DNA of 64,000 nt from an uncultured Chitinophagaceae bacterium. Lineage in GTDB: Bacteria; Bacteroidota; Bacteroidia; Chitinophagales; Chitinophagaceae. How positions within the stretch are numbered: the first letter of the stretch is position 1; each line of letters starts with the position of its first letter. The notes under the pieces were generated by a model. It made no database searches. It had not been told where the DNA came from and worked only from the letters and a program-made list of their open reading frames with translations. Location of the stretch: positions 3,879,868 to 3,943,867 of the forward strand of contig OY970398.1 of NCBI GenBank assembly GCA_963720535.1, read 5' to 3'. Shown piece by piece: positions 1 through 64,000 of this stretch. The position numbers and the translations under genes are program-made.

Positions 1-540
1 TTCTACATCACATTTCTGTATCGGTACAATTCTACTGCCCCCTAATTTTTCTAGTTGAAGATCAACGTCTTCACCAGCTTTACAAAAAAGTGGATATGAA
101 GTATCTCCTAAAGCAAGTACACTATATTTAAGGTTAGGTAGTTTAAAGCCATTTTGATGTATATGATCGTAGAATTTTTTTGCGGCTGCAGGAGGTTCTC
201 CCTCGCCCTGTGTGCTGATTACAGTTAAAAAGTATTCTTCTTTAGAAAGGTCATTTAAACGGTATTGATCCAAAGCAATTAATTTGGTTTGGATATGATG
301 TTGTTTGGCTTTGTGAGCCAGATCAGTAGCAAGTTTTTTTGAATTACCGGTTTCTGTACCATAGGCAATGGTCAGTTTTTTTACAGCACCCGCAACATTT
401 TCATTTACTTCCTGCAAAGTTTTTTGTTGATCAGCATCACCAATAAAACCACTTAGAAATCCATTAATCCAAATTAACTCTTCCTTGCTGGAAGAATCGA
501 TTAAAGATTGCACAATGGCTTTTTTTTCCTTTGTTAACAT
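1..540 (-). CDS. cysJ: Assimilatory sulfite reductase (NADPH) flavoprotein subunit, N-terminal part only (gene runs off the left edge)
   Basis: Absent from the ORF track because no stop lies in the window. The reverse complement of 1..540 is open and reads MLTKEKKAIVQSLIDSSSKEELIWINGFLSG...KKLTIAYGTETGNSKKLATDLA...VLALGDTSYPLFCKAGEDVD, a flavodoxin-like FMN domain as in CysJ. ATG at 538-540, 9 bp after the cobA stop; last visible gene of the cys operon. Confidence 0.7.
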   Translation of the reverse strand, partial: MLTKEKKAIVQSLIDSSSKEELIWINGFLSGFIGDADQQKTLQEVNENVAGAVKKLTIAYGTETGNSKKLATDLAHKAKQHHIQTKLIALDQYRLNDLSKEEYFLTVISTQGEGEPPAAAKKFYDHIHQNGFKLPNLKYSVLALGDTSYPLFCKAGEDVDLQLEKLGGSRIVPIQKCDVE

Positions 541-549
541 GTTAGTTAT

Positions 550-1377
550 TTATGGCAATGAATAAATTGTCTGTTCTTCAACAGGTTTAAAATAATATTC
601 GCTACCGTTATTATTCTGATTATCGAACCATTTAAATGAATCGTGTAATGCCACTACTTTTCCTATAATCACCAGAGAGGGAGAAATAAATGTTTTTCCC
701 TTTAGTTTCAAATCGTAGTCCTCAAAACTACTTATCTGCACTTGCTGAAAAGGAGTACTCGCCTGAGAAATCACCGCAATTAAATGTTCATTTGAAATTT
801 GATTCCGCTTTAATCTATCTACCAAATGATCAAGTGTATTAGACGACATGTAGAATACTAATGTATCTTTCGCAGCAGCAAGTTCTTTCCAGTATTCTTC
901 GCTCACAACCGTTTTAGTATAATTGGTCAGGAACCTTACTGATGTAGCATATCCCCTTGCAGTAAGTGGAATACCTGCATAAGAGGATGCACCTGAGGCT
1001 GCTGTTATGCCGGGTACAATTTCAAAACGGATTCCTGCTTTTATCAGTATTTGTAATTCATCCAGAATATTAGAAAAGAATGCAGTGTCGCCACCTTTTA
1101 AACGAACAATCAATTTTTTTTCAGCCGCATATGCCACCAACATTTCATTGATATTTGTTTGAGCTGTTGATGCATGATGTTTACACTGTTTGCCAACGTG
1201 CAGAATGGGTGTTCCAGCAGGAACATAAGTATCCAGTATTTCCTGACTCACCAATCTGTCTGTAATTACCAGATCAGCTTCCCCCAAATAACGGGCAGCT
1301 TTTACAGTAATTAATTCAGGGTCGCCGCATCCTGCTCCTGCTAAAATTACTTTCCCAAATTGAGTTGACCGTTTCAT
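550..1377 (-). CDS. cobA: Uroporphyrinogen-III C-methyltransferase (siroheme branch)
   Basis: 275-aa ORF with tetrapyrrole-methylase motifs GAGCGDPELITVKA, ITDRLV and RLKGGD. It sits in a cys operon, where siroheme is required by sulfite reductase. Confidence 0.85.
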   Translation of the reverse strand: MKRSTQFGKVILAGAGCGDPELITVKAARYLGEADLVITDRLVSQEILDTYVPAGTPILHVGKQCKHHASTAQTNINEMLVAYAAEKKLIVRLKGGDTAFFSNILDELQILIKAGIRFEIVPGITAASGASSYAGIPLTARGYATSVRFLTNYTKTVVSEEYWKELAAAKDTLVFYMSSNTLDHLVDRLKRNQISNEHLIAVISQASTPFQQVQISSFEDYDLKLKGKTFISPSLVIIGKVVALHDSFKWFDNQNNNGSEYYFKPVEEQTIYSLP

Positions 1378-1439
1378 AAAATCTACTATTTAAGCAGGTT
1401 ACCTTTCAACAGGTAACGGTAAGTTTTCCGCACAAAATT

Positions 1440-2351
1440 TTAGAACAATCCTTCGATTGATAAATATCTTTCTCCGGTATCGTAGTTGAATGTAAGCACC
1501 CTTGATCCGGAAGGAATTTCTGTTAATTTTTTAGCAACAGCAGCCAGAGATGCACCGGTTGACACACCCACCAGAATTCCTTCTTGTTTAGCAATATCTT
1601 GTGCAAATTGGAAAGCTTCGTCTTTTGATACAGTAATAATTCCATCCAATATTTCAGTATTTAAAATAGAGGGAACAAAACCCGCACCAATACCCTGAAT
1701 TGGATGAGGACCCGGAGCACCACCACTTAACACTGGCGATAATTCAGGCTCAACAGCAAATACTTTAAGGTTCGGAAACTTTGCTTTTAATACTTCAGCA
1801 ACTCCAGTGATATGTCCTCCGGTTCCAACGCCGGTAATAACATAATCCAAGCCATCCGGAAAATCTGCAATGATTTCCTGTGCTGTTGTTTTTCTATGAA
1901 TTTCGGTATTAGCAGGATTATCAAACTGCTGGGGCATCCAAGCATTTGCAGTAGATTCTACCAGCTCTTTGGCTTTTTCAATAGCCCCCTTCATTCCTTT
2001 TTCACGTGGTGTTAAAACAAACTCAGCACCATATAACGACATCAACCTGCGACGTTCAATGCTCATGCTTTCGGGCATCACTAATATAATCTTGTATCCC
2101 TTAACTGCTGCAACCAATGCCAAACCAATACCCGTATTTCCCGATGTAGGTTCTATGATGATACTGTCTTTATTCAGCAACCCCTTTTCCTCAGCATCTT
2201 CAATCATGGCAAGAGCAATTCGATCCTTAATACTAGAGCCCGGATTTGTTCTTTCTAATTTTATCCAAACTTCGTGGTTCTCACCAAAAAGTTTACTCAA
2301 TCGCACATGTGGTGTATTGCCGATGGTTGCTAGGATGTTGTTTGCTTTCAT
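1440..2351 (-). CDS. cysK: Cysteine synthase A (O-acetylserine sulfhydrylase)
   Basis: 303 aa. PLP-lysine context SSIKDRIA, plus [10 protein letters not shown] and [10 protein letters not shown] motifs. Confidence 0.9.
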
Positions 2352-2370
2352 GGTTATTTTTTAATAGTTT

Positions 2371-3204
2371 TTAAATGACAAAATTTAAAGCTTCAGTTTC
2401 GGGATTTTTATCTTTTACAGAAACCTCGCTCTTATGATAAACAATTGAATTTGGCAATACACTATAAGTGAGCCATACATTACCCCCAATAACACTATCA
2501 TGTCCTACGATGGTACTGCCACCTAGAATTGTTGCACCTGAATAAATAATTACATTGTCTTCGATAGTGGGATGTCTTTTTGAACTGGCTTTATCCTTGC
2601 TCACGTTTAATGCACCGAGTGTCACGCCCTGATAGATCTTCACATTATTACCGATTACAGTTGTTTCACCGATTACGATTCCTGTACCATGATCAATAAA
2701 AAATGAATCCCCGATTGTAGCTCCCGGATGAATATCAATTCCCGTTTTGCTATGCGCATACTCAGTAAATATTCTTGGCAGAATTTTAACCTCCAGATCC
2801 CAAAGCAAATGAGAAAGTCGATAAATAGCAGTAGCATAAAAACCCGGATACGCCACCAACACTTCTTCAACTGAAACTGCTGCGGGGTCGAAATTTAAAA
2901 TGGTATTTGCATCTTTAATCAGGTTAGCGTATAAAGAAGGTATTGCCTCAAAGAAATCTTTTGCAATAGTTTGCGTTTTAACACCATCAGGTATCACATC
3001 ATATACGAGACTCGAAAAATGACTCTTTAATGATTCAAATTCTTTTTCCAAATCAGACGCTTGTTTGTGTCGAACAGTCTTGGGCAGAAAAAGAAACTCG
3101 AATAATTTATCAATGAATTCCTGCGCCAATTCCTTATCCGGGAAAAACGAAAAATTCTTTGAGTTCTGATGAAATAGTTTGGTTATAAATTCTTTTTGTG
3201 TCAT
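2371..3204 (-). CDS. cysE: Serine O-acetyltransferase
   Basis: 277 aa. Hexapeptide-repeat beta-helix (GIDIHPGATIGDSFFIDHGTGIVIGETTVIGNNV) after a helical N-domain. Lies next to cysK. Confidence 0.85.
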   Translation of the reverse strand: MTQKEFITKLFHQNSKNFSFFPDKELAQEFIDKLFEFLFLPKTVRHKQASDLEKEFESLKSHFSSLVYDVIPDGVKTQTIAKDFFEAIPSLYANLIKDANTILNFDPAAVSVEEVLVAYPGFYATAIYRLSHLLWDLEVKILPRIFTEYAHSKTGIDIHPGATIGDSFFIDHGTGIVIGETTVIGNNVKIYQGVTLGALNVSKDKASSKRHPTIEDNVIIYSGATILGGSTIVGHDSVIGGNVWLTYSVLPNSIVYHKSEVSVKDKNPETEALNFVI

Positions 3205-3219
3205 ATTATGTTATAGAAA

Positions 3220-4461
3220 TTATTGTATCATGCATGCACCCACAGTTACATGACTTGTTTCATCTATCAAAATTGCTCCACCATTTACTCTTAACCTTCG
3301 ATAGGAATCAAAAGGGATAGGCGATGCAGTTTTAATAACGGCTTTTACGATATCGTTTAATTGTACTTTTTCAGGTGCTTCTTCCTGCTCTAATGAATTT
3401 ACATTCACTTTATACAAGATCTCTTTTACAACAGCACGTACCAATCTGCTATTCAACTGCAGTTGATATTTGTTCCCGGCAATTAAAGGCTTTGCATCCA
3501 TCCAGCACAAGAGTACTTCCAGTTCGTTCGAAACAGAAGGCTGGTTATCCGTTAATGTTATCAAATCGCCTCTACTCACATCCACATCATCTGTTAAATG
3601 CAGAATAGCGCTTTGCGGTGCGAATGCTTCTTCAACTTCTGCACCTCCAACTTCAATTGCCGAAATAGTGGTGGTTAAGCCTGAAGGCTGAATAGTAACG
3701 GCATCTCCTTTTTGATAAATTCCACTCACAATCCGTCCTGCATATCCTCTGTAATCGTGCAGTGCTTCTGTTTGCGGGCGAATCACATACTGAACAGGAA
3801 ATCGTGCATCAGTAAGATTAATATCTTCAGACAGTGGCACTTCTTCCAAAATATTTAATAAACATTCCCCCTCATACCAATCCATATGAGACGATTTGTC
3901 AACAATATTATCTCCATTCAAAGCACTGATAGGTATGTAGATCACGTCTTTCAAACCCAACGACTTTGCAACCGCAGCATAATCAATTAGAATATTATTA
4001 TAAACGTCGTGCGAATAATCTACCAGATCCATTTTGTTTATTGCAACAACGGTATGTGGAATATTGAGTAAAGAGGTAATGATGGAATGCCTTCTGGTTT
4101 GCTCCACCACCCCATGTCTTGCATCTATTAAAATAATTGCGAGGTCGGAATTAGAAGCACCTGTTACCATATTTCTGGTGTACTGAATATGGCCCGGAGC
4201 ATCTGCAATAATGAATTTACGTTTGGGTGTTGAAAAATATTTGTATGCCACATCAATGGTAATACCCTGCTCCCTTTCTGCACGCAATCCATCAGTGAGT
4301 AAGGCAAGATCTATTTCGCCATCCTCCCTGTTTTTTGTTTGCTTCTCAATTGCTTCCAATTGATCAATCATGATCGATTTACTGTCGTACAATAATCTGC
4401 CGATCAGGGTACTCTTCCCATCATCCACACTTCCAGCCGTAATAAATCTAAGAATGTCCAT
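3220..4461 (-). CDS. cysN: Sulfate adenylyltransferase subunit 1 (GTPase subunit); no fused APS-kinase domain
   Basis: 413 aa with GTPase motifs GSVDDGKSTLIGRLL, DAPGH and NKMD. The ORF ends after the EF-Tu-like beta-barrel domains. Confidence 0.9.
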   Translation of the reverse strand: MDILRFITAGSVDDGKSTLIGRLLYDSKSIMIDQLEAIEKQTKNREDGEIDLALLTDGLRAEREQGITIDVAYKYFSTPKRKFIIADAPGHIQYTRNMVTGASNSDLAIILIDARHGVVEQTRRHSIITSLLNIPHTVVAINKMDLVDYSHDVYNNILIDYAAVAKSLGLKDVIYIPISALNGDNIVDKSSHMDWYEGECLLNILEEVPLSEDINLTDARFPVQYVIRPQTEALHDYRGYAGRIVSGIYQKGDAVTIQPSGLTTTISAIEVGGAEVEEAFAPQSAILHLTDDVDVSRGDLITLTDNQPSVSNELEVLLCWMDAKPLIAGNKYQLQLNSRLVRAVVKEILYKVNVNSLEQEEAPEKVQLNDIVKAVIKTASPIPFDSYRRLRVNGGAILIDETSHVTVGACMIQ

Positions 4462-4504
4462 TATTTATGCTTAATCAGTTTAAAATTTTATTTAGAGAAT
4501 ATTA

Positions 4505-5413
4505 TTAAAAATATCCGTTCTTTTTCCGGTCTTCCATTGCAGCTTCACTCACCTTATCGTCAATTCTGGTTTCACCGCGTTCACTTGTTTTAGTGGCAAT
4601 GATTTCTTTAATGATATCGTCAATATCAGAAGCGCTACTCTCTACCGCAGCGGTACAGGTCATATCACCCACAGTGCGATAGCGAACCCTTTTGCGTGAA
4701 ATTTTATCAGTAGGTTCAAGGTTTACAAATTCCGATACGGCTACTAATTGGCCTTCGTGTTCCAACACTTCTCTCTCGTGCGCAAAATAAATAGAAGGCA
4801 ATTCAATTTTTTCTTTCCTGATATAATTCCAGATATCCAATTCTGTCCAATTGCTGATTGGAAACACACGTACATTCTCTCCTTTATCAATCCTTCCATT
4901 ATAAGTGTTCCAAAGTTCAGGTCTTTGCAGTTTAGGATTCCACTGACCGAATTCGTCTCTCACAGAAAATATTCTTTCCTTGGCTCTTGCTTTTTCTTCA
5001 TCCCTTCGTGCACCACCAATACAAGCATCAAATTTGAATTCTTCAATGGTATCTAATAAGGTATATGTCTGCAATGCATTTCTGCTCGCAAATTTCCCTT
5101 TGGGCTCTGCCAGATTTTTTGCTTTAATGGTATCTCCAACATGTCGCACAATCAGTTTTTCTCCAATTCGTTCCACCATCGCATCGCGATAATCCAGCGC
5201 TTCCTGAAAATTATGACCAGTATCGATATGCACTAATGGGAAAGGGAATTTACCCGGACGAAATGCTTTGAGGGCTAGCTGTACTAGCACGATAGAATCC
5301 TTACCACCACTGAATAACAAAGCAGGTCGCTCAAACTGTCCTGCAACTTCACGCATAATGTGAATCGACTCAGATTCTAACTGCTCTAAATAATTTAATT
5401 GATACTTACTCAT
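4505..5413 (-). CDS. cysD: Sulfate adenylyltransferase subunit 2
   Basis: 302 aa. PP-loop SGGKDS (LFSGGKDSIV), adjacent to cysN. Confidence 0.9.
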   Translation of the reverse strand: MSKYQLNYLEQLESESIHIMREVAGQFERPALLFSGGKDSIVLVQLALKAFRPGKFPFPLVHIDTGHNFQEALDYRDAMVERIGEKLIVRHVGDTIKAKNLAEPKGKFASRNALQTYTLLDTIEEFKFDACIGGARRDEEKARAKERIFSVRDEFGQWNPKLQRPELWNTYNGRIDKGENVRVFPISNWTELDIWNYIRKEKIELPSIYFAHEREVLEHEGQLVAVSEFVNLEPTDKISRKRVRYRTVGDMTCTAAVESSASDIDDIIKEIIATKTSERGETRIDDKVSEAAMEDRKKNGYF

Positions 5414-5458
5414 TTTCGAATATTAAAAGGCCTGCGCCAATTTTTTAAAACTTCATTC

Positions 5459-6175
5459 TTATTTGTGCTCATGCAAACCGCATTCTTTTTTATCTGCCTC
5501 TTCCCACCACCAGCGCCCCGCTCTGAAATCTTCTCCTGGCTTGATTGCGCGGGTACATGGAGCACAACCAATACTAACAAATCCTTTATCGTGCAATGGG
5601 TTGTAAGGGATATTGTGTTCGCGAATAAATGCAGCAACCTGATCAGTTGTCCAATCCAGAATAGGATGATATTTTATGATCTGATTGCTTTCGTCCCATT
5701 CGATAGATTGCAAATCCTGCCTTGCAGCGGAATGCTCTGCGCGTAATCCCGTCACCCAAATTGCGTTTCCCTTCAATGCCCTTTTTAAGGGCTCTACTTT
5801 GCGTATATAGCAACAATTTTTTCTGTTTTCGACCGACTCATAAAAAGCATTTGGACCTTTCTCCTGTACGAATGTTTCTAATAAATCGTGCTGTGGATAA
5901 TACGCTTTAATATTATTCTGATAACGACTAATCGTACTACTCCAAACACTGTAAGTTTCTGTAAATAAACGCCCCGTATCCAATGTAAATATTTGGATAG
6001 GCAATTGCTGTGTGGCAATCATATGCGTGATTACCTGATCTTCGTAACTAAAGCTGGATGAGAACACCACTTTTTCTCCGAATTGCGCAGACAAATGCTT
6101 CAAAGCCTGTTCGGGTTGAAAAGACTTTATTTGGTTGATTAGTCCGGGGATATGTAGCGATAATTGATTGTTCAT
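5459..6175 (-). CDS. cysH: Adenylylsulfate (APS)/PAPS reductase, thioredoxin-dependent; Fe-S cluster-type cysteine pattern
   Basis: The track ORF runs 5459..6274, but homology starts at MNNQLSLH (ATG at 6173-6175). Motifs seen: NCCYIRKVEPL, GCAPCT and C-terminal ECGLH. Confidence 0.85.
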   Translation of the reverse strand: MNNQLSLHIPGLINQIKSFQPEQALKHLSAQFGEKVVFSSSFSYEDQVITHMIATQQLPIQIFTLDTGRLFTETYSVWSSTISRYQNNIKAYYPQHDLLETFVQEKGPNAFYESVENRKNCCYIRKVEPLKRALKGNAIWVTGLRAEHSAARQDLQSIEWDESNQIIKYHPILDWTTDQVAAFIREHNIPYNPLHDKGFVSIGCAPCTRAIKPGEDFRAGRWWWEEADKKECGLHEHK

Positions 6176-6315
6176 TTTTTCTGTTGTAAAGATAATTAGC
6201 AATGATGGGTTACTGCAAAGATTAACAGCAGCAACATTTGCTATTGCAACAGAAAGGCGTATGCGTATGTGCAAGAAATAGGTTCATGTGCGTATTAGTC
6301 TACTCAATCAGTGCA

Positions 6316-6323
6316 CAAATATA
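6316..6323 (-). promoter_or_regulatory. Candidate Bacteroidota -7 box (TATATTTG) for the cys operon
   Basis: The minus strand reads TATATTTG (matches TAnnTTTG) with a TTG 18 nt upstream. It lies about 140 nt upstream of the cysH ATG and is overlapped by an 8-bp inverted repeat (TACCAATT 6322-6329 / AATTGGTA 6361-6368). Confidence 0.35.
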
Positions 6324-6491
6324 CCAATTTTGCGGTTTCATCAAAATATAATTCCTATTTAATTGGTAGACTTCAAAAAAAAGACCTTATTATGACAAAA
6401 TAAAATACGAACGTTAGTTTGTAAGTTGATTCCAACTTGGGGTTCATACACAAATACCTTACGATATTCAGTGGATTACTCATTCAGATTT

Positions 6492-7880
6492 TTATTTGGA
6501 TACCTTATAAAGAACAGTTCCATGAGGATTGACTGCAACAGAAAGCATCTGAGCTGTTCTCTTCTCTTTTTTACCAATCCATAGGTCTTTAATAGTATAA
6601 TTACCTTTTATAGCAAGCTCTTTTAAAACGGACACGCTTATTGTTTGTGCAGTATCGGCTGCATTAAAAAAAGCAACATATTTATTTCCTGTAGTAGGAT
6701 CATCAGCCGTCCAAACAATCTTATTTTCTGCATTCAATATTTGCCTATTATTAACGCTGTGATTGAGTAGATACAATACTTCTTTATTTGTAAGTAACGA
6801 CAGGGTAAAAGAATCATTGCCGGGGAGGTCTCCTCCAAACATCAGTGGCGATTTAAAGATGCTCCACAAAGTAATTACAGTGTACTGTTCATCTTTGCTG
6901 AATAACGACATGCGGTCATTTCCGCGTTCAGCTTTAATACCGAGATGACCCAATGGCAACATATCGCCATCAGGATAAGCACCATCAATTCGATATTGGT
7001 TCCAGCGGGCAAAAATGTCGAAATGAGCTTTTAGTTCCTGCCAATTGTCCCAGAAGTCATCAATGGTTCGCCACATATTTGCGTTTGCCTGTACATGCTT
7101 TCCTTCTGCAATGGGTGTTTCGCCTGGGGAACAGCTTAGTACCATTTTTCTACCACATTTGTCAATGGCTCTACGCAGCATTTCAATTTCTTCCTTATGA
7201 TAAGGCCGAGACAAATCATCGCACTTGATAAAATCAACTCCCCATGCCGCATATAAATTAATGATTGAATTATAATATTCCTGTGCTCCCGGTTTTGTTG
7301 ATACTACAGTATACATATCATGCAACCATGGGCATTGAACACTATCGCTAAAAATATCAGCGGCTGTTCTATCAGTACCGTATATCTGCATTTTGTTTTT
7401 TACAGCAATAACCGGTACACCACGCATGATATGAATGCCAAGCTTTAGACCTTTGCTGTGTAGGTAATCGGCAAGTGGTTTAAAACCTTTGCCACCTGCC
7501 GAGGAGGGAAAGCGGTTAACGGCAGGTAAATACCTTCCAAAACTATCAATACTATATTGCGGGTCGGTTTCGTTGTAGCCGTGCGATTTATCATTGGCTA
7601 CATACCAGCGGATATCAACTACAATATAATTCCAGCCATATTGTTTCAGGTTTTGGGCCATGTAATCAGCGTTGGCTTTAACTTCCGCTTCAGTAACATT
7701 GGGTCCATAACAGTCCCAGCTATTCCATCCCATCGGTGGTGTTGGCGCCCAGCTATGAAAATCTTTTTGCCCCTTTATTTGAGCATGTATCAACTGCCAA
7801 AAAAATAGTGCAAAAAATAAAACCAAAGTATTCTTATTATATCCCTTTATTCTCATGTTTTGTTTATTGCTTAGGTTCAA
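6492..7880 (-). CDS. Glycoside hydrolase family 27-like (alpha-galactosidase / beta-L-arabinopyranosidase type), secreted
   Basis: 462 aa with a signal peptide (LVLFFALFFWQLIHAQ). PPMGWNSWDCYG and DFIKCDD motifs match clan GH-D melibiase-type enzymes. The start could instead be the second Met at 7856. Confidence 0.65.
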   Translation of the reverse strand: MNLSNKQNMRIKGYNKNTLVLFFALFFWQLIHAQIKGQKDFHSWAPTPPMGWNSWDCYGPNVTEAEVKANADYMAQNLKQYGWNYIVVDIRWYVANDKSHGYNETDPQYSIDSFGRYLPAVNRFPSSAGGKGFKPLADYLHSKGLKLGIHIMRGVPVIAVKNKMQIYGTDRTAADIFSDSVQCPWLHDMYTVVSTKPGAQEYYNSIINLYAAWGVDFIKCDDLSRPYHKEEIEMLRRAIDKCGRKMVLSCSPGETPIAEGKHVQANANMWRTIDDFWDNWQELKAHFDIFARWNQYRIDGAYPDGDMLPLGHLGIKAERGNDRMSLFSKDEQYTVITLWSIFKSPLMFGGDLPGNDSFTLSLLTNKEVLYLLNHSVNNRQILNAENKIVWTADDPTTGNKYVAFFNAADTAQTISVSVLKELAIKGNYTIKDLWIGKKEKRTAQMLSVAVNPHGTVLYKVSK

Positions 7881-7883
7881 AGA

Positions 7884-9692
7884 TTATCGCAACTCACTTA
7901 ATACCGGCTTATCTAAAGCACTCAGCACATTTTGTTCAGGCTTAGTTAACTCAAAAATCACCAGTTCATTCTTCCCTTTTGTAAGCCATTCGGCAGGAAC
8001 ATATATTGTTTGTTGTGGCCCTTTTTCCCAATACCTTCCTAAGTTGTGACCGTTTAACCATACCGCTCCCTTTCCCCAACTACGCATATCAAAATAAGTA
8101 TCACCAACTGTTTGAAGGGTAAAACTTGCTTTCTTTAAAGCAGCCACGCCAGGAGCTGGTTTGTTTTTTAATACTATTTTATCAGGATTTGTCATAGGAA
8201 GTGAAAACATTTGCCAGCCTTTTAATTCAATACCATTCAATGATACCATTTCTGTAATGCCTTTATTGTTCTTTAATAAGTTGGGGCCAAAGTTTATGCG
8301 TCCCCCGTTTTCAACCAAGATATCGATGGTATTTTCACCTGCTGATACCTCAATATACAGGCTATCTTTTTTTAGCATTCGATCAACCACACCTTGCTTT
8401 TTTCCATTTACATACACAATACCATAATCCCTTAACTCTTTTATTTTTAAAATCCCAGATTTAGCTTTATTTACTTTGGTACGATACAAAACATACCCAT
8501 AAGCCTGATTTAATTTTTCGAATGTAAGTGGTTGAGTTGAAGCAATTGGCTTTGGTAAAATGGAAAATATATCTGCTGCAGTCTGAAATGTTATTGATGG
8601 AATAAGAATTGTTTTTTTGGGTGCAGGTACAGCAGGTAGTGGTTTTGCAATATGTTTTTGAATAACGGAACGAAACTGCATGAATTTATCAGTTGCATTT
8701 CCGGCTTCATCCAATGGTGCATCATAATCATAGCTACTGATCTGAGGCTCAAAGTAAGAACTGTCATAACAATTAGCACCATTCATAAAGCCACGTGTGG
8801 TACCGCCATGAAACATATACATATTGATAGAAATACCAGCGCTAAGCATTGCATCTAATTCTCCCACATATTTTGCAGCAGGAACAGTATGGTGCTTTTC
8901 TCCCCACCAATCAAACCAAGCTGGATACCATTCTGCCACCAGGAATGGACCTTTACCGTTGTTATTTTCTTTTACAATGGCTTTCAATTTTATAGGATCA
9001 GTTACACCGTTTACCGCAGTCATCAGTCCAGGTAATTTTCCTTTAGCAACATCATTTACAGGATCGCAGGTGTACAGCACTGTATTGAAGCCTGCATCCA
9101 TAAACATTTTCCGGTTGATGTCAAGATATTCTTTATCACTACCATAAGAACCATATTCATTCTCAACCTGCGTCATAATAATGTTGCCGCCATTAGAAAT
9201 TAAATAAGGTGATAACTGCTTACCGATCTCATGAATATACTTTTTATATTCAGCCAGATATTGCGTTTCCTTACTACGAACCACAAGTCCTTTTTCATTT
9301 TGCAACCAGTATGGATAACCACCAAATTCCCACTCAGCGCATACATAAGGCGATGGCCTTACAATTACCCAAAGTCCTTCTTCCTTTGCAGTTTTAACAA
9401 AAGCGGCAATATCATTATTGCCCGAAAAATCAAAGCGACCTTTTTCAGGCTCATTTACATTCCAGAAAATATAGGTGCCAATTGTATTAATGCCCATCGC
9501 TTTTGCCATTTGCATACGTTGGCGCCATGCCTCTCTTGGCACACGAGGATAATGCAACTCCCCCGAAATAATTTGAAAGGGTTTACCATCCAATAAAAAA
9601 GCACTATCGCCTAAACTAAATGTATGTTTTACTGGTTGAGCAAATATGCTGCATTGTAATAAGAGTAATAAAGGGAAAAGACATTTCTTCAT
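7884..9692 (-). CDS. Beta-galactosidase, glycoside hydrolase family 35, secreted
   Basis: 602 aa with a signal peptide. Motifs seen: GELHYPRVPREAWRQRM, acid/base VENEYG, and nucleophile region LVAEWYPAWFDWWG. Confidence 0.9.
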   Translation of the reverse strand: MKKCLFPLLLLLQCSIFAQPVKHTFSLGDSAFLLDGKPFQIISGELHYPRVPREAWRQRMQMAKAMGINTIGTYIFWNVNEPEKGRFDFSGNNDIAAFVKTAKEEGLWVIVRPSPYVCAEWEFGGYPYWLQNEKGLVVRSKETQYLAEYKKYIHEIGKQLSPYLISNGGNIIMTQVENEYGSYGSDKEYLDINRKMFMDAGFNTVLYTCDPVNDVAKGKLPGLMTAVNGVTDPIKLKAIVKENNNGKGPFLVAEWYPAWFDWWGEKHHTVPAAKYVGELDAMLSAGISINMYMFHGGTTRGFMNGANCYDSSYFEPQISSYDYDAPLDEAGNATDKFMQFRSVIQKHIAKPLPAVPAPKKTILIPSITFQTAADIFSILPKPIASTQPLTFEKLNQAYGYVLYRTKVNKAKSGILKIKELRDYGIVYVNGKKQGVVDRMLKKDSLYIEVSAGENTIDILVENGGRINFGPNLLKNNKGITEMVSLNGIELKGWQMFSLPMTNPDKIVLKNKPAPGVAALKKASFTLQTVGDTYFDMRSWGKGAVWLNGHNLGRYWEKGPQQTIYVPAEWLTKGKNELVIFELTKPEQNVLSALDKPVLSELR

Positions 9693-9785
9693 CTGGTTAC
9701 TATTTATATTTTCGCAATTTTTCTTTTATTTTTATTGACACCTTGTGTAGCCAGAAGAATAATACAATTCTGGCCAGTGTATTTA

Positions 9786-11294
9786 TCAATCTACTACAAT
9801 GGTTACAACGCTTTTTGCAGGAATAACCAACTCTTTAAACGTTGCATTATTCTTTGCAAGACTTGCAGTTGCAGTTGTTGTGTACTTAATTATTTTTTTG
9901 TTGGAGAAGGTATTCGACTGGTTAGTTGCTACTAATTTTTCTTCAGCAGACTCATTTACAAAAACCAATATTAAGGTCCCTTTTCTAACATCTTTATAGG
10001 CTGAAACCAATAGGCTCTTGGAATTGATACCAACCTCAATTCTTTTCATTCCCGGCCTTACAAATCGGCTGTAATTACCCATGGCCCAGAGCATTTTACT
10101 GTCTGAAAAATTGCTATCGGTTTTACTTTTGCCTATATATATCAACCCATCCTTATAATCGTATGCTGAAATTGATGTCCACCATTGCCAGGCAGATGCA
10201 TTTGCAATGGCAAGATCTTCATACATCACTTTTGCCACATACAAAGCGGCATTCATACCAGTGTCTTTTTTATTGCCATTTATTTCCCCGTCATTTTCGC
10301 CTAAAATACAATATTCAGATTGCCAGTATTGCAGCCCTTTTATTTTGGAAATGCTGTTTTTGACCTCTGCTCTTAATGCTATAGCTTTTGCAAAAGGGGA
10401 AGTAGAAAAATAGCTGTGCGATGCGATGATTCGGCTAACATTTGGCAGGTTGCCAATATAATATGGCGATGCAGGGTTAAAGAAGTTATGCACCTGTTCA
10501 TCCTTATTCTTTTTATCATTGGCAAATAATAAATATTTGAGATCACCAGATTCTGCAACCAATAATTTTGTGTTTAGTTTTTTTTTCTGAAAACTTTTGC
10601 TGAATGTTTTTATAAGTGTACTAATTTGTTCATTGGTATATGGACAACCTTCCTGTCCGCCATCGCTCCAATCCCATTGCGGTTCATTAACAGGGCTTAT
10701 ATAGTCGAGTGTGATGCCAGTAGATTTTTTAATTTCTATGATGGCATTTACTGCATAATCTGCAAAATTTTGGTAATTATTACTATCAATATTGCATTGC
10801 CCTTTGTTGGAAAACGCTTTCCCATTTTTTGTAAGCAGCACAGGCGGGCTGTTAAAAAATCCAAGAAATTGCTGTACGCCTCTTTTTTTAGCTGCTGATA
10901 AAAACCAATTTTGCGCTGTAACTTTTTTGCTTTCTGAGTTTTGTTTAGCAGTGGTTAAGGCTGCCCTGCGCCACTCGTCTTTAATGCCACTTTCATTGCC
11001 TTGTTCTGCACTTCCTGCGCCGAGGTTATAACGCCATAAACTGAGACCAATACCTTTGGGATTGCCATTTAATAAAGTATCCATGCTAAAAAGTAAGTCT
11101 GCCATTGCATTCTTTTTTTCGTTGGGCCAATTGCCCACAAACTGGCAACTCCATGCATCCGATGCTCCAAAATTTTGAATGGTTTGATAGGTTTTTGATT
11201 CATCAATATGTAGCATGATTTTTTGCTGTGCAGTTGCCGTAAAAAAAATTAAGCATGCTGTTATAGAAAGGGTAAAGCGAATTGGTTTAAACAT
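9786..11294 (-). CDS. Glycoside hydrolase family 30 (subfamily unresolved; beta-1,6-galactanase/glucanase-like), secreted
   Basis: 502 aa with a signal peptide. Motifs seen: QNFGASDAWS, acid/base SPVNEPQW, and nucleophile region YWQSEYC. First gene of the GH30-GH35-GH27 string (gaps of 93 and 3 bp). Confidence 0.8.
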   Translation of the reverse strand: MFKPIRFTLSITACLIFFTATAQQKIMLHIDESKTYQTIQNFGASDAWSCQFVGNWPNEKKNAMADLLFSMDTLLNGNPKGIGLSLWRYNLGAGSAEQGNESGIKDEWRRAALTTAKQNSESKKVTAQNWFLSAAKKRGVQQFLGFFNSPPVLLTKNGKAFSNKGQCNIDSNNYQNFADYAVNAIIEIKKSTGITLDYISPVNEPQWDWSDGGQEGCPYTNEQISTLIKTFSKSFQKKKLNTKLLVAESGDLKYLLFANDKKNKDEQVHNFFNPASPYYIGNLPNVSRIIASHSYFSTSPFAKAIALRAEVKNSISKIKGLQYWQSEYCILGENDGEINGNKKDTGMNAALYVAKVMYEDLAIANASAWQWWTSISAYDYKDGLIYIGKSKTDSNFSDSKMLWAMGNYSRFVRPGMKRIEVGINSKSLLVSAYKDVRKGTLILVFVNESAEEKLVATNQSNTFSNKKIIKYTTTATASLAKNNATFKELVIPAKSVVTIVVD

Positions 11295-11351
11295 TATTTC
11301 ATCCCGATTTTTTATTAAAGCAATTATTCATTCACAAGTGTCGTATGTACA

Positions 11352-11397
11352 AGTAAAAATAAAATCCCGGCCTTACATAGTTGTAAAACCAGGATTT
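11352..11397 (-). terminator. Terminator-like imperfect hairpin followed by a T-run on the minus strand, upstream of the GH30 gene
   Basis: Plus strand reads AAATCCCGGCCTTACA-TAGT-TGTAAAACCAGGATTT, preceded by TAAAAATAAAA (a T-run when read on the minus strand). It lies between the IstB remnant and the GH30 start. Confidence 0.35.
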
Positions 11398-11578
11398 AGG
11401 GTAAACTGCTATGCTTACTATTATACTGAAAATATCAGCAAAACTGCCCCTTTCCGCCAGTCCATCTAATGTGAGCCTCTATTTTTTTTAAAAAATCGGG
11501 GTTAATTAGTGGCCTAAAAAATGGCAAAGAACTAGTTGCTTTTGCTTTTCAAACGTAGGTTTTTTTCTGTCTTTTTAA

Positions 11579-11755
11579 TTAAATAATTTTCTCGGTTTCT
11601 TCGGCGCTATTTTCCTTCTTTAGTTTTCGCAATGATTCTCCTTTTAACTCTACACGAACGAATTGATGTACAATCCTGTCGAGGATGGCATCCGCAATCG
11701 TTTGTTCTCCTATTACATCACACCCTTTTAATAAACACACAGGTAAATAATCGGT
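11579..11755 (-). mobile_element. Remnant (C-terminal ~58 codons) of an IS21-family IstB helper ATPase gene; no istA present
   Basis: The minus-strand frame reads TDYLPVCLLKGCDVIGEQTIADAILDRIVHQFVRVELKGESLRKLKKENSAEETEKII*. This matches the conserved IstB C-terminus (..ADAILDR..H....I.L.GES.R). An in-frame stop lies immediately upstream, with no start codon and no Walker motifs. Confidence 0.65.
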
Positions 11756-11791
11756 CTATCTTTTTTTTGTCGATTTTTTAAAAATAAGTAA

Positions 11792-11865
11792 TAATAAGCG
11801 TAAAAATGACATTTTTAATTCTGTATAACAAATTAATAAGCGTAAAAATGACATTTTTTAATTCT
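11792..11865. repeat. Direct duplication of a 31/32-nt element, each copy carrying a 17-bp palindrome
   Basis: TAATAAGCGTAAAAATGACATTTTTAATTCT occurs at 11792-11822 and again, with one extra T, at 11834-11865 (start-to-start 42 bp). The core TAAAAATG-A-CATTTTTA (11801-11817) is a perfect palindrome. Confidence 0.85.
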
Positions 11866-11920
11866 TTTTTAAGGAAAAAATTGAATTGAAATCAGGTGGA
11901 GCGAAAAAGAATTCTCTATA

Positions 11921-11940
11921 TTGTGCACACGATTGCACAA
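11921..11940. promoter_or_regulatory. 20-bp palindrome TTGTGCA-CACGAT-TGCACAA; candidate LacI-family operator at the regulator gene start
   Basis: Perfect 7-bp inverted arms with a 6-bp spacer containing CG. It overlaps the first possible TTG start codons of the LacI-type gene. Confidence 0.4.
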
Positions 11941-13039
11941 CTTGCTATTAAAAACCACCATACAAGATATCGCCCGGGAGTTAAACCTCACTTCGGGAAC
12001 CGTTTCAAGAGCATTGAATGATTATCCCCGTATAAGTACTGAAACAAAACTGTTGGTAAAGGCAAAAGCGATAGAACTCAATTATCAGCGAAACAGGGTT
12101 GCTTCATCTCTTCGGTCTGGAAAATCCTATACCATCGGAGTAATGATTCCAAGTGCTCAGATGAACTTTTTTGGATCCGTAGTACATGGAATTGAGATGA
12201 TGGCTAGTAGTAAAGGGTATAATATTTTATTGTACCAGACAGAGGAGACTACCCTGCTTGAAAAAAAGGGGATTGATGCATTCCTCGGAGCTAGGGTGGA
12301 TGGTATATTGGCAGCCCTTGCTAAAGAAACAACTGATTTTAGCCATTTCAAGGATTTATCTAGCAATTCAAAAAACGTACCCTTGGTTTTATTTGATAGA
12401 ACCATTGCCGATTTCAAAGTGCCGTCTGTAGTAATTGATGATTACCAGGGCGCTTTTATGGCAACAGAGCATTTAATAAAAAATGGGTATAAAAGAATCG
12501 CCCATGTTTCTGGCCCCCAACTGATATCAAGTTTTAAGAATCGACAGCAAGGATATTTAGACGCTTTGAAAGCAAATAATATGGCAATTGACAAAAAGCT
12601 AATTTATTCGGGCGATATATCTATTCAATGCGGAATTGAATCGGTGGAATATTTTTTTGGTTTGAAAAAAATTCCTGATGCAGTTTTTGCAGTAGAAGAT
12701 TACTCAGCTCTAGGAGTAATCAAAGGATTAAAAGAAAGGAAAGTAAATATGCCAAGAGATTTTGGAGTGATCGGTTTTGCCAACGAAAATTTTGGGGAAC
12801 ACATTAGTCCTTCCCTTTCTACAGTAGATCAACAAACGGTAGAAATGGGTAAAAAAGCAGTCGGCCTTTTGATTGAAATAATTAGTAAAGGCACAAAGAA
12901 GCCTAGTAAAAAAATCGAGAATATTGTTTTGCAGCCGCTATTAATCAATAGAGAATCCACTGCACATAGCACCTCATCAAAATTAAAAACTAAAAAAGTT
13001 AATTCCGGAATTTTCCAAACACAAAAACATAAGAAATAG
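11921..13039 (+). CDS. LacI-family transcriptional regulator (5-prime end uncertain; non-ATG start required)
   Basis: HTH reads TIQDIARELNLTSGTVSRALN, followed by a periplasmic-binding-protein-like sugar-binding core. There is no in-frame ATG upstream of the HTH. Possible TTG starts are at 11921, 11933 and 11942; 11942 gives MLLKTTIQDIA, the usual spacing for this family. Confidence 0.85.
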   Translation: MCTRLHNLLLKTTIQDIARELNLTSGTVSRALNDYPRISTETKLLVKAKAIELNYQRNRVASSLRSGKSYTIGVMIPSAQMNFFGSVVHGIEMMASSKGYNILLYQTEETTLLEKKGIDAFLGARVDGILAALAKETTDFSHFKDLSSNSKNVPLVLFDRTIADFKVPSVVIDDYQGAFMATEHLIKNGYKRIAHVSGPQLISSFKNRQQGYLDALKANNMAIDKKLIYSGDISIQCGIESVEYFFGLKKIPDAVFAVEDYSALGVIKGLKERKVNMPRDFGVIGFANENFGEHISPSLSTVDQQTVEMGKKAVGLLIEIISKGTKKPSKKIENIVLQPLLINRESTAHSTSSKLKTKKVNSGIFQTQKHKK

Positions 13040-13129
13040 CACTATGAATGAATCTTAAATTAAATTCTATCCTTAGAATTACGCAACCAAATCAACCAAT
13101 TCAACAACGAAATTTAAAAGCTTGCTACT

Positions 13130-16100
13130 ATGACTAAAAACATTAAACGTGTAAGGAAATTAGGCTCCTGGCTAGTTGTATTGTTCAGTTTATTACTGAC
13201 GATATCGGCACAGGCAAACAATCCATGGGCCAGCGGCCAGGATAAAAAAATAACCGGTAAAGTTACTGATGAAAATGGGAACCCATTAGCATCAGTATCT
13301 ATTTCACTCAAGGGTACAAAACTGGGGGTTCTAACAGACCAAAATGGTGTCTTTAGCATTTCTGTACCATCTGAGAAATCAGTTCTTGTAATATCACTTA
13401 TCGGATATGAAAAACAAGAATTAAGTGTTGGTAGTATCACTGAAATTGGTGTAAAACTAAAAGCTGCTGTTGGCAAACTCGATGATGTAGTAGTGGTAGG
13501 TTATGCCACTCAAAGGAAAGTTACTCTTACTGGTGCTGTTGCAGTTGTAAGAGGATCTGATCTTGCTAAATCACCTGCTACCAATCTTTCCAACTCTATT
13601 GCTGGTCGTTTACCGGGTGTAGTTGCTGTTAACGCAAGTGGAGAACCAGGATATGATGGATCTGCCATCCGTATTCGTGGGTCGAATACTTTGGGAAATA
13701 ACGATGCATTGATTGTTATTGACGGTGTACCAGCGCGTGCTGGAGGTTTTGACCGTTTAAATCCAATGGACATTGAAAGTATGTCTGTACTTAAAGATGC
13801 TTCTGGCGCTATTTATGGTGCAAGGGCTGCTAATGGTGTAATATTAATTACTACCAAGCGTGGTAAAACTGGCAAGCCTGAACTTTCCTATAGTCATAAT
13901 CAGGGCTGGGCTGCTCCTACTGTATTACCAAAAATGACAAATGCCATACAATACGCTACTATGGCGAATGAAATTGAATTATACAAACTTCCTGCGGCTG
14001 AATGGAGTGCAGCTAGTGCAGCATTTAAATCTACTGGAGTTTACAATTCTGTTGGAGGAAATGTAGTAACGGCTCCTTTTCTTCCAGACGATTTCAAAAA
14101 ATTTGCAGATGGTTCTGATCCATGGGGTCACCCCAATACAGACTGGTTTGCAACTGTGTTGAAACCATGGTCTCCACAATCGAAAGATAACCTTCAACTT
14201 TCAGGTGGAACAGAAAATGTAAAATACCTCGCTTCTTTGGGTTACCAAAACCAAGATGGATATTATAAAAATTCTGCTACCGGATACAAGCAGTATGATA
14301 TGCGCTTTAACTTAGACGCCAAAGTGAATAAATACATCAATACTTCTTTGGGTATTGTTGCTCGTCAAGAAAATCGTTTCTTCCCTACTAAAGGTGCAGG
14401 ATCTATTTTTAGAATGTTAATGAGAGGCTATCCTACTAAAAACGCCATCTGGCCAAATGGTCAAGCTGCTCCAGATATTGAGAATGGAGAACAGCCCGTG
14501 GTTATTACAACCAATCAAACAGGGTACGATAAAGATACCCGTTATTATTACCAAACCAATGCTAAGATCGAGATAACGAATCCCTGGGTTAAAGGTTTGA
14601 AATTTACCTTGAATGCTTCTTTGGATAAAACCATTCAGGAAACTAAAACATGGGTAAAACCTTGGTATATCTATAACTGGAGTGGATTTGCAGCAGATGG
14701 TGTTACACCAATCATGACAGCAGTTAAAAAAGGACCTGCTACCCAAGCTACTCTTAATCAGGGTAACACCGATCAGTTGAACGTAATGTTGGAAGCTGTT
14801 GGATCTTATGAGCATTCTTTCAAAGACCATAACTTCACAGTGCTTGCGGGTGTAACTAAAGAAACTTCTAACGCCAGTTATTTTAATGCCTACCGTCAAT
14901 ATTATGCTTCTACAGCAATTGATCAAATATTTGCAGGTGGATTGAGTAACCAGCAAACAGGTGGTGCTTCTTGGGAGCGCGCACGTTTAAATTATTTTGG
15001 ACGTGTTGGGTATAATTATAAAGAAAAGTATATTGCCGAGTTCCTTTGGCGCGAAGATGGTTCTTACATGTTTCCAGAAGCTAAACGCTTTGGTTTCTTT
15101 CCAGGGGTAACAGCCGGTTGGAGAATTTCAGAAGAAAATTTCTTCAAAAACAATGTAAAATTCATCAATACCTTGAAAGTTCGTGGTTCGTGGGGCCAGT
15201 TGGGTAATGATCAGGTTTATTTCAATGGTAGTTTAAGAGAGTATGATTATCTGCCAACCTATGCTTACGGTAGCTATGTAGCCGGAAACTCGGTAGTTCA
15301 AACTTTAAGAGAAAACGGTATCCCTAATCCAAATCTTACATGGGAAGTTGCCAATAATTTCAACTTAGGTTTAGAAGGTTCAGTTTTGGATAGCAAATTA
15401 ACATTTGAATTTGATGTATTCCAAAATCATCGGTCAAACATATTATGGAGAAGAAATGCCTCTATTCCTACTTCTACAGGTTTAACATTGCCAGCAGAAA
15501 ATATTGGTAAAGTTGACAACAAAGGATGGGAGTTTAAAGTAGGTTATAATAATGCAATAGGCGATCTGCATTACAATGTAGGTATCAATGGTGGATTTTC
15601 TAAAAATAAAATTGTATTCTGGGATGAAACTCCAGGAAGACCTGATTATCAATTGTCTACCGGAAAGCCAATGCCTAGTAATGTAAATAATCCAGATGAC
15701 CAGTTGGTTTATATTTATGATGGTGTATTTAAAGATGCTGCTGAGGTTGCTGCCAATAAACTTGATTATAGTGGTGTAGGTGGCGCTGGAAAACTTTTCC
15801 CCGGTAGTATGAAGTTTAAGGATGTAAACGGTGACGGAAAAATAGATGGCAACGATAGAGTTAGAAGTGATAAAAACCAGACACCAACTTTCCAAGGAGG
15901 TTTAACCATTGGATTGCAGTACAAAAGCTTTGATCTTAATCTGCTGCTCCAAGCTTCTACGGGAGCGCAACTGTTTATACAAACAGAAACAGGTACTATT
16001 GGTAATTTTCTACAGGATACCTATGATCATCGCTGGACTGTTGATAATCCAAGTTCTGTATATCCTCGTACGGTTGATAGAAATAATCAGTACTTCTCAA

Positions 16101-16345
16101 ATCGTAATACTTTTTACATGCAAAGTTCCGACTATATACGTCTTAAAAACTTTGAGCTAGGTTATACACTTCCTTCAAGCATTGGAAAAAAGTATGGTAT
16201 CAGTCGTTTAAGGATATATATAAATGGCTTGAATTTGGCTACTTGGACGAATCTGAAAGTTTATGACCCAGAATCGCAAAATAGCGACGGACATTATTAT
16301 CCGCAGTCTAAAATTATCAATACAGGCATAAACATAACCTTCTAA
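13130..16345 (+). CDS. SusC/RagA-family TonB-dependent outer-membrane transporter
   Basis: 1071 aa. Signal peptide, then a carboxypeptidase-regulatory-like domain (ITGKVTDENGNPLASVSISLKGT), a plug region (VVVVGYATQRKVTLTGAV...IRIRGSNTLGNNDALIVIDG), and a barrel ending INITF. There is no N-terminal STN/anti-sigma extension. Confidence 0.92.
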   Translation: MTKNIKRVRKLGSWLVVLFSLLLTISAQANNPWASGQDKKITGKVTDENGNPLASVSISLKGTKLGVLTDQNGVFSISVPSEKSVLVISLIGYEKQELSVGSITEIGVKLKAAVGKLDDVVVVGYATQRKVTLTGAVAVVRGSDLAKSPATNLSNSIAGRLPGVVAVNASGEPGYDGSAIRIRGSNTLGNNDALIVIDGVPARAGGFDRLNPMDIESMSVLKDASGAIYGARAANGVILITTKRGKTGKPELSYSHNQGWAAPTVLPKMTNAIQYATMANEIELYKLPAAEWSAASAAFKSTGVYNSVGGNVVTAPFLPDDFKKFADGSDPWGHPNTDWFATVLKPWSPQSKDNLQLSGGTENVKYLASLGYQNQDGYYKNSATGYKQYDMRFNLDAKVNKYINTSLGIVARQENRFFPTKGAGSIFRMLMRGYPTKNAIWPNGQAAPDIENGEQPVVITTNQTGYDKDTRYYYQTNAKIEITNPWVKGLKFTLNASLDKTIQETKTWVKPWYIYNWSGFAADGVTPIMTAVKKGPATQATLNQGNTDQLNVMLEAVGSYEHSFKDHNFTVLAGVTKETSNASYFNAYRQYYASTAIDQIFAGGLSNQQTGGASWERARLNYFGRVGYNYKEKYIAEFLWREDGSYMFPEAKRFGFFPGVTAGWRISEENFFKNNVKFINTLKVRGSWGQLGNDQVYFNGSLREYDYLPTYAYGSYVAGNSVVQTLRENGIPNPNLTWEVANNFNLGLEGSVLDSKLTFEFDVFQNHRSNILWRRNASIPTSTGLTLPAENIGKVDNKGWEFKVGYNNAIGDLHYNVGINGGFSKNKIVFWDETPGRPDYQLSTGKPMPSNVNNPDDQLVYIYDGVFKDAAEVAANKLDYSGVGGAGKLFPGSMKFKDVNGDGKIDGNDRVRSDKNQTPTFQGGLTIGLQYKSFDLNLLLQASTGAQLFIQTETGTIGNFLQDTYDHRWTVDNPSSVYPRTVDRNNQYFSNRNTFYMQSSDYIRLKNFELGYTLPSSIGKKYGISRLRIYINGLNLATWTNLKVYDPESQNSDGHYYPQSKIINTGINITF

Positions 16346-16355
16346 ATTTATATTA

Positions 16356-18203
16356 ATGAAAAAAGTAATCAAAAAAATAATAATCCCACTGTGTTTAGTG
16401 ATCTTGGTTACATCATGTAAGAAAGATTTTCTGAATACACAACCGCTCGATAAAGCGGCGGCAGCATCCACGTGGTCGGATGCCTCACTTTCTGAAATGT
16501 TTGTTACTGATCTATATAATGGCATTCAAGAAGGGTACATGCAACAAAACAGTTTGGATAACCAGACCGATAACTGCCTCTTCAATTTCGGAAGTCAAAT
16601 TATCATGGAAGCCGGTATTAGCCCTTCTAATGTTGGAGGTATACCAGGTACCATGGAATGGGGAAATATGTATGGAAAAATAAGGGCAGCCAATCTGGCC
16701 TTAGAAAACCTATCTACATCTTCCATCGATGCAAGTGTGATTGCCCGATTAAAGGGAGAAAGTTATTTCATGCGTGGTTATTACTATAATCAATTGCTTA
16801 GGTATTATGGTGGCGTTCCAATCATTAAGTCTTCTTATCTTTTGAGTGCTCCAGACTTTTCTATGGCTAGAAGTACTTATGCTGCATGTGTAACATCAAT
16901 CGTTAGTGATTTGGATTCAGCAGCTTTATTGCTGGATGGTAAAACAATGGCTCTTGGACGTGCTTCAAAAACTGCGGCATTGGCACTTAAATCAAGGGTA
17001 TTGATTAATGCTGCTAGTGATTTGCACGATAAAACTAAGGCTGCGGCAAAATCAGCTCTTTTAGGTGGATTTGCAAACTATGAATTATTGGGTTATACAA
17101 GCGGGGATCAAGCTTCACGTTGGACAGCAGCAAAGGCTGCTGCCAAAGCTGTATTAGATTTAGGAGACTTTGGCTACAAATTAGATCTGGCAGCACCTCA
17201 ATCTAAAGCTGATGCTATTGCAGATCACATTAAACTAGGTTTAGCTAGAGGTGGTGCAGAAAAAGAAGTTTTTTTTGCTAAATATTATATCAATGCATCT
17301 ACTGATGATTGGGGCGCTTGGTATCCAAGAAACAACATGCCCAATGGCTACCATGGCTGGTCTTCTACAGAACCTACCCAAAACTTGGTAGACAATTATG
17401 AAATGATGGATGGTACAAAGTTTGATTGGAGTAATCCAACTCAAGCAGCTGCCCCTTATGAAAACAGAGATCCGCGTTTTTATGCTGATATTTTTTATGA
17501 TGGCTGCCCATGGAAACCTCGTACAACCGATGGAGCTGCAATTGATCCTTATGGAGAATTACAGTTTGGTACCTACGAAACTGGTACCGCAGGAGCAGGA
17601 GTACCATATTTTGGACTTGATACAAGGAACAGTAATATCGAAAACTGGAATGGTACAAGAACAGGATATGTAATTAAAAAATTCATGGATCCCAATCCGG
17701 CTATTGTTGACATGAACCAAAAACAAGAGGTTCCAACAGTACTGCTTAGACAAACTGAAGTCGTGTTTAATTACATTGAAGCTTGTCTTGAAACAGGTGA
17801 CGAAGCCACTGCTAGAACATGGCTTAACAAAATCCGCTTTAGGGCAGGTTTGCCTGCCACAACTTTAACTGGTAGTGACTTAGTAAATCTGTACCGCAAT
17901 GAACGTAATCTTGAAATGCTTGTAGAAGACCAACGCTTTTTTGATGCGAGGCGCTGGATGATTGCACCAACAACATTTGGTCAAAAAGTAAGGATTATGG
18001 TTATTAATGGAAAACTGAAAGCTGGAAAAACCGTAGCAACTTACCGCTATAACAAAGACAATTACGATTACACTTACCATGTACAAAATATTGAATCAGG
18101 TGTAGAGAATCGCGCTTGGAACGATAAGATTTACTTTCCTCCAATTAGATTGGATGAAATGAATAAGAATAAAAAACTTATTCAAAATCCAGGGTATCAA
18201 TAG
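16356..18203 (+). CDS. SusD/RagB-family nutrient-binding outer-membrane lipoprotein
   Basis: 615 aa with lipobox LVTSC. Starts 10 bp after SusC and shows SusD-like helical repeat sequence (YFMRGYYYNQLLRYYGGVP). Confidence 0.92.
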   Translation: MKKVIKKIIIPLCLVILVTSCKKDFLNTQPLDKAAAASTWSDASLSEMFVTDLYNGIQEGYMQQNSLDNQTDNCLFNFGSQIIMEAGISPSNVGGIPGTMEWGNMYGKIRAANLALENLSTSSIDASVIARLKGESYFMRGYYYNQLLRYYGGVPIIKSSYLLSAPDFSMARSTYAACVTSIVSDLDSAALLLDGKTMALGRASKTAALALKSRVLINAASDLHDKTKAAAKSALLGGFANYELLGYTSGDQASRWTAAKAAAKAVLDLGDFGYKLDLAAPQSKADAIADHIKLGLARGGAEKEVFFAKYYINASTDDWGAWYPRNNMPNGYHGWSSTEPTQNLVDNYEMMDGTKFDWSNPTQAAAPYENRDPRFYADIFYDGCPWKPRTTDGAAIDPYGELQFGTYETGTAGAGVPYFGLDTRNSNIENWNGTRTGYVIKKFMDPNPAIVDMNQKQEVPTVLLRQTEVVFNYIEACLETGDEATARTWLNKIRFRAGLPATTLTGSDLVNLYRNERNLEMLVEDQRFFDARRWMIAPTTFGQKVRIMVINGKLKAGKTVATYRYNKDNYDYTYHVQNIESGVENRAWNDKIYFPPIRLDEMNKNKKLIQNPGYQ

Positions 18204-18229
18204 TAATTAATGACTTAATTTTTTCAACT

Positions 18230-18259
18230 GCGCCGGATATTTTCCGGCGTAGTTTTTTG
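18230..18259 (+). terminator. Rho-independent terminator-like hairpin after susD
   Basis: GCGCCGGA-TATTT-TCCGGCGT followed by AGTTTTTTG. Confidence 0.6.
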
Positions 18260-18380
18260 TTTAAGCAAGTTGTTTTATGACTAACTAATTTCAAACGTTT
18301 AATCACTAAATAGTGTTAAATAAAAAACTATATTCGTGTTAGTAGTTTTCCATTTTTTTTACATTTAAATACCAGCTTCA

Positions 18381-21300
18381 TTGACTACAAAAATTATCCG
18401 AAACTGTATTATTGCTTCCCTCACATTAGTGATAAGTGCCTGCCATAATAGTGAAACTAAAACTGAAAATTCAGCTACAGATTCTGCACATCTTTTTACG
18501 TTGTTGCCAACAGACAGTACACATATTGATTTCAACAACTCACTCGCAGAGGGGCTAAATACCAACGTATTACTATATGAATATTTTTACAATGGCGGTG
18601 GTGTAGCTGTGGGAGATCTTAACAATGATGGGTTGCAGGATATTTATTTTTCAAGCAATCTGGGTGATAATAAATTATATCTTAACAAGGGTAAAATGCA
18701 GTTTCAGGATATAACGGTTGCAGCCAACGTGCAGTCAAGACCTGGATCTTGGAAGACAGGCGTAACAATTGCAGATGTGAATGGAGATGGTAAAGAAGAT
18801 ATCTATGTTTGTTATTCAGGCAAAATGCCTTCTTTTAAGCGAGCCAATCAACTTTTTATTAATCAGGGGAATGACCAGAGTGGTGTACCAACTTTTTTGG
18901 AGCAGGCTAGTCAATATGGTCTTGCCGATACCAGTTATTCCACACAGGCTTTCTTTTTTGATTTTGATAGAGATGGCGATTTGGACATGTTTTTACTCAA
19001 TCATAATCCTAACAATCTGCCTTTATTAGACGAATCCAGCACATTGGCAATTCTTGCAAAAAGAGATGTTAATACCGGGGTGAAATTATTTAGGAATGAC
19101 AATAATCATTTTGTAGATATAACTTCAACATCTGGGTTAAGTAGTTCTGCATTAACCTATGGCTTGGGTGCTGGGATTGCAGATATTAATTTGGATGGAT
19201 GGCCCGATATTTATATTTCTAACGATTATGGCGTACCCGATTATTTGTACATAAATAATAAAAAAGGCGGTTTTACAGATCAGCTTGCATCTAGTATGGG
19301 GCATATCAGTCTATCTTCAATGGGTAACAGCGTAGCAGATATTAACAATGATTGTCTTCCTGATATTTTCACCTTAGATATGTTGCCCGAAGATAACAAT
19401 CGACAAAAATTATTGTTTGCTCCAGATAATTATGAAAAATTTGATCTGGGTTTGCGTAGGGGTTTTCATCATCAATACATGCGCAATATGCTTCAGCTCA
19501 ATAATGGTGATGGCACTTTTAGTGAAATTGGTCAGTTATCCGGCATATCCAACACCGATTGGAGTTGGTCGCCGTTATTTGCCGACTTAGACAATGATGG
19601 CTGGAAGGATTTGTATATTAGTAATGGCTATCTACGAGATTTTACTAACATGGATTTTTTGAAATATAAATACGATTTTATTCAAAAAAAGGGACGCTTA
19701 CAAAGAGAGGAAGTACTAGATATCATAAAACAGATGCCATCTTCAAATGTGGTAAATTATACTTACCAAAACAACCACGATTTAACTTTTAAAGATGTTG
19801 GCAAACAGTGGGGGCTAACCGTGGCTTCTAACAGCAATGGGGCAGCTTATGCAGATTTAGATAATGATGGCGATCTCGATTTGGTAGTAAATAATATCAA
19901 TCAACCTGCTTTCATTTATCGTAATAACGGAGAAAACCTAACTAAAAATCATTTCTTACAAATTAAGTTAGCGGGAGCAAATAAAAATACAGATGGCTAT
20001 GGAGCTATCATCACTATTTATCAGAAAAATAATAAGCAATGTCTGGAACAAATGCCAGCCAGAGGATTTCAATCTACTGTATCGGCAGTATTACATTTTG
20101 GATTAGGTAAAGAATCATTAATCGACTCGCTTCGAATTGTATGGCTTGGAGGTAAAGAGCAAGTAATTACCCAGATCAAATCAGACCAGCTAATTACTTT
20201 GAAAGAAACTGAGGCTACCCTGCATTATAAAAAACCCAATCCTGAGAAATCTATTTTTAAGGAAATAAGTAGTCCTTTAAAATTTGCAAGTGCAGAAAAT
20301 CATATCAATGATTTTAAGCGCCAACCATTGTTGATTAATCCACTTTCATTTAACGGTCCGTGTTTGGTAAAAGGGGATGTAAATGGAGATGGCTTGGAAG
20401 ATGTATTTGCCGGTGGAGGTAGCGGAAAGCCCGGTGCACTTTACATTCAACAAAAAAATGGGCAGTTCATTAAAAAATCACCCTCCGTATTTGAAGCAGA
20501 CTCTTTGGGCGAAGATGCGGATGCATTGTTTGTTGATGTTAACAATGATGGTTTTATTGATTTATATGTTGTAGGTGGCGGGTATCATAATTATTTAGTG
20601 GGAGACGCTTTATTTCAAGATAGGCTCTATCTAAATGATGGGAAGGGAAACTTCTCCAAAGCGAATCATTCATTGCCCGAAATGAAGGGAAGTAAAAGTT
20701 GTGTACGGGCTGGAGATGTAAATGGAGATGGATTTCTTGATCTGTTTGTGGGGGGTAGAAATATTCCTGGTCAATATCCTGAAACCCCTCAAAGTTATTT
20801 ATTGATTAATGATGGGAAAGGAAATTTTACAGATAAAATTGAATTGCTGGCACCACAGTTAAAAAATGTTGGCATGGTAACTGATGCAGCGTGGATTGAT
20901 ATCAATCATGATAAAAAATTGGACCTTATTGTAGTAGGTGAATGGATGCCGATAATGGCATTTGTGAATATTAATGGAAAGCTGGAAAATAAAACTAGCA
21001 ATTATTTTGATAAGGAATATAGCGGTTGGTGGAATAAATTGTTGATTGCAGATCTAAACGGAGATGGTATTCAGGATTTGGTGATAGGCAATATGGGCTT
21101 GAACAGCCAGTGCAAAGCCAGCGATACTGAGCCTGCAGAAATGTATTATAAAGATTTTGACAATAATGGATCGGTTGATCCGATTCTTTGTTTTTATATT
21201 CAGCACAAAAGTTATCCCTATGTAACCCGCGATGAACTTTTGGAACAAATAAGTACCATGCGCACAAAGTTTACCGATTACAAATCTTATGCAAACGCAA

Positions 21301-21716
21301 CGTTGAAGGACATTTTTTCGGCCGACGAAATGAAAGATGTAAAACATCTTCAGGTCAATGAACTCAGCACTGCTTATTTTGAAGGTGGTGCGGATGGAAA
21401 ATTTCATAAAAAAAGCCTTCCTATTCAGGCACAATTTTCGCCGGTATTTACGATCAATACAATTGACTATGATAAAGATGGAAAATTGGATCTGATTTTA
21501 TGCGGAAATATTAACCAAGCTCGTATACGCTTTGGAAATTATGATGCTAATTATGGTATTCTTCTGAAGGGTGATGGCAAAGGCCATTTCAGTTATATTA
21601 GCCAACAACAGTCAGGCTTTCAGATTTGGGGAGATGTTCGCAGTGTACTCAGTATAAAGAACAACTTGTTGTTTGGAATCAACCAACAGCCAATCAAAGC
21701 ATATCAAATTAGGTAA
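18381..21716 (+). CDS. FG-GAP/VCBS-repeat lipoprotein with a central UnbV/ASPIC domain (CRTAC1-like, two predicted seven-bladed propellers)
   Basis: 1111 aa with a TTG start and lipobox LVISAC. There are 14 D-x-N/D-x-D-G-x-x-D calcium-loop motifs, 7 before and 7 after an UnbV/ASPIC-like segment (GYGAIITIYQKNN...VLHFGLGKESLIDSLRIVWLGGKEQV). Confidence 0.8.
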   Translation: MTTKIIRNCIIASLTLVISACHNSETKTENSATDSAHLFTLLPTDSTHIDFNNSLAEGLNTNVLLYEYFYNGGGVAVGDLNNDGLQDIYFSSNLGDNKLYLNKGKMQFQDITVAANVQSRPGSWKTGVTIADVNGDGKEDIYVCYSGKMPSFKRANQLFINQGNDQSGVPTFLEQASQYGLADTSYSTQAFFFDFDRDGDLDMFLLNHNPNNLPLLDESSTLAILAKRDVNTGVKLFRNDNNHFVDITSTSGLSSSALTYGLGAGIADINLDGWPDIYISNDYGVPDYLYINNKKGGFTDQLASSMGHISLSSMGNSVADINNDCLPDIFTLDMLPEDNNRQKLLFAPDNYEKFDLGLRRGFHHQYMRNMLQLNNGDGTFSEIGQLSGISNTDWSWSPLFADLDNDGWKDLYISNGYLRDFTNMDFLKYKYDFIQKKGRLQREEVLDIIKQMPSSNVVNYTYQNNHDLTFKDVGKQWGLTVASNSNGAAYADLDNDGDLDLVVNNINQPAFIYRNNGENLTKNHFLQIKLAGANKNTDGYGAIITIYQKNNKQCLEQMPARGFQSTVSAVLHFGLGKESLIDSLRIVWLGGKEQVITQIKSDQLITLKETEATLHYKKPNPEKSIFKEISSPLKFASAENHINDFKRQPLLINPLSFNGPCLVKGDVNGDGLEDVFAGGGSGKPGALYIQQKNGQFIKKSPSVFEADSLGEDADALFVDVNNDGFIDLYVVGGGYHNYLVGDALFQDRLYLNDGKGNFSKANHSLPEMKGSKSCVRAGDVNGDGFLDLFVGGRNIPGQYPETPQSYLLINDGKGNFTDKIELLAPQLKNVGMVTDAAWIDINHDKKLDLIVVGEWMPIMAFVNINGKLENKTSNYFDKEYSGWWNKLLIADLNGDGIQDLVIGNMGLNSQCKASDTEPAEMYYKDFDNNGSVDPILCFYIQHKSYPYVTRDELLEQISTMRTKFTDYKSYANATLKDIFSADEMKDVKHLQVNELSTAYFEGGADGKFHKKSLPIQAQFSPVFTINTIDYDKDGKLDLILCGNINQARIRFGNYDANYGILLKGDGKGHFSYISQQQSGFQIWGDVRSVLSIKNNLLFGINQQPIKAYQIR

Positions 21717-21787
21717 GTTGATGAATTGAATTATAACGGCTATCATTTATTATACTTTATTAAAATAATTAAACACGAAAAAAAATT

Positions 21788-23122
21788 GTGAATTTGAAAA
21801 ATAAAAAAAACGGGGGATTTCCCAGTTTACAGGTTGTATCAATTTTATTGATTCTTTTGTTCTCCTGTACCCCAAAAAAACAACCCACTGTATTCAGTAA
21901 TAAAGAGCTGGAAAAGGTCATTTTTACCATGACTGATATTATGCTACAGGACATTACGAATCCTCCCTTGGCAGCTAGATTTTTTTCTTATGCCTGTTTA
22001 GCGGGTTACGAAGTGGTAACGCAGTATGATACTACATTTAAAACGATGTACGGTAAATTAAATGGCTATCCTACAATGAAAATGCAACCGGTAGGTCATC
22101 CTTATTCCAATCAATTAAGTGCATTGCTTGCAATGATGGAAACCGCAAAAAAATTACAGCCTTCTGGGGCTTTAATGGGGTTGTATGAACAAAAATTTAT
22201 TGACTCATGTAGTAAATTGGGATACAATGAAGACGTTATTAAAAATTCGCTGAATTATGCACAGGATGTGAGTAAGCAAATACTGGCTTATGCTAAGGCG
22301 GATGGATATAATAAAATCAGCAATTACCCAAGATACACAGCACATACGGAAGAAGGATATTGGTATCCAACACCTCCGGCTTTTATGGCTGCGGTAGAAC
22401 CCTACTTTAAAACAGTACGTCCATTTACGTTAGATTCTTCAGCTCAATTTAAGCCTTTGCCACCTATAGCATTTAGTGTTGTAAAAGGTTCTCCTTTCTA
22501 TAATTTAACGAAAGCTGTATATGAAGAGGGCACTAAATTAACAGAAAATCATCGATTGATTGCGTCTTTTTGGGACTGTAATCCGTTTGCTGTTCAGAAT
22601 GGCGGTCATCTTCAATATGGGTTAAAGAAAATTTCACCGGGGGCTCATTGGCTGGGTATTGCAGGCATTGCGTGTGCCAAGGCGAATAAGAGTTTTGAAG
22701 AAACTTTGCAAATTTACACTTCCGTTTCTATTGGTTTAATGGATGCTTTTATATGTTGCTGGGATGAAAAATACAGGAGCAATCGTGTTCGACCTGAAAC
22801 GGCTATTCGAAGATATATAGATCCCCAATGGGAGCCTCTATTACAAACGCCGCCCTTTCCGGAATATCTTAGCGGGCACTCTGTTGTTTCATCCGCATCC
22901 GCAGTAATTCTTACCCATTATTTTGGCGATAATTTTTCTTACACCGATAATGTTGAAGTTGTTTACGGATTACCTTCGAGAGACTTTCAGTCTTTTACTA
23001 AGGCAGCAGAAGAGGCGGGAGTTTCCAGATTTTATGGTGGAATACATTTTATGGATGCTATTACTAATGGGCAACTGCAGGGTGCAAAAGTAGGTAACTG
23101 GTTGCTCCAGAAAATTAAATAA
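21788..23122 (+). CDS. PAP2-superfamily / vanadium-dependent haloperoxidase-like lipoprotein
   Basis: 444 aa with a GTG start and lipobox LLFSC. All three PAP2/vanadate-site motifs are present: KYRSNRVRPE (K-x6-RP), LSGHS, and SRFYGGIHFMDA (SR-x5-H-x3-D). Confidence 0.75.
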   Translation: MNLKNKKNGGFPSLQVVSILLILLFSCTPKKQPTVFSNKELEKVIFTMTDIMLQDITNPPLAARFFSYACLAGYEVVTQYDTTFKTMYGKLNGYPTMKMQPVGHPYSNQLSALLAMMETAKKLQPSGALMGLYEQKFIDSCSKLGYNEDVIKNSLNYAQDVSKQILAYAKADGYNKISNYPRYTAHTEEGYWYPTPPAFMAAVEPYFKTVRPFTLDSSAQFKPLPPIAFSVVKGSPFYNLTKAVYEEGTKLTENHRLIASFWDCNPFAVQNGGHLQYGLKKISPGAHWLGIAGIACAKANKSFEETLQIYTSVSIGLMDAFICCWDEKYRSNRVRPETAIRRYIDPQWEPLLQTPPFPEYLSGHSVVSSASAVILTHYFGDNFSYTDNVEVVYGLPSRDFQSFTKAAEEAGVSRFYGGIHFMDAITNGQLQGAKVGNWLLQKIK

Positions 23123-23196
23123 AACTTTGCAAATCTCGGTAGTAAAGACGCAGGCTAATTACAGTACTATCAATGATGAAAACTCGTTTAAGTAGT

Positions 23197-24240
23197 TTAT
23201 TTTTTTTCTTTGTAATGAATTTCAGATAAGCCCTTTAAAGTAGTAGCGGCCATTTCGGGAGTAATATCCCTTTGCGGGTTACCCAGCATTTCATACCCTA
23301 CCATAAATTTTTTAACGGTTGCACTTCTTAATAAAGGGGGATAAAAATGCATATGCCAATGCCATTCAGAATGTTCACCATCGTTAACAGGCATTTGGTG
23401 CATACCAGCAGAATATGGGAAGGATATATTAAAAAGATTATCGTATTTGCTGGTCAACTTTTTTAAAATAGTAGCAAGTGATTTTTTTTCTGCTTCTGTA
23501 AACTGGATTATACTTTGGATATGTCGTTTGCTTACAATCATAGTTTCGTATGGCCACACAGCCCAGAATGGAACAAGTGCTGCAAAATGTTCGTTTTCAA
23601 TTACTACCCTTTCATTTTTTTCCAATTCCATTTTTAAATAATCACCTAACAAACTGGTATGATGCCTATCAAAATAGTCTTTCTGTTTTGCCGATTCTTT
23701 TGAAAGTTCCAAAGGAACAGAAGACGATGCCCATATTTGTCCGTGAGGATGCGGATTACTGCACCCCATCATTTCTCCTTTATTTTCAAAAATTTGAATA
23801 TATTTTATGGAAGAATTTTCGGATAATGCTGCAAATTCATTTTGCCAGAGTTCAATTACTTTTTCAATGGCAGCTTCACACATTAATGGCAAAGTAAGAC
23901 TATGGTCGGGAGAAAAACAGAGCACTTTACAAATCCCGCTTTCTGCTTTAGCTACCAATAAATCACCCTGATTTAGAATAGATTTTGGTGTGTCGGCTAA
24001 AAGCGAAGAAAAATCATTTGTGAAAGAATAGACATCCGTGTATTCTAGATTTTCAGTTCCATCTGAGCGTTTATTACCGGGACACAAATAACATGCTGGA
24101 TCGTAAGATGGCCGGTTATCTACGGGTAAGTCTTCTACTTTCCCCTGCCAAGGGCGTTTCATTCGATGTGGTGATACCAAAATCCAATCGCCAGTTAAAA
24201 TATTCAGCCTTGTGTGCGAATGTTCTTTTAAATCAAACAT
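23197..24240 (-). CDS. galT: Galactose-1-phosphate uridylyltransferase
   Basis: 347 aa. Zinc-site CYLCPGN and the active-site HPHGQ motif (NPHPHGQIWA). Confidence 0.9.
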   Translation of the reverse strand: MFDLKEHSHTRLNILTGDWILVSPHRMKRPWQGKVEDLPVDNRPSYDPACYLCPGNKRSDGTENLEYTDVYSFTNDFSSLLADTPKSILNQGDLLVAKAESGICKVLCFSPDHSLTLPLMCEAAIEKVIELWQNEFAALSENSSIKYIQIFENKGEMMGCSNPHPHGQIWASSSVPLELSKESAKQKDYFDRHHTSLLGDYLKMELEKNERVVIENEHFAALVPFWAVWPYETMIVSKRHIQSIIQFTEAEKKSLATILKKLTSKYDNLFNISFPYSAGMHQMPVNDGEHSEWHWHMHFYPPLLRSATVKKFMVGYEMLGNPQRDITPEMAATTLKGLSEIHYKEKK

Positions 24241-24362
24241 AATTTATCTAATAATTTCAGCTCCCTTCCCTTCGCAATTGAAGTCAAATAATGTTGTTAA
24301 ATGATCTGAATATGGCTTTTGAGGCCTATTATAGTGGATTGTTGAAACCTTAAGGATACCTA

Positions 24363-24619
24363 TTATTTAATTTTTAAGTACTTTTCGATATTCAATCTGT
24401 TAATACCCGATTTTTCAATTTTTTCAACACCTGTTTGTATGAGCGTATCATTACGAATAGTTACATTGAACTTAAATGTATTTCCTTCCCATTCTCGAGC
24501 AGTACAATAATCTAAGTTTTCGGTATAAGTGCTATCCACTAATGTATATGTTCCACCACTTAATTGGAATTACAAGAAAGCATAAAAATCAATACGCCAA
24601 ATAAGTAAGTAATTTTCAT
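24363..24619 (-). pseudogene. Frameshifted small lipoprotein gene (or an indel sequencing error)
   Basis: The minus strand reads MKITYLFGVLIFMLSCNSN* (signal peptide plus lipobox). It continues in another frame as FQLSGGTYTLVDSTYTENLDYCTAREWEGNTFKFNVTIRNDTLIQTGVEKIEKSGINRLNIEKYLKIK*. A single-nucleotide indel near 24560-24565 would fuse the two frames into an ~85-aa protein. Confidence 0.35.
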
Positions 24620-24638
24620 CCTGATTTATGGTATTGAA

Positions 24639-26198
24639 TTATTTAATAGTTAGCATCACAATAGATTTAGCAGGCATGCTTAATACTAAATCACCAGCCT
24701 CTTTTTTAGCACCATTAAAAATAACCGGTTTAACAAAATCAGACTTATCAAATGAATTCACATCCGTGATCTTTGCAGATGACAAAATCAAACCATCCAC
24801 TTTTGTCCAACTGATAGATTGTAAAGTTGTTCTCAGGTTAATAGATTTATTAGGATCTAAATTAACCACTGTAATATGTACTAGACCAGTGTTATCTTTT
24901 GATGCAGAAATATTCAATGCCGGTATTTTTTCTTTTCCATTTACATAATCAGGGCTGATAAACTGAACAGGCAATAGTTTAGCATCCTGATGTACTTTGA
25001 ATAAATCAAACACATGATAAGTTGGTGTGAGGATCATTTTATTGCCCTCCGTTAAAATCAACGACTGCAATACATTTACAGTTTGTGCGAGGTTTGCCAT
25101 TCTTACACGGTCGGCATGATTATTAAATATGTTCAAATTGGTTCCGGCTATTAGTGCATCTCTCAAACTGTTTTGTTGAAATAAAAAGCCTGGATTAGTA
25201 CCCGGTTCCACATTCGTCCAGATACCCCATTCATCCACAACAAGTGCCACTTTTTTTTCAGGGTCGTACTGATCCATAATAGTTGAATGCTTTTTTACCA
25301 ACTCTTCCATAACCAATGTTTTCTGCATGGTTGCGAAATACTCCGACTCATCAAATGAAGTGGCAGAGCCCTTATCACCCCAGTTTTTGGGTACTGTATA
25401 ATAATGAAGCGTCAACCCCCACATCATCCCCGGGCCAACTTTTTTCATCATAGTTTCTGTCCAATTATAATCGTCAGAATTAGCACCCGATGCAATTCGC
25501 ATTAAATTAGATCCTGGGTAATTTTTTGTAAAGCCTGCATATCTTTTATACTGATTTGCATAATAATCTGGAGTCATATTTCCCCCGCATCCCCAGCTTT
25601 CGTTACCAACACCCCAGAAATGTACATTCCAGGGTTTTTCCCTACCATTTTGTTTTCTAATAACAGTCATCGGACTTAATCCATCAAAATTTAAATACTC
25701 TACCCATTTCGACATTTCTTCTATCGTTCCACTACCCACATTCCCAGTGATATAGGGTTCACACTTCAACAATGAGCAAAGCTCTAAGAATTCGTGTGTA
25801 CCGAAACTATTATCCTCAGTTACATTACCCCAATTGGTATTCACCATTTTAGGACGTTGATCCCGCACACCAATACCATCTCTCCAATGGTATTCATCCG
25901 CAAAACATCCACCTGGCCATCTCAGATTAGGGATCTGAATCTTTTTGAGTGCATCAACTATATCTAAACGAATACGATCCTGCTTAGGCAAATTGGCACT
26001 ATCCTTTACCCAAAAACCATCATAAATACATCGGCCTAAATGTTCAGAGAAATGTCCATAAATATGTTTACTAATAGTAGTGTTAGGGTTTGCGCCCTGT
26101 ATCTGTACGTTTACGGTTGACTGAGCAACAACTGCTGAGGAAAGCTGAATTGTTAATACAACTACACAAAGGAACCTGTTAAGCAATAAAGAATTCAT
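24639..26198 (-). CDS. abfA: Alpha-L-arabinofuranosidase, glycoside hydrolase family 51, secreted
   Basis: 519 aa with a signal peptide. Motifs seen: [16 protein letters not shown], acid/base WGVGNESWG, and nucleophile VVDEWG. Confidence 0.85.
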
Positions 26199-26224
26199 AA
26201 ACTTATATTTTATTTTGATTTGAT

Positions 26225-27388
26225 TTATTGTACGCTAAACTTATAAATTGTTTTAGTGGTGTAAGTTTTTCCGGGCACAAGCTCAGTGCTTGCAAAAGAA
26301 TGGTGATTGGGTGCATCAGGAAAATGTTGCGTTTCTAAACAGAAAGCAGTTCTAAAGTTATAATGCAAATCTTTTTTACCCAATATGGTACTATCTAAAA
26401 AATTACCTCCATAAAACTGAATACCAGGTTCCTGTGTCAATACTTCTAATTTAATTCCCGTAGTATTTGAATAAACAGTTGCTGCTAGCTCCAAATCATT
26501 TGTTGTTTTTCTATTCAACACAAAATTGTGATCATAACCCTTCCCATTTTTAATCTGCTCACTTTTAGAATTCACGCTATCCCCAATAACTTTTGGTTTC
26601 CTAAAATCAAAAGCAGTTCCAGCAACTTCTTCTAAAATGCCAGTTGGAATAAGTGTTGAATCTACTGGTGTAAACTTCTCAGCGTTTATGGTTAATAAGT
26701 GATCGTTAATGCTTCCGCTACCAGCACCACTTAAATTAAAATAGCTATGATTCGTAAGATTTAAAATGGTTTTCTTATCAGTAGTTGCTGTATAACTGAT
26801 TTCAATACTATTCCCATCAGTTAATGTATATACTACTGTAACAGCAAGGTTTCCCGGATAGCCTTCCTCCCCATCTTTTGACAAATAGGTTAATTCCAAA
26901 GTCTGCTTGTTAATCTGCTTTGCATCCCAAACTTGATTGTAAAATCCAGTAGGACCACCGTGAAGCGCATTGGGCGCATTATTAATGCTTAGTTGATAAT
27001 TTTTATCATCGAGTTTGAATTTCCCTTTGGCAATTCTATTGCCATATCTTCCAATGAGTGCCCCAAAAAAGTTTTCTTTTCTATTTAAATAATGATTTAA
27101 ACTATCATATCCCAAAACAACATCTGTAAAAGTTCCTGACTTATTGGGCACATTTACAGAAATAATTCTACCTCCAAAATTGCTTATAAAGACAGTCATT
27201 TTGTTTTTGTTTGCAAGCAAATACAAATCAACATTTTTACCTTTCACAACTTGCTGGTATGCAGCTCTTGAAATCTGAGAAAACTGGCTACTAGAATCAT
27301 TTTTAGTTTCCTTCTGGTTATTAGCAATATTACAGGCTAACCCAAGAAAAAGCGTTAAAACTATTGAGAGTTTTTTAACAGAATACAT
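26225..27388 (-). CDS. galM: Aldose 1-epimerase (galactose mutarotase) with lipoprotein signal peptide
   Basis: 387 aa. N-terminus [19 protein letters not shown] (lipobox), then a mutarotase fold ([43 protein letters not shown]). Confidence 0.88.
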
Positions 27389-27403
27389 ATGGCTTATTTA
27401 TTT

Positions 27404-28579
27404 TTAGGCAATTGAAATAACCGAAGTCCCATCCCCGATGGATACTATATACGATTTCAAACTAGTTTTAAATTCCTTTTGAAATGCAATTTCAGCTTGA
27501 GCAATAAAAGACGCTACCGCATGATCCCTAACCAGATTGATAGTGCATCCGCCAAATCCACCACCCATCATCCTTGCACCCAAAACGTTTTCGTTTTTTT
27601 TCGAAAATGATGCAAGAAAATCAAGTTCCTTGCAACTCACTTCATAAAGTTTACTCAAGCCCTCATGTGTTTCGTACATTTTTCTACCGAATGCTGTCAT
27701 ATCTTTTTTATCCAAATCCATGCAAGCATCTTGTAAACGTTTTATTTCTTCTACAATAAATTTACAGCGATGATACACTTTCAAATCAACCTTGTCTTTT
27801 AATTCTTCGAGCATTACAAAATCAACATCTCTTAAAGAGGCTACTTCAGGGTGAATAGTTTTAAGAAAAGCAACACCAGCTTCGCATTCTTTTCTACGAA
27901 CATTATATTCTGAGGATGCCAAAGAATGTTTTACGCAAGTATCTAATAAAACAATTTTTATACCATCTTGATCAAAGGGACTATAATGATACTCCAAAGA
28001 ACGGCAGTCTAATTGAATCACAGCATCTGCTCTTCCAAACATACTAGCAAACATATCCATGATACCGCACTGCAAGCCAACAAACTGATTCTCTGCTCGC
28101 TGTGCCAACTTTACCATTTCTAACTTTGACAACCCTAGGCCGAATAGTTCATTCAGAGAATATACAGTTGCGCATTCAACGGCAGCAGATGACGAAAGTC
28201 CGGCGCCCAACGGAACATCGCCTGCCAGTACTGCGTTAAAGCCCCCTATAAGCAATCCTAATTTCTTTATCTGATCAACAATTCCCATAATGTAGTTGGG
28301 CCAGCCCAAAGGCGACTTCACTAAATCATTTATCGATACTGAAAAAGACTCATTCAAATCAATAGCGGTTAAATGAATCTCTGAATCATTCCTCTTGCCA
28401 ATTGCAATATATATTGCCTTATCAATTGCCGCAGGTAATACAAATCCCAAATTATAATCCGTGTGTTCCCCAATTAGATTAATTCTCCCAGGTGATTTTA
28501 CAAACAATTCAGGCACCCCGTATTTTGCTTGATAAATAGTTTTAACACTGGAAATACAGGTTTGAGTTTCAACCGACAT
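27404..28579 (-). CDS. galK: Galactokinase
   Basis: 391 aa with the GHMP kinase signature GRINLIGEHTDYN and the ATP-site motif PLGAGLSSSAA. Confidence 0.92.
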   Translation of the reverse strand: MSVETQTCISSVKTIYQAKYGVPELFVKSPGRINLIGEHTDYNLGFVLPAAIDKAIYIAIGKRNDSEIHLTAIDLNESFSVSINDLVKSPLGWPNYIMGIVDQIKKLGLLIGGFNAVLAGDVPLGAGLSSSAAVECATVYSLNELFGLGLSKLEMVKLAQRAENQFVGLQCGIMDMFASMFGRADAVIQLDCRSLEYHYSPFDQDGIKIVLLDTCVKHSLASSEYNVRRKECEAGVAFLKTIHPEVASLRDVDFVMLEELKDKVDLKVYHRCKFIVEEIKRLQDACMDLDKKDMTAFGRKMYETHEGLSKLYEVSCKELDFLASFSKKNENVLGARMMGGGFGGCTINLVRDHAVASFIAQAEIAFQKEFKTSLKSYIVSIGDGTSVISIA

Positions 28580-28792
28580 GAAAATTATTTTTTATATATG
28601 AAAATTGAACCAGATTCCTCCAGCTCAATTTCTAAATCGCTAATCTTACTTTTCCCCTCAAACAATTTAGCGAAATAGCCTGTCGAAAGTAGTTATATTT
28701 TGTTAATAAATGTACTTACAACACTTATTCTTAAAAAAAAATTCTGAAGTTCTCGCTATATCAAAACTCTTCCCTAAATTACAAACCAGTTT

Positions 28793-29503
28793 ATGGCAAA
28801 GTATCAAAAACAATTCCGCATTCTTGTTGCAGTTGATTGCATTATTTTTGGCTTCGATGGAGCTGAGCTAAAGATTTTATTAATAAAAAGAGGTCTGGAA
28901 CCGGAAAAAGGGAAATGGAGCTTGATGGGTGGTTTCATTACCGAAAAAGAAAATTTCGACAAAGGTGGATCCAGAATTCTCAAACAACTCACTGGACTTG
29001 AAGGAGTTTACATGGAGCAACTACATGCTTTTGGCCATCCTGATCGTGACCCTAATGAGCGAACCATTTCTGTTGCTTATTTTGCATTAATAGATATTCA
29101 CAAATTCGAAAATCAAATTAATTCAGATTATCACGCTGAATGGTTTCCTTTAAAAAAGATTCCCAAACTAATTTTCGACCATAACAATATGGTTGCAAAA
29201 GCCCGAGAACGTCTTCGGTATAAATCAGCATTTCATCCTATACTTTTCGAGTTGCTTCCTGATAAATTTACTCTGCCACAATTACAGAGTTTATATGAAG
29301 GGATTTTTGATATGGAGTTTGATAAAAGGAACTTTAGCAGAAAGATTCAATCAACCAAACTACTTATTAAGCAAAAAGATAAAGATAAAGAGAGCTCCAA
29401 AAAAGGAGCTTACTATTATAAACTAGATAAACGGCGTTATGCCGCAAATCTGCATGCTTTTTTAAATATAATCCCTAACCCTGTAATATTTAATAGGCTA
29501 TAA
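28793..29503 (+). CDS. NrtR-family (Nudix-like plus winged-helix) transcriptional regulator, AraR-like
   Basis: 236 aa. The N-terminal Nudix fold has a degenerate Nudix box (GGFITEKENFDKGGSRILKQLTGL; canonical RE-U-x-EE is replaced by RI-L-K-QL). The C-terminal part resembles a winged helix. The gene is divergent from galK and heads the ara operon. Confidence 0.75.
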   Translation: MAKYQKQFRILVAVDCIIFGFDGAELKILLIKRGLEPEKGKWSLMGGFITEKENFDKGGSRILKQLTGLEGVYMEQLHAFGHPDRDPNERTISVAYFALIDIHKFENQINSDYHAEWFPLKKIPKLIFDHNNMVAKARERLRYKSAFHPILFELLPDKFTLPQLQSLYEGIFDMEFDKRNFSRKIQSTKLLIKQKDKDKESSKKGAYYYKLDKRRYAANLHAFLNIIPNPVIFNRL

Positions 29504-29564
29504 TTTATTCGCATAATAATCGACTAATAGTGTTGCCCAACATGAATTAGACAAGACATATATC

Positions 29565-31232
29565 ATGAACAAAAAAGCTTTTGTAATTGGAGTTGACTTT
29601 GGCACTGACTCAGTAAGATCAATACTTGTAGATAGTAGCAATGGAGAAGAAATAAGTTCCTCTATTTTTTACTATCCTAGATGGAAAGAAGGCAAATATT
29701 GTAACCCCTCTAAAAATCAATTCCGCCAGCATCCCCAAGATTATATAGATGGATTGCAACATACTATTCGTGGTTGCGTAGAAATTGCCGGCCCAAATAT
29801 TGCGTCTGCTATAAAAGCTATAGGTGTTGATACAACAGGGAGTAGCCCTGTAGCTGTAGATAGTAAGGGTCAACCTCTTGCTTTACAGAAAAATTTTGAA
29901 GAGAACCCCAATGCAATGTTTGTTTTATGGAAAGATCATACTGCAGTAGCAGAAGCTGCATCTATTAATCAGCATGCAACAAATTTTCCAATCAACTATT
30001 TACAATATGTGGGTGGAATATATTCGTCTGAATGGTTTTGGGCGAAGCTATTACATATACTACGTGTAGATGAATCTGTAAGAAAAGCTTGCTATACTTG
30101 GGTGGAGCATTGCGATTGGATTCCTTTTTTATTAACCGGACAAACCGATGCAAGCCAATTAAAGAGAAGCGTTTGCGCTGCTGGACACAAAGGGTTATGG
30201 TCTGCCAATTTTGACGGATATCCACCTAATGAATTTTTTACATCATTAGATCCACTTCTAAAGGGGCATGTACAAAAATTAGGAAAAACTGTTTATACAT
30301 CTGATCAATCTGCCGGGCAGATCTCACACGAATGGGCAGAAAAATTGGGGCTCCCATCTGATACAATTATTGCAGTAGGCGCTTTCGACGCTCATATGGG
30401 AGCAGTAGGCGGACAAATTGAACCATTTCATCTCAGCAAGGTAATGGGTACATCTACTTGTGATATGCTTGTTGCTCCTAAATCTAGTATTCAAAACAAA
30501 TTAGTGAAAGGGATTTGTGGCCAAGTTGATGGCTCCGTAATTCCTGGTATGATTGGATTGGAAGCAGGTCAATCTGCTTTTGGTGATAGTTATGCTTGGT
30601 TAAAAAAATTGATACTCTCACCTGTGATAGAAATTCTAAATAAATCAATACTTACAGACCAAGAAACAATCGCAAAACTGACTGAAGAGCTTTCTGACCA
30701 ATTAATTGCTGAGCTCAGTAAAAAAGCAAGCGAATTACCATTATCACTTACCGACCCCATTGCAACAGATTGGTTGAATGGTAGAAGAACACCAGATGCA
30801 AATCAATTACTAAAAAGCGGAATAATTGGCTTGAATCTTTCCACAGATGCAGTGATGCTTTTCAAAACAATCGTTGAATCAACCTGCTTTGGTGCAAAAG
30901 CGATAGTGGATCGATTTATTGAAGAACAAGTTCCAATTGAAGGATTGATCGGACTTGGAGGTGTTGCAAAAAAATCTCCTTATATCATGCAAGTCATGAG
31001 CGATATTATGAATATGCCAATTAGAATTCATAAAAGCGAACAAACCTGTGCATTGGGTGCCGCAATGTTTGCCGCAACAGCAGCAGGTTTATTTGAAAAA
31101 GTGGATGATGCAATGGTAATTATGGGGCAAGGATTTGATGCTACTTATACTCCAAATAAAAACAATATTGAATATTACAGCAAGAGAATGCAGGCATATA
31201 AAAAACTAGGGGCATTTATAGAAACCTTATAA
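29565..31232 (+). CDS. araB: Ribulokinase
   Basis: 555 aa FGGY-family kinase (VIGVDFGTDSVRS at the N-terminus), followed directly by araD. Confidence 0.9.
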   Translation: MNKKAFVIGVDFGTDSVRSILVDSSNGEEISSSIFYYPRWKEGKYCNPSKNQFRQHPQDYIDGLQHTIRGCVEIAGPNIASAIKAIGVDTTGSSPVAVDSKGQPLALQKNFEENPNAMFVLWKDHTAVAEAASINQHATNFPINYLQYVGGIYSSEWFWAKLLHILRVDESVRKACYTWVEHCDWIPFLLTGQTDASQLKRSVCAAGHKGLWSANFDGYPPNEFFTSLDPLLKGHVQKLGKTVYTSDQSAGQISHEWAEKLGLPSDTIIAVGAFDAHMGAVGGQIEPFHLSKVMGTSTCDMLVAPKSSIQNKLVKGICGQVDGSVIPGMIGLEAGQSAFGDSYAWLKKLILSPVIEILNKSILTDQETIAKLTEELSDQLIAELSKKASELPLSLTDPIATDWLNGRRTPDANQLLKSGIIGLNLSTDAVMLFKTIVESTCFGAKAIVDRFIEEQVPIEGLIGLGGVAKKSPYIMQVMSDIMNMPIRIHKSEQTCALGAAMFAATAAGLFEKVDDAMVIMGQGFDATYTPNKNNIEYYSKRMQAYKKLGAFIETL

Positions 31233-31233
31233 T

Positions 31234-31938
31234 ATGAATACCACAGACTACGAAAAAATAAAACAAGAAGCCTACTATGCAAATATGCAATTACCTAAAC
31301 TTGGTTTGGTTATGTTCACATTTGGCAATGTAAGTGTTGCTGACCGTGAACTAAACGTGTTTGCCATTAAACCAAGCGGCATACCTTATGAGGAACTTGC
31401 ACCTGAAAAAATGGTGATTGTAGACTTTAATGGAAAAATCATTTCTGGAAATTTAAGACCGTCTTCAGATACCAAAACTCACGCAGTATTATACAAATAT
31501 TGGGAACATATCGAAAGTATTGTTCACACTCATTCTACTTATGGAACTGCTTGGGCTCAATCGCAAAGGGCCATTCCAATTTATGGAACAACGCATGCTG
31601 ATCATTTAACTTTAGATATACCATGTGCTCCTCCAATGGAAGATTCCATGATTGAGGGCGATTATGAATATCAAACTGGCTTCCAGATTATGAACCATTT
31701 CAAAGAACTAGGCTTGAATTATAAAGAAGTTGAAATGATTTTAGTGGGAAACCATGCCCCTTTTACTTGGGGTAAAACTCCTAGTAAAGCGGTTTACAAT
31801 GCAGCAGTGTTGGAGGAACTTGCCAGAATAGCCTATTTAACTGAACAGATCAATCCAAATTCACCCAAGTTAAAAGAATCTTTAATCAAAAAGCACTACG
31901 ACCGTAAACATGGCTCTGCCTCCTATTATGGTCAATAA
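31234..31938 (+). CDS. araD: L-ribulose-5-phosphate 4-epimerase
   Basis: 234 aa class II aldolase/adducin fold (FAIKPSG, HTHSTYGTAWAQ). Starts 1 bp after the araB stop. Confidence 0.9.
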   Translation: MNTTDYEKIKQEAYYANMQLPKLGLVMFTFGNVSVADRELNVFAIKPSGIPYEELAPEKMVIVDFNGKIISGNLRPSSDTKTHAVLYKYWEHIESIVHTHSTYGTAWAQSQRAIPIYGTTHADHLTLDIPCAPPMEDSMIEGDYEYQTGFQIMNHFKELGLNYKEVEMILVGNHAPFTWGKTPSKAVYNAAVLEELARIAYLTEQINPNSPKLKESLIKKHYDRKHGSASYYGQ

Positions 31939-31968
31939 TGCTTCTTAAATACAACAAACCATTTTTTC

Positions 31969-33981
31969 ATGAAACCATTTTTTGTAATTGCTTTTCTGTC
32001 AACAATCTTTTGTGTAAATGCACAAAATAAAGATTACCCTATACAAGCATTAGACTTTACAAAAGTTAAACTACAAGATCGTTTCTGGATGCCTAGAATT
32101 GAAACCAATAGATTAGTAACTATCCCTGCATCTTTTGCAAGATGTGAAAGCACTGGTCGGGTAAAGAATTTTTTAATGGCCGCAACAAAATCGGGAAAGT
32201 TCTGTACTCGTTACCCATTTGACGATACCGATATTTATAAAACCATAGAAGCCGCTTCTTTTTCTCTCGCTTTGCATTATGATTCGAAGCTTGATGCATA
32301 CCTCGATTCAATGATTCAAATCATTTCTAATGCACAAGAACCAGATGGTTATTTATATACTGCTCGAACCATTGATAAAATTAATGTGAATCCTTTTTTT
32401 GGAAAAGAGCGCTGGGAAAAAGAGAGAGAATATAGCCACGAATTATATAACGCCGGGCACTTGTATGAAGCAGCCTCAGCTCATTATCTTGCTACAAAAA
32501 AAACAACCCTTTTAACAATTGCATTAAAAAATGCAGATTTGGTTTGTTCTGTATTTGGTTCAAACAAACGCCATGTTGCCCCAGGACATGAAATCATTGA
32601 AATGGGACTGGTTAAATTATATCGCATCACCGAAAAAATAGAATACCTAAATACCGCAAAATTTTTTATTGAAGAAAGAGGAAACTTCAAAGGCTATGAT
32701 TCCAAAAACAAGGATCCCTTTAAAAACGGTGCTTACTGGCAAGATGATATCCCAGTAAAACAACAGCAGGAAGCAGAGGGGCATGCAGTTAGAGCAGGTT
32801 ACCTATATGCAGCCATGGCAGATATTGCAGCACTCACAGAAGATAAAGACATGCTGGCGGCGGTTGATAGAATTTGGGCTAATGAGACTGGTAAAAAAAT
32901 GTATGTGCAAGGAGGTGTAGGTGCTATTGGCAACGGAGAACGATTTGGCGATAATTATGAGCTTCCTAATACAACTGCTTACAATGAAACCTGTGCCGCC
33001 ATTGCCAATATTTATTTCAATCAGAGAATGTTTTTACTACATGGCAATGCACAATATATTGATGTGCTTGAAAAGATTCTCTATAATGGTTTTTTATCTG
33101 GCGTGGGGTTAGACGGCAAATCTTTTTTTTATACGAATGCCATGCAGATTCATCATTATTTACAACATCCGGATATGGAGACTGAAAGATCAGGTTGGTT
33201 CGAATGTTCTTGCTGTCCTACCAACATCGCACGTCTAATGCCTTCCATTCCTGGTTATGTTTATGCACAAAAAAAAGATAGTATTTATGCGAATCTTTTC
33301 ATTTCCGGAAATGCTTCCTTACAAATAAATAATAAAAGCATTGAAATTAAACAAGAGAATAATTATCCTTGGGATGGACATTTAAAGTTCACTATCAGTA
33401 CTGAGCAACCTATTAGTTTTAATATGATGATTCGTATTCCAGGTTGGGCTCAAAATGTTGCTTTACCTAATAATCTTTATCATTTTAGCAAAGAATCAAA
33501 TGCCAAAGTAGTGATTAGTGTAAACGGGAAAATTACTGCATATCAAATTCAAAATGGATATGCTATTTTAAAAAGAACTTGGAATAAAAACGATCATATT
33601 CAAGTGATACTTCCAATGGAAGCAAGAAGGGTCGCTTCTGATACGCTGATAAAAAACAATATTGGTAAACTTTCTTTACAAAGAGGGCCGATCATGTATT
33701 GTGCAGAATGGAAAGACAATGCTGGTTCCACCTCAAATATTATTCTTCCTGAATCCGCTAAAATAAATACACAATTCAACCCAGATTTATTAAATGGAGT
33801 GATGGTACTAAAATCACAATCATTCCAAGTTTTGATTAGCGCAAACGGGCAAGAAATAAAAACTATTGCAAAACCTTTCATCGCTATTCCTTATTACGCT
33901 TGGGCTAATAGAGGAAAGGGCGAAATGACCGTTTGGATACCTGAAAAAGTAACAGCAACAGAACTAATAACAAATCGATAA
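31969..33981 (+). CDS. Beta-L-arabinofuranosidase, glycoside hydrolase family 127 (DUF1680), secreted
   Basis: 670 aa with a signal peptide. Contains the GH127-type cysteine-rich active-site/zinc motif [15 protein letters not shown]. Confidence 0.85.
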
Positions 33982-33995
33982 ATACTGAAAAAAAA

Positions 33996-35486
33996 ATGAT
34001 CAATTTAAAAACACTTGAAGTTTGGTTCATAACAGGCAGTCAGAATTTGTACGGAGAGGAAACCTTACATCAAGTTGCCGAACACTCAAAATCTATTGCT
34101 TCCTATTTAAATGAAGTAGAACTTATTCCTGTTACTGTTGTGTATAAGCCAACAGTAAAATCAACAGAAGAAGTAACTGCAATTATGCAAGAAGCCAATA
34201 ATTCGACTAATTGCATTGGTGTGATTACTTGGATGCATACATTTTCTCCTGCAAAAATGTGGATCAACGGATTAAAAATTCTTAATAAACCTTTACTGCA
34301 TTTTCATACACAGTTTAATAGAGATATTCCTTGGAATACGATTGATATGGATTTCATGAATCTAAATCAAAGTGCCCATGGCGATCGTGAATTTGGATTT
34401 ATGCTGACCCGCATGCGCATCAACCGAAAAGTAGTGGTTGGGCATTGGCAAGACAATGAATCACTATCGAAAATTAGTGGCTGGATGCGCGCTGCTGCAG
34501 GTTGGCACGATTGGCAGGGAGCAAAATTTGTTCGTTTTGGCGACAACATGAGATATGTTGCTGTAACAGAAGGAGATAAAGTAGAAGCAGAATTAAAATT
34601 TGGGTACTCTGTAAATACTTATGGTGTAGGCGATTTAGTAGCCGTGGTTAATCAAGTAAGCGATAAACAAATTGATGAGCTTATCGCAGTTTATGAGGAA
34701 GCATATACTTTAGTAGAATCTTTACAAAAAGGGGGATCAAATCATCAGTCACTCAGAGAAGCTGCCCGAATTGAAATAGGCATTGAAACATTTTTAGAGC
34801 AAGGCAATTTTAAAGGATTTACTACCACATTTGAAGACTTACATGGGCTGGTTCAATTACCGGGCATTGCTGCGCAAAGGTTAATGGCCAAGGGTTATGG
34901 ATTTGCCGGTGAGGGAGATTGGAAAACATCTGCACTGGTAAGAGCGATGAAAGTAATGGGTTCTGGATTAAAAGGTGGTGCTTCTTTTATGGAAGACTAC
35001 ACCTATCATTTTAATCCAGATAATAGAATGGTTTTGGGGGCACACATGCTAGAGATCTGTGAATCGATCTCTGATGCTAAACCAAGCTGTGAAATTCATC
35101 CTTTAGGTATCGGTGGTAAAGCCGACCCAGTTAGACTCGTTTTTAATTCTGGACCTGGACCTGCCATCAACGCAACAATTGTTGATATGGGTAATCGTTT
35201 TAGATTATTGGTGAACGAAGTAATGGCAGTGAGTTCATTCAATCCATTACCAAAACTTCCGGTAGCGCGCGTTCTTTGGAAACCTTATCCAAATATGCAT
35301 TCAGGATGTGCTGCTTGGATCTTGGGGGGTGGTGCACACCATACTTGTTATAGCCAAAGTATTAGTGCAGATCATATGGAGGACTTTGCTGAAATGGCAG
35401 GAATTGAATACCTCTTGATTGGAAAAGATACAAAGCTTAGCCAATTTAAAAACGAATTACGTTGGAACGAAATAGCTTATAAATAA
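33996..35486 (+). CDS. araA: L-arabinose isomerase
   Basis: 496 aa. N-terminus [17 protein letters not shown] and overall AraA-like sequence, in ara operon context. Confidence 0.9.
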
Positions 35487-35518
35487 TTTAATTACTTACA
35501 AATATTCAAAATAAAACG

Positions 35519-37204
35519 ATGAACAAAAACCTTGCCCTAGCAGACTATCTGGTATTTATTATTTACTTCATTATTGTAGCTGGTTACGGTTACAGTATCT
35601 ATCGAAAGCGCAAAAAAAACGAGCACGATGCAAAAGCCTATTTCCTTGCAGAGGGTTCACTTACCTGGTGGGCCATTGGCGCTTCACTGATTGCATCAAA
35701 TATTTCTGCGGAGCAATTTATTGGTATGAGTGGCGAGGGATTTTTTTTGGGCATTGCCGTTGCAGCGTATGAATGGCTTGCGGCTGTTGCACTGATCATC
35801 ATTGCCATATGGTTTATACCTGTTTATTTAAAGAACAAGATTTATACAATGCCGCAATTTTTAAAGACAAGGTATAACGAATCTACAGCCTTGATTATGG
35901 CCATATTTTGGTTGTTCCTTTACGTCTTTGTAAACCTAACATCTATCCTTTATTTAGGCGCCGTTGCCATTAACGGAATTGCAGGTGGCGGATACCTACA
36001 TACTATTATGATTGGTCTTTCCATTTTTGCATTATTGATTTCTTTAGGCGGAATGAAAGTAGTTGCTTACACCGACGTAATTCAGGTGGCCGTATTAATT
36101 ATAGGCGGGCTTGTTACCACATATATCGCTTTAACAACGGTTGGCTCTTATTTTGGTGTTGGTGAAAATGCAATTGCAGGATTCAAAGTTTTATTGAAGG
36201 AAGCTCCGGAACATTTTAAAATGATTATTCCTAAACCAACTGCTGCATCTTCACAAAACGACATTAATAAATACATTACTTTCCCCGGACTACTTTCTTA
36301 TGCTGCGGGTATTTGGATCATCAACCTTAACTATTGGGGTTGTAACCAGTATATCACACAACGTGCCCTGGGAGCAGATCTGCAAACTGCCCGTACTGGT
36401 ATTTTATTTGCAGGCTTCTTAAAACTAATGATGCCCTTGATTGTAATGTTGCCAGGTATTGCAGCTTTTGTATTATATCAATCTGGTCATTTACCCCAAT
36501 TGGTTGGAGGTAAAGATGGTGCCTATTCTGCAGTGCTTACCTTTTTGCCAACAGGTTTAAAAGGTTTATCTGTTGCTGCACTTACTGCTGCTATTGTTGC
36601 TTCGCTCGCCGGAAAAGTAAATAGCATTTCAACTATTTACACTTTAGATGTACATAAAAAATATATTCATAAAGATGCCAATGAAAAAAGTCAGGTATAT
36701 ATTGGTCGCTTCGCTGTATTTGCTGCAATGATTTTAGCAGTGTTATTTACCTGGAACGACTTATTAGGAATTGGAGGTGTTGGTGGATTTACGTATATCC
36801 AAAAATATACCGGTTTCATTAGCCCCGGTGTGTTTGCCATGTTCTTGTTGGGAATGTTTTGGAAACGAACTACCGGCTCAGCAGCAATCGTTGGTCTGTT
36901 AACAGGTTTCCTGTTATCCGTTTTATTTAATGAGTTCGCTCCTGGCCTTTTTGGAAATGAAACATTATTGTATACTGCTTATCCGAATGGCAAAGGTGGC
37001 TTTGAAATACCATTCCATATTTGTATGGGGTTATCGTTCTTATTCACTATGATTGCCATGATATCGGTAAGTCTTGCCGGTCCAAAAATTAATCCTAAGG
37101 CTTTCGAGTTAGATCGATCTATGTTTAAGCTTTCACCAGCTACAACTGTTTTAATTGTTATTATTTTATTTATCATTACCGCACTGTATGTTAAGTTTTG
37201 GTAG
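35519..37204 (+). CDS. Sodium:solute symporter (SSF/SGLT family), probable arabinose/galactose importer
   Basis: 561 aa, polytopic membrane protein. SSF-type N-terminal region (WWAIGASLIASNISAEQFIGMSG). Last gene of the ara operon. Confidence 0.85.
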   Translation: MNKNLALADYLVFIIYFIIVAGYGYSIYRKRKKNEHDAKAYFLAEGSLTWWAIGASLIASNISAEQFIGMSGEGFFLGIAVAAYEWLAAVALIIIAIWFIPVYLKNKIYTMPQFLKTRYNESTALIMAIFWLFLYVFVNLTSILYLGAVAINGIAGGGYLHTIMIGLSIFALLISLGGMKVVAYTDVIQVAVLIIGGLVTTYIALTTVGSYFGVGENAIAGFKVLLKEAPEHFKMIIPKPTAASSQNDINKYITFPGLLSYAAGIWIINLNYWGCNQYITQRALGADLQTARTGILFAGFLKLMMPLIVMLPGIAAFVLYQSGHLPQLVGGKDGAYSAVLTFLPTGLKGLSVAALTAAIVASLAGKVNSISTIYTLDVHKKYIHKDANEKSQVYIGRFAVFAAMILAVLFTWNDLLGIGGVGGFTYIQKYTGFISPGVFAMFLLGMFWKRTTGSAAIVGLLTGFLLSVLFNEFAPGLFGNETLLYTAYPNGKGGFEIPFHICMGLSFLFTMIAMISVSLAGPKINPKAFELDRSMFKLSPATTVLIVIILFIITALYVKFW

Positions 37205-37220
37205 ATAAGTCAATAGCTTT

Positions 37221-37268
37221 AAAAAAAATCCTTCGATCCCTAGCAATAAGGGCGAAGGATTTTTTTTT
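37221..37268. terminator. Bidirectional terminator between the convergent SGLT and HAD genes
   Basis: AAAAAAAATCCTTCGATCCC-TAGCAATAA-GGGCGAAGGATTTTTTTT: a hairpin flanked by an A-run and a T-run. Confidence 0.65.
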
Positions 37269-37279
37269 AGAAAACCTCA

Positions 37280-37942
37280 TTAGATCAAATCACTAAGATT
37301 GAGTTCTCGATAATCTTTAATAAAACTAATAATATTACTGTATGCAGAAAACTCATGTGCTTCATGCATCGTAGTTAATACAATTGCCTTCATACCAGCT
37401 CTTGCTGCAGCTTCTACTCCTTTGGGGGCATCTTCAAATACAATACATTCCTGAGGAAAGACGCCAAGCTCAGCAGCCCCTTTTAAATAAGTTTCAGGGT
37501 CAGGTTTGCTTTCGATCACATCATCTGCGCTTACTATTGATGTAAAATAATGCCGAAGATTTAATCCATCTAAAACAAAATTGATATTAAATGGAATCGC
37601 TGCAGATCCAATGCCCATGAGCACACCAGCCTCTTTAGATTCTGCTAAAAAAGTATCCAAGCCGTCAATTAATTTCAATAATGGGCGATATTCTGCCTGA
37701 TACCTTTTTTCTTTCTCAACAGATAGTGTATCCATTTCGTTTTTAGTAAATCGCTCTTTCCCAAATATCCTGATCAACAGCTCAGTGTTTTTCCCATACA
37801 TCTGTTCTTTTACTTCTTCCCAACTCAGGTTAGCGCCAAGATCATCATTTAGGATATGAAACCATGCTTTGTTATGGTATTGCATATCATCAATCATGGT
37901 ACCATTCAAATCGAATAAAAAAGCTTTTACTGGTAATGCCAT
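37280..37942 (-). CDS. HAD-superfamily hydrolase (beta-phosphoglucomutase-like subfamily IA)
   Basis: 220 aa. Motif I reads FDLNGT (Asn where DxDGT normally has the second Asp). Later motifs are GIGSAA and FEDAPKGVEAA. Confidence 0.75.
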   Translation of the reverse strand: MALPVKAFLFDLNGTMIDDMQYHNKAWFHILNDDLGANLSWEEVKEQMYGKNTELLIRIFGKERFTKNEMDTLSVEKEKRYQAEYRPLLKLIDGLDTFLAESKEAGVLMGIGSAAIPFNINFVLDGLNLRHYFTSIVSADDVIESKPDPETYLKGAAELGVFPQECIVFEDAPKGVEAAARAGMKAIVLTTMHEAHEFSAYSNIISFIKDYRELNLSDLI

Positions 37943-37956
37943 TATGTAAATTATAG

Positions 37957-39360
37957 TTAAGAAAGAATTTTTTCAGCATGCATTTCCGGGATCTCTACAT
38001 CCTTAAAACCTTTTCGGTTTAATCTGATTGCAAAGTCCTGTTGTACATCATATTCGCCGTGTACAAGAAAAAGAGATTTTATTTCTTGTACGTTTTGGCA
38101 ACTTATAAATTGGCAAAGGTCATCGTAATCTCCATGAGCACTCATGCTCCTTAATGAGCCTATCTCTGCAACCACTTCGAATTCTTCTCCGAATATCCTC
38201 ACGATCCTATCGCCATTCATCAATCTTCCTCCCAACGACCGGGGCTCACAATAACCAACCATCAGGATCGTATTTTGAGTTGCTCCAATATTATTCATAA
38301 TATGGTGCTTAACCCTTCCTGCATCCGCCATACCACTTGCAGATATAATTACACAAGGCTGTTCCAGATAGTTCAGGTTTTTACTTTCATCAACCGTTTT
38401 AATATAATTCAAGCCCTCAAAGTCAAATGGATCATCATCCATCTCCATCACTTTCTGAATGCGTTTATTAAAATATTGAGGGTATGATTTAATGACTTCT
38501 GTTGCTTCTCTGCTCAATGGGCTATCTACATACACTGGAATTTTTGGTAACCTTTTTTCGAGCGACAACTGATTCAGATCGTATAAAATTTCCTGTGTTC
38601 TTCCAACGCTGAAAGCCGGAATAATTAATTTCCCTTTCTTTACCACGCAAGTGTGTTGTACCCATTTTAATAAATTATCAGGAGTACTGTACACTTCATC
38701 GTGTAATTTGTTACCGTAAGTGCTTTCCAGCAAAAGATAATCAGCCTGTGGGAACAAAGATGGTGAACGCAGAATCACATCACGATACCTGCCAACGTCG
38801 CCACTAAAACAAATTCTCGTTGTTTTATTATTATCAGTTATTTGCAGGTTTACTGCAGCACTGCCAATGATATGTCCCGCATCAGTAAACATCAATTCTA
38901 CTCCCGGTAAAACGGTCTGCCATTTGCCATATTCAACGGTTACAAAAAGCCCCATCGACACGGCAACGTCATCTATGGAATAGAGCGGTTCATAGAGCGG
39001 TAGCCCTTGTTTAACTCTTCGTTTATTGATGAATTTTGTATCGGCTCTTTGAATCTCTGCAGAATCTTCAAGCAAAATAGCTGCAAGGTCTTTCGTGGCA
39101 GGAGTGCAAAATATTTTTCCTGCAAACCCTTCGCTTACAAGTTTAGGAATCAACCCCGAATGATCGATATGTGCATGCGACAATATTAATACATCCACTT
39201 GAGTTGGATCAAAACCCAGATCACGATTCATGGCATCAGTTTCTTTGCCTAGGCCTTGAAACATTCCGCAATCGAGCAAAATTTTTTGCTTGTTTTGCAG
39301 TGTAATCAAATGCTTTGAGCCGGTAACCGTTCTGGCAGCGCCATGGAATGCTATTTTCAT
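37957..39360 (-). CDS. MBL-fold metallo-hydrolase with beta-CASP/RNA-specificity domains (CPSF/RNase J-like)
   Basis: 467 aa. HxHxDH motif (SHAHIDHSG), with a beta-CASP-like middle region and a C-terminal MSAHGD motif. Confidence 0.8.
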   Translation of the reverse strand: MKIAFHGAARTVTGSKHLITLQNKQKILLDCGMFQGLGKETDAMNRDLGFDPTQVDVLILSHAHIDHSGLIPKLVSEGFAGKIFCTPATKDLAAILLEDSAEIQRADTKFINKRRVKQGLPLYEPLYSIDDVAVSMGLFVTVEYGKWQTVLPGVELMFTDAGHIIGSAAVNLQITDNNKTTRICFSGDVGRYRDVILRSPSLFPQADYLLLESTYGNKLHDEVYSTPDNLLKWVQHTCVVKKGKLIIPAFSVGRTQEILYDLNQLSLEKRLPKIPVYVDSPLSREATEVIKSYPQYFNKRIQKVMEMDDDPFDFEGLNYIKTVDESKNLNYLEQPCVIISASGMADAGRVKHHIMNNIGATQNTILMVGYCEPRSLGGRLMNGDRIVRIFGEEFEVVAEIGSLRSMSAHGDYDDLCQFISCQNVQEIKSLFLVHGEYDVQQDFAIRLNRKGFKDVEIPEMHAEKILS

Positions 39361-39421
39361 TTTTTCCCTCCGCCTTATTTATGAGGCAATTTAAAAGTCT
39401 GTTCCCAATGATCAATTCCAA

Positions 39422-39910
39422 TTATTTTTGTTTGGATTTAAAACTCCAGGTGAACCAAAATTCCGAAACTATTTCTCCCGCCAGATTCTTCCCTACTGTA
39501 TAACATTTAATAGTTTGCCCCTCTCCTGTGGCCAAAGCCAACTCAACAACCTCTTCAACTGCTTTCCCATCAGTACAGGTGAATGCAATTTTATCTACCA
39601 CTTTTTTATAGAATTTCCCCTCCATGTCCACCACTAACATACTAACAGCAGGATTTCTTTTGTACACCTGAGCAAAAGCAAGCATGCCGGTACTCATTTC
39701 GGCAGCCATCGATTGCACTGCGAAATACATTGATTTAAATGGATTTTGATTGAGCCATTTGTGCGAAACAGTTACGACCAGTTTTTCCGCATCGAAGTCC
39801 CTTACTCTTAATCCCGCAACAAAAGCCGCAGGTAATTTTTGCAACATAAAAAAACGAAACTTAAGAGGGTTCGTGATCTTTCTTCTGAAATCTTCAAACT
39901 TAGGATTCAC
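39422..39910 (-). CDS. DUF4442-like hot-dog-fold (thioesterase-like) protein
   Basis: 162 aa. Assigned from remembered similarity of LPAAFVAGLRV...KWLNQNPFKSMYFAVQSMAAEMSTG to the DUF4442 family. No catalytic assignment possible. Confidence 0.5.
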   Translation of the reverse strand: MNPKFEDFRRKITNPLKFRFFMLQKLPAAFVAGLRVRDFDAEKLVVTVSHKWLNQNPFKSMYFAVQSMAAEMSTGMLAFAQVYKRNPAVSMLVVDMEGKFYKKVVDKIAFTCTDGKAVEEVVELALATGEGQTIKCYTVGKNLAGEIVSEFWFTWSFKSKQK

Positions 39911-39985
39911 TTTCTTGACTTTTGAATTTCTTTTCTAAATATGGATACCCTTCTTTCACGTAAATTAAGAAAGGCAAAGAATATT

Positions 39986-40723
39986 TTATAATAATAATGC
40001 GGCCAGTGCGTAATCAGCAAACAGAATTAATATACAACTCACCACCACAGCAGAAGTACTGGCTCTACCTATTTCCAGTGCCCCACCCTTAACATTATAC
40101 CCATAATAAGCTGGCACAGAACTTAAGATAAATGCGAAAGTGTAAGCTTTATACATCGAGAAATTGATATTATATAAATTCAGGTTCTGCCTTAATCCTG
40201 CATCAAAAATATCTGTGGCAATAATTCCAGACATCGAACCGGCCATTCTTCCACCCCAGATACCTAGTACTGCAGAAATTACAATCAAACAGGGTATCAC
40301 TACCAATGCGGCTAAAATTTTCGGAAAGATCAAATAACTTTTAGAATTGATGCCCATGATTTCCAGCGCATCAATCTGCTCGCTGATGCGCATATTACCT
40401 AATTCACTCGCGATTTTACTTCCTACTACTCCTGCTAAAACAATACTTAATACTGTAGGAGATAATTCAAGTATAATACTATCCCGAACAATCTGTGCAA
40501 TTGTAGAAGATGGAACTAAAGGGCTTACTAACTGATAAGCAGTCTGAACTGTGGTTACAGCTCCCAGAAATATTGAAATGATTACAACAATTGGTAGGGC
40601 ACCAATACCTATCTCTACACTTTGGTGCATGAATTCTTTCCAGTACATGCGCCAGTTTTCGGGTTTGGTAAGCATTCCCCTCAACATTAATAAATAAGAT
40701 CCGAAATGTGTGAAAAAAGACAT
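39986..40723 (-). CDS. mlaE: MlaE-family ABC transporter permease
   Basis: 245 aa with multiple TM segments and the family motif SEQIDALEIMG. No ATPase gene lies adjacent. Confidence 0.8.
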   Translation of the reverse strand: MSFFTHFGSYLLMLRGMLTKPENWRMYWKEFMHQSVEIGIGALPIVVIISIFLGAVTTVQTAYQLVSPLVPSSTIAQIVRDSIILELSPTVLSIVLAGVVGSKIASELGNMRISEQIDALEIMGINSKSYLIFPKILAALVVIPCLIVISAVLGIWGGRMAGSMSGIIATDIFDAGLRQNLNLYNINFSMYKAYTFAFILSSVPAYYGYNVKGGALEIGRASTSAVVVSCILILFADYALAALLL

Positions 40724-40747
40724 TGTCGATATTTAAAATGAGTCTAT

Positions 40748-43090
40748 CTATTTTTTCTTTTTCTTCAACCGCTTCCACCAGTTGCTTGTTTGTACCACTT
40801 CATCAATATCTCCTTTGCATTTCAATTGCGCATCTACCACAGCAACGATTGCCATATTAATGATATTTCTTACACTACTACCCAGTTGCAATACATGAAC
40901 CGGCTTTTTTAATCCCAATAAAATCGGACCAATTGCATCTGCTCCACCAATCTCTTTCAACAAGTTATAAGTTACATTTCCTGAAGTTAAATTCGGAAAC
41001 ATCAACACATTTACTTCCTCGTCTACAAGTTCGCTAAATGGGTAGTTGTCGCGTAGAATTTCTTTGTTAAAAGCAAGGCTGCCTTGCATTTCTCCATCAA
41101 CAATCAAAGAAGGATTACGCTCTTTTAGTATTTTAGTGGCATTTGCTACCAGTCTTGCTTCTGGCGAATCGCTGCTACCGAAATTACTATAACTCAGCAT
41201 GGCAATTCTTGGAGTAAGGTTAAAATTGCGCACTTCTTTGGCCACCATCATCGTAATATCTGCCAGCTCTTCAGCAGTTGGATTGAAATTTACAGTAGTG
41301 TCTGCTAAAAACAATGGGCCTCTTTTAGTAAGCAAAAGATACATGCCCGCAATTTTTTTAACACCCTCTTCTGTACCGATGATTTGTAAAGCAGGCCGTA
41401 TCGCTTCGGCATAATTTTTTGTGAGTCCCGATAGCATCGCATCCGCATCGCCCGTTTCTACCATCATGCACCCAAAATGGTTTCGGTCTTTCATCAACTT
41501 ACGGCTCTCATAATTATTGACGCCCCTACGCTGACGCTTTTTGAAAAAAAGATCTGCATAATATTCACGCTTCTCTTCGTTTTCATCATTCCTGGGATCG
41601 ATGATTGGAATATCTGTAAGATCAATATTATTCTGCTCTGCAATTCTGTGTATTTTATCAGGCTCCCCTAATAAAATTGGATAAGCAAGCCCCTCATCAT
41701 ATACGATGCTTGCTGCTTTTAATATTTTTTGATTATCTGCTTCTGCAAATACCAATCGTTTCGGACCCTTTCTGGCTTTATTGCCAATTACGCGCATGAG
41801 CTGGTTATCTAATCCCAAACGTTTATTTAATTCAACTGCATATGCATCCCAATTGTCGATCGACTTTTGAGCAACTCCCGATTCCATTGCAGCTTTAGCC
41901 ACTGCAGGTGCTACGGCGGCAAGTAATCTTGGGTCGAGAGGTTTTGGGATAATATATTCAGGACCAAAACTCATGTTCTGCTGGTTATAAGCCATGTTCA
42001 CAATATCCGGAACAGAGGTCTTTGCCAAATCGGCCAAAGCCCTTACAGCAGCAAGTTTCATGGCTTCATTAATTTGTTTTGCCCTTACATCCAGTGCGCC
42101 TCTGAAAATATATGGGAAGCCCAAAACGTTGTTCACTTGATTGGGATAGTCTGTACGTCCGGTTGCCATAATAATATCCTTTCTCACACTTGCTGCATCG
42201 GGATAACTAATTTCCGGATCAGGATTTGCCATTGCAAAAACGATTGGATTTTTCGCCATCGAACGCACCATATCCTGAGTTACCACATTACCCACACTGA
42301 GGCCCAAAAACACATCCGCATCTTTCATCGCCTTATCAAGGGTCCAGTCCGATTTCTTAACAGCAAACTTTTTTCTGATGGGACCCAAATCAGTCCGCTC
42401 ATCGTGTAAAACACCTTCCTTATCAAACACTATAAAATTTTCGTATCGCGCACCAAGCGCAACATATAATTGTATGCAAGCCATTGCAGCCGCACCTGCT
42501 CCATTTATTACGAAACGAACTTTCTCGATTTTCTTTTTCTGTAATTCCAGTGCGTTCAACATAGCAGCACTACTAATGATTGCAGTACCGTGTTGGTCAT
42601 CGTGCATCACAGGAATATTCATCTGCTCCTTTAATTGCTGCTCAATATAAAAGCATTCAGGAGCTTTAATGTCTTCGAGATTAATGCCTCCAAATGTGGG
42701 TTCTAAGGCTTTCACAATCTGAACAAATTTGTCAGGATCTTTTTCGTTGATTTCAATATCAAACACATCAATGTCGGCAAATATCTTGAACAATACTGCT
42801 TTACCTTCCATTACCGGTTTACCTGCATCGGGGCCAATATCACCCAAGCCTAAAACTGCAGTACCATTACTAATTACACCTACCAAATTTCCTTTTGCAG
42901 TGTATTTATAAACGTCTTCCGGATTTTTAAAAATCTCTTTGCAGGGTTCTGCCACGCCGGGGCTATAAGCCAAACTCAGATCGCGCTGCGTTTTTGCTTC
43001 TTTGGTAGGAACTACTTCAATTTTACCAGGCCTTCCGTTGGCGTGGTATTCCAATGCCTGTTCTCTTCTTAAGTCTGCTTGTTTAGACAT
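40748..43090 (-). CDS. maeB: NADP-dependent malic enzyme with C-terminal phosphate-acetyltransferase-like domain
   Basis: 780 aa. N-terminal malic enzyme region ([32 protein letters not shown]) plus a PTA-like C-terminal half. Confidence 0.9.
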
Positions 43091-43099
43091 ATATTATTT

Positions 43100-44284
43100 T
43101 TAAAGGCCCGACTTTATTCCAAGCCATGCCATCATCCCCATCCCTGTCTCGATTGCTCGTTCATCAATATTAAATAAAGGTGTGTGCACATTATGTACAA
43201 TGCCTTTTTCTTCATTTCTTACACCCAAACGATAAAAACATCCGGGTATCACTTGTGTATAATATCCGAAATCTTCAGCGCCCATGCGTAGCTCTGTTTC
43301 TTCCACATTATCTTCACCCATATACTCATTTGCCAATAACCAGTTCGAAGATGTAAAAGCAGGATCGTTATCAACTGTGGGATAGCCCACATCAATAAGC
43401 AGATCCAATTCAGCTCCCATTGATTCAACTATGCCAAAAGCCAGTTTACGAATTAACTCATGTGCTTTGAACCTCCATGCTTCATCCATTGCGCGAAAAG
43501 TTCCTTTCAATTTTACCTCGCTCGGAATTACATTCGTGGTGTGTCCACCCTGTATTGAACAGATCGATAATACCGAAGGTGAAACAGGGTTATTATTGCG
43601 CGAAATAATTTGTTGCAGGCCCACAATCAAATGCGATGCGATTAAAATGGTGTCGGCAGTTAAATGCGGTGCTGCAGCGTGCCCCCCTTTACTTTTGATG
43701 GTTATATAAATCTCATCCGCACTAGCCATCACGCGACCCTTCCTGAAACTCAATTTCCCAAAGTTCAATCCCGGGTGTACATGCAATCCAATGATACCAA
43801 CTGGCTTCGGGTTTTCTAAAGCACCATCCCTAATCATGTAACTGGCTCCACCTGGATTCTTTTCTTCGCCGGGTTGAAATAATAATTTGATTGTGCCTTC
43901 CCATTCCCCTTTTAACTCGTTGAGAATTTTTGCTGCCCCTAATAAAATTGTTGTATGCACATCATGCCCGCAAGCATGCATTACGCCATCATTTACAGAA
44001 CAGTAAGACACTTGATTTTCTTCCTTAATTTGGAGCGCATCCATATCGGCTCGTAGAGCAATAACACGGCTTTCAGGGTTTTTCCCCTGAATAATTCCTA
44101 CTATTCCCGTAGTTGCAATTACTTCAAAACCAATTCCAAATTCCCTTAATTTTTGTTGCACAAATCTGCTCGTCTCATATTCCTGATAACTCAATTCAGG
44201 GTGTGCATGTAAATTCCTTCGAACTGCAACGAATTCTTCTGAATATGCTTTGGCTCTTGTTTTTATCTGCTCAATCAGTTCCAT
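43100..44284 (-). CDS. M20D-family amidohydrolase (N-acyl-L-amino-acid amidohydrolase-like)
   Basis: 394 aa. Motifs seen: RRNLHAHPELSYQEYET, ALRADMDAL and MHACGHD. Confidence 0.85.
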   Translation of the reverse strand: MELIEQIKTRAKAYSEEFVAVRRNLHAHPELSYQEYETSRFVQQKLREFGIGFEVIATTGIVGIIQGKNPESRVIALRADMDALQIKEENQVSYCSVNDGVMHACGHDVHTTILLGAAKILNELKGEWEGTIKLLFQPGEEKNPGGASYMIRDGALENPKPVGIIGLHVHPGLNFGKLSFRKGRVMASADEIYITIKSKGGHAAAPHLTADTILIASHLIVGLQQIISRNNNPVSPSVLSICSIQGGHTTNVIPSEVKLKGTFRAMDEAWRFKAHELIRKLAFGIVESMGAELDLLIDVGYPTVDNDPAFTSSNWLLANEYMGEDNVEETELRMGAEDFGYYTQVIPGCFYRLGVRNEEKGIVHNVHTPLFNIDERAIETGMGMMAWLGIKSGL

Positions 44285-44289
44285 GCTTA

Positions 44290-44733
44290 CTAGTTATTGA
44301 GTAATTGATCTTCCTCTTCTTTCGTTGGTGAATAATCGATGGCATCTTCCACTACAAAAACACCGGTAGTATATAGTTTTGTGAGTTGCAATTTAAATTT
44401 CTCTGCATCTGGTTTCTTCAAAAAATTTCCTATCCTTACTTTAAAATTGGGAGATTGAAATAAAGCATAGGTTTTCTGATCAGGAAATCTCGAAAGAAGT
44501 TCTCCTTTTATTTTAAAAGCCTGATCCCGATTCGAAGTGCTTACTACCTGTACACGATATCCTTTGTACTGACCTGTACTGGTTAAAAAAGAAGACTTCT
44601 TATTAATCTGTGCCTGCTTTGCAGTTAACATATCCATTCTTGCGTCTTTGTGTACAATTACCGTATCCATCGACCAGGAAGCACACGCAAAAAAAACCGT
44701 TACAAAAAACGAAATAACAATCCTTTTTACCAT
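44290..44733 (-). CDS. SPOR-domain protein (peptidoglycan binding), secreted
   Basis: 147 aa with an N-terminal hydrophobic segment. C-terminal SPOR-like pattern GYRVQV...FP...Y...PNFKVRIGNF. Confidence 0.65.
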   Translation of the reverse strand: MVKRIVISFFVTVFFACASWSMDTVIVHKDARMDMLTAKQAQINKKSSFLTSTGQYKGYRVQVVSTSNRDQAFKIKGELLSRFPDQKTYALFQSPNFKVRIGNFLKKPDAEKFKLQLTKLYTTGVFVVEDAIDYSPTKEEEDQLLNN

Positions 44734-44788
44734 GCTTCTACTTTTGAATTTTTAGATATGATTTTTGACTACTCACTGCAAGTTAAAA

Positions 44789-45469
44789 TTAATATCCGGT
44801 ATCTCCAGCCGGAGTTCCGGCAACAATGCCTACACCTGCACTACAACCAAGTCGGGTGGCCCCTGCATCCACTAATTCCCTGGCAAAAGCATAATCGCGT
44901 ATACCTCCCGCTGCTTTGATCTGAACTTGTTGAGGCAAATGAAGTTTAAAAAGTTGAACAGCATGTACGCTGGCCCCTTTCTCAGCATAGCCTGTTGACG
45001 TTTTCAAATAATCAATCCCTGCAGCCCCATAAATATCGCAGCAGGCGATAATTTCTTCATCCGTTAGCACTCCACTTTCAATAATTACTTTAATTACTTT
45101 ATGCTTACTCCTTATGATCGGCATAATGTGATTAATCTCGTTGGCCAAATAGATATAATCCTTATTCTTGATTGCTGAAATATTACAAACTACATCCAGC
45201 TCATCGGCGCCATCTACTATGGCTAAAACGATTTCTGCGATTTTAGCTTCTACTGCCGAATAGCCAAAAGGGAAACCAATTACCGTTGCTACTTTTACAT
45301 TGCTTCCCTGCGTTAAAGCCTTGGCTTGCTTTACAAAATTTGGGGGCACACATACTGCAGCAAACTGATAGCTGATTGCCTCGGAACATAATTTTTCAAT
45401 ATCTGCCAGCAAAGTGGTTGGCTTTAAAATTGTATGATCTATATATTGATTCAGTTTCATTCTATTCAA
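44789..45469 (-). CDS. deoC: Deoxyribose-phosphate aldolase
   Basis: 226 aa. N-terminus IDHTILKP and the Schiff-base lysine context DYLKTSTGY. Confidence 0.9.
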   Translation of the reverse strand: MNRMKLNQYIDHTILKPTTLLADIEKLCSEAISYQFAAVCVPPNFVKQAKALTQGSNVKVATVIGFPFGYSAVEAKIAEIVLAIVDGADELDVVCNISAIKNKDYIYLANEINHIMPIIRSKHKVIKVIIESGVLTDEEIIACCDIYGAAGIDYLKTSTGYAEKGASVHAVQLFKLHLPQQVQIKAAGGIRDYAFARELVDAGATRLGCSAGVGIVAGTPAGDTGY

Positions 45470-45524
45470 TTGAAAAGCGAAGTTAGCTAAAGATAAAACA
45501 TAGCCATATAAACAATAGAAATAT

Positions 45525-45556
45525 AAAAGCCCCTTTCAATAACGAAAAGGGCTTTT
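45525..45556 (-). terminator. Terminator hairpin downstream of secA
   Basis: AAAAGCCCCTTTC-AATAAC-GAAAAGGGCTTTT, with T-runs on both strands. Confidence 0.6.
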
Positions 45557-45583
45557 GACTTTTAACTTTTAACTTTTGATTTT

Positions 45584-48500
45584 CTATTGCGCATCTTTCC
45601 CATGACATGCTTTATATTTTTTTCCACTTCCACAAGGGCAAGGATCATTTCTTCCAATCTTTGGCCCAACTTGAATGGGTTGTTGTTTTACAGGCGTTGG
45701 ATCGTAATAATCGTTCTCGGTTGGAGGCGAGTCTATATCTTCTTTTTGTGTACGCATTTTACTCAGATCAGTCTTCTGCTGACGACCTTCTTTCACAGTT
45801 TCTCCCTCATTTAAAGGAATTGCGGAATGGCATAAAAACTGAACGATCTCTCTGTTAACTTCTCCATCCATCTTTTTAAACAGATCAAAAGCTTCCATCT
45901 TGTAAATTACCAACGGATCTTTTTGTTCGTAAGTAGCTGTTTGCACACTCTGTTTCAGATCATCCATGGCACGTAAATGTTCTTTCCATGCATCATCAAT
46001 AAATCCTAGTGTAACCGTTCTTTCCACAGCATTCAGTAATTCAACGCCTCCGGTTTGAATGGTTTTTTCTAATGCTGCTAATACCTGAATCATCCTGCGA
46101 CCATCTGTAAATGGAACAATTACATTTTCGATATGCGAGCCCTGTTGTAATTTAATATTCTTAAATACCGGAATACTTTGCTCTGCTAAGACTGCTTTTT
46201 TTCGCTCGTAGTTTTCTACCGCTTCTGAATATAGTTTTTCGGTCAATTGCAATTCGGAACCTCTCGACAATTCTTCAACTGTAATGGAAGAATCAATTCC
46301 AAAATTCACAATCACCGCCAAACGAAAACCTTCATGGTCGTTCTGTTCTTTGAACGAATTAATTAAGCCTTCTGCAACAGAATACAAAGCATTGTCTAAA
46401 TCCAGTGCAAGGCGTTCTCCAAATAATGCATGATTTCGTTTAGTATAAATTACCGTACGTTGCTTATTCATCACGTCATCATACTCCAGCAAACGCTTAC
46501 GTATACCAAAGTTATTTTCTTCTACTTTTTTCTGTGCACGTTCTATCGATTTAGTGATCATGCTATGCTGAATCACTTCGCCTTCTTTATATCCGGCAAA
46601 GTCCATCACTTTCGCAATACGTTCGCTACCAAACATGCGCATCAGATCGTCTTCCAGAGAAATAAAGAATAATGATGATCCCGGATCACCCTGACGACCA
46701 GCACGCCCTCTCAACTGACGGTCTACCCTGCGCGACTCATGGCGTTCGGTACCCAGAATGGCTAATCCGCCTGCTTCTTTTACACCTGGCCCGAGTTTGA
46801 TATCGGTACCACGACCAGCCATATTCGTAGCAATAGTAACAGCTCCTGCAAAACCTGCTTCAGCAACTACCTGTGCTTCACGAGCGTGTTGTTTTGCATT
46901 CAACACATTGTGTGCAATTTGTTTTTGGCGTAGCATTCTGCTCAGCAATTCACTTACTTCAACAGAAGTAGTACCCACCAATACGGGACGACCTTCTTTT
47001 GTAAGTTTTACGATCTCATCTATTACTGCACCAAATTTTTCGCGTTTTGTTTTGAACACCAGATCCTGCTCATCTTTTCTGATAGCCACTACATTTGTTG
47101 GAACGGTTACCACATCTAATTTGTAAATGTCCCATAACTCAGCCGCTTCAGTTTCTGCAGTACCGGTCATACCCGCAAGTTTGTGGTACATACGGAAGTA
47201 GTTCTGTAAAGTAACAGTAGCATAGGTTTGAGTGGCAGCTTCGATCTTCACGTTTTCTTTGGCTTCAATCGCCTGATGCAATCCATCAGAATATCTGCGA
47301 CCATCCAGAATACGACCCGTTTGTTCATCCACAATTTTTACAGCACCTTCCATCACCACATACTCAATGTCTTTATCAAATAAAGTATATGCTTTCAGCA
47401 ATTGCTGTACGGTATGTATACGATCTGCTTTAACAGAATAATCGTTAATGATCGTTTCTTTCTGATGTAATTTTTCATCAGCGCTCAATACAGTATCCTG
47501 TTCCACATGTGCCAGCGATACACTGATATCGGGCAATATGAAGAAATTAGGATCTTCGCCCGACCCGGTAATTAAACCAATTCCTTTATCTGTTAATTCA
47601 ACAGAGTTATTTTTTTCGTCGATATAGAAAAATAATTCCTGATCAGCAGTGGGCATTTCTCGACTCTGATCTGCCAGATAAAAATTTTCTGCTTTTTGCA
47701 ATTTTACCCGGATGCCTGGCTCACTCAAAAATTTTATCAACGCATTGTTCTTTGGCAAACCTCTGTGCGCACGAAACAATGCAAGGCCACCATCTTTAGG
47801 ATCATCGTTGCCTTCTGCAATTTTTTTCTTGGCTTCATTTAAAAACTGATTGGTCGCTCTTTTTTGTGCATCCACCAGTTTTTCAATTCGCGGCTTCAGG
47901 TCGAAAAACTGTTGCTCGCCAGTATTGTGTCCAATCGGACCACTAATAATTAAAGGTGTTCTGGCATCATCTATCAATACAGAATCAACCTCATCCACCA
48001 TTGCAAAATGGTGTTTACGCTGAACCATTTCTTCCGGTGTATGCACCATATTATCACGCAGGTAGTCGAAACCAAATTCGTTATTGGTACCATAAGTAAT
48101 ATCAGCCAGATATGCGTTGCGGCGAGCTTCGCTATTGGGTTCGTGTTTATCAATACAATCAACAGTTATTCCCAACCATTCAAAAATGGTTCCGTTCCAT
48201 TCGCTATCTCTTCGTGCCAGGTAATCATTCACCGTTACAATATGCACCCCCTCTCCCGCCAATGCATTCAAATAGGCAGGCAAGGTAGATACCAGCGTTT
48301 TACCTTCTCCCGTTGCCATCTCTGCAATCTTTCCCGAATGCAATACACTACCTCCAATCAATTGCACATCGTAGTGTACCATATTCCAAGTAACCGAACC
48401 ACCACCTGCAGTCCAGGTATTTTTAAAGATCGATTGATCTCCTTCAATTCTTACATAATCTTTTTTGACGCTTAGATTTCTGTCCAATTCGGTAGCAGTA

Positions 48501-48892
48501 CTAACCAATTCAGTATTGTCTTTGAACCTACGGGCGGTTTCTTTTACAACAGCAAATGCTTCTGGTTGAATCATCGCCAGTGCTTCTTCAATTTTTTTAT
48601 TGCGTTCCTTCTTTAGTTTGTCTACTTCCTGATAAATGGTATCCCGGCCGTGTATATCTATTACTGGTAGTGCTTCTGCTGCAGCTTTCTTTCCTTCTAT
48701 CACATCGTCTATCTCCTTCAAATGCGCTTTGATACGCTCTTTGAATTCAATGGTTTTAGTTCTTAACGCATCGTTTGAAAGCCCTTGGTATTCCTGAAAA
48801 TGAACGCCTACTTTCTGAATAATAGGCATGATCGATTGTACATCTTTCTCGCTCTTACTACCCCCGAATAACTTAGAAATGAATTTCAACAT
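45584..48892 (-). CDS. secA: Preprotein translocase ATPase SecA
   Basis: 1102 aa. DEAD-motor motifs ([27 protein letters not shown]) and a C-terminal zinc finger [14 protein letters not shown]. Confidence 0.95.
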
Positions 48893-49164
48893 ATAATAGT
48901 ATTGGATAATTCGTTTTACCTTGATTTTAGATAACCTTTCACTTTGTCAAAAACGGTGCTACTTGAAACGTTTCGTCAAAATGGCAGCAGGTTTTTTTCC
49001 AAAGGACCACAAATGTAAAGATTTTAGGTAGAGCTGCTGTAAATCCAGTTTATTTCAGGCACAGACATGTGATAAACTAGAACGCGTCGAATTATTTCTA
49101 AAGCTTAATTTTCCGACTTGTATTGATTTTTGGGTAAAAGGATGGAATTTCAGGGTCTTTCTGT

Positions 49165-49172
49165 TACTTTTG
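49165..49172 (+). promoter_or_regulatory. Candidate -7 box TACTTTTG upstream of atpG
   Basis: Matches TAnnTTTG about 90 nt upstream of the atpG ATG. No well-spaced -33 TTG is present. Confidence 0.25.
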
Positions 49173-49262
49173 CAACCCAAAACCAGCCTCAAATGGCTGA
49201 AATTTAAGATTCATATTGCTCAAAAGCGATAGGGTCAACACCAGAAACTTGAAACTTATTAT

Positions 49263-50144
49263 ATGGCAGGTCAATTAAAAGAAGTACGTAACCGGATCAA
49301 GAGTGTTCAAAGCACCCAGCAGATAACAAAAGCCATGAAGATGGTGAGTGCTGCCAAATTACGTCGTGCACAGGATTCTATTACCCAGATGCGCCCCTAT
49401 GCCAGAAAGTTACAAGAAATGCTGAGCAATATTGTGAGCAGTTTGGATGGCTCTATCAGCCTGAAATTGGCTGAAGAAAGAACCATCGAAAAAGTTTTAT
49501 TGATCGTTGTTACCAGCGACAGAGGATTGTGCGGAGGATACAATGCCAATCTGGTTAAATTAGCTAAATCCACTATCGCAGAAAAATATGCTGAACAAGC
49601 GAAAAAAGGAAATGTGGCTATCTGGAATATTGGTAAAAAAGGATTTGAAGCACTTACAAAAGCTGGATATAAAACAAACGATACTTATAAAGATATTTTC
49701 CTGACCCTTAAATTCGAAAACGTACAGCTTGCAGCGCAGGCAGCAATGAAAGCATTTGAAAATAAAGAATTCGATGCAATTGAAATCATTTATAGCGAAT
49801 TCAAGAATGCAGCTACACAGGCATTTGTTGCAGAACAATTCCTGCCGATTCCAAAAGTGGATAAACCTGCGGGTCAAAAAAATTCTGACTTTATTTTCGA
49901 ACCTGCTGTTGATGTTTTGATCGCAGAACTGATGCCAAAAATTCTGAACACCCAATTATTCAAAGCTGTTTTGGATGGTAACGCCAGCGAACATGGTGCG
50001 CGTATGACAGCAATGGATAAAGCCAGTGAGAATGCGAATGAATTATTGAAATCGCTCAAAATCAGCTACAACCGTGCTCGTCAGGCTGCTATTACAACTG
50101 AATTAACCGAAATTGTAAGTGGTGCAGCCGCATTACAGGGATAA
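49263..50144 (+). CDS. atpG: F0F1 ATP synthase gamma subunit (stand-alone; no other atp genes in the window)
   Basis: 293 aa. N-terminus LKEVRNRIKSVQSTQQITKAMKMVSAAKLRRAQ and C-terminus RQAAITTELTEIVSGAAAL. Confidence 0.9.
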   Translation: MAGQLKEVRNRIKSVQSTQQITKAMKMVSAAKLRRAQDSITQMRPYARKLQEMLSNIVSSLDGSISLKLAEERTIEKVLLIVVTSDRGLCGGYNANLVKLAKSTIAEKYAEQAKKGNVAIWNIGKKGFEALTKAGYKTNDTYKDIFLTLKFENVQLAAQAAMKAFENKEFDAIEIIYSEFKNAATQAFVAEQFLPIPKVDKPAGQKNSDFIFEPAVDVLIAELMPKILNTQLFKAVLDGNASEHGARMTAMDKASENANELLKSLKISYNRARQAAITTELTEIVSGAAALQG

Positions 50145-50149
50145 TTTTA

Positions 50150-50983
50150 TTGGACCATTACCAATCACCTATAAGAAAAAAGACTTTGGAAATTAGTAGC
50201 ATCATACCACACATTGAAGTCCTGATTTTTGCGAGCGACAAACCGCTTACATCGCTGGATATCGTAGAGTTGATCAACAATACTTTCGGCTTTTTGGAAG
50301 AAAGAATTATGTTAGATCAGGTGGAAACTGCTTTAGAGGGTATCAAAGAAAAATACGATTCTGAATTTTATCCATTTGAAGTAAAGGAAAGTGGCGGTGG
50401 TTGGCAGTTTCTTACTAAAAAAGATTATCACAAAACGATCGCTCAACTTAATGGCGATAAATTCCTGAAACGCCTGTCCAATGCGGCTTTGGAAACACTT
50501 GCCATCATCGCTTACAAACAACCAATTACAAAGGGCGAAATCGAAGCAATTCGTGGGGTGAATAGCGATTATAGTATCCAGAAATTGTTGGAAAAAGAAT
50601 TGATTCTAATCAGTGGTAGAAACGAAAACTCACCGGGCAAACCGCTGGTTTACGCTACCTCAAAAAACTTCATGGACTATTTTGGCATCAATAACGCATC
50701 TGATCTACCTAAGATCAGAGAAGTGTTAGCTGAACAGTTGGTTGAAGGTACGCGTCCTGAAGATTTTACCGATTTGCCTGTAGCAGAAAATATTGGGTTT
50801 GATACTTTAGAGGAAGAACCTATATCAAAAGACATTTCTGAAATAGCAGTGAATCAGGATGGCGAATTAATTATTCCTCAGGAAGATCAGGCCTCACACA
50901 ATGAGCATTCTGCACCCCACGATGAAAAAGATGCAGATGAAAACCCGTCTCATTCAACAGACGAAGAAGAAAAACCAGAATAA
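50150..50983 (+). CDS. scpB: Segregation and condensation protein B with acidic C-terminal tail
   Basis: 277 aa with a TTG start 5 bp after atpG. Winged-helix motif ALETLAIIAYKQPITKGEIEAIRGV. The tail is rich in D/E/H (HDEKDADENPSHSTDEEEKPE). Confidence 0.8.
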   Translation: MDHYQSPIRKKTLEISSIIPHIEVLIFASDKPLTSLDIVELINNTFGFLEERIMLDQVETALEGIKEKYDSEFYPFEVKESGGGWQFLTKKDYHKTIAQLNGDKFLKRLSNAALETLAIIAYKQPITKGEIEAIRGVNSDYSIQKLLEKELILISGRNENSPGKPLVYATSKNFMDYFGINNASDLPKIREVLAEQLVEGTRPEDFTDLPVAENIGFDTLEEEPISKDISEIAVNQDGELIIPQEDQASHNEHSAPHDEKDADENPSHSTDEEEKPE

Positions 50984-51027
50984 TTCCTTCATTTTTTTAG
51001 ATAGAAGCTTAAGACAATTATCTTCGC

Positions 51028-52245
51028 ATGATGCAGCAAGAATTGTCGAACGAACTATTATGCAGCATCGCCAATACCTACGGTACCCCGTTATATGTAT
51101 ACGATGCTGACAAAATCACTGGTCAGTACCGCAAGCTTCAATCAGCTTTTGCGAAGTCGAATACGCGCTTTTTCTACGCGAGTAAGGCACTCACCAACAT
51201 CAATATTTTAAAACATATCCTGAATATTGGTTGCGATATAGATTGCAGTTCTGTTAACGAAGCCCATCTGGCGATCTACGCAGGCGCTAAACCCGAAAAC
51301 ATACTATACACCAGTAATGGTATCGACTTCAGCGAAATTGAAGAAGCCGTTTCACTTGGCATTAATATTAATATTGATAGCTTATCAAACCTCGAAAAAT
51401 TTGGAAAAAAATTTGGTCATAGTTATCCCGTAGGCATCCGTCTTCGCCCAAATATCATGGCTGGTGGAAACCTGAAGATCTCTACAGGCCATGCCAATAG
51501 TAAGTTTGGTGTGCCTATCGATCAACTGGATGAAATACTTGCACTTGTTGAAAAGTATCATCTGTTTATTCGGGGTCTGCACATTCATACCGGTAGCGAA
51601 ATCAAAGACGTTTCTGTTTTCATGAAAGTGGCAGAAGTATTTTATGATCTGATTCCACACTTTCCGGAGTTAACATTTCTTGATCTTGGTGGCGGATTTA
51701 AAGTGGCTTATAGAGAAAGAGATCATGTAACAGATATTGATTTACTCGCTAAAGAAATAGAATCCTTTCTGAAAAAACTGGAAGAAAAACATCAGAAAAA
51801 ATTTCAATGCTGGTTTGAGCCGGGAAAATATTTAGTGAGCGAATCAGGCTACTTGCTGGCTAAAGTAAACGTACTCAAAACTTCGAACAATACTGTTTTT
51901 GCCGGCATCAATTCGGGGCTCAATCACCTGATCCGTCCAATGATGTATGATGCATATCATCGCATAGAAAATATCAGTAATCCCGCAGGTGAAATAAAAA
52001 CCTATACCATCACCGGTAATATTTGTGAAACTGATACTTTCGGAACCGACAGGCATTTGCATGAAGTGCGAGAGGGAGATATTTTGTCCATCCATACTGC
52101 AGGCGCTTATGGATTCGAAATGTCGAGTAATTATAATGCCCGGTACAAACCTGCCGAAGTGATGGTAATTGGGGGTGAAGCAAAGCTGATTCGCAAAAGA
52201 GACGAATTTGGAGATTTATTAAGAAACCAGATATCCGTGTTATAG
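51028..52245 (+). CDS. lysA: Diaminopimelate decarboxylase
   Basis: 405 aa. Motifs seen: GTPLYVYD, PLP-lysine context FYASKA, and LGGGF. Confidence 0.88.
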   Translation: MMQQELSNELLCSIANTYGTPLYVYDADKITGQYRKLQSAFAKSNTRFFYASKALTNINILKHILNIGCDIDCSSVNEAHLAIYAGAKPENILYTSNGIDFSEIEEAVSLGININIDSLSNLEKFGKKFGHSYPVGIRLRPNIMAGGNLKISTGHANSKFGVPIDQLDEILALVEKYHLFIRGLHIHTGSEIKDVSVFMKVAEVFYDLIPHFPELTFLDLGGGFKVAYRERDHVTDIDLLAKEIESFLKKLEEKHQKKFQCWFEPGKYLVSESGYLLAKVNVLKTSNNTVFAGINSGLNHLIRPMMYDAYHRIENISNPAGEIKTYTITGNICETDTFGTDRHLHEVREGDILSIHTAGAYGFEMSSNYNARYKPAEVMVIGGEAKLIRKRDEFGDLLRNQISVL

Positions 52246-52269
52246 AACAAAATAGTAGTTTGCACTAGC

Positions 52270-53055
52270 ATGATCGAAATCAAAAACATATCCAAACAAT
52301 TCGGCGACAGGGTGATCCTCAACGATATTAGCGCAGTCATGGAGCCGGGCATGTGCAACCTGATCATTGGAACGAGTGGTAGCGGAAAAACCGTTCTTAC
52401 CAAATGCATGGTGGGCTTATTTAAACCCGAAAAAGGAAATATACTCTATAATGGAGTGGATATGTTTACAATGGACAATGATACCCGCAAACAATTACGC
52501 CAACAGATCGGCATGTTGTTTCAGGGTACTGCTTTGTTTGATTCAATGACCGTTGAACAGAATATTTTGTTTCCTCTGGATATGTTTACCCGTTGGACCA
52601 GTGCCGAAAAGAAACGCCGTGTGGATGAGGTTTTAGACAGGGTTAATTTAAAAGATGCACACAAAAGGTACCCTGCTGAGATCAGCGGGGGCATGAAAAA
52701 ACGAGTTGGTATTGCTCGCTCAATTGTGTTGAATCCAAAATATCTTTTTTGTGATGAACCCAACTCCGGACTGGATCCACAAACAGCAATGGTAATCGAC
52801 AAATTGATTAAAGAAATTACAGACGAATTTCAGATCACAACAATCGTAATCACACACGATATGAATAGTGTAATGGAAATTGGCGACCATATTGTTTATC
52901 TCTATAACGGACAAAAGCAATGGGAGGGCACAAATAAAGACATCATCTTTAGCAAGGATAAATTATTGAACGATTTTATTTTTGCTTCTGAGTTTCTGCA
53001 AGATGCAAAAGAGATGCGCATGATGGAAGCCAACAATACCGTTCAGAAAAAATAA
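52270..53055 (+). CDS. mlaF: MlaF-like ABC transporter ATP-binding protein
   Basis: 261 aa. Walker A GTSGSGKT, signature ISGGMKKRV, Walker B LFCDEP. No permease gene lies adjacent. Confidence 0.78.
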   Translation: MIEIKNISKQFGDRVILNDISAVMEPGMCNLIIGTSGSGKTVLTKCMVGLFKPEKGNILYNGVDMFTMDNDTRKQLRQQIGMLFQGTALFDSMTVEQNILFPLDMFTRWTSAEKKRRVDEVLDRVNLKDAHKRYPAEISGGMKKRVGIARSIVLNPKYLFCDEPNSGLDPQTAMVIDKLIKEITDEFQITTIVITHDMNSVMEIGDHIVYLYNGQKQWEGTNKDIIFSKDKLLNDFIFASEFLQDAKEMRMMEANNTVQKK

Positions 53056-53081
53056 TATTGATAGTTTATACCATTTAAAAC

Positions 53082-53588
53082 ATGTTCAAAAAAATTATTT
53101 TCGTATTACTGTTTTCCAGTGGGTTGATGACGCTTCATGCGCAAATGCCAATCGATACTACACCCCCCTATAAAAAAAATAACAACATGCCAGATTTCAG
53201 GATCTTACAACCTGATAACAACTGGTTTAGTAAAGACCAATTACCCAAGAGAGATTATACGGTTATCGTTTATTTTAGTCCCGATTGCGGTCATTGCCAG
53301 CACGAAGTAAAAGAAATGATCAAAAAAATAGATCGACTCAGCAAAGTAAATCTGGTTTGGGCAAGTTATAAATCGATTGAAGAAATCAGGGAATTTTATT
53401 TCAAATACCAGATGAACAAGTACTCTAATATGTATGTGGGTCGCGAACCAACATACCGACTCCCCAGTTTCTACCGCGTAAAATTTACTCCATTTGTTGC
53501 CGTTTACGATAAAAAGGGACTTTTTATAAAAGCTTATGAAGGTGGTGTGGAAATGCCCGAATTGTTGACACTACTGAAACTCAATTAA
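53082..53588 (+). CDS. Secreted thioredoxin-fold (TlpA/redoxin-like) protein
   Basis: 168 aa with a signal peptide and a CGHC redox motif (FSPDCGHCQHE). Confidence 0.65.
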   Translation: MFKKIIFVLLFSSGLMTLHAQMPIDTTPPYKKNNNMPDFRILQPDNNWFSKDQLPKRDYTVIVYFSPDCGHCQHEVKEMIKKIDRLSKVNLVWASYKSIEEIREFYFKYQMNKYSNMYVGREPTYRLPSFYRVKFTPFVAVYDKKGLFIKAYEGGVEMPELLTLLKLN

Positions 53589-53668
53589 CGCATATTTATC
53601 AGTCAAAAGATAATGGCAAGTATTACCTTTGCCCTGTTAAAAATTAATCATTCTAAATAGCTTCTTTT

Positions 53669-54598
53669 ATGAAAGTTACTGTAGTAGGTGCTGGTGCCGT
53701 GGGTGCAACCTGTGCCGATAATATTGCCCGTGCTGCTCTGGCACAGGAATTGGTTATCCTCGATATCAAAGAGGGTTTGGCTGAAGGTAAAGCACAGGAT
53801 ATGATGCAAACTGCAGCGTTACTGGGTTTCGACACACGTATTAGTGGCAGTACAAACGATTATAGCAAGACCGCGGGTTCGGATGTGGTTGTGATTACTT
53901 CGGGTATTCCCCGTAAACCCGGTATGACCCGTGAAGACCTGATTGGAACCAATGCAGGTATTGTGAAAGGAGTTGCTGAAAATATTTTAAAATATTCGCC
54001 CGAAGCGATCATCATTGTGATCAGTAATCCAATGGACACAATGACTTATCTGGCATTAAAAGCAACAGGGCTTCCTAAGAATCGGATAATAGGTATGGGT
54101 GGCACGTTAGATAGTGCTCGTTTTAAATACCAACTAAGTCAACAACTGAATTGCAGTGCTTCTGATCTGAATGCCGTGGTAATTGGCGGACACGGAGACA
54201 CTACTATGATACCATTAATTCGTTATGCAACCTGGAACAGTGCTCCTGTTACTGATTTCCTAACTAAGGAGCAGCAAGATCAAATAGTTGCAGATACAAT
54301 GGTTGGTGGCGCTACTTTAACCAAGTTAATCGGAACCTCTGCATGGTATGCACCAGGTGCTGCGGGAGCCGCATTGGTAAAAAGCATTCTGCGCGACGAG
54401 AAAAAATTATTTACCTGCTGCGTAAACCTGAATGGTGAATACGGACAGAATGATATTTGTTTGGGTGTGCCGGTTGTTATCGGCAAAACCGGTTGGGAAA
54501 AAATTCTTGACTTTAAATTAAATGCCGATGAACAAGCAGCATTTAATAAAAGTGCCGATGCAGTAAGAAATATGAATGAGGTTTTGAAATCTTTATAA
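53669..54598 (+). CDS. mdh: Malate dehydrogenase (LDH-like type)
   Basis: 309 aa. MKVTVVGAGAVGATCA Rossmann motif, GIPRKPGMTREDL, and GGHGDTM. Confidence 0.9.
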   Translation: MKVTVVGAGAVGATCADNIARAALAQELVILDIKEGLAEGKAQDMMQTAALLGFDTRISGSTNDYSKTAGSDVVVITSGIPRKPGMTREDLIGTNAGIVKGVAENILKYSPEAIIIVISNPMDTMTYLALKATGLPKNRIIGMGGTLDSARFKYQLSQQLNCSASDLNAVVIGGHGDTTMIPLIRYATWNSAPVTDFLTKEQQDQIVADTMVGGATLTKLIGTSAWYAPGAAGAALVKSILRDEKKLFTCCVNLNGEYGQNDICLGVPVVIGKTGWEKILDFKLNADEQAAFNKSADAVRNMNEVLKSL

Positions 54599-54616
54599 TT
54601 AAAACATTCTCTTACC

Positions 54617-54650
54617 AAAGCCGATTCCAATTTTTGGGATCGGCTTTTTT
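54617..54650 (+). terminator. Rho-independent terminator after mdh
   Basis: AAAGCCGATTCC-AATTTTTG-GGATCGGCTTTTTT. Confidence 0.65.
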
Positions 54651-54766
54651 GTATTTAACATTCATTAACTCCATTTATCCTTCCTAATTACTCTTCCTCC
54701 ATTAGTGATACAACTTTTGTAACTATTTGCTGTCATCTTCGTACTAATCATACAAAAACTAAAAAG

Positions 54767-57190
54767 ATGAGAAGCATAATTTTAACGTTGATGAGCATTT
54801 TTTTAATTGCTTTCAACAGTCAGGCTCAAAACAATTCGACTATCCATGGAGCCGTGAAAGATAATACTGGAAAGGCTTTCAGCGGAGTAACCGTTTCTTT
54901 GTTGAAACAAAAAGACAGTAGTCTTGTAAAAACTTCCATTACTGATACAGATGGAGTTTTTGAAATGAATACAGTGATGAACGGCAATTTTATTTTGTTG
55001 TACAGTAGCTTGAATTTTGAAAATAAATACAGCAACGGTTTTGAAATCGTTGCTGGAAAAAATTTTACAGCACCAGAAATCAGTATGACGATTGTTGCAA
55101 ACCAACTAAAAGAAGTAGTAGTAAATTCTAAAAAGCCAATGATCGAAATCAAGGCCGACAAAACTATCTTTAATGTGGAGAGCAGTATCAACGCAACAGG
55201 TAGTAACGCTCTGGAGTTGCTGCAAAAAAGTCCTGGTGTTCAGGTAGATAATAACGAGAATATCAGCATGAAAGGCAAGAGTGGCGTAAAGATTTATATA
55301 GACGGAAAACTGCAACAAATTGGCGGGCAGGACCTAGCAGCCTTCCTCAAAGGAATCAACAGTACCGAAATTGAAGCAATTGAAATGATCAGCAACCCTA
55401 GCGCCAAATATGATGCCAGTGGTAACGCAGGCATCATTAATATCCGATTAAAAAAGAATAAAAAATTCGGAACCAATGGAAGCACTTCTTTGGGATTCAC
55501 TCAGGGTGTAACACCTAAAGGCAATGCATCAGTAAATTTAAATTATCGCGATAAAAAAATTAACCTCTTCAGTAATTTAAGTGGTAGTATGGGGCGTTAC
55601 GAAAATGGATTGTGGTTGTATCGTGAGCAAAGAGACACGATCTATGATCAACATGCTGTAAATCCGAACGACAATAAAAACATCAATCTCAAAGCAGGCG
55701 CAGACTTGTTCGTAGATGCTAAAAATACTTTTGGTGTGATGGTAACGGGCAATTTTGGGAATGGAACCTGGAACAGTGCAGGACATACAGATATTTATTA
55801 TAAACCAACCGGCAATTATATAAAAACACTGATTGCAAATAACACAGTACCGGGTAACAGAAACAATGTAAATACCAATATCAATTACAGATACGCAGAT
55901 ACCAGCGGAAAGGAGATAAACTTTGATGCAGATTACGGCTTTTTCCGCGGCAGAAGTACCAGTTATCAACCTAATAACTATATCGATAATAATGGCAACC
56001 TGCTCTATTCTGTCATCAACAGAAACTATACTCCAACAAATATCGATATCATTACTTCAAAACTGGATGTAGAACAACCAAAATGGAAGGGCAAACTTGG
56101 CTATGGTGTTAAATTTTCTTATGTAGCCACTTCAAATGCATTTAACTTTTATAACGATATCAATGGAACACCGGTAAAAATTTTATCGCGCAGTAATAGT
56201 TTCGATTATAAAGAAAATGTAAACGCCGCATATGTAAATTTTCAAAGACAATTCAATGCGAAATGGAGTTTACAAGCAGGTTTTCGAGTGGAACAAACAA
56301 ATAGCAAAGGGATACTCACCAGAGCAGATAGTATTACACAGAAAGACAATGAGGTAACAAAACACTATCTGGATCTGTTTCCCAGCGCGGCTTTAACTTA
56401 TACAGTAAACAAAAACAATACATTGAACCTAACTTATAGCAGAAGAATCGATCGCCCTTCTTATCAGGATCTGAATCCTTTTGAAAATAAATTAGATGAA
56501 CTGACTTACGAAAAAGGAAATGCTTTTTTACGCCCGCAGTACACTGATAATATTGAGTTAGCTCATACTTTTCATTCTTTGATTACTACTACAATCGGAT
56601 ACAGTTATGTCAAGGATTTTGCTACGCAGGTAACAGATACTTCTAATAATGCTACTTATGTGCAACAACAAAATCTGGCAACGCAACAAATACTAAGCGC
56701 TAGTATTGGTTCCTCACTGCCAATTGCAAAATGGTGGAGTGGTTATGCCAATATCTATTATAATTTTCAAATTACGGATGGTGCCATTGGGGCAAATCAA
56801 TTGCATGTAGAGATTCCAGGTTACGGTGCTTATATGCAAAATAGTTTCAAGTTGGGCAAAGATTATACTGCCGAACTGAGTGGATGGTATAGTGGCCCTT
56901 CTGTTTGGGCCGCTACTTGGAAAACAAAACCACAGGGAGGTTTGGATCTGGGATTCCAAAAATTATTGATGAAGAAAAAAGCTAGTTTAAAGCTGAGTTT
57001 CACCGATATATTTCATACCAACCCCTGGAAAGCAAATAGCAATTTTGGCGGACTCGTAATTCATGCAAGTGGATACTGGGAAAGTCAAACCCTAAGATTG
57101 AATTTTACATATCGCTTCGGTAATAATCAGGTAAAAGCAGCGCGACAAAGAGAAACAGGTTTGGAGAACGAATCGAAAAGAATTAAATAG
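54767..57190 (+). CDS. TonB-dependent receptor-like outer-membrane beta-barrel protein with carboxypeptidase-regulatory-like N-domain
   Basis: 807 aa. Signal peptide, then HGAVKDNTGKAFSGVTVSLL (CarbopepD_reg-like), a plug-like region (ALELLQKSPGVQVD) and a C-terminal barrel (LRLNFTYRFG). No SusD partner gene. Confidence 0.8.
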   Translation: MRSIILTLMSIFLIAFNSQAQNNSTIHGAVKDNTGKAFSGVTVSLLKQKDSSLVKTSITDTDGVFEMNTVMNGNFILLYSSLNFENKYSNGFEIVAGKNFTAPEISMTIVANQLKEVVVNSKKPMIEIKADKTIFNVESSINATGSNALELLQKSPGVQVDNNENISMKGKSGVKIYIDGKLQQIGGQDLAAFLKGINSTEIEAIEMISNPSAKYDASGNAGIINIRLKKNKKFGTNGSTSLGFTQGVTPKGNASVNLNYRDKKINLFSNLSGSMGRYENGLWLYREQRDTIYDQHAVNPNDNKNINLKAGADLFVDAKNTFGVMVTGNFGNGTWNSAGHTDIYYKPTGNYIKTLIANNTVPGNRNNVNTNINYRYADTSGKEINFDADYGFFRGRSTSYQPNNYIDNNGNLLYSVINRNYTPTNIDIITSKLDVEQPKWKGKLGYGVKFSYVATSNAFNFYNDINGTPVKILSRSNSFDYKENVNAAYVNFQRQFNAKWSLQAGFRVEQTNSKGILTRADSITQKDNEVTKHYLDLFPSAALTYTVNKNNTLNLTYSRRIDRPSYQDLNPFENKLDELTYEKGNAFLRPQYTDNIELAHTFHSLITTTIGYSYVKDFATQVTDTSNNATYVQQQNLATQQILSASIGSSLPIAKWWSGYANIYYNFQITDGAIGANQLHVEIPGYGAYMQNSFKLGKDYTAELSGWYSGPSVWAATWKTKPQGGLDLGFQKLLMKKKASLKLSFTDIFHTNPWKANSNFGGLVIHASGYWESQTLRLNFTYRFGNNQVKAARQRETGLENESKRIK

Positions 57191-57214
57191 AAAGGTTAAT
57201 TGAATAATTCCATA

Positions 57215-57246
57215 TAAAAAATGCAGGTCAAAACCCTGCATTTTTT
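57215..57246. terminator. Bidirectional terminator between the convergent receptor and GT9 genes
   Basis: AAAAAATGCAGG-TCAAAAC-CCTGCATTTTTT. It overlaps the stop codon of the minus-strand GT9 gene. Confidence 0.6.
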
Positions 57247-58237
57247 ATGCCCTAAACCATTTTTTGGTTGAGTCGGCAATCGCAGCAATGTCCTGTTTCT
57301 CCATACAATTGAAATGCCCTTTTGGACAAGCTTTCAACCCAAAATTAGAACAGGGTTGACAACTTAAATCCGGCACAATAAAATTTTGATAACGCCCCTT
57401 TTCAGTGTTTGCATAATAGGGTTCCATATTCAATAAAGGCGAAGTGCCTCCCCATATGGCGAGAACAGGTTTATTAAATGCGCAAGCGATATGCTGTAAG
57501 CCGGTATCATTCGAGATCACCAGTTTTGATTTTCGAACCAAATCGGCCGACTCTTGTAAACTATATTTACCGCAGGCATTGTAAATGCGGATCGAATCAA
57601 TTGACACTACCGCTTCTCCTTCTGCAAAATCTTCTTTTCCTCCAACCAAAATGATTGGAAATTCAATTGCAGTGCATAGCTCTCTTAATTTATGGATGGG
57701 TAGTTTTTTGGTATAATAAGATGCACCAATCACAATTGCCACATAACCCAGCATATGTGGAACGGGTAAATCGTTCAAAGAAATTTCCTGATTCGGCGGT
57801 ATGAAGAAATCCATTCCCTTTCCATCATTCAGCACACCAAGAGGCGCTAAAGTGTCAACAGATCGCTCAACAATATGCCTGCCCGACATTCTGTTGATTC
57901 GCAATTTTGTTAATAAAAATTTTTGAAATCTTTCTTTATGATAGGTTAATACTTTGCTGCGTAAAGCAAGACAGATTCTTTTGGATCTAAAATTATTATG
58001 CAGATCAATGATATAATCGTACTGCTCTTTTTTAAGTTCCTGAATAAGCGCAGAAAGGTCGTTTTTAAAATAGAAGAATTTGTCGATGTAGGGATTTCCT
58101 TCTGTAACCGCTTTAAAATTACTTTTTGATAAAAAGTGTACTTCAGCGCCTGCAACCTGTTGCTTCAAGCAGCGAATTGCAGGAGTAGTTAAAACGATAT
58201 CTCCAATAGATGAAAAACGAATGACCAGAAATTTCAT
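57245..58237 (-). CDS. Glycosyltransferase family 9 (LPS heptosyltransferase-like)
   Basis: The track ORF extends to 58300, but the family-typical N-terminus MKFLVIRFSSIGDIVLTTP starts at the ATG at 58235-58237. The upstream extension runs into a tandem repeat. Confidence 0.8.
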   Translation of the reverse strand: MKFLVIRFSSIGDIVLTTPAIRCLKQQVAGAEVHFLSKSNFKAVTEGNPYIDKFFYFKNDLSALIQELKKEQYDYIIDLHNNFRSKRICLALRSKVLTYHKERFQKFLLTKLRINRMSGRHIVERSVDTLAPLGVLNDGKGMDFFIPPNQEISLNDLPVPHMLGYVAIVIGASYYTKKLPIHKLRELCTAIEFPIILVGGKEDFAEGEAVVSIDSIRIYNACGKYSLQESADLVRKSKLVISNDTGLQHIACAFNKPVLAIWGGTSPLLNMEPYYANTEKGRYQNFIVPDLSCQPCSNFGLKACPKGHFNCMEKQDIAAIADSTKKWFRA

Positions 58238-58282
58238 GTGCAAATTTATATTGATTTTGGCCACATGTAATTCGCTAACAAA

Positions 58283-58353
58283 CATTTCAGTTGGTGACAA
58301 ATTTTTGTTATGCTCATTTCAGTTGGTGTCAAATTTTTGTTATGCTTATTTCA
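58283..58353. repeat. 32-bp tandem repeat, 2.2 copies, upstream of the GT9 gene
   Basis: CATTTCAGTTGGTGACAAATTTTTGTTATGCT at 58283-58314 is repeated at 58315-58346 with one A/T difference. A partial third copy TATTTCA follows at 58347-58353. Confidence 0.85.
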
Positions 58354-58381
58354 TGATACAAATTTAATTCAGCAATACTCA

Positions 58382-59647
58382 CTAAGGAAACATCTCTTCC
58401 GTTTCGAGATAGTTAAGATCCTTATGAAAGGTTTCTTCTGTAAAATAATAAGCAATCAACGTTACACTCATTACAATAACCCCGGTAATCATCCCGCTTT
58501 TAATTAGGTCCCATCCCCATGTTTTCTGAAACAAATCCAGAAACAACATATTAATCAGAGGAAGAATTCCACGAACCAGATTGGGGATTGTAGTTGCTGC
58601 TGTTGCCCTCAAATTAGTGCCGAATTGTTCAGCGCCCATCGTTACAAAAATTGCCCAGAAGCCGGTACTAAAACCAAGAACAGAGCAAATAGCATACATC
58701 CTATTATCAGAATTATTTACGGTACTAAAGAAGAGGAATAACGAAATGATACAAATGATATAAAAAAGCAAGAGTGCTTTTTTTCGGCTTTTGAAAACCT
58801 GACTGATCAGTCCAATCAATATATCACCTACTGCAATAGCAGCATAGGCAAACATGATTGATCGTCCCGAATCGATTGTAGTGCTACCAAACATTGCTTT
58901 AGCGAAACGATCGCTTTGGTTAACCAAAATTCCAATTACATACCAAGTAGGCAACCCAATTAAAACAGCTAGTGAATATTTTTTAAACCTTTTAATGCTG
59001 GTAAAGAAAATAAAAAAATTCCCCCTGCTCACTTTCGAATCCTGTGCAATTTCTTTGAACATGCCACTCTCTGCTACACTCACTCTTAGTAATAATAAAC
59101 AAACCCCAAGCCCCCCACCGATCATATAACAAATACGCCAGTCTTTGGTAAGTTGATAAGTAAAATAGGCAAACACAGCGCCGAATAAACCAATACCAGC
59201 CACAAGAGAAGTGCCAATGCCTCTTTTATTTTTGGGCAATATTTCACTAACCAAAGTTATTCCGGCGCCCAATTCACCTGCTAATCCTAGGCCCGCAGTA
59301 AATCGGCATATCGCATATTGATCAACTGTTTGAACAAATCCTGTTAGAATATTGGCAATAGAATACAAAATGATCGAGCCAAATAAAACGCTTAATCTTC
59401 CTTTTTTGTCTCCCAATATACCCCAAACAATTCCTCCTATCAACAAACCGAACATCTGCCAGTTAATTACTCTGGTACTATCGGATAGTAAACTGGCATC
59501 TGTTGATCCAACTCCCAACAGGCTTGGCTTTTTTACAATAGTAAACAACAACAGGTCATAGATATCTACAAAATAGCCCAATGCCGCTACGATTACCGGA
59601 AGGGAAATAATGCTAATTTTTTTTTCTGTCATCTTATTGGTTTGCAA
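58382..59647 (-). CDS. MFS transporter
   Basis: 421 aa, about 12 TM segments. MFS loop motif GDKKGR between TM2 and TM3. The start could be the second Met (59632). Confidence 0.8.
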   Translation of the reverse strand: MQTNKMTEKKISIISLPVIVAALGYFVDIYDLLLFTIVKKPSLLGVGSTDASLLSDSTRVINWQMFGLLIGGIVWGILGDKKGRLSVLFGSIILYSIANILTGFVQTVDQYAICRFTAGLGLAGELGAGITLVSEILPKNKRGIGTSLVAGIGLFGAVFAYFTYQLTKDWRICYMIGGGLGVCLLLLRVSVAESGMFKEIAQDSKVSRGNFFIFFTSIKRFKKYSLAVLIGLPTWYVIGILVNQSDRFAKAMFGSTTIDSGRSIMFAYAAIAVGDILIGLISQVFKSRKKALLLFYIICIISLFLFFSTVNNSDNRMYAICSVLGFSTGFWAIFVTMGAEQFGTNLRATAATTIPNLVRGILPLINMLFLDLFQKTWGWDLIKSGMITGVIVMSVTLIAYYFTEETFHKDLNYLETEEMFP

Positions 59648-59674
59648 ATAGGCGATATAAAAATGGGTAAAAAA

Positions 59675-60355
59675 TTATTCTGTTTTCTTTTTTGAAAAAA
59701 ACAATTTAACAATCACGGGTGCAGTTGTAATTAATACAATGCCTAATACAATTACTTCGAGGTGTAATTTTAAATCGAAACCAAACTCAGAAAATATCCA
59801 TTTCTGTAAAAAATGTCCGCCCACCAGCATACTAAAAACCCATGCTACAGATCCAATCACATTGAACATAAAAAAGCGACTCCTGTTCATTTGTACAATC
59901 CCTGCTACAATGGGCGCAAATGTTCTGATAATTGGGATAAATCTTGCAGCAATAATGGCACCAGCTCCATGCTTTTCGTAGAAATCGTGCGCCTGTTCGA
60001 GATAATGCCTCTTAAATAAAACATTTTCTTTCCAGCCATACATTGCCGGCCCCACTTTATGTCCAAACCAATAACCCAAAGAGTTTCCTGCAATACCGGC
60101 AGTAGAGATCAGAATCAACAAAATAAGTAAGTCGATATATTCGCTTCCTGTAGGCATTATTTCATTTGCCAGATTGGTACTATAAATTCCTGCAACAAAC
60201 AGCAAGCTATCGCCCGGTAAAAAAAATCCTGCGAATAAACCCGTCTCTGCAAAAACTACAAAGAGGAGCAACCAAAGTCCGCCATGTTCTATATAAAATT
60301 GTGGTTGCAATAATTGGCTCCAATGAAAGGCATTTAAAAGAAATATCTCTAACAT
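59675..60355 (-). CDS. DedA/VTT-domain membrane protein
   Basis: 226 aa. FFLPGDSLLF and ARFIPIIRTFAP motifs typical of the DedA family. Confidence 0.85.
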   Translation of the reverse strand: MLEIFLLNAFHWSQLLQPQFYIEHGGLWLLLFVVFAETGLFAGFFLPGDSLLFVAGIYSTNLANEIMPTGSEYIDLLILLILISTAGIAGNSLGYWFGHKVGPAMYGWKENVLFKRHYLEQAHDFYEKHGAGAIIAARFIPIIRTFAPIVAGIVQMNRSRFFMFNVIGSVAWVFSMLVGGHFLQKWIFSEFGFDLKLHLEVIVLGIVLITTAPVIVKLFFSKKKTE

Positions 60356-60364
60356 ATGATTCGC

Positions 60365-61615
60365 TTAAGAAGTAATTTGAGGATTTTCTAAAGAGTTTTC
60401 CCATTTGCTTACAACCGTTGTTGCAAGCGCATTTCCAAGTACATTAGTAGCTGTTCTGAACATATCACAGAAGTGATCGATGGGTAGGATCAATGCAATT
60501 CCTTCGGGTGGAATATTAAACATGGCACAAGTAGCAGTAACAACAACCAATGATGCCCTTGGTACTCCGGCAATCCCCTTGCTCGTTAACATTAAAACAA
60601 TCAGCATAGTAAACTGTGTACCTAAATCTAAATGAATATTATACGCTTGTGCTATTGCAATACTGGCAAAAGTCATATACATCATGCTACCATCGAGATT
60701 AAAAGAATATCCCAGTGGTAATATGAATGCTACAATTTTATCTTTGCATCCAAAATTCTCCAGTTCTTCAGTGAGTTTTGGGAAAACAGCTTCGCTGCTC
60801 GTGGTACTAAATGCAATGATCAAAGGTGGAAATATGGCTTTTAATAATTGTGGCATTCTTTTTCCGAGTACAATAAAGCCAACTCCAATCAAAACAATCC
60901 ATAGCAGCGCAATGCCCGAAATAAAATACAATAAATACTTGCCGTAAAACATAAAAACTTCCAATCCCTTGGTTGCTATCACTGCAGCAATTGCTCCGAA
61001 CACACCAAGTGGAGCAAAATTCATTACATATCCAACCATCTTTAATATTACGTGTGCTACTGCATCCAGACCTTTTACAACAATTTTACCCTTATCACCA
61101 AGAGCAGCAGTGGCAATTCCAAAGAAGATACTGAATATCACCAACTGCAATATTTCGTTATTGGCCATTGCTTCAAATACACTTTTCGGGAAAACGTGTT
61201 CCACAAATTTAAGCAGACTAAACTCCTGTGTTTTACCCACCAAATCCTTTGCGCCCGAAACATCAGCATTACTCAGATCTATACCTGCACCGGGTTTGAG
61301 CAGATTCACCAAAAGCATTCCTAGCAACAAACTAGCGAGCGACGCGGTAACAAACCATAAAAGGGCCTTACCTCCCACACGCCCAACAGACTGCAGATCG
61401 CCCAATTTAGCAATACCAACCACCAGTGTAGAAAAGACCAGAGGTGCAATAATCATCTGCACCAGCCTTAAAAAAACGGTGGTCAAAAGTTTAATGTTTT
61501 TAGAAAAAGATTCGATAAAAGCAGGGCTCGACTGTATGTGTATGATATACCCAAGAATAATACCGGCAATCATGGAAATGATAATATAAACTGTAAGCCT
61601 GTTCGATTTATGCAT
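60365..61615 (-). CDS. Dicarboxylate/amino acid:cation symporter (DAACS family)
   Basis: 416 aa. Family motifs FSTTSSEAVFP, GIAGVP and PIDHFCDMFRTATNVLGN. Confidence 0.85.
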   Translation of the reverse strand: MHKSNRLTVYIIISMIAGIILGYIIHIQSSPAFIESFSKNIKLLTTVFLRLVQMIIAPLVFSTLVVGIAKLGDLQSVGRVGGKALLWFVTASLASLLLGMLLVNLLKPGAGIDLSNADVSGAKDLVGKTQEFSLLKFVEHVFPKSVFEAMANNEILQLVIFSIFFGIATAALGDKGKIVVKGLDAVAHVILKMVGYVMNFAPLGVFGAIAAVIATKGLEVFMFYGKYLLYFISGIALLWIVLIGVGFIVLGKRMPQLLKAIFPPLIIAFSTTSSEAVFPKLTEELENFGCKDKIVAFILPLGYSFNLDGSMMYMTFASIAIAQAYNIHLDLGTQFTMLIVLMLTSKGIAGVPRASLVVVTATCAMFNIPPEGIALILPIDHFCDMFRTATNVLGNALATTVVSKWENSLENPQITS

Positions 61616-61770
61616 AGATGCAACCTATTATTCGTGCAATATAAGATTTCTGCTTAAATGGCTATTATTCGGGTTCATGCACTATTCATAAAAGTTTTAT
61701 AGCTGGAAAATAATAATTGATTATTTTGCCAAGTCTTATTTTTATTTTAAAGAAACTAACTAACTGTACT

Positions 61771-63267
61771 ATGAGTTTATTCAGAAAAAAGTCATTAGAC
61801 GGCCTGATGGCCCAGGCTGCTGACTCCGAAAAGGGATTAAAGCGTACCCTCGGTGCCGGAAGCCTGATAGCATTGGGTATTGGCGCAATTATAGGCGCTG
61901 GTTTATTTGTGCGAACAGCCGCTGCTGCCGGTGAACATGCTGGACCAGCAGTTACCCTTTCATTTATTGTAGCAGCAATAGGATGTGCTTTTGCAGGTTT
62001 GTGTTATGCTGAATTTGCATCCATGATACCCATTGCAGGTAGTGCTTATACTTATGCATACGCCACCATGGGTGAGCTGATTGCATGGATCATCGGATGG
62101 GCTTTAATTCTTGAATATGCTTTGGGAGCAGCTACTGTATCCATTGCGTGGAGCGAGTTTCTGAACAAATTGTTGACGCAATATAATCTGGGTTCGATAC
62201 CATATGAATGGTGCCATTCGCCCTTCGAAAAAGCGCTAGACGCCGCTAATACCATGCACTACGGTATCATGAACCTTCCTGCCCTATTTATTTTGCTGAT
62301 GCTCTCTGCACTATTGATTAAGGGTACACAGGAATCAGCTACCGTAAATGCGATCATTGTTATCATAAAAGTAAGTATTGTTGTAGTATTTATTTTTGTT
62401 GGATGGAGTTATATTAATCCGGCAAATCATACACCTTATTTTATACCTGCCGATGCTCCTCCTGCTTTGAAACCCGATGGTTCTTTTTATAGTTATTCAG
62501 GTTTTTTCCGCCACGGATATGGTGGCGTACTAACCGGTGCGGCAATTGTTTTCTTTGCCTTTATTGGTTTTGATGCAGTGTCTACTGCAGCTCAGGAAGC
62601 AAAGAATCCTAAAAGAGATATGCCAATCGGTATACTCGGGTCATTGGTAATCTGTACCATTTTATACATTTTATTTTCTTATGTTTTAACGGGAGTTGCT
62701 CCTTATACCGACTTTGTAAAGTCGGGCAAAGAAGCGTCTGTGGCTTATGCAATTGAAACCTATATGCAAGGTTATGGATGGTTAGCAAAAGCTGTAACCA
62801 TCGCCATTTTAGCGGGCTTCTCTTCGGTAATTCTGGTAATGTTGATGGGACAAAGCCGTGTATTTTATACCATGTCAACAGACGGACTTTTACCAAAAGC
62901 ATTTTCAGATCTGCATCCAAAATTCAGAACACCTTACAAATCAAATATGATACTTTTCGTATTTGTTGGCGCATTTGCAGCATTCATTCCGGGTAGTGTT
63001 GCGGGCGACTTAACCAGTATTGGTACTTTATTTGCATTTGTACTTGTTTGTGTGGGCGTTTGGGTAATGAGAAGAAACGATCCTGACAGGGTTCGTCCTT
63101 TTAAAACTCCATTGGTTCCATTGGTACCTATTTTAGGTATGTTGGTTTGTACTGCCATGATTGTGTCGCTACCCAAAGAAACTTTAATCAGTGCATTAAT
63201 ATGGATGATTGTTGGACTGGTTGTTTATTTTGGTTATAGCAAAGCGCATAGCAAACTAAAATCATAA
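61771..63267 (+). CDS. APC-superfamily amino acid permease
   Basis: The track ORF starts at a TTG at 61717. The ATG at 61771 gives MSLFRKKSLDGLMAQA...LKRTLGAGSLIALGIGAIIGAG, the typical N-terminus. About 12-13 TM segments. Confidence 0.85.
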   Translation: MSLFRKKSLDGLMAQAADSEKGLKRTLGAGSLIALGIGAIIGAGLFVRTAAAAGEHAGPAVTLSFIVAAIGCAFAGLCYAEFASMIPIAGSAYTYAYATMGELIAWIIGWALILEYALGAATVSIAWSEFLNKLLTQYNLGSIPYEWCHSPFEKALDAANTMHYGIMNLPALFILLMLSALLIKGTQESATVNAIIVIIKVSIVVVFIFVGWSYINPANHTPYFIPADAPPALKPDGSFYSYSGFFRHGYGGVLTGAAIVFFAFIGFDAVSTAAQEAKNPKRDMPIGILGSLVICTILYILFSYVLTGVAPYTDFVKSGKEASVAYAIETYMQGYGWLAKAVTIAILAGFSSVILVMLMGQSRVFYTMSTDGLLPKAFSDLHPKFRTPYKSNMILFVFVGAFAAFIPGSVAGDLTSIGTLFAFVLVCVGVWVMRRNDPDRVRPFKTPLVPLVPILGMLVCTAMIVSLPKETLISALIWMIVGLVVYFGYSKAHSKLKS

Positions 63268-63286
63268 ATATTTTTTTCTTCTTTTA

Positions 63287-63316
63287 AAAACAGTCGGGCC
63301 TTGCCCGACTGTTTTA
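63287..63316 (+). terminator. Rho-independent terminator after the APC permease gene
   Basis: AAAACAGTCGGGC-CTT-GCCCGACTGTTTT. Confidence 0.7.
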
Positions 63317-63348
63317 TTTATAAGCTTGGCTACTTGATTTTGTTACGT

Positions 63349-63356
63349 TAATTTTG
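63349..63356 (+). promoter_or_regulatory. Candidate -7 box TAATTTTG for yebC
   Basis: Perfect TAnnTTTG with a TTG 20 nt upstream (GCTTGG), 36 nt before the ATG at 63392. Confidence 0.35.
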
Positions 63357-63391
63357 CCAACCTTATATTAATATCATTTTAATGCATCGTT

Positions 63392-64000
63392 ATGGGAAGG
63401 ATTTTTGAAGTTCGTAAAGCCACCATGTTTGCACGTTGGGACAAAATGGCGAAACAGTTTACCCGCATTGGTAAAGAAATTGTGATTGCAGTAAAAGCGG
63501 GTGGACCTGATCCGGCACTAAATCCCGCATTACGCCGTTGTTATCAAAATGCCAAGAGTGTGGGTATGCCTAAAGACCGTGTAGAAGCGGCTATCAAAAG
63601 GGCGATGGGAAAAGACACCAGCAACTACGAAGAAATTCTTTATGAAGGCTATGCCCCACACGGAGTAGCATTATTGGTAGAAACTGCAACTGATAATCAT
63701 GTAAGAACTGTTGCAAACGTAAAGAGTCATTTTAATAAAGGAAATGGAGCATTGGGTAATAGTGGAAGTGTAAGTTTTCAATTCAAAAAAATGGGGGTAT
63801 TTAAATTGAAACCCGAAGGGTTGAATTTGGATGACCTTGAATTGGAATTGATCGATCACGGCTTAGATGAATTGGGTGATAGTGTGGATGATGAGAACAA
63901 TCCGATTATTGTTCTGCGCTGCACTTTCGCTGATTTCGGAAATCTGCAAAAAGCTTTGGAAGAAAAAGGAATTACAACCATTAGCTCAGAACTAGAATGG
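63392..64000 (+). CDS. yebC: YebC/PmpR-family DNA-binding regulator (3-prime end beyond the window)
   Basis: Absent from the ORF track because no stop lies in the window. The frame is open from the ATG at 63392 for 203 codons: [49 protein letters not shown]...[19 protein letters not shown]. Confidence 0.85.

Follow-up and report, generated by a model that had tools for sequence, protein, structure and literature searches.

What does a SusC/SusD pair import when the genes behind it encode a CRTAC1-like propeller lipoprotein and a haloperoxidase-type lipoprotein, and do these four proteins work together? The question was raised by a cassette in the window (the whole 64,000-nt stretch of DNA analysed) of a Ferruginibacter-like bacterium, a freshwater or soil member of Chitinophagaceae. 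SusC, SusD, the double-propeller lipoprotein (designated Prop), and the haloperoxidase-type lipoprotein would, tentatively and with a probability of roughly 0.4, belong to a single conserved Sus-like, utilisome-type module for uptake at the outer membrane, with the haloperoxidase as a Prop-dependent accessory. The locus was composed of the following features:

6492..11294, - strand: divergent flank with GH30 (9786-11294), GH35 beta-galactosidase (7884-9692), and GH27-like (6492-7880) genes (Pfam)
11921..11940, + strand: operator-like perfect palindrome TTGTGCA-N6-TGCACAA, found in perfect form nowhere else in the window
11942..13039 (probable CDS; listed ORF 11921-13039), + strand: LacI-family regulator (Pfam LacI HTH plus Peripla_BP_1/3)
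13130..16345, + strand: SusC/RagA-type TonB-dependent transporter without STN (TIGR04056, CarbopepD_reg_2, Plug)
16356..18203, + strand: SusD-family lipoprotein (SusD_RagB E 2e-52, SusD-like_3)
18226..18264, + strand: hairpin plus T-run 3' of susD (12-bp stem, 7 G-C pairs, -20.9 kcal/mol)
18381..21716, + strand: Prop, 1111-aa double-propeller lipoprotein (FG-GAP_3 in 10 stretches, UnbV_ASPIC 68 bits)
21788..23122, + strand: 444-aa lipoprotein, Zg-VIPO1-family homologue of vanadium-dependent haloperoxidases (PAP2; phmmer to 4CIT/4USZ)
23197..28579, - strand: convergent flank with galT (23197-24240), GH51 arabinofuranosidase (24639-26198), galM, and galK (Pfam)

The five + strand genes of the sequence-only reading, with their coordinates and gaps (90, 10, 177, and 71 bp from the LacI ORF through SusC, SusD, and Prop to the enzyme), matched the ORF positions exactly, and its domain assignments agreed with the profile searches, including a SusC (TIGR04056 at 898 bits vs. 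a cut-off of 368) that had CarbopepD_reg and Plug and lacked STN. As had been claimed, the surroundings of the window cassette contained no gene for an ECF sigma factor, an anti-sigma factor, or a hybrid two-component system. The description of the locus as lacking CAZymes held for the + strand but not overall: GH30, GH35, and GH27-like genes were divergent from the cassette, and GH51 and GH127 (31969-33981) genes lay downstream of it.

The LacI gene probably starts with the TTG at 11942 rather than at 11921: the listed ORF opens with the 20-nt perfect palindrome, and a similar motif preceded the called LacI start of a relative, L162, in which the motif GCGCAATCGTTTGCACA occupied the same position ahead of the LacI gene. 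The palindrome may be an operator. The regulator itself matched no NCBIfam equivalog above its cut-off. A LacI gene upstream of SusC was kept in the closest relatives L003 (67% identity), L162, and ERZ1426856, but there was no phylum-wide conservation among the best 80 of at least 597 relatives; cassette regulators differed among lineages (LacI, FecR with ECF sigma, and AraC), all being interchangeable PUL types. The LacI regulator was lineage-specific and outside the conserved unit.

At 18226-18254, the hairpin plus T-run was the strongest terminator-like site of the region, and it was no local accident: hairpins with T-runs were found in the SusD–Prop gaps of 30/45 related loci vs. 2/45 shuffled gaps. 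It is a conserved cassette feature and a candidate terminator, attenuator, or 3'-stabiliser.

The 444-aa protein had a PAP2 domain and the corresponding motif set, but its earlier designation as PAP2-like was an understatement: homology to vanadium haloperoxidases was clear from its full-length alignment with Zg-VIPO1 (phmmer E 1.8e-118, 43% identity). Zg-VIPO1 was reportedly characterized by Fournier et al. (2014) as a vanadium-dependent iodoperoxidase of Zobellia galactanivorans. The supposed lack of any functional study was wrong for this enzyme family, two structures of Zg-VIPO1 (PDB 4CIT and 4USZ) having been solved. The vanadate ligands (Lys, Arg, Ser-Gly-His, Arg, and His) and the halide-pocket Trp and Phe were identical between the window enzyme and Zg-VIPO1, and K328, R335, S362-G363-H364, R414, H420, W325, and F357 were invariant in all 110 relatives examined. 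Of the two chemistries previously offered, peroxide/halide oxidation is favoured and dephosphorylation less so, because of the homology to a crystallised vanadium iodoperoxidase, the residues kept in the 110 relatives, and cassette neighbours containing no phosphate-scavenging, phosphate-starvation, or phosphate-transport genes.

Prop combined two FG-GAP propellers: the first formed a CRTAC1-like module with the UnbV_ASPIC domain, and the other lay C-terminal to this module. Prop contained 12 DxDxDG-type calcium loops. Its AlphaFold2 model (pLDDT 70.8) had murine CRTAC1 as the top Foldseek match (9etn, E 3e-23, TMt 0.68); the remaining listed matches were non-enzymatic multi-propeller or generic scaffolding propellers, with no enzyme fold among them apart from one weak GH74 double-propeller. 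In Flavobacteriaceae, two to three tandem Prop paralogues accompanied a single enzyme gene. On the strength of these matches, the calcium loops, and the tandem paralogues, Prop looks like a binder. Prop homologues were labelled 'enediyne biosynthesis protein E4' by JGI; to our knowledge, no defined biochemical activity could be transferred from either CRTAC1 or UnbV.

Prop and the enzyme had the lipoboxes LVISAC and LLFSC, respectively, and Cys21 of Prop was invariant in 30 homologues; the SusD lipobox was followed by KKDF. Acidic residues after the lipobox Cys are a mark of surface-exported Bacteroidota lipoproteins, but the tails of Prop and especially the enzyme (TPKKQP) were poor in them. 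The surface location earlier given to both lipoproteins was an assumption, and a periplasmic location is possible.

The synteny scan, in which each of 185,579 species was represented by one genome, gave at least 599 matched stretches, at least 597 of which encoded relatives; synteny was counted on the best 80 of these at least 597, from Chitinophagia, Cytophagia, Sphingobacteriia, Flavobacteriia, and Saprospiria, with the bias that loci were retrieved via short peptide patterns and ranked on similarity to the query. Among these best 80, a full-length Prop gene was located directly upstream of the enzyme gene on the same strand in 64/67 loci with enough upstream DNA, and SusC–SusD directly upstream of Prop in 41/56 (44/56 when a SusD in fragments or a single ORF in between was accepted). 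The order SusC–SusD–Prop–enzyme on one strand was kept with two different SusD families over the five classes, and median gaps were 11 nt (SusC–SusD), 98 nt (SusD–Prop), and about -1 nt (Prop–enzyme); in the window's clade, SusC orthologues of 50-82% identity occupied the equivalent position in most loci. The recurrence stated in the sequence-only reading was real and strong, and it makes Prop and the enzyme plausible partners of SusCD. This partnership was nevertheless one-sided: the enzyme was present at only 23/57 Prop loci and absent from the other 34, so that most Prop genes had no adjoining haloperoxidase. SusCD–Prop orthologues were found without the enzyme, for example in L099, suggesting that uptake would not depend on it.

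Prop–enzyme pairs without adjoining SusCD were also present: L020, L024, L043, and Zobellia sp. OII3, in which the gene for a protein identical to crystallised Zg-VIPO1 was preceded by three Prop genes in tandem, at spacings of 0-7 nt (10 kb seen). Where SusCD was not directly upstream, the vicinity often included SusD, CAZyme, or sugar-transporter genes (GH26, GH53, GH29, GH125, MFS, and SSF). A literature search found no paper linking the Prop or haloperoxidase families with SusC/SusD loci. Most carriers among the matches listed were soil or freshwater taxa, in whose habitats iodide is scarce; this scarcity counts against the module reading.

In this host, a glycan or glycoconjugate containing galactose is the most likely substrate. 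In the window's lineage, the cassette was accompanied by a LacI gene and galactosidases (GH2, GH36, and GH53): the closest relatives had the order GH2–LacI–SusC–SusD–Prop–enzyme, GH2 or GH36 followed the enzyme gene in six loci (L001, L003, L007, L016, L037, and L054), and GH53 was upstream of the cassette in L078 and L085. This galactosidase link was seen in 9/58 loci of the window's clade vs. 2/103 others (Fisher p = 0.002, the grouping being chosen after seeing the data). The window's own neighbours were GH30, GH35, GH27-like, and galTKM genes; homologues of the former three were absent from the best 80 of at least 597 related loci, and these genes thus represented lineage-specific context outside the core. 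Among the related loci surveyed, the core cassette usually contained no glycoside hydrolase, and the substrate may therefore be a non-glycan.

As the module is proposed to work, SusCD would be the gated importer, and Prop would join it in a physical complex as a multivalent, Ca2+-dependent substrate-capture partner, acting as a surface glycan-binding protein. The haloperoxidase would be an optional accessory dependent on Prop. Drawing on H2O2 and a halide (for the characterized relative, iodide), it might oxidise or halogenate the polymer after capture, or non-sugar groups attached to that polymer; consuming peroxide at the uptake site would be an equally possible role. No conserved H2O2-producing enzyme was found in the cassette neighbourhoods. 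Transcription in this host would probably start from a LacI-controlled promoter, and the conserved hairpin after susD may set a lower level of Prop and enzyme.

Four other explanations were weighed against this module. The enzyme might serve defence or halogen handling when cells meet algae, plants, or sunlit water, removing H2O2 by halide-assisted dismutation or oxidising iodide for uptake or detoxification; it would then not act on the imported substrate and would share only an address with SusCD–Prop, which can do without it. The sole characterized relatives were deposited (PDB 4CIT) and cited (PMC9296495, PMC5064120) as iodoperoxidases; a Zobellia vIPO was induced on a living brown alga among stress responses (PMC9296495), and Arenibacter C-21, with at least five Zg-VIPO homologues in its genome, took up iodine in an H2O2-dependent manner (PMC5064120). 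We consider this explanation unlikely, as it gives no obvious reason for the placement behind Prop in 96% of loci (best 80 of at least 597) with near-zero gaps or for nutrient-type regulators (LacI, ECF/anti-sigma), and iodide would be scarce for the mostly soil or freshwater carriers (among the matches listed). A PAP2-type phosphatase acting on a Prop-captured phospho-glycan or phospho-glycoconjugate, before or after import, appears improbable. The motifs K-X6-RP, SGH, and SR-X5-H are common to acid phosphatases and vanadium haloperoxidases, so that sequence alone is compatible with phosphate chemistry, and besides the Pfam PAP2 match, Asp at H+3 (D423) was found in 87/110 relatives and not in Zg-VIPO1. 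Against this, the homologues aligning over the full length, N-terminal helical domain (PF22778, precomputed annotation) included, were haloperoxidases, with no acid phosphatase among the PDB matches; the halide-site Trp and Phe were invariant, the neighbours included no phosphate-starvation or phosphate-transport genes, and Prop- or haloperoxidase-type proteins went unmentioned in papers about PusCD and phosphate scavenging by Bacteroidota.

Prop might itself be catalytic, either a Ca2+-dependent lyase or an oxidase making H2O2 for the haloperoxidase in a two-enzyme oxidative system. Propeller folds include polysaccharide lyases and copper-radical sugar oxidases, Prop homologues had invariant His, Cys, and Trp positions, and Prop and enzyme genes were tightly coupled; the Arenibacter model also pairs the haloperoxidase with an H2O2 source dependent on Ca2+ and sugar (PMC5064120). 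We nevertheless give this little credence: the listed Foldseek matches comprised CRTAC1, scaffolding propellers, and the weak GH74 with no lyase or oxidase, the Pfam search of Prop found no cofactor-binding domain, most Prop genes lacked a haloperoxidase partner, and the tandem paralogues were more like diversified binders. It is about as doubtful that no functional link exists, i.e., that the hairpin ends the SusCD operon and Prop–enzyme is an independent two-gene unit prone to PUL regions. The strength of the hairpin and the four loci without adjoining SusCD (for Zobellia, in the 10 kb seen) speak for such independence, but the one-strand order in 41-44/56 loci of five classes (best 80 of at least 597), its persistence with two SusD families, and the conservation of the post-susD hairpins, consistent with an attenuator, speak against it.

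Compared to known systems, the window enzyme and Zg-VIPO1 shared the length class, a lipoprotein-type N-terminus, and a gene position directly 3' of CRTAC1-like double-propeller genes, but they were only 43% identical, the window enzyme having Phe for Tyr263 (as in 96/110 relatives) and Asp at +3 after the vanadate-binding His; the Zobellia locus had three Props and no SusCD in the 10 kb seen, while the window had one Prop plus adjoining SusCD, and the hosts were a marine alga associate and a freshwater or soil Chitinophagaceae, respectively. PAP2 acid phosphatases shared the active-site motif set and Pfam PAP2 match with the window enzyme, but the overall architecture and closest relatives of the latter were haloperoxidases. 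CRTAC1 (ASPIC) of vertebrates, the best match of Prop by sequence and by structure, and UnbV/E4 of enediyne clusters likewise displayed an FG-GAP calcium-binding propeller followed by UnbV_ASPIC, while Prop was a bacterial lipoprotein with no EGF domain, a second propeller fused C-terminally, and a SusCD context. Arenibacter is a genus with Prop–Prop–haloperoxidase loci (the L080 enzyme being 74% identical to Zg-VIPO1), and iodine uptake in Arenibacter C-21 required H2O2, glucose, O2, and Ca2+, for which a membrane oxidase plus a haloperoxidase was proposed (PMC5064120); Prop is a predicted calcium-binding protein, but a link to the cassette is speculative, since this phenotype has no assigned gene and most cassette carriers were non-marine. 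Sus-like PULs/utilisomes shared with the window adjoining SusC/SusD, further downstream lipoproteins, a substrate-type regulator, and, in the window's lineage, CAZyme and sugar-catabolism neighbours, while the window cassette differed in having a core without glycoside hydrolase, lyase, or esterase and a haloperoxidase homologue as its accessory enzyme.

The window carried a cassette SusC–SusD–propeller protein–haloperoxidase homolog (13130-23122, plus strand), with a lacI gene directly upstream. The five plus-strand open reading frames proposed by the sequence-only reading were all recovered, with gaps of 90, 10, 177, and 71 nt and a convergent galT closing the block, and the gene identities assigned to them, including a SusC without STN, were upheld by Pfam and NCBIfam. 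The cassette and its surroundings displayed the following organization:

550-6274, minus strand: sulfate-assimilation block (PAPS-reductase-family, CysN-like GTPase, serine acetyltransferase-like, and cysteine synthase-like genes)
just upstream of the cassette, divergent: GH30, GH35, and GH27-like genes (Pfam)
11921-13039, plus strand: LacI-type regulator
13130-16345, plus strand: SusC
16356-18203, plus strand: SusD
18381-21716, plus strand: 1111-aa FG-GAP/UnbV_ASPIC lipoprotein (propeller protein, Prop)
21788-23122, plus strand: 444-aa lipoprotein (haloperoxidase homolog)
downstream of the cassette, convergent: galT, GH51, galM, and galK (Pfam), with an arabinose cluster containing GH127 beyond
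28793-37204, plus strand: arabinose block (NrtR/AraR-like NUDIX regulator, FGGY kinase, class II aldolase-family, GH127, araA, and SSF transporter genes)

SusC was a SusC/RagA-type TonB-dependent transporter (TIGR04056, 898.5 bits versus a cut-off of 368; TIGR04057 also matched) composed of CarbopepD_reg and Plug domains (Pfam and NCBIfam), and SusD (SusD_RagB, E 2e-52), located on the same strand 10 nt after susC, had only uncharacterized SusD homologs as its matches among solved structures. The supposed lack of CAZymes held for the cassette's own direction of transcription but not for the locus, given the divergent GH30, GH35, and GH27-like genes and the downstream GH51; the flanking arabinose block together with GH51 and galTKM placed the cassette in an arabinose/galactose utilization region. 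The window's nearest matches came from Ferruginibacter genomes and from metagenome bins, with 88-90% protein identity in L001 (L numbers denote related loci compared with the window); the source is therefore a freshwater- or soil-type Chitinophagaceae. The Rfam search of the window gave no RNA family.

The 444-aa protein belonged to the PAP2 superfamily (Pfam) and matched the solved structures 4CIT/4USZ, deposited as Zobellia galactanivorans vanadium-dependent haloperoxidase (Zg-VIPO1), with an E-value of 1.8e-118 by phmmer, residues 14-443 being aligned to residues 12-447 of 4CIT at 43% identity. Its solved-structure matches at E ≤ 0.001 were vanadium haloperoxidases, the weaker ones (to E 1) were NapH1, one more haloperoxidase, and one unrelated acetyltransferase, and no phosphatase was found among the matches searched to E 1; close homologs were named "vanadium-dependent haloperoxidase" by NCBI. 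The PAP2/vanadate motif set was present as proposed (KYRSNRVRP, LSGH, and SRFYGGIHFMD); set against the phosphatase motifs K-X6-RP, PSGH, and SR-X5-H-X3-D, which are common to haloperoxidases, it had Asp at +3, not +4. The vanadate-site residues K328, R335, S362-G363-H364, R414, and H420 were invariant in 110 relatives from the studied loci, and so were W325 and F357, which we take to be the second-shell Trp and Phe of the halide pocket; the position equivalent to Tyr263 of Zg-VIPO1 was occupied by Phe267 in the window and by Phe in most of these relatives (96 of 110; Tyr in 12). The AlphaFold2 model of the enzyme was poor (pLDDT 65, 13-sequence alignment) and was left aside. On these sequence grounds, the enzyme is assigned to the Zg-VIPO1-type haloperoxidase family, whose expected chemistry, following the general mechanism (PMC11871015), would be the H2O2-driven two-electron oxidation of halide to a hypohalous species; Zg-VIPO1 itself is cited as a vanadium iodoperoxidase in PMC9296495, PMC5064120, and PMC11871015.

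Prop contained ten FG-GAP_3 stretches (261 bits), twelve DxDxDG-type calcium loops, and a UnbV_ASPIC domain at residues 539-606 (68 bits versus a cut-off of 23.4), the first propeller and the UnbV_ASPIC domain making up a CRTAC1-like module to which a second propeller was joined C-terminally. CRTAC1 was its only solved relative by sequence (E 6e-16), and the AlphaFold2 model of Prop (pLDDT 70.8) gave murine CRTAC1 9etn_A as the best Foldseek match (E 3.1e-23 and target TM-score 0.68, covering the N-terminal module), followed by generic multi-propeller scaffolds; the earlier description as a CRTAC1-like double propeller stands. The 50 Foldseek matches listed for Prop included no PL11, PL22, PL24, PL42, or AA5-like catalytic propeller, and the sole enzyme among them was a weak GH74 double propeller. 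Homologs of Prop were named "VCBS repeat-containing protein" or "enediyne biosynthesis protein E4" in their sources. Second and third Prop paralogs of about 40% identity were located either beside the enzyme gene (downstream of it in L003, L007, L013, and L082) or in tandem (L053, L070, L080, L097, and L134), and the enzyme gene itself was duplicated in L008, L040, L041, and L049; the family is expanding through local duplication. Because of the lack of a convincing enzyme fold, the many calcium loops, and the tandem paralogs in some lineages, a binding role is more probable for Prop than a catalytic one.

An enzyme-anchored survey with one genome per species yielded at least 599 matched stretches, 597 of those listed encoding enzyme relatives; the best 80 of the at least 597 enzyme loci (42-88% identity, 10-kb flanks) were kept and covered Chitinophagia, Cytophagia, Sphingobacteriia, Flavobacteriia, and Saprospiria, the loci being located through short conserved peptides and then ordered by similarity, such that distant family members were under-sampled, and their genes being simple longest-ORF calls. 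In these best 80 loci, on which the gene-neighborhood check proposed earlier was thus run, a full-length Prop homolog was located directly upstream of the enzyme gene on the same strand in 64 of the 67 loci whose upstream DNA spanned at least 3.4 kb. Among the 56 loci with the full 10 kb, SusC plus SusD were recognizable by similarity to the window proteins in 29, SusC was followed by a SusD-like_2 protein (Pfam) of about 530 aa in 12 more, and SusD was fragmented or separated by one intervening ORF in another 3, giving SusCD in 41-44/56 loci. Some of the remaining loci had, one or two genes away, a SusD gene (L064, L070, and L080), a CAZyme [GH26-CBM35 in L014, GH53 in L078, GH29 in L072, and GH125 in L006], or sugar transporters. 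The median gaps were 11 nt for SusC–SusD, 98 nt for SusD–Prop, and about -1 nt for Prop–enzyme; the near-obligate place of the enzyme behind Prop, with overlapping or abutting frames, suggests that the two proteins are co-produced and cooperate.

A reciprocal Prop-anchored survey of metagenome contigs (80 loci kept) recovered the enzyme directly downstream in 23 of the 57 Prop loci with enough downstream DNA, so the expected co-occurrence of the three components was borne out when anchored on the enzyme but not when anchored on Prop. Prop genes without the enzyme still usually followed a SusC–SusD pair, as in the near-orthologous trio SusC–SusD–Prop of L099, and no gene family recurred beside Prop as a replacement in the enzyme-less loci of this survey. 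Prop therefore appeared as a general SusCD partner, with the enzyme as an optional addition almost never present without Prop. Genes 3′ of the enzyme were heterogeneous among loci, most of the 80 loci contained no CAZyme in the core, and L163 (74% identity) displayed the bare four genes, free of LacI or CAZyme. A Cu/Zn superoxide dismutase gene was located three genes upstream of SusC in L163 (1533-2162), a single case that may be due to chance; Cu/Zn superoxide dismutase produces H2O2. In L098 (70% Prop identity; no haloperoxidase gene), the five genes between susD and Prop (1119-7911) encoded two unknown proteins, a GT2, and two C39-peptidase proteins, of which one was a VKOR/thioredoxin fusion and the other an ABC exporter; the insertion, apparently of the bacteriocin-export type, was set aside as uninformative on function.

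The characterized enzyme Zg-VIPO1 obeys the same Prop-then-enzyme rule. A protein identical to the crystallized one was encoded in Zobellia sp. OII3 (L081, 3-11353), its gene coming fourth in a tight run behind three tandem FG-GAP/UnbV_ASPIC genes (1107, 1119, and 1101 aa; spacing 0-7 nt) and being followed by a GyrI-like gene; the Arenibacter palladensis ortholog (74% identity) followed two Prop genes, which were themselves preceded at a short distance by a SusD gene. A full-text literature search on ASPIC/UnbV/VCBS/FG-GAP proteins and haloperoxidases found no description of a Prop/haloperoxidase association with SusCD, and no statement of what Zg-VIPO1 and other bacterial vanadium iodoperoxidases do physiologically was found in the searchable literature. 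Phosphate scavenging was considered as a candidate theme and dropped; papers on PusCD and phosphatases mention none of these proteins.

The sequence-only reading had raised the hairpin plus T-run 3′ of susD as a sign that the last two genes might form a separate transcript. The feature (hairpin at 18226-18254) was indeed the strongest terminator-like site in the region, but it was no local oddity: a hairpin plus T-run was present in the SusD–Prop gap of 30/45 related loci versus 2/45 shuffled gaps, making it part of a conserved design. This fits an attenuator that keeps SusCD transcripts above the level of those of the downstream genes.

LacI was composed of an N-terminal PF00356 HTH and a periplasmic-binding-protein-like effector domain (PF00532/PF13377), and none of the NCBIfam equivalogs matched it at or above cut-off. 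The first 20 nt of the listed lacI ORF (11921-11940) formed a perfect palindrome TTGTGCA-N6-TGCACAA overlapping the listed TTG start, and a related motif, GCGCAATCGTTTGCACA, lay directly before the called lacI start of L162 (3450-3466; 85% Prop identity). The palindrome is likely a LacI operator serving autoregulation, and its position indicates that lacI probably starts at the TTG at 11942 rather than at 11921. A perfect 25-nt direct repeat TAATAAGCGTAAAAATGACATTTTT (11792-11816 and 11834-11858, 42-nt spacing) was found upstream of lacI, its core TAAGCGTAAAAA being also present upstream of lacI in L162 (about 3363-3374). The repeat is a candidate promoter or binding element. The window search for a LacI regulon gave one good palindrome copy only, the one preceding lacI, and neither the GH30 operon nor Prop could thus be shown to be co-regulated with lacI; a weaker copy with 3 mismatches (11691-11707) lay within a 53-codon ORF (11579-11740, minus strand) that Pfam aligned to the C-terminal end of the IstB_IS21 profile (positions 201-236 of 238; E 4.8e-8). 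The presence of this IS21 istB remnant in the 626-nt GH30–lacI spacer suggests that the junction with the GH30 operon was disturbed by a past insertion or rearrangement. Regulators 5′ of SusC varied by locus, being FecR-type anti-sigma, sigma-70-family, AraC, LacI, or none; the FecR-type anti-sigma was found in nine loci, in several of which SusC was about 100 residues longer.

A galactose theme recurred in the window's clade: (i) GH36 followed the cassette in L001 and L003; (ii) LacZ-type GH2 followed it in L007, L016, L037, and L054; and (iii) the two closest relatives with long contigs displayed the gene order GH2–LacI–SusC–SusD–Prop–enzyme. GH53 preceded the Prop gene in L078 and L085, and galM was nearby in L028 and L054. 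The theme was counted in 9/58 clade members versus 2/103 other loci (Fisher p = 0.002), an exploratory comparison since the grouping was post hoc, and the 80 genome loci contained no homologs of the window's GH30, GH35, GH27-like, GH51, galT, or galK. The lacI gene, the operator-like palindrome, and the galactosidase and Leloir-pathway neighbors together point to a galactose-containing substrate in this organism.

Both Prop and the enzyme had lipoprotein signal peptides at their N-termini. The residues following the lipobox Cys (HNSETK in Prop, encoded within 18381-18450, and TPKKQP in the enzyme, encoded within 21788-21880) were poor in acidic residues, the enzyme tail being basic, and only about 20% of the accessory-lipoprotein homologs had at least two Asp/Glu at +2 to +6; SusD displayed the usual K-K-D-F after its lipobox. 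Lipobox tails short of acidic residues argue against a confident cell-surface assignment in Bacteroidota, and surface exposure of Prop and the enzyme, as judged from these tails, should not be assumed.

The main reading, to which we give a probability of roughly 40%, is a utilisome-type SusCD uptake module with two dedicated lipoproteins, in which SusCD would be the uptake transporter, Prop its binding partner, and the enzyme the second dedicated lipoprotein; that the four genes make up one conserved functional unit is held with far more confidence than this mechanism. The hypohalous species could modify the captured polymer itself or phenolic or protein components of it, and in the lack of an acceptor the haloperoxidase reaction would just consume peroxide. 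A more specific version, an "oxidative utilisome" in which Prop would hold the polymer at SusCD and the haloperoxidase would cut, strip, or halogenate it using ambient H2O2 and halide, is doubtful at present. That SusCD is functionally unlinked to the downstream Prop–enzyme pair is highly improbable, as the gene order is conserved in five classes and with either of two SusD families.

The remaining alternatives concern the two lipoproteins. The enzyme might serve defense or the handling of iodine, with no bearing on the imported substrate. This would fit its dispensability for SusCD–Prop, the induction of a Zobellia vIPO on a living alga (PMC9296495), and Arenibacter iodine uptake, which requires H2O2 and Ca2+ (PMC5064120). 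We regard this as unlikely, since it would leave both the tight dependence on the Prop gene and the nutrient-type regulators unexplained. A phosphatase acting on a phospho-glycan, as suggested earlier, would be compatible with the sequence, the core motifs being common to acid phosphatases, but we rate it as very unlikely given solved-structure matches free of phosphatases and neighborhoods of related loci in which nothing suggests phosphate scavenging. For Prop as a catalytic propeller, for example a source of H2O2, the odds are similarly poor, the Foldseek matches listed including no lyase or oxidase.

SusCD loci are the main polymer-uptake route of Bacteroidota and are usually interpreted via CAZymes, and we know of no biochemical function for the CRTAC1/UnbV protein family. 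The CAZyme-free four-gene core, conserved in hundreds of species from five classes, joins such a transporter to a haloperoxidase-type enzyme and a CRTAC1/UnbV protein, and the near-obligate pairing with Prop, the Zobellia enzyme included, provides a concrete hypothesis for the physiology of vanadium iodoperoxidases. Action of the enzyme on imported material would amount to a new kind of substrate conditioning and would connect carbon cycling with the chemistry of halogens and vanadium; were its role purely defensive, the finding would still explain where, and beside what, such enzymes sit. Should the polymer indeed be oxidized while held at SusCD, the haloperoxidase step would replace or precede glycoside hydrolases, vanadium and iodine/bromine cycling would be tied to organic-carbon turnover in soils, lakes, and seas, and CRTAC1/UnbV-type proteins would gain a first defined role.

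The assembly of a CAZyme-free SusCD core, a CRTAC1-like propeller, and a haloperoxidase homolog appears undescribed in the searchable literature, and its parts are assignable by homology to known families: SusC, SusD, LacI, CRTAC1/UnbV, and Zg-VIPO1-type haloperoxidase. Compared to Sus-like PULs, the locus harbored SusC with an adjacent SusD, its CAZyme genes (GH30, GH35, GH27-like, and GH51) lying beside the cassette and none on the cassette strand; compared to Zg-VIPO1, the window enzyme differed in one second-shell residue, Tyr263 of Zg-VIPO1 being replaced by Phe267.
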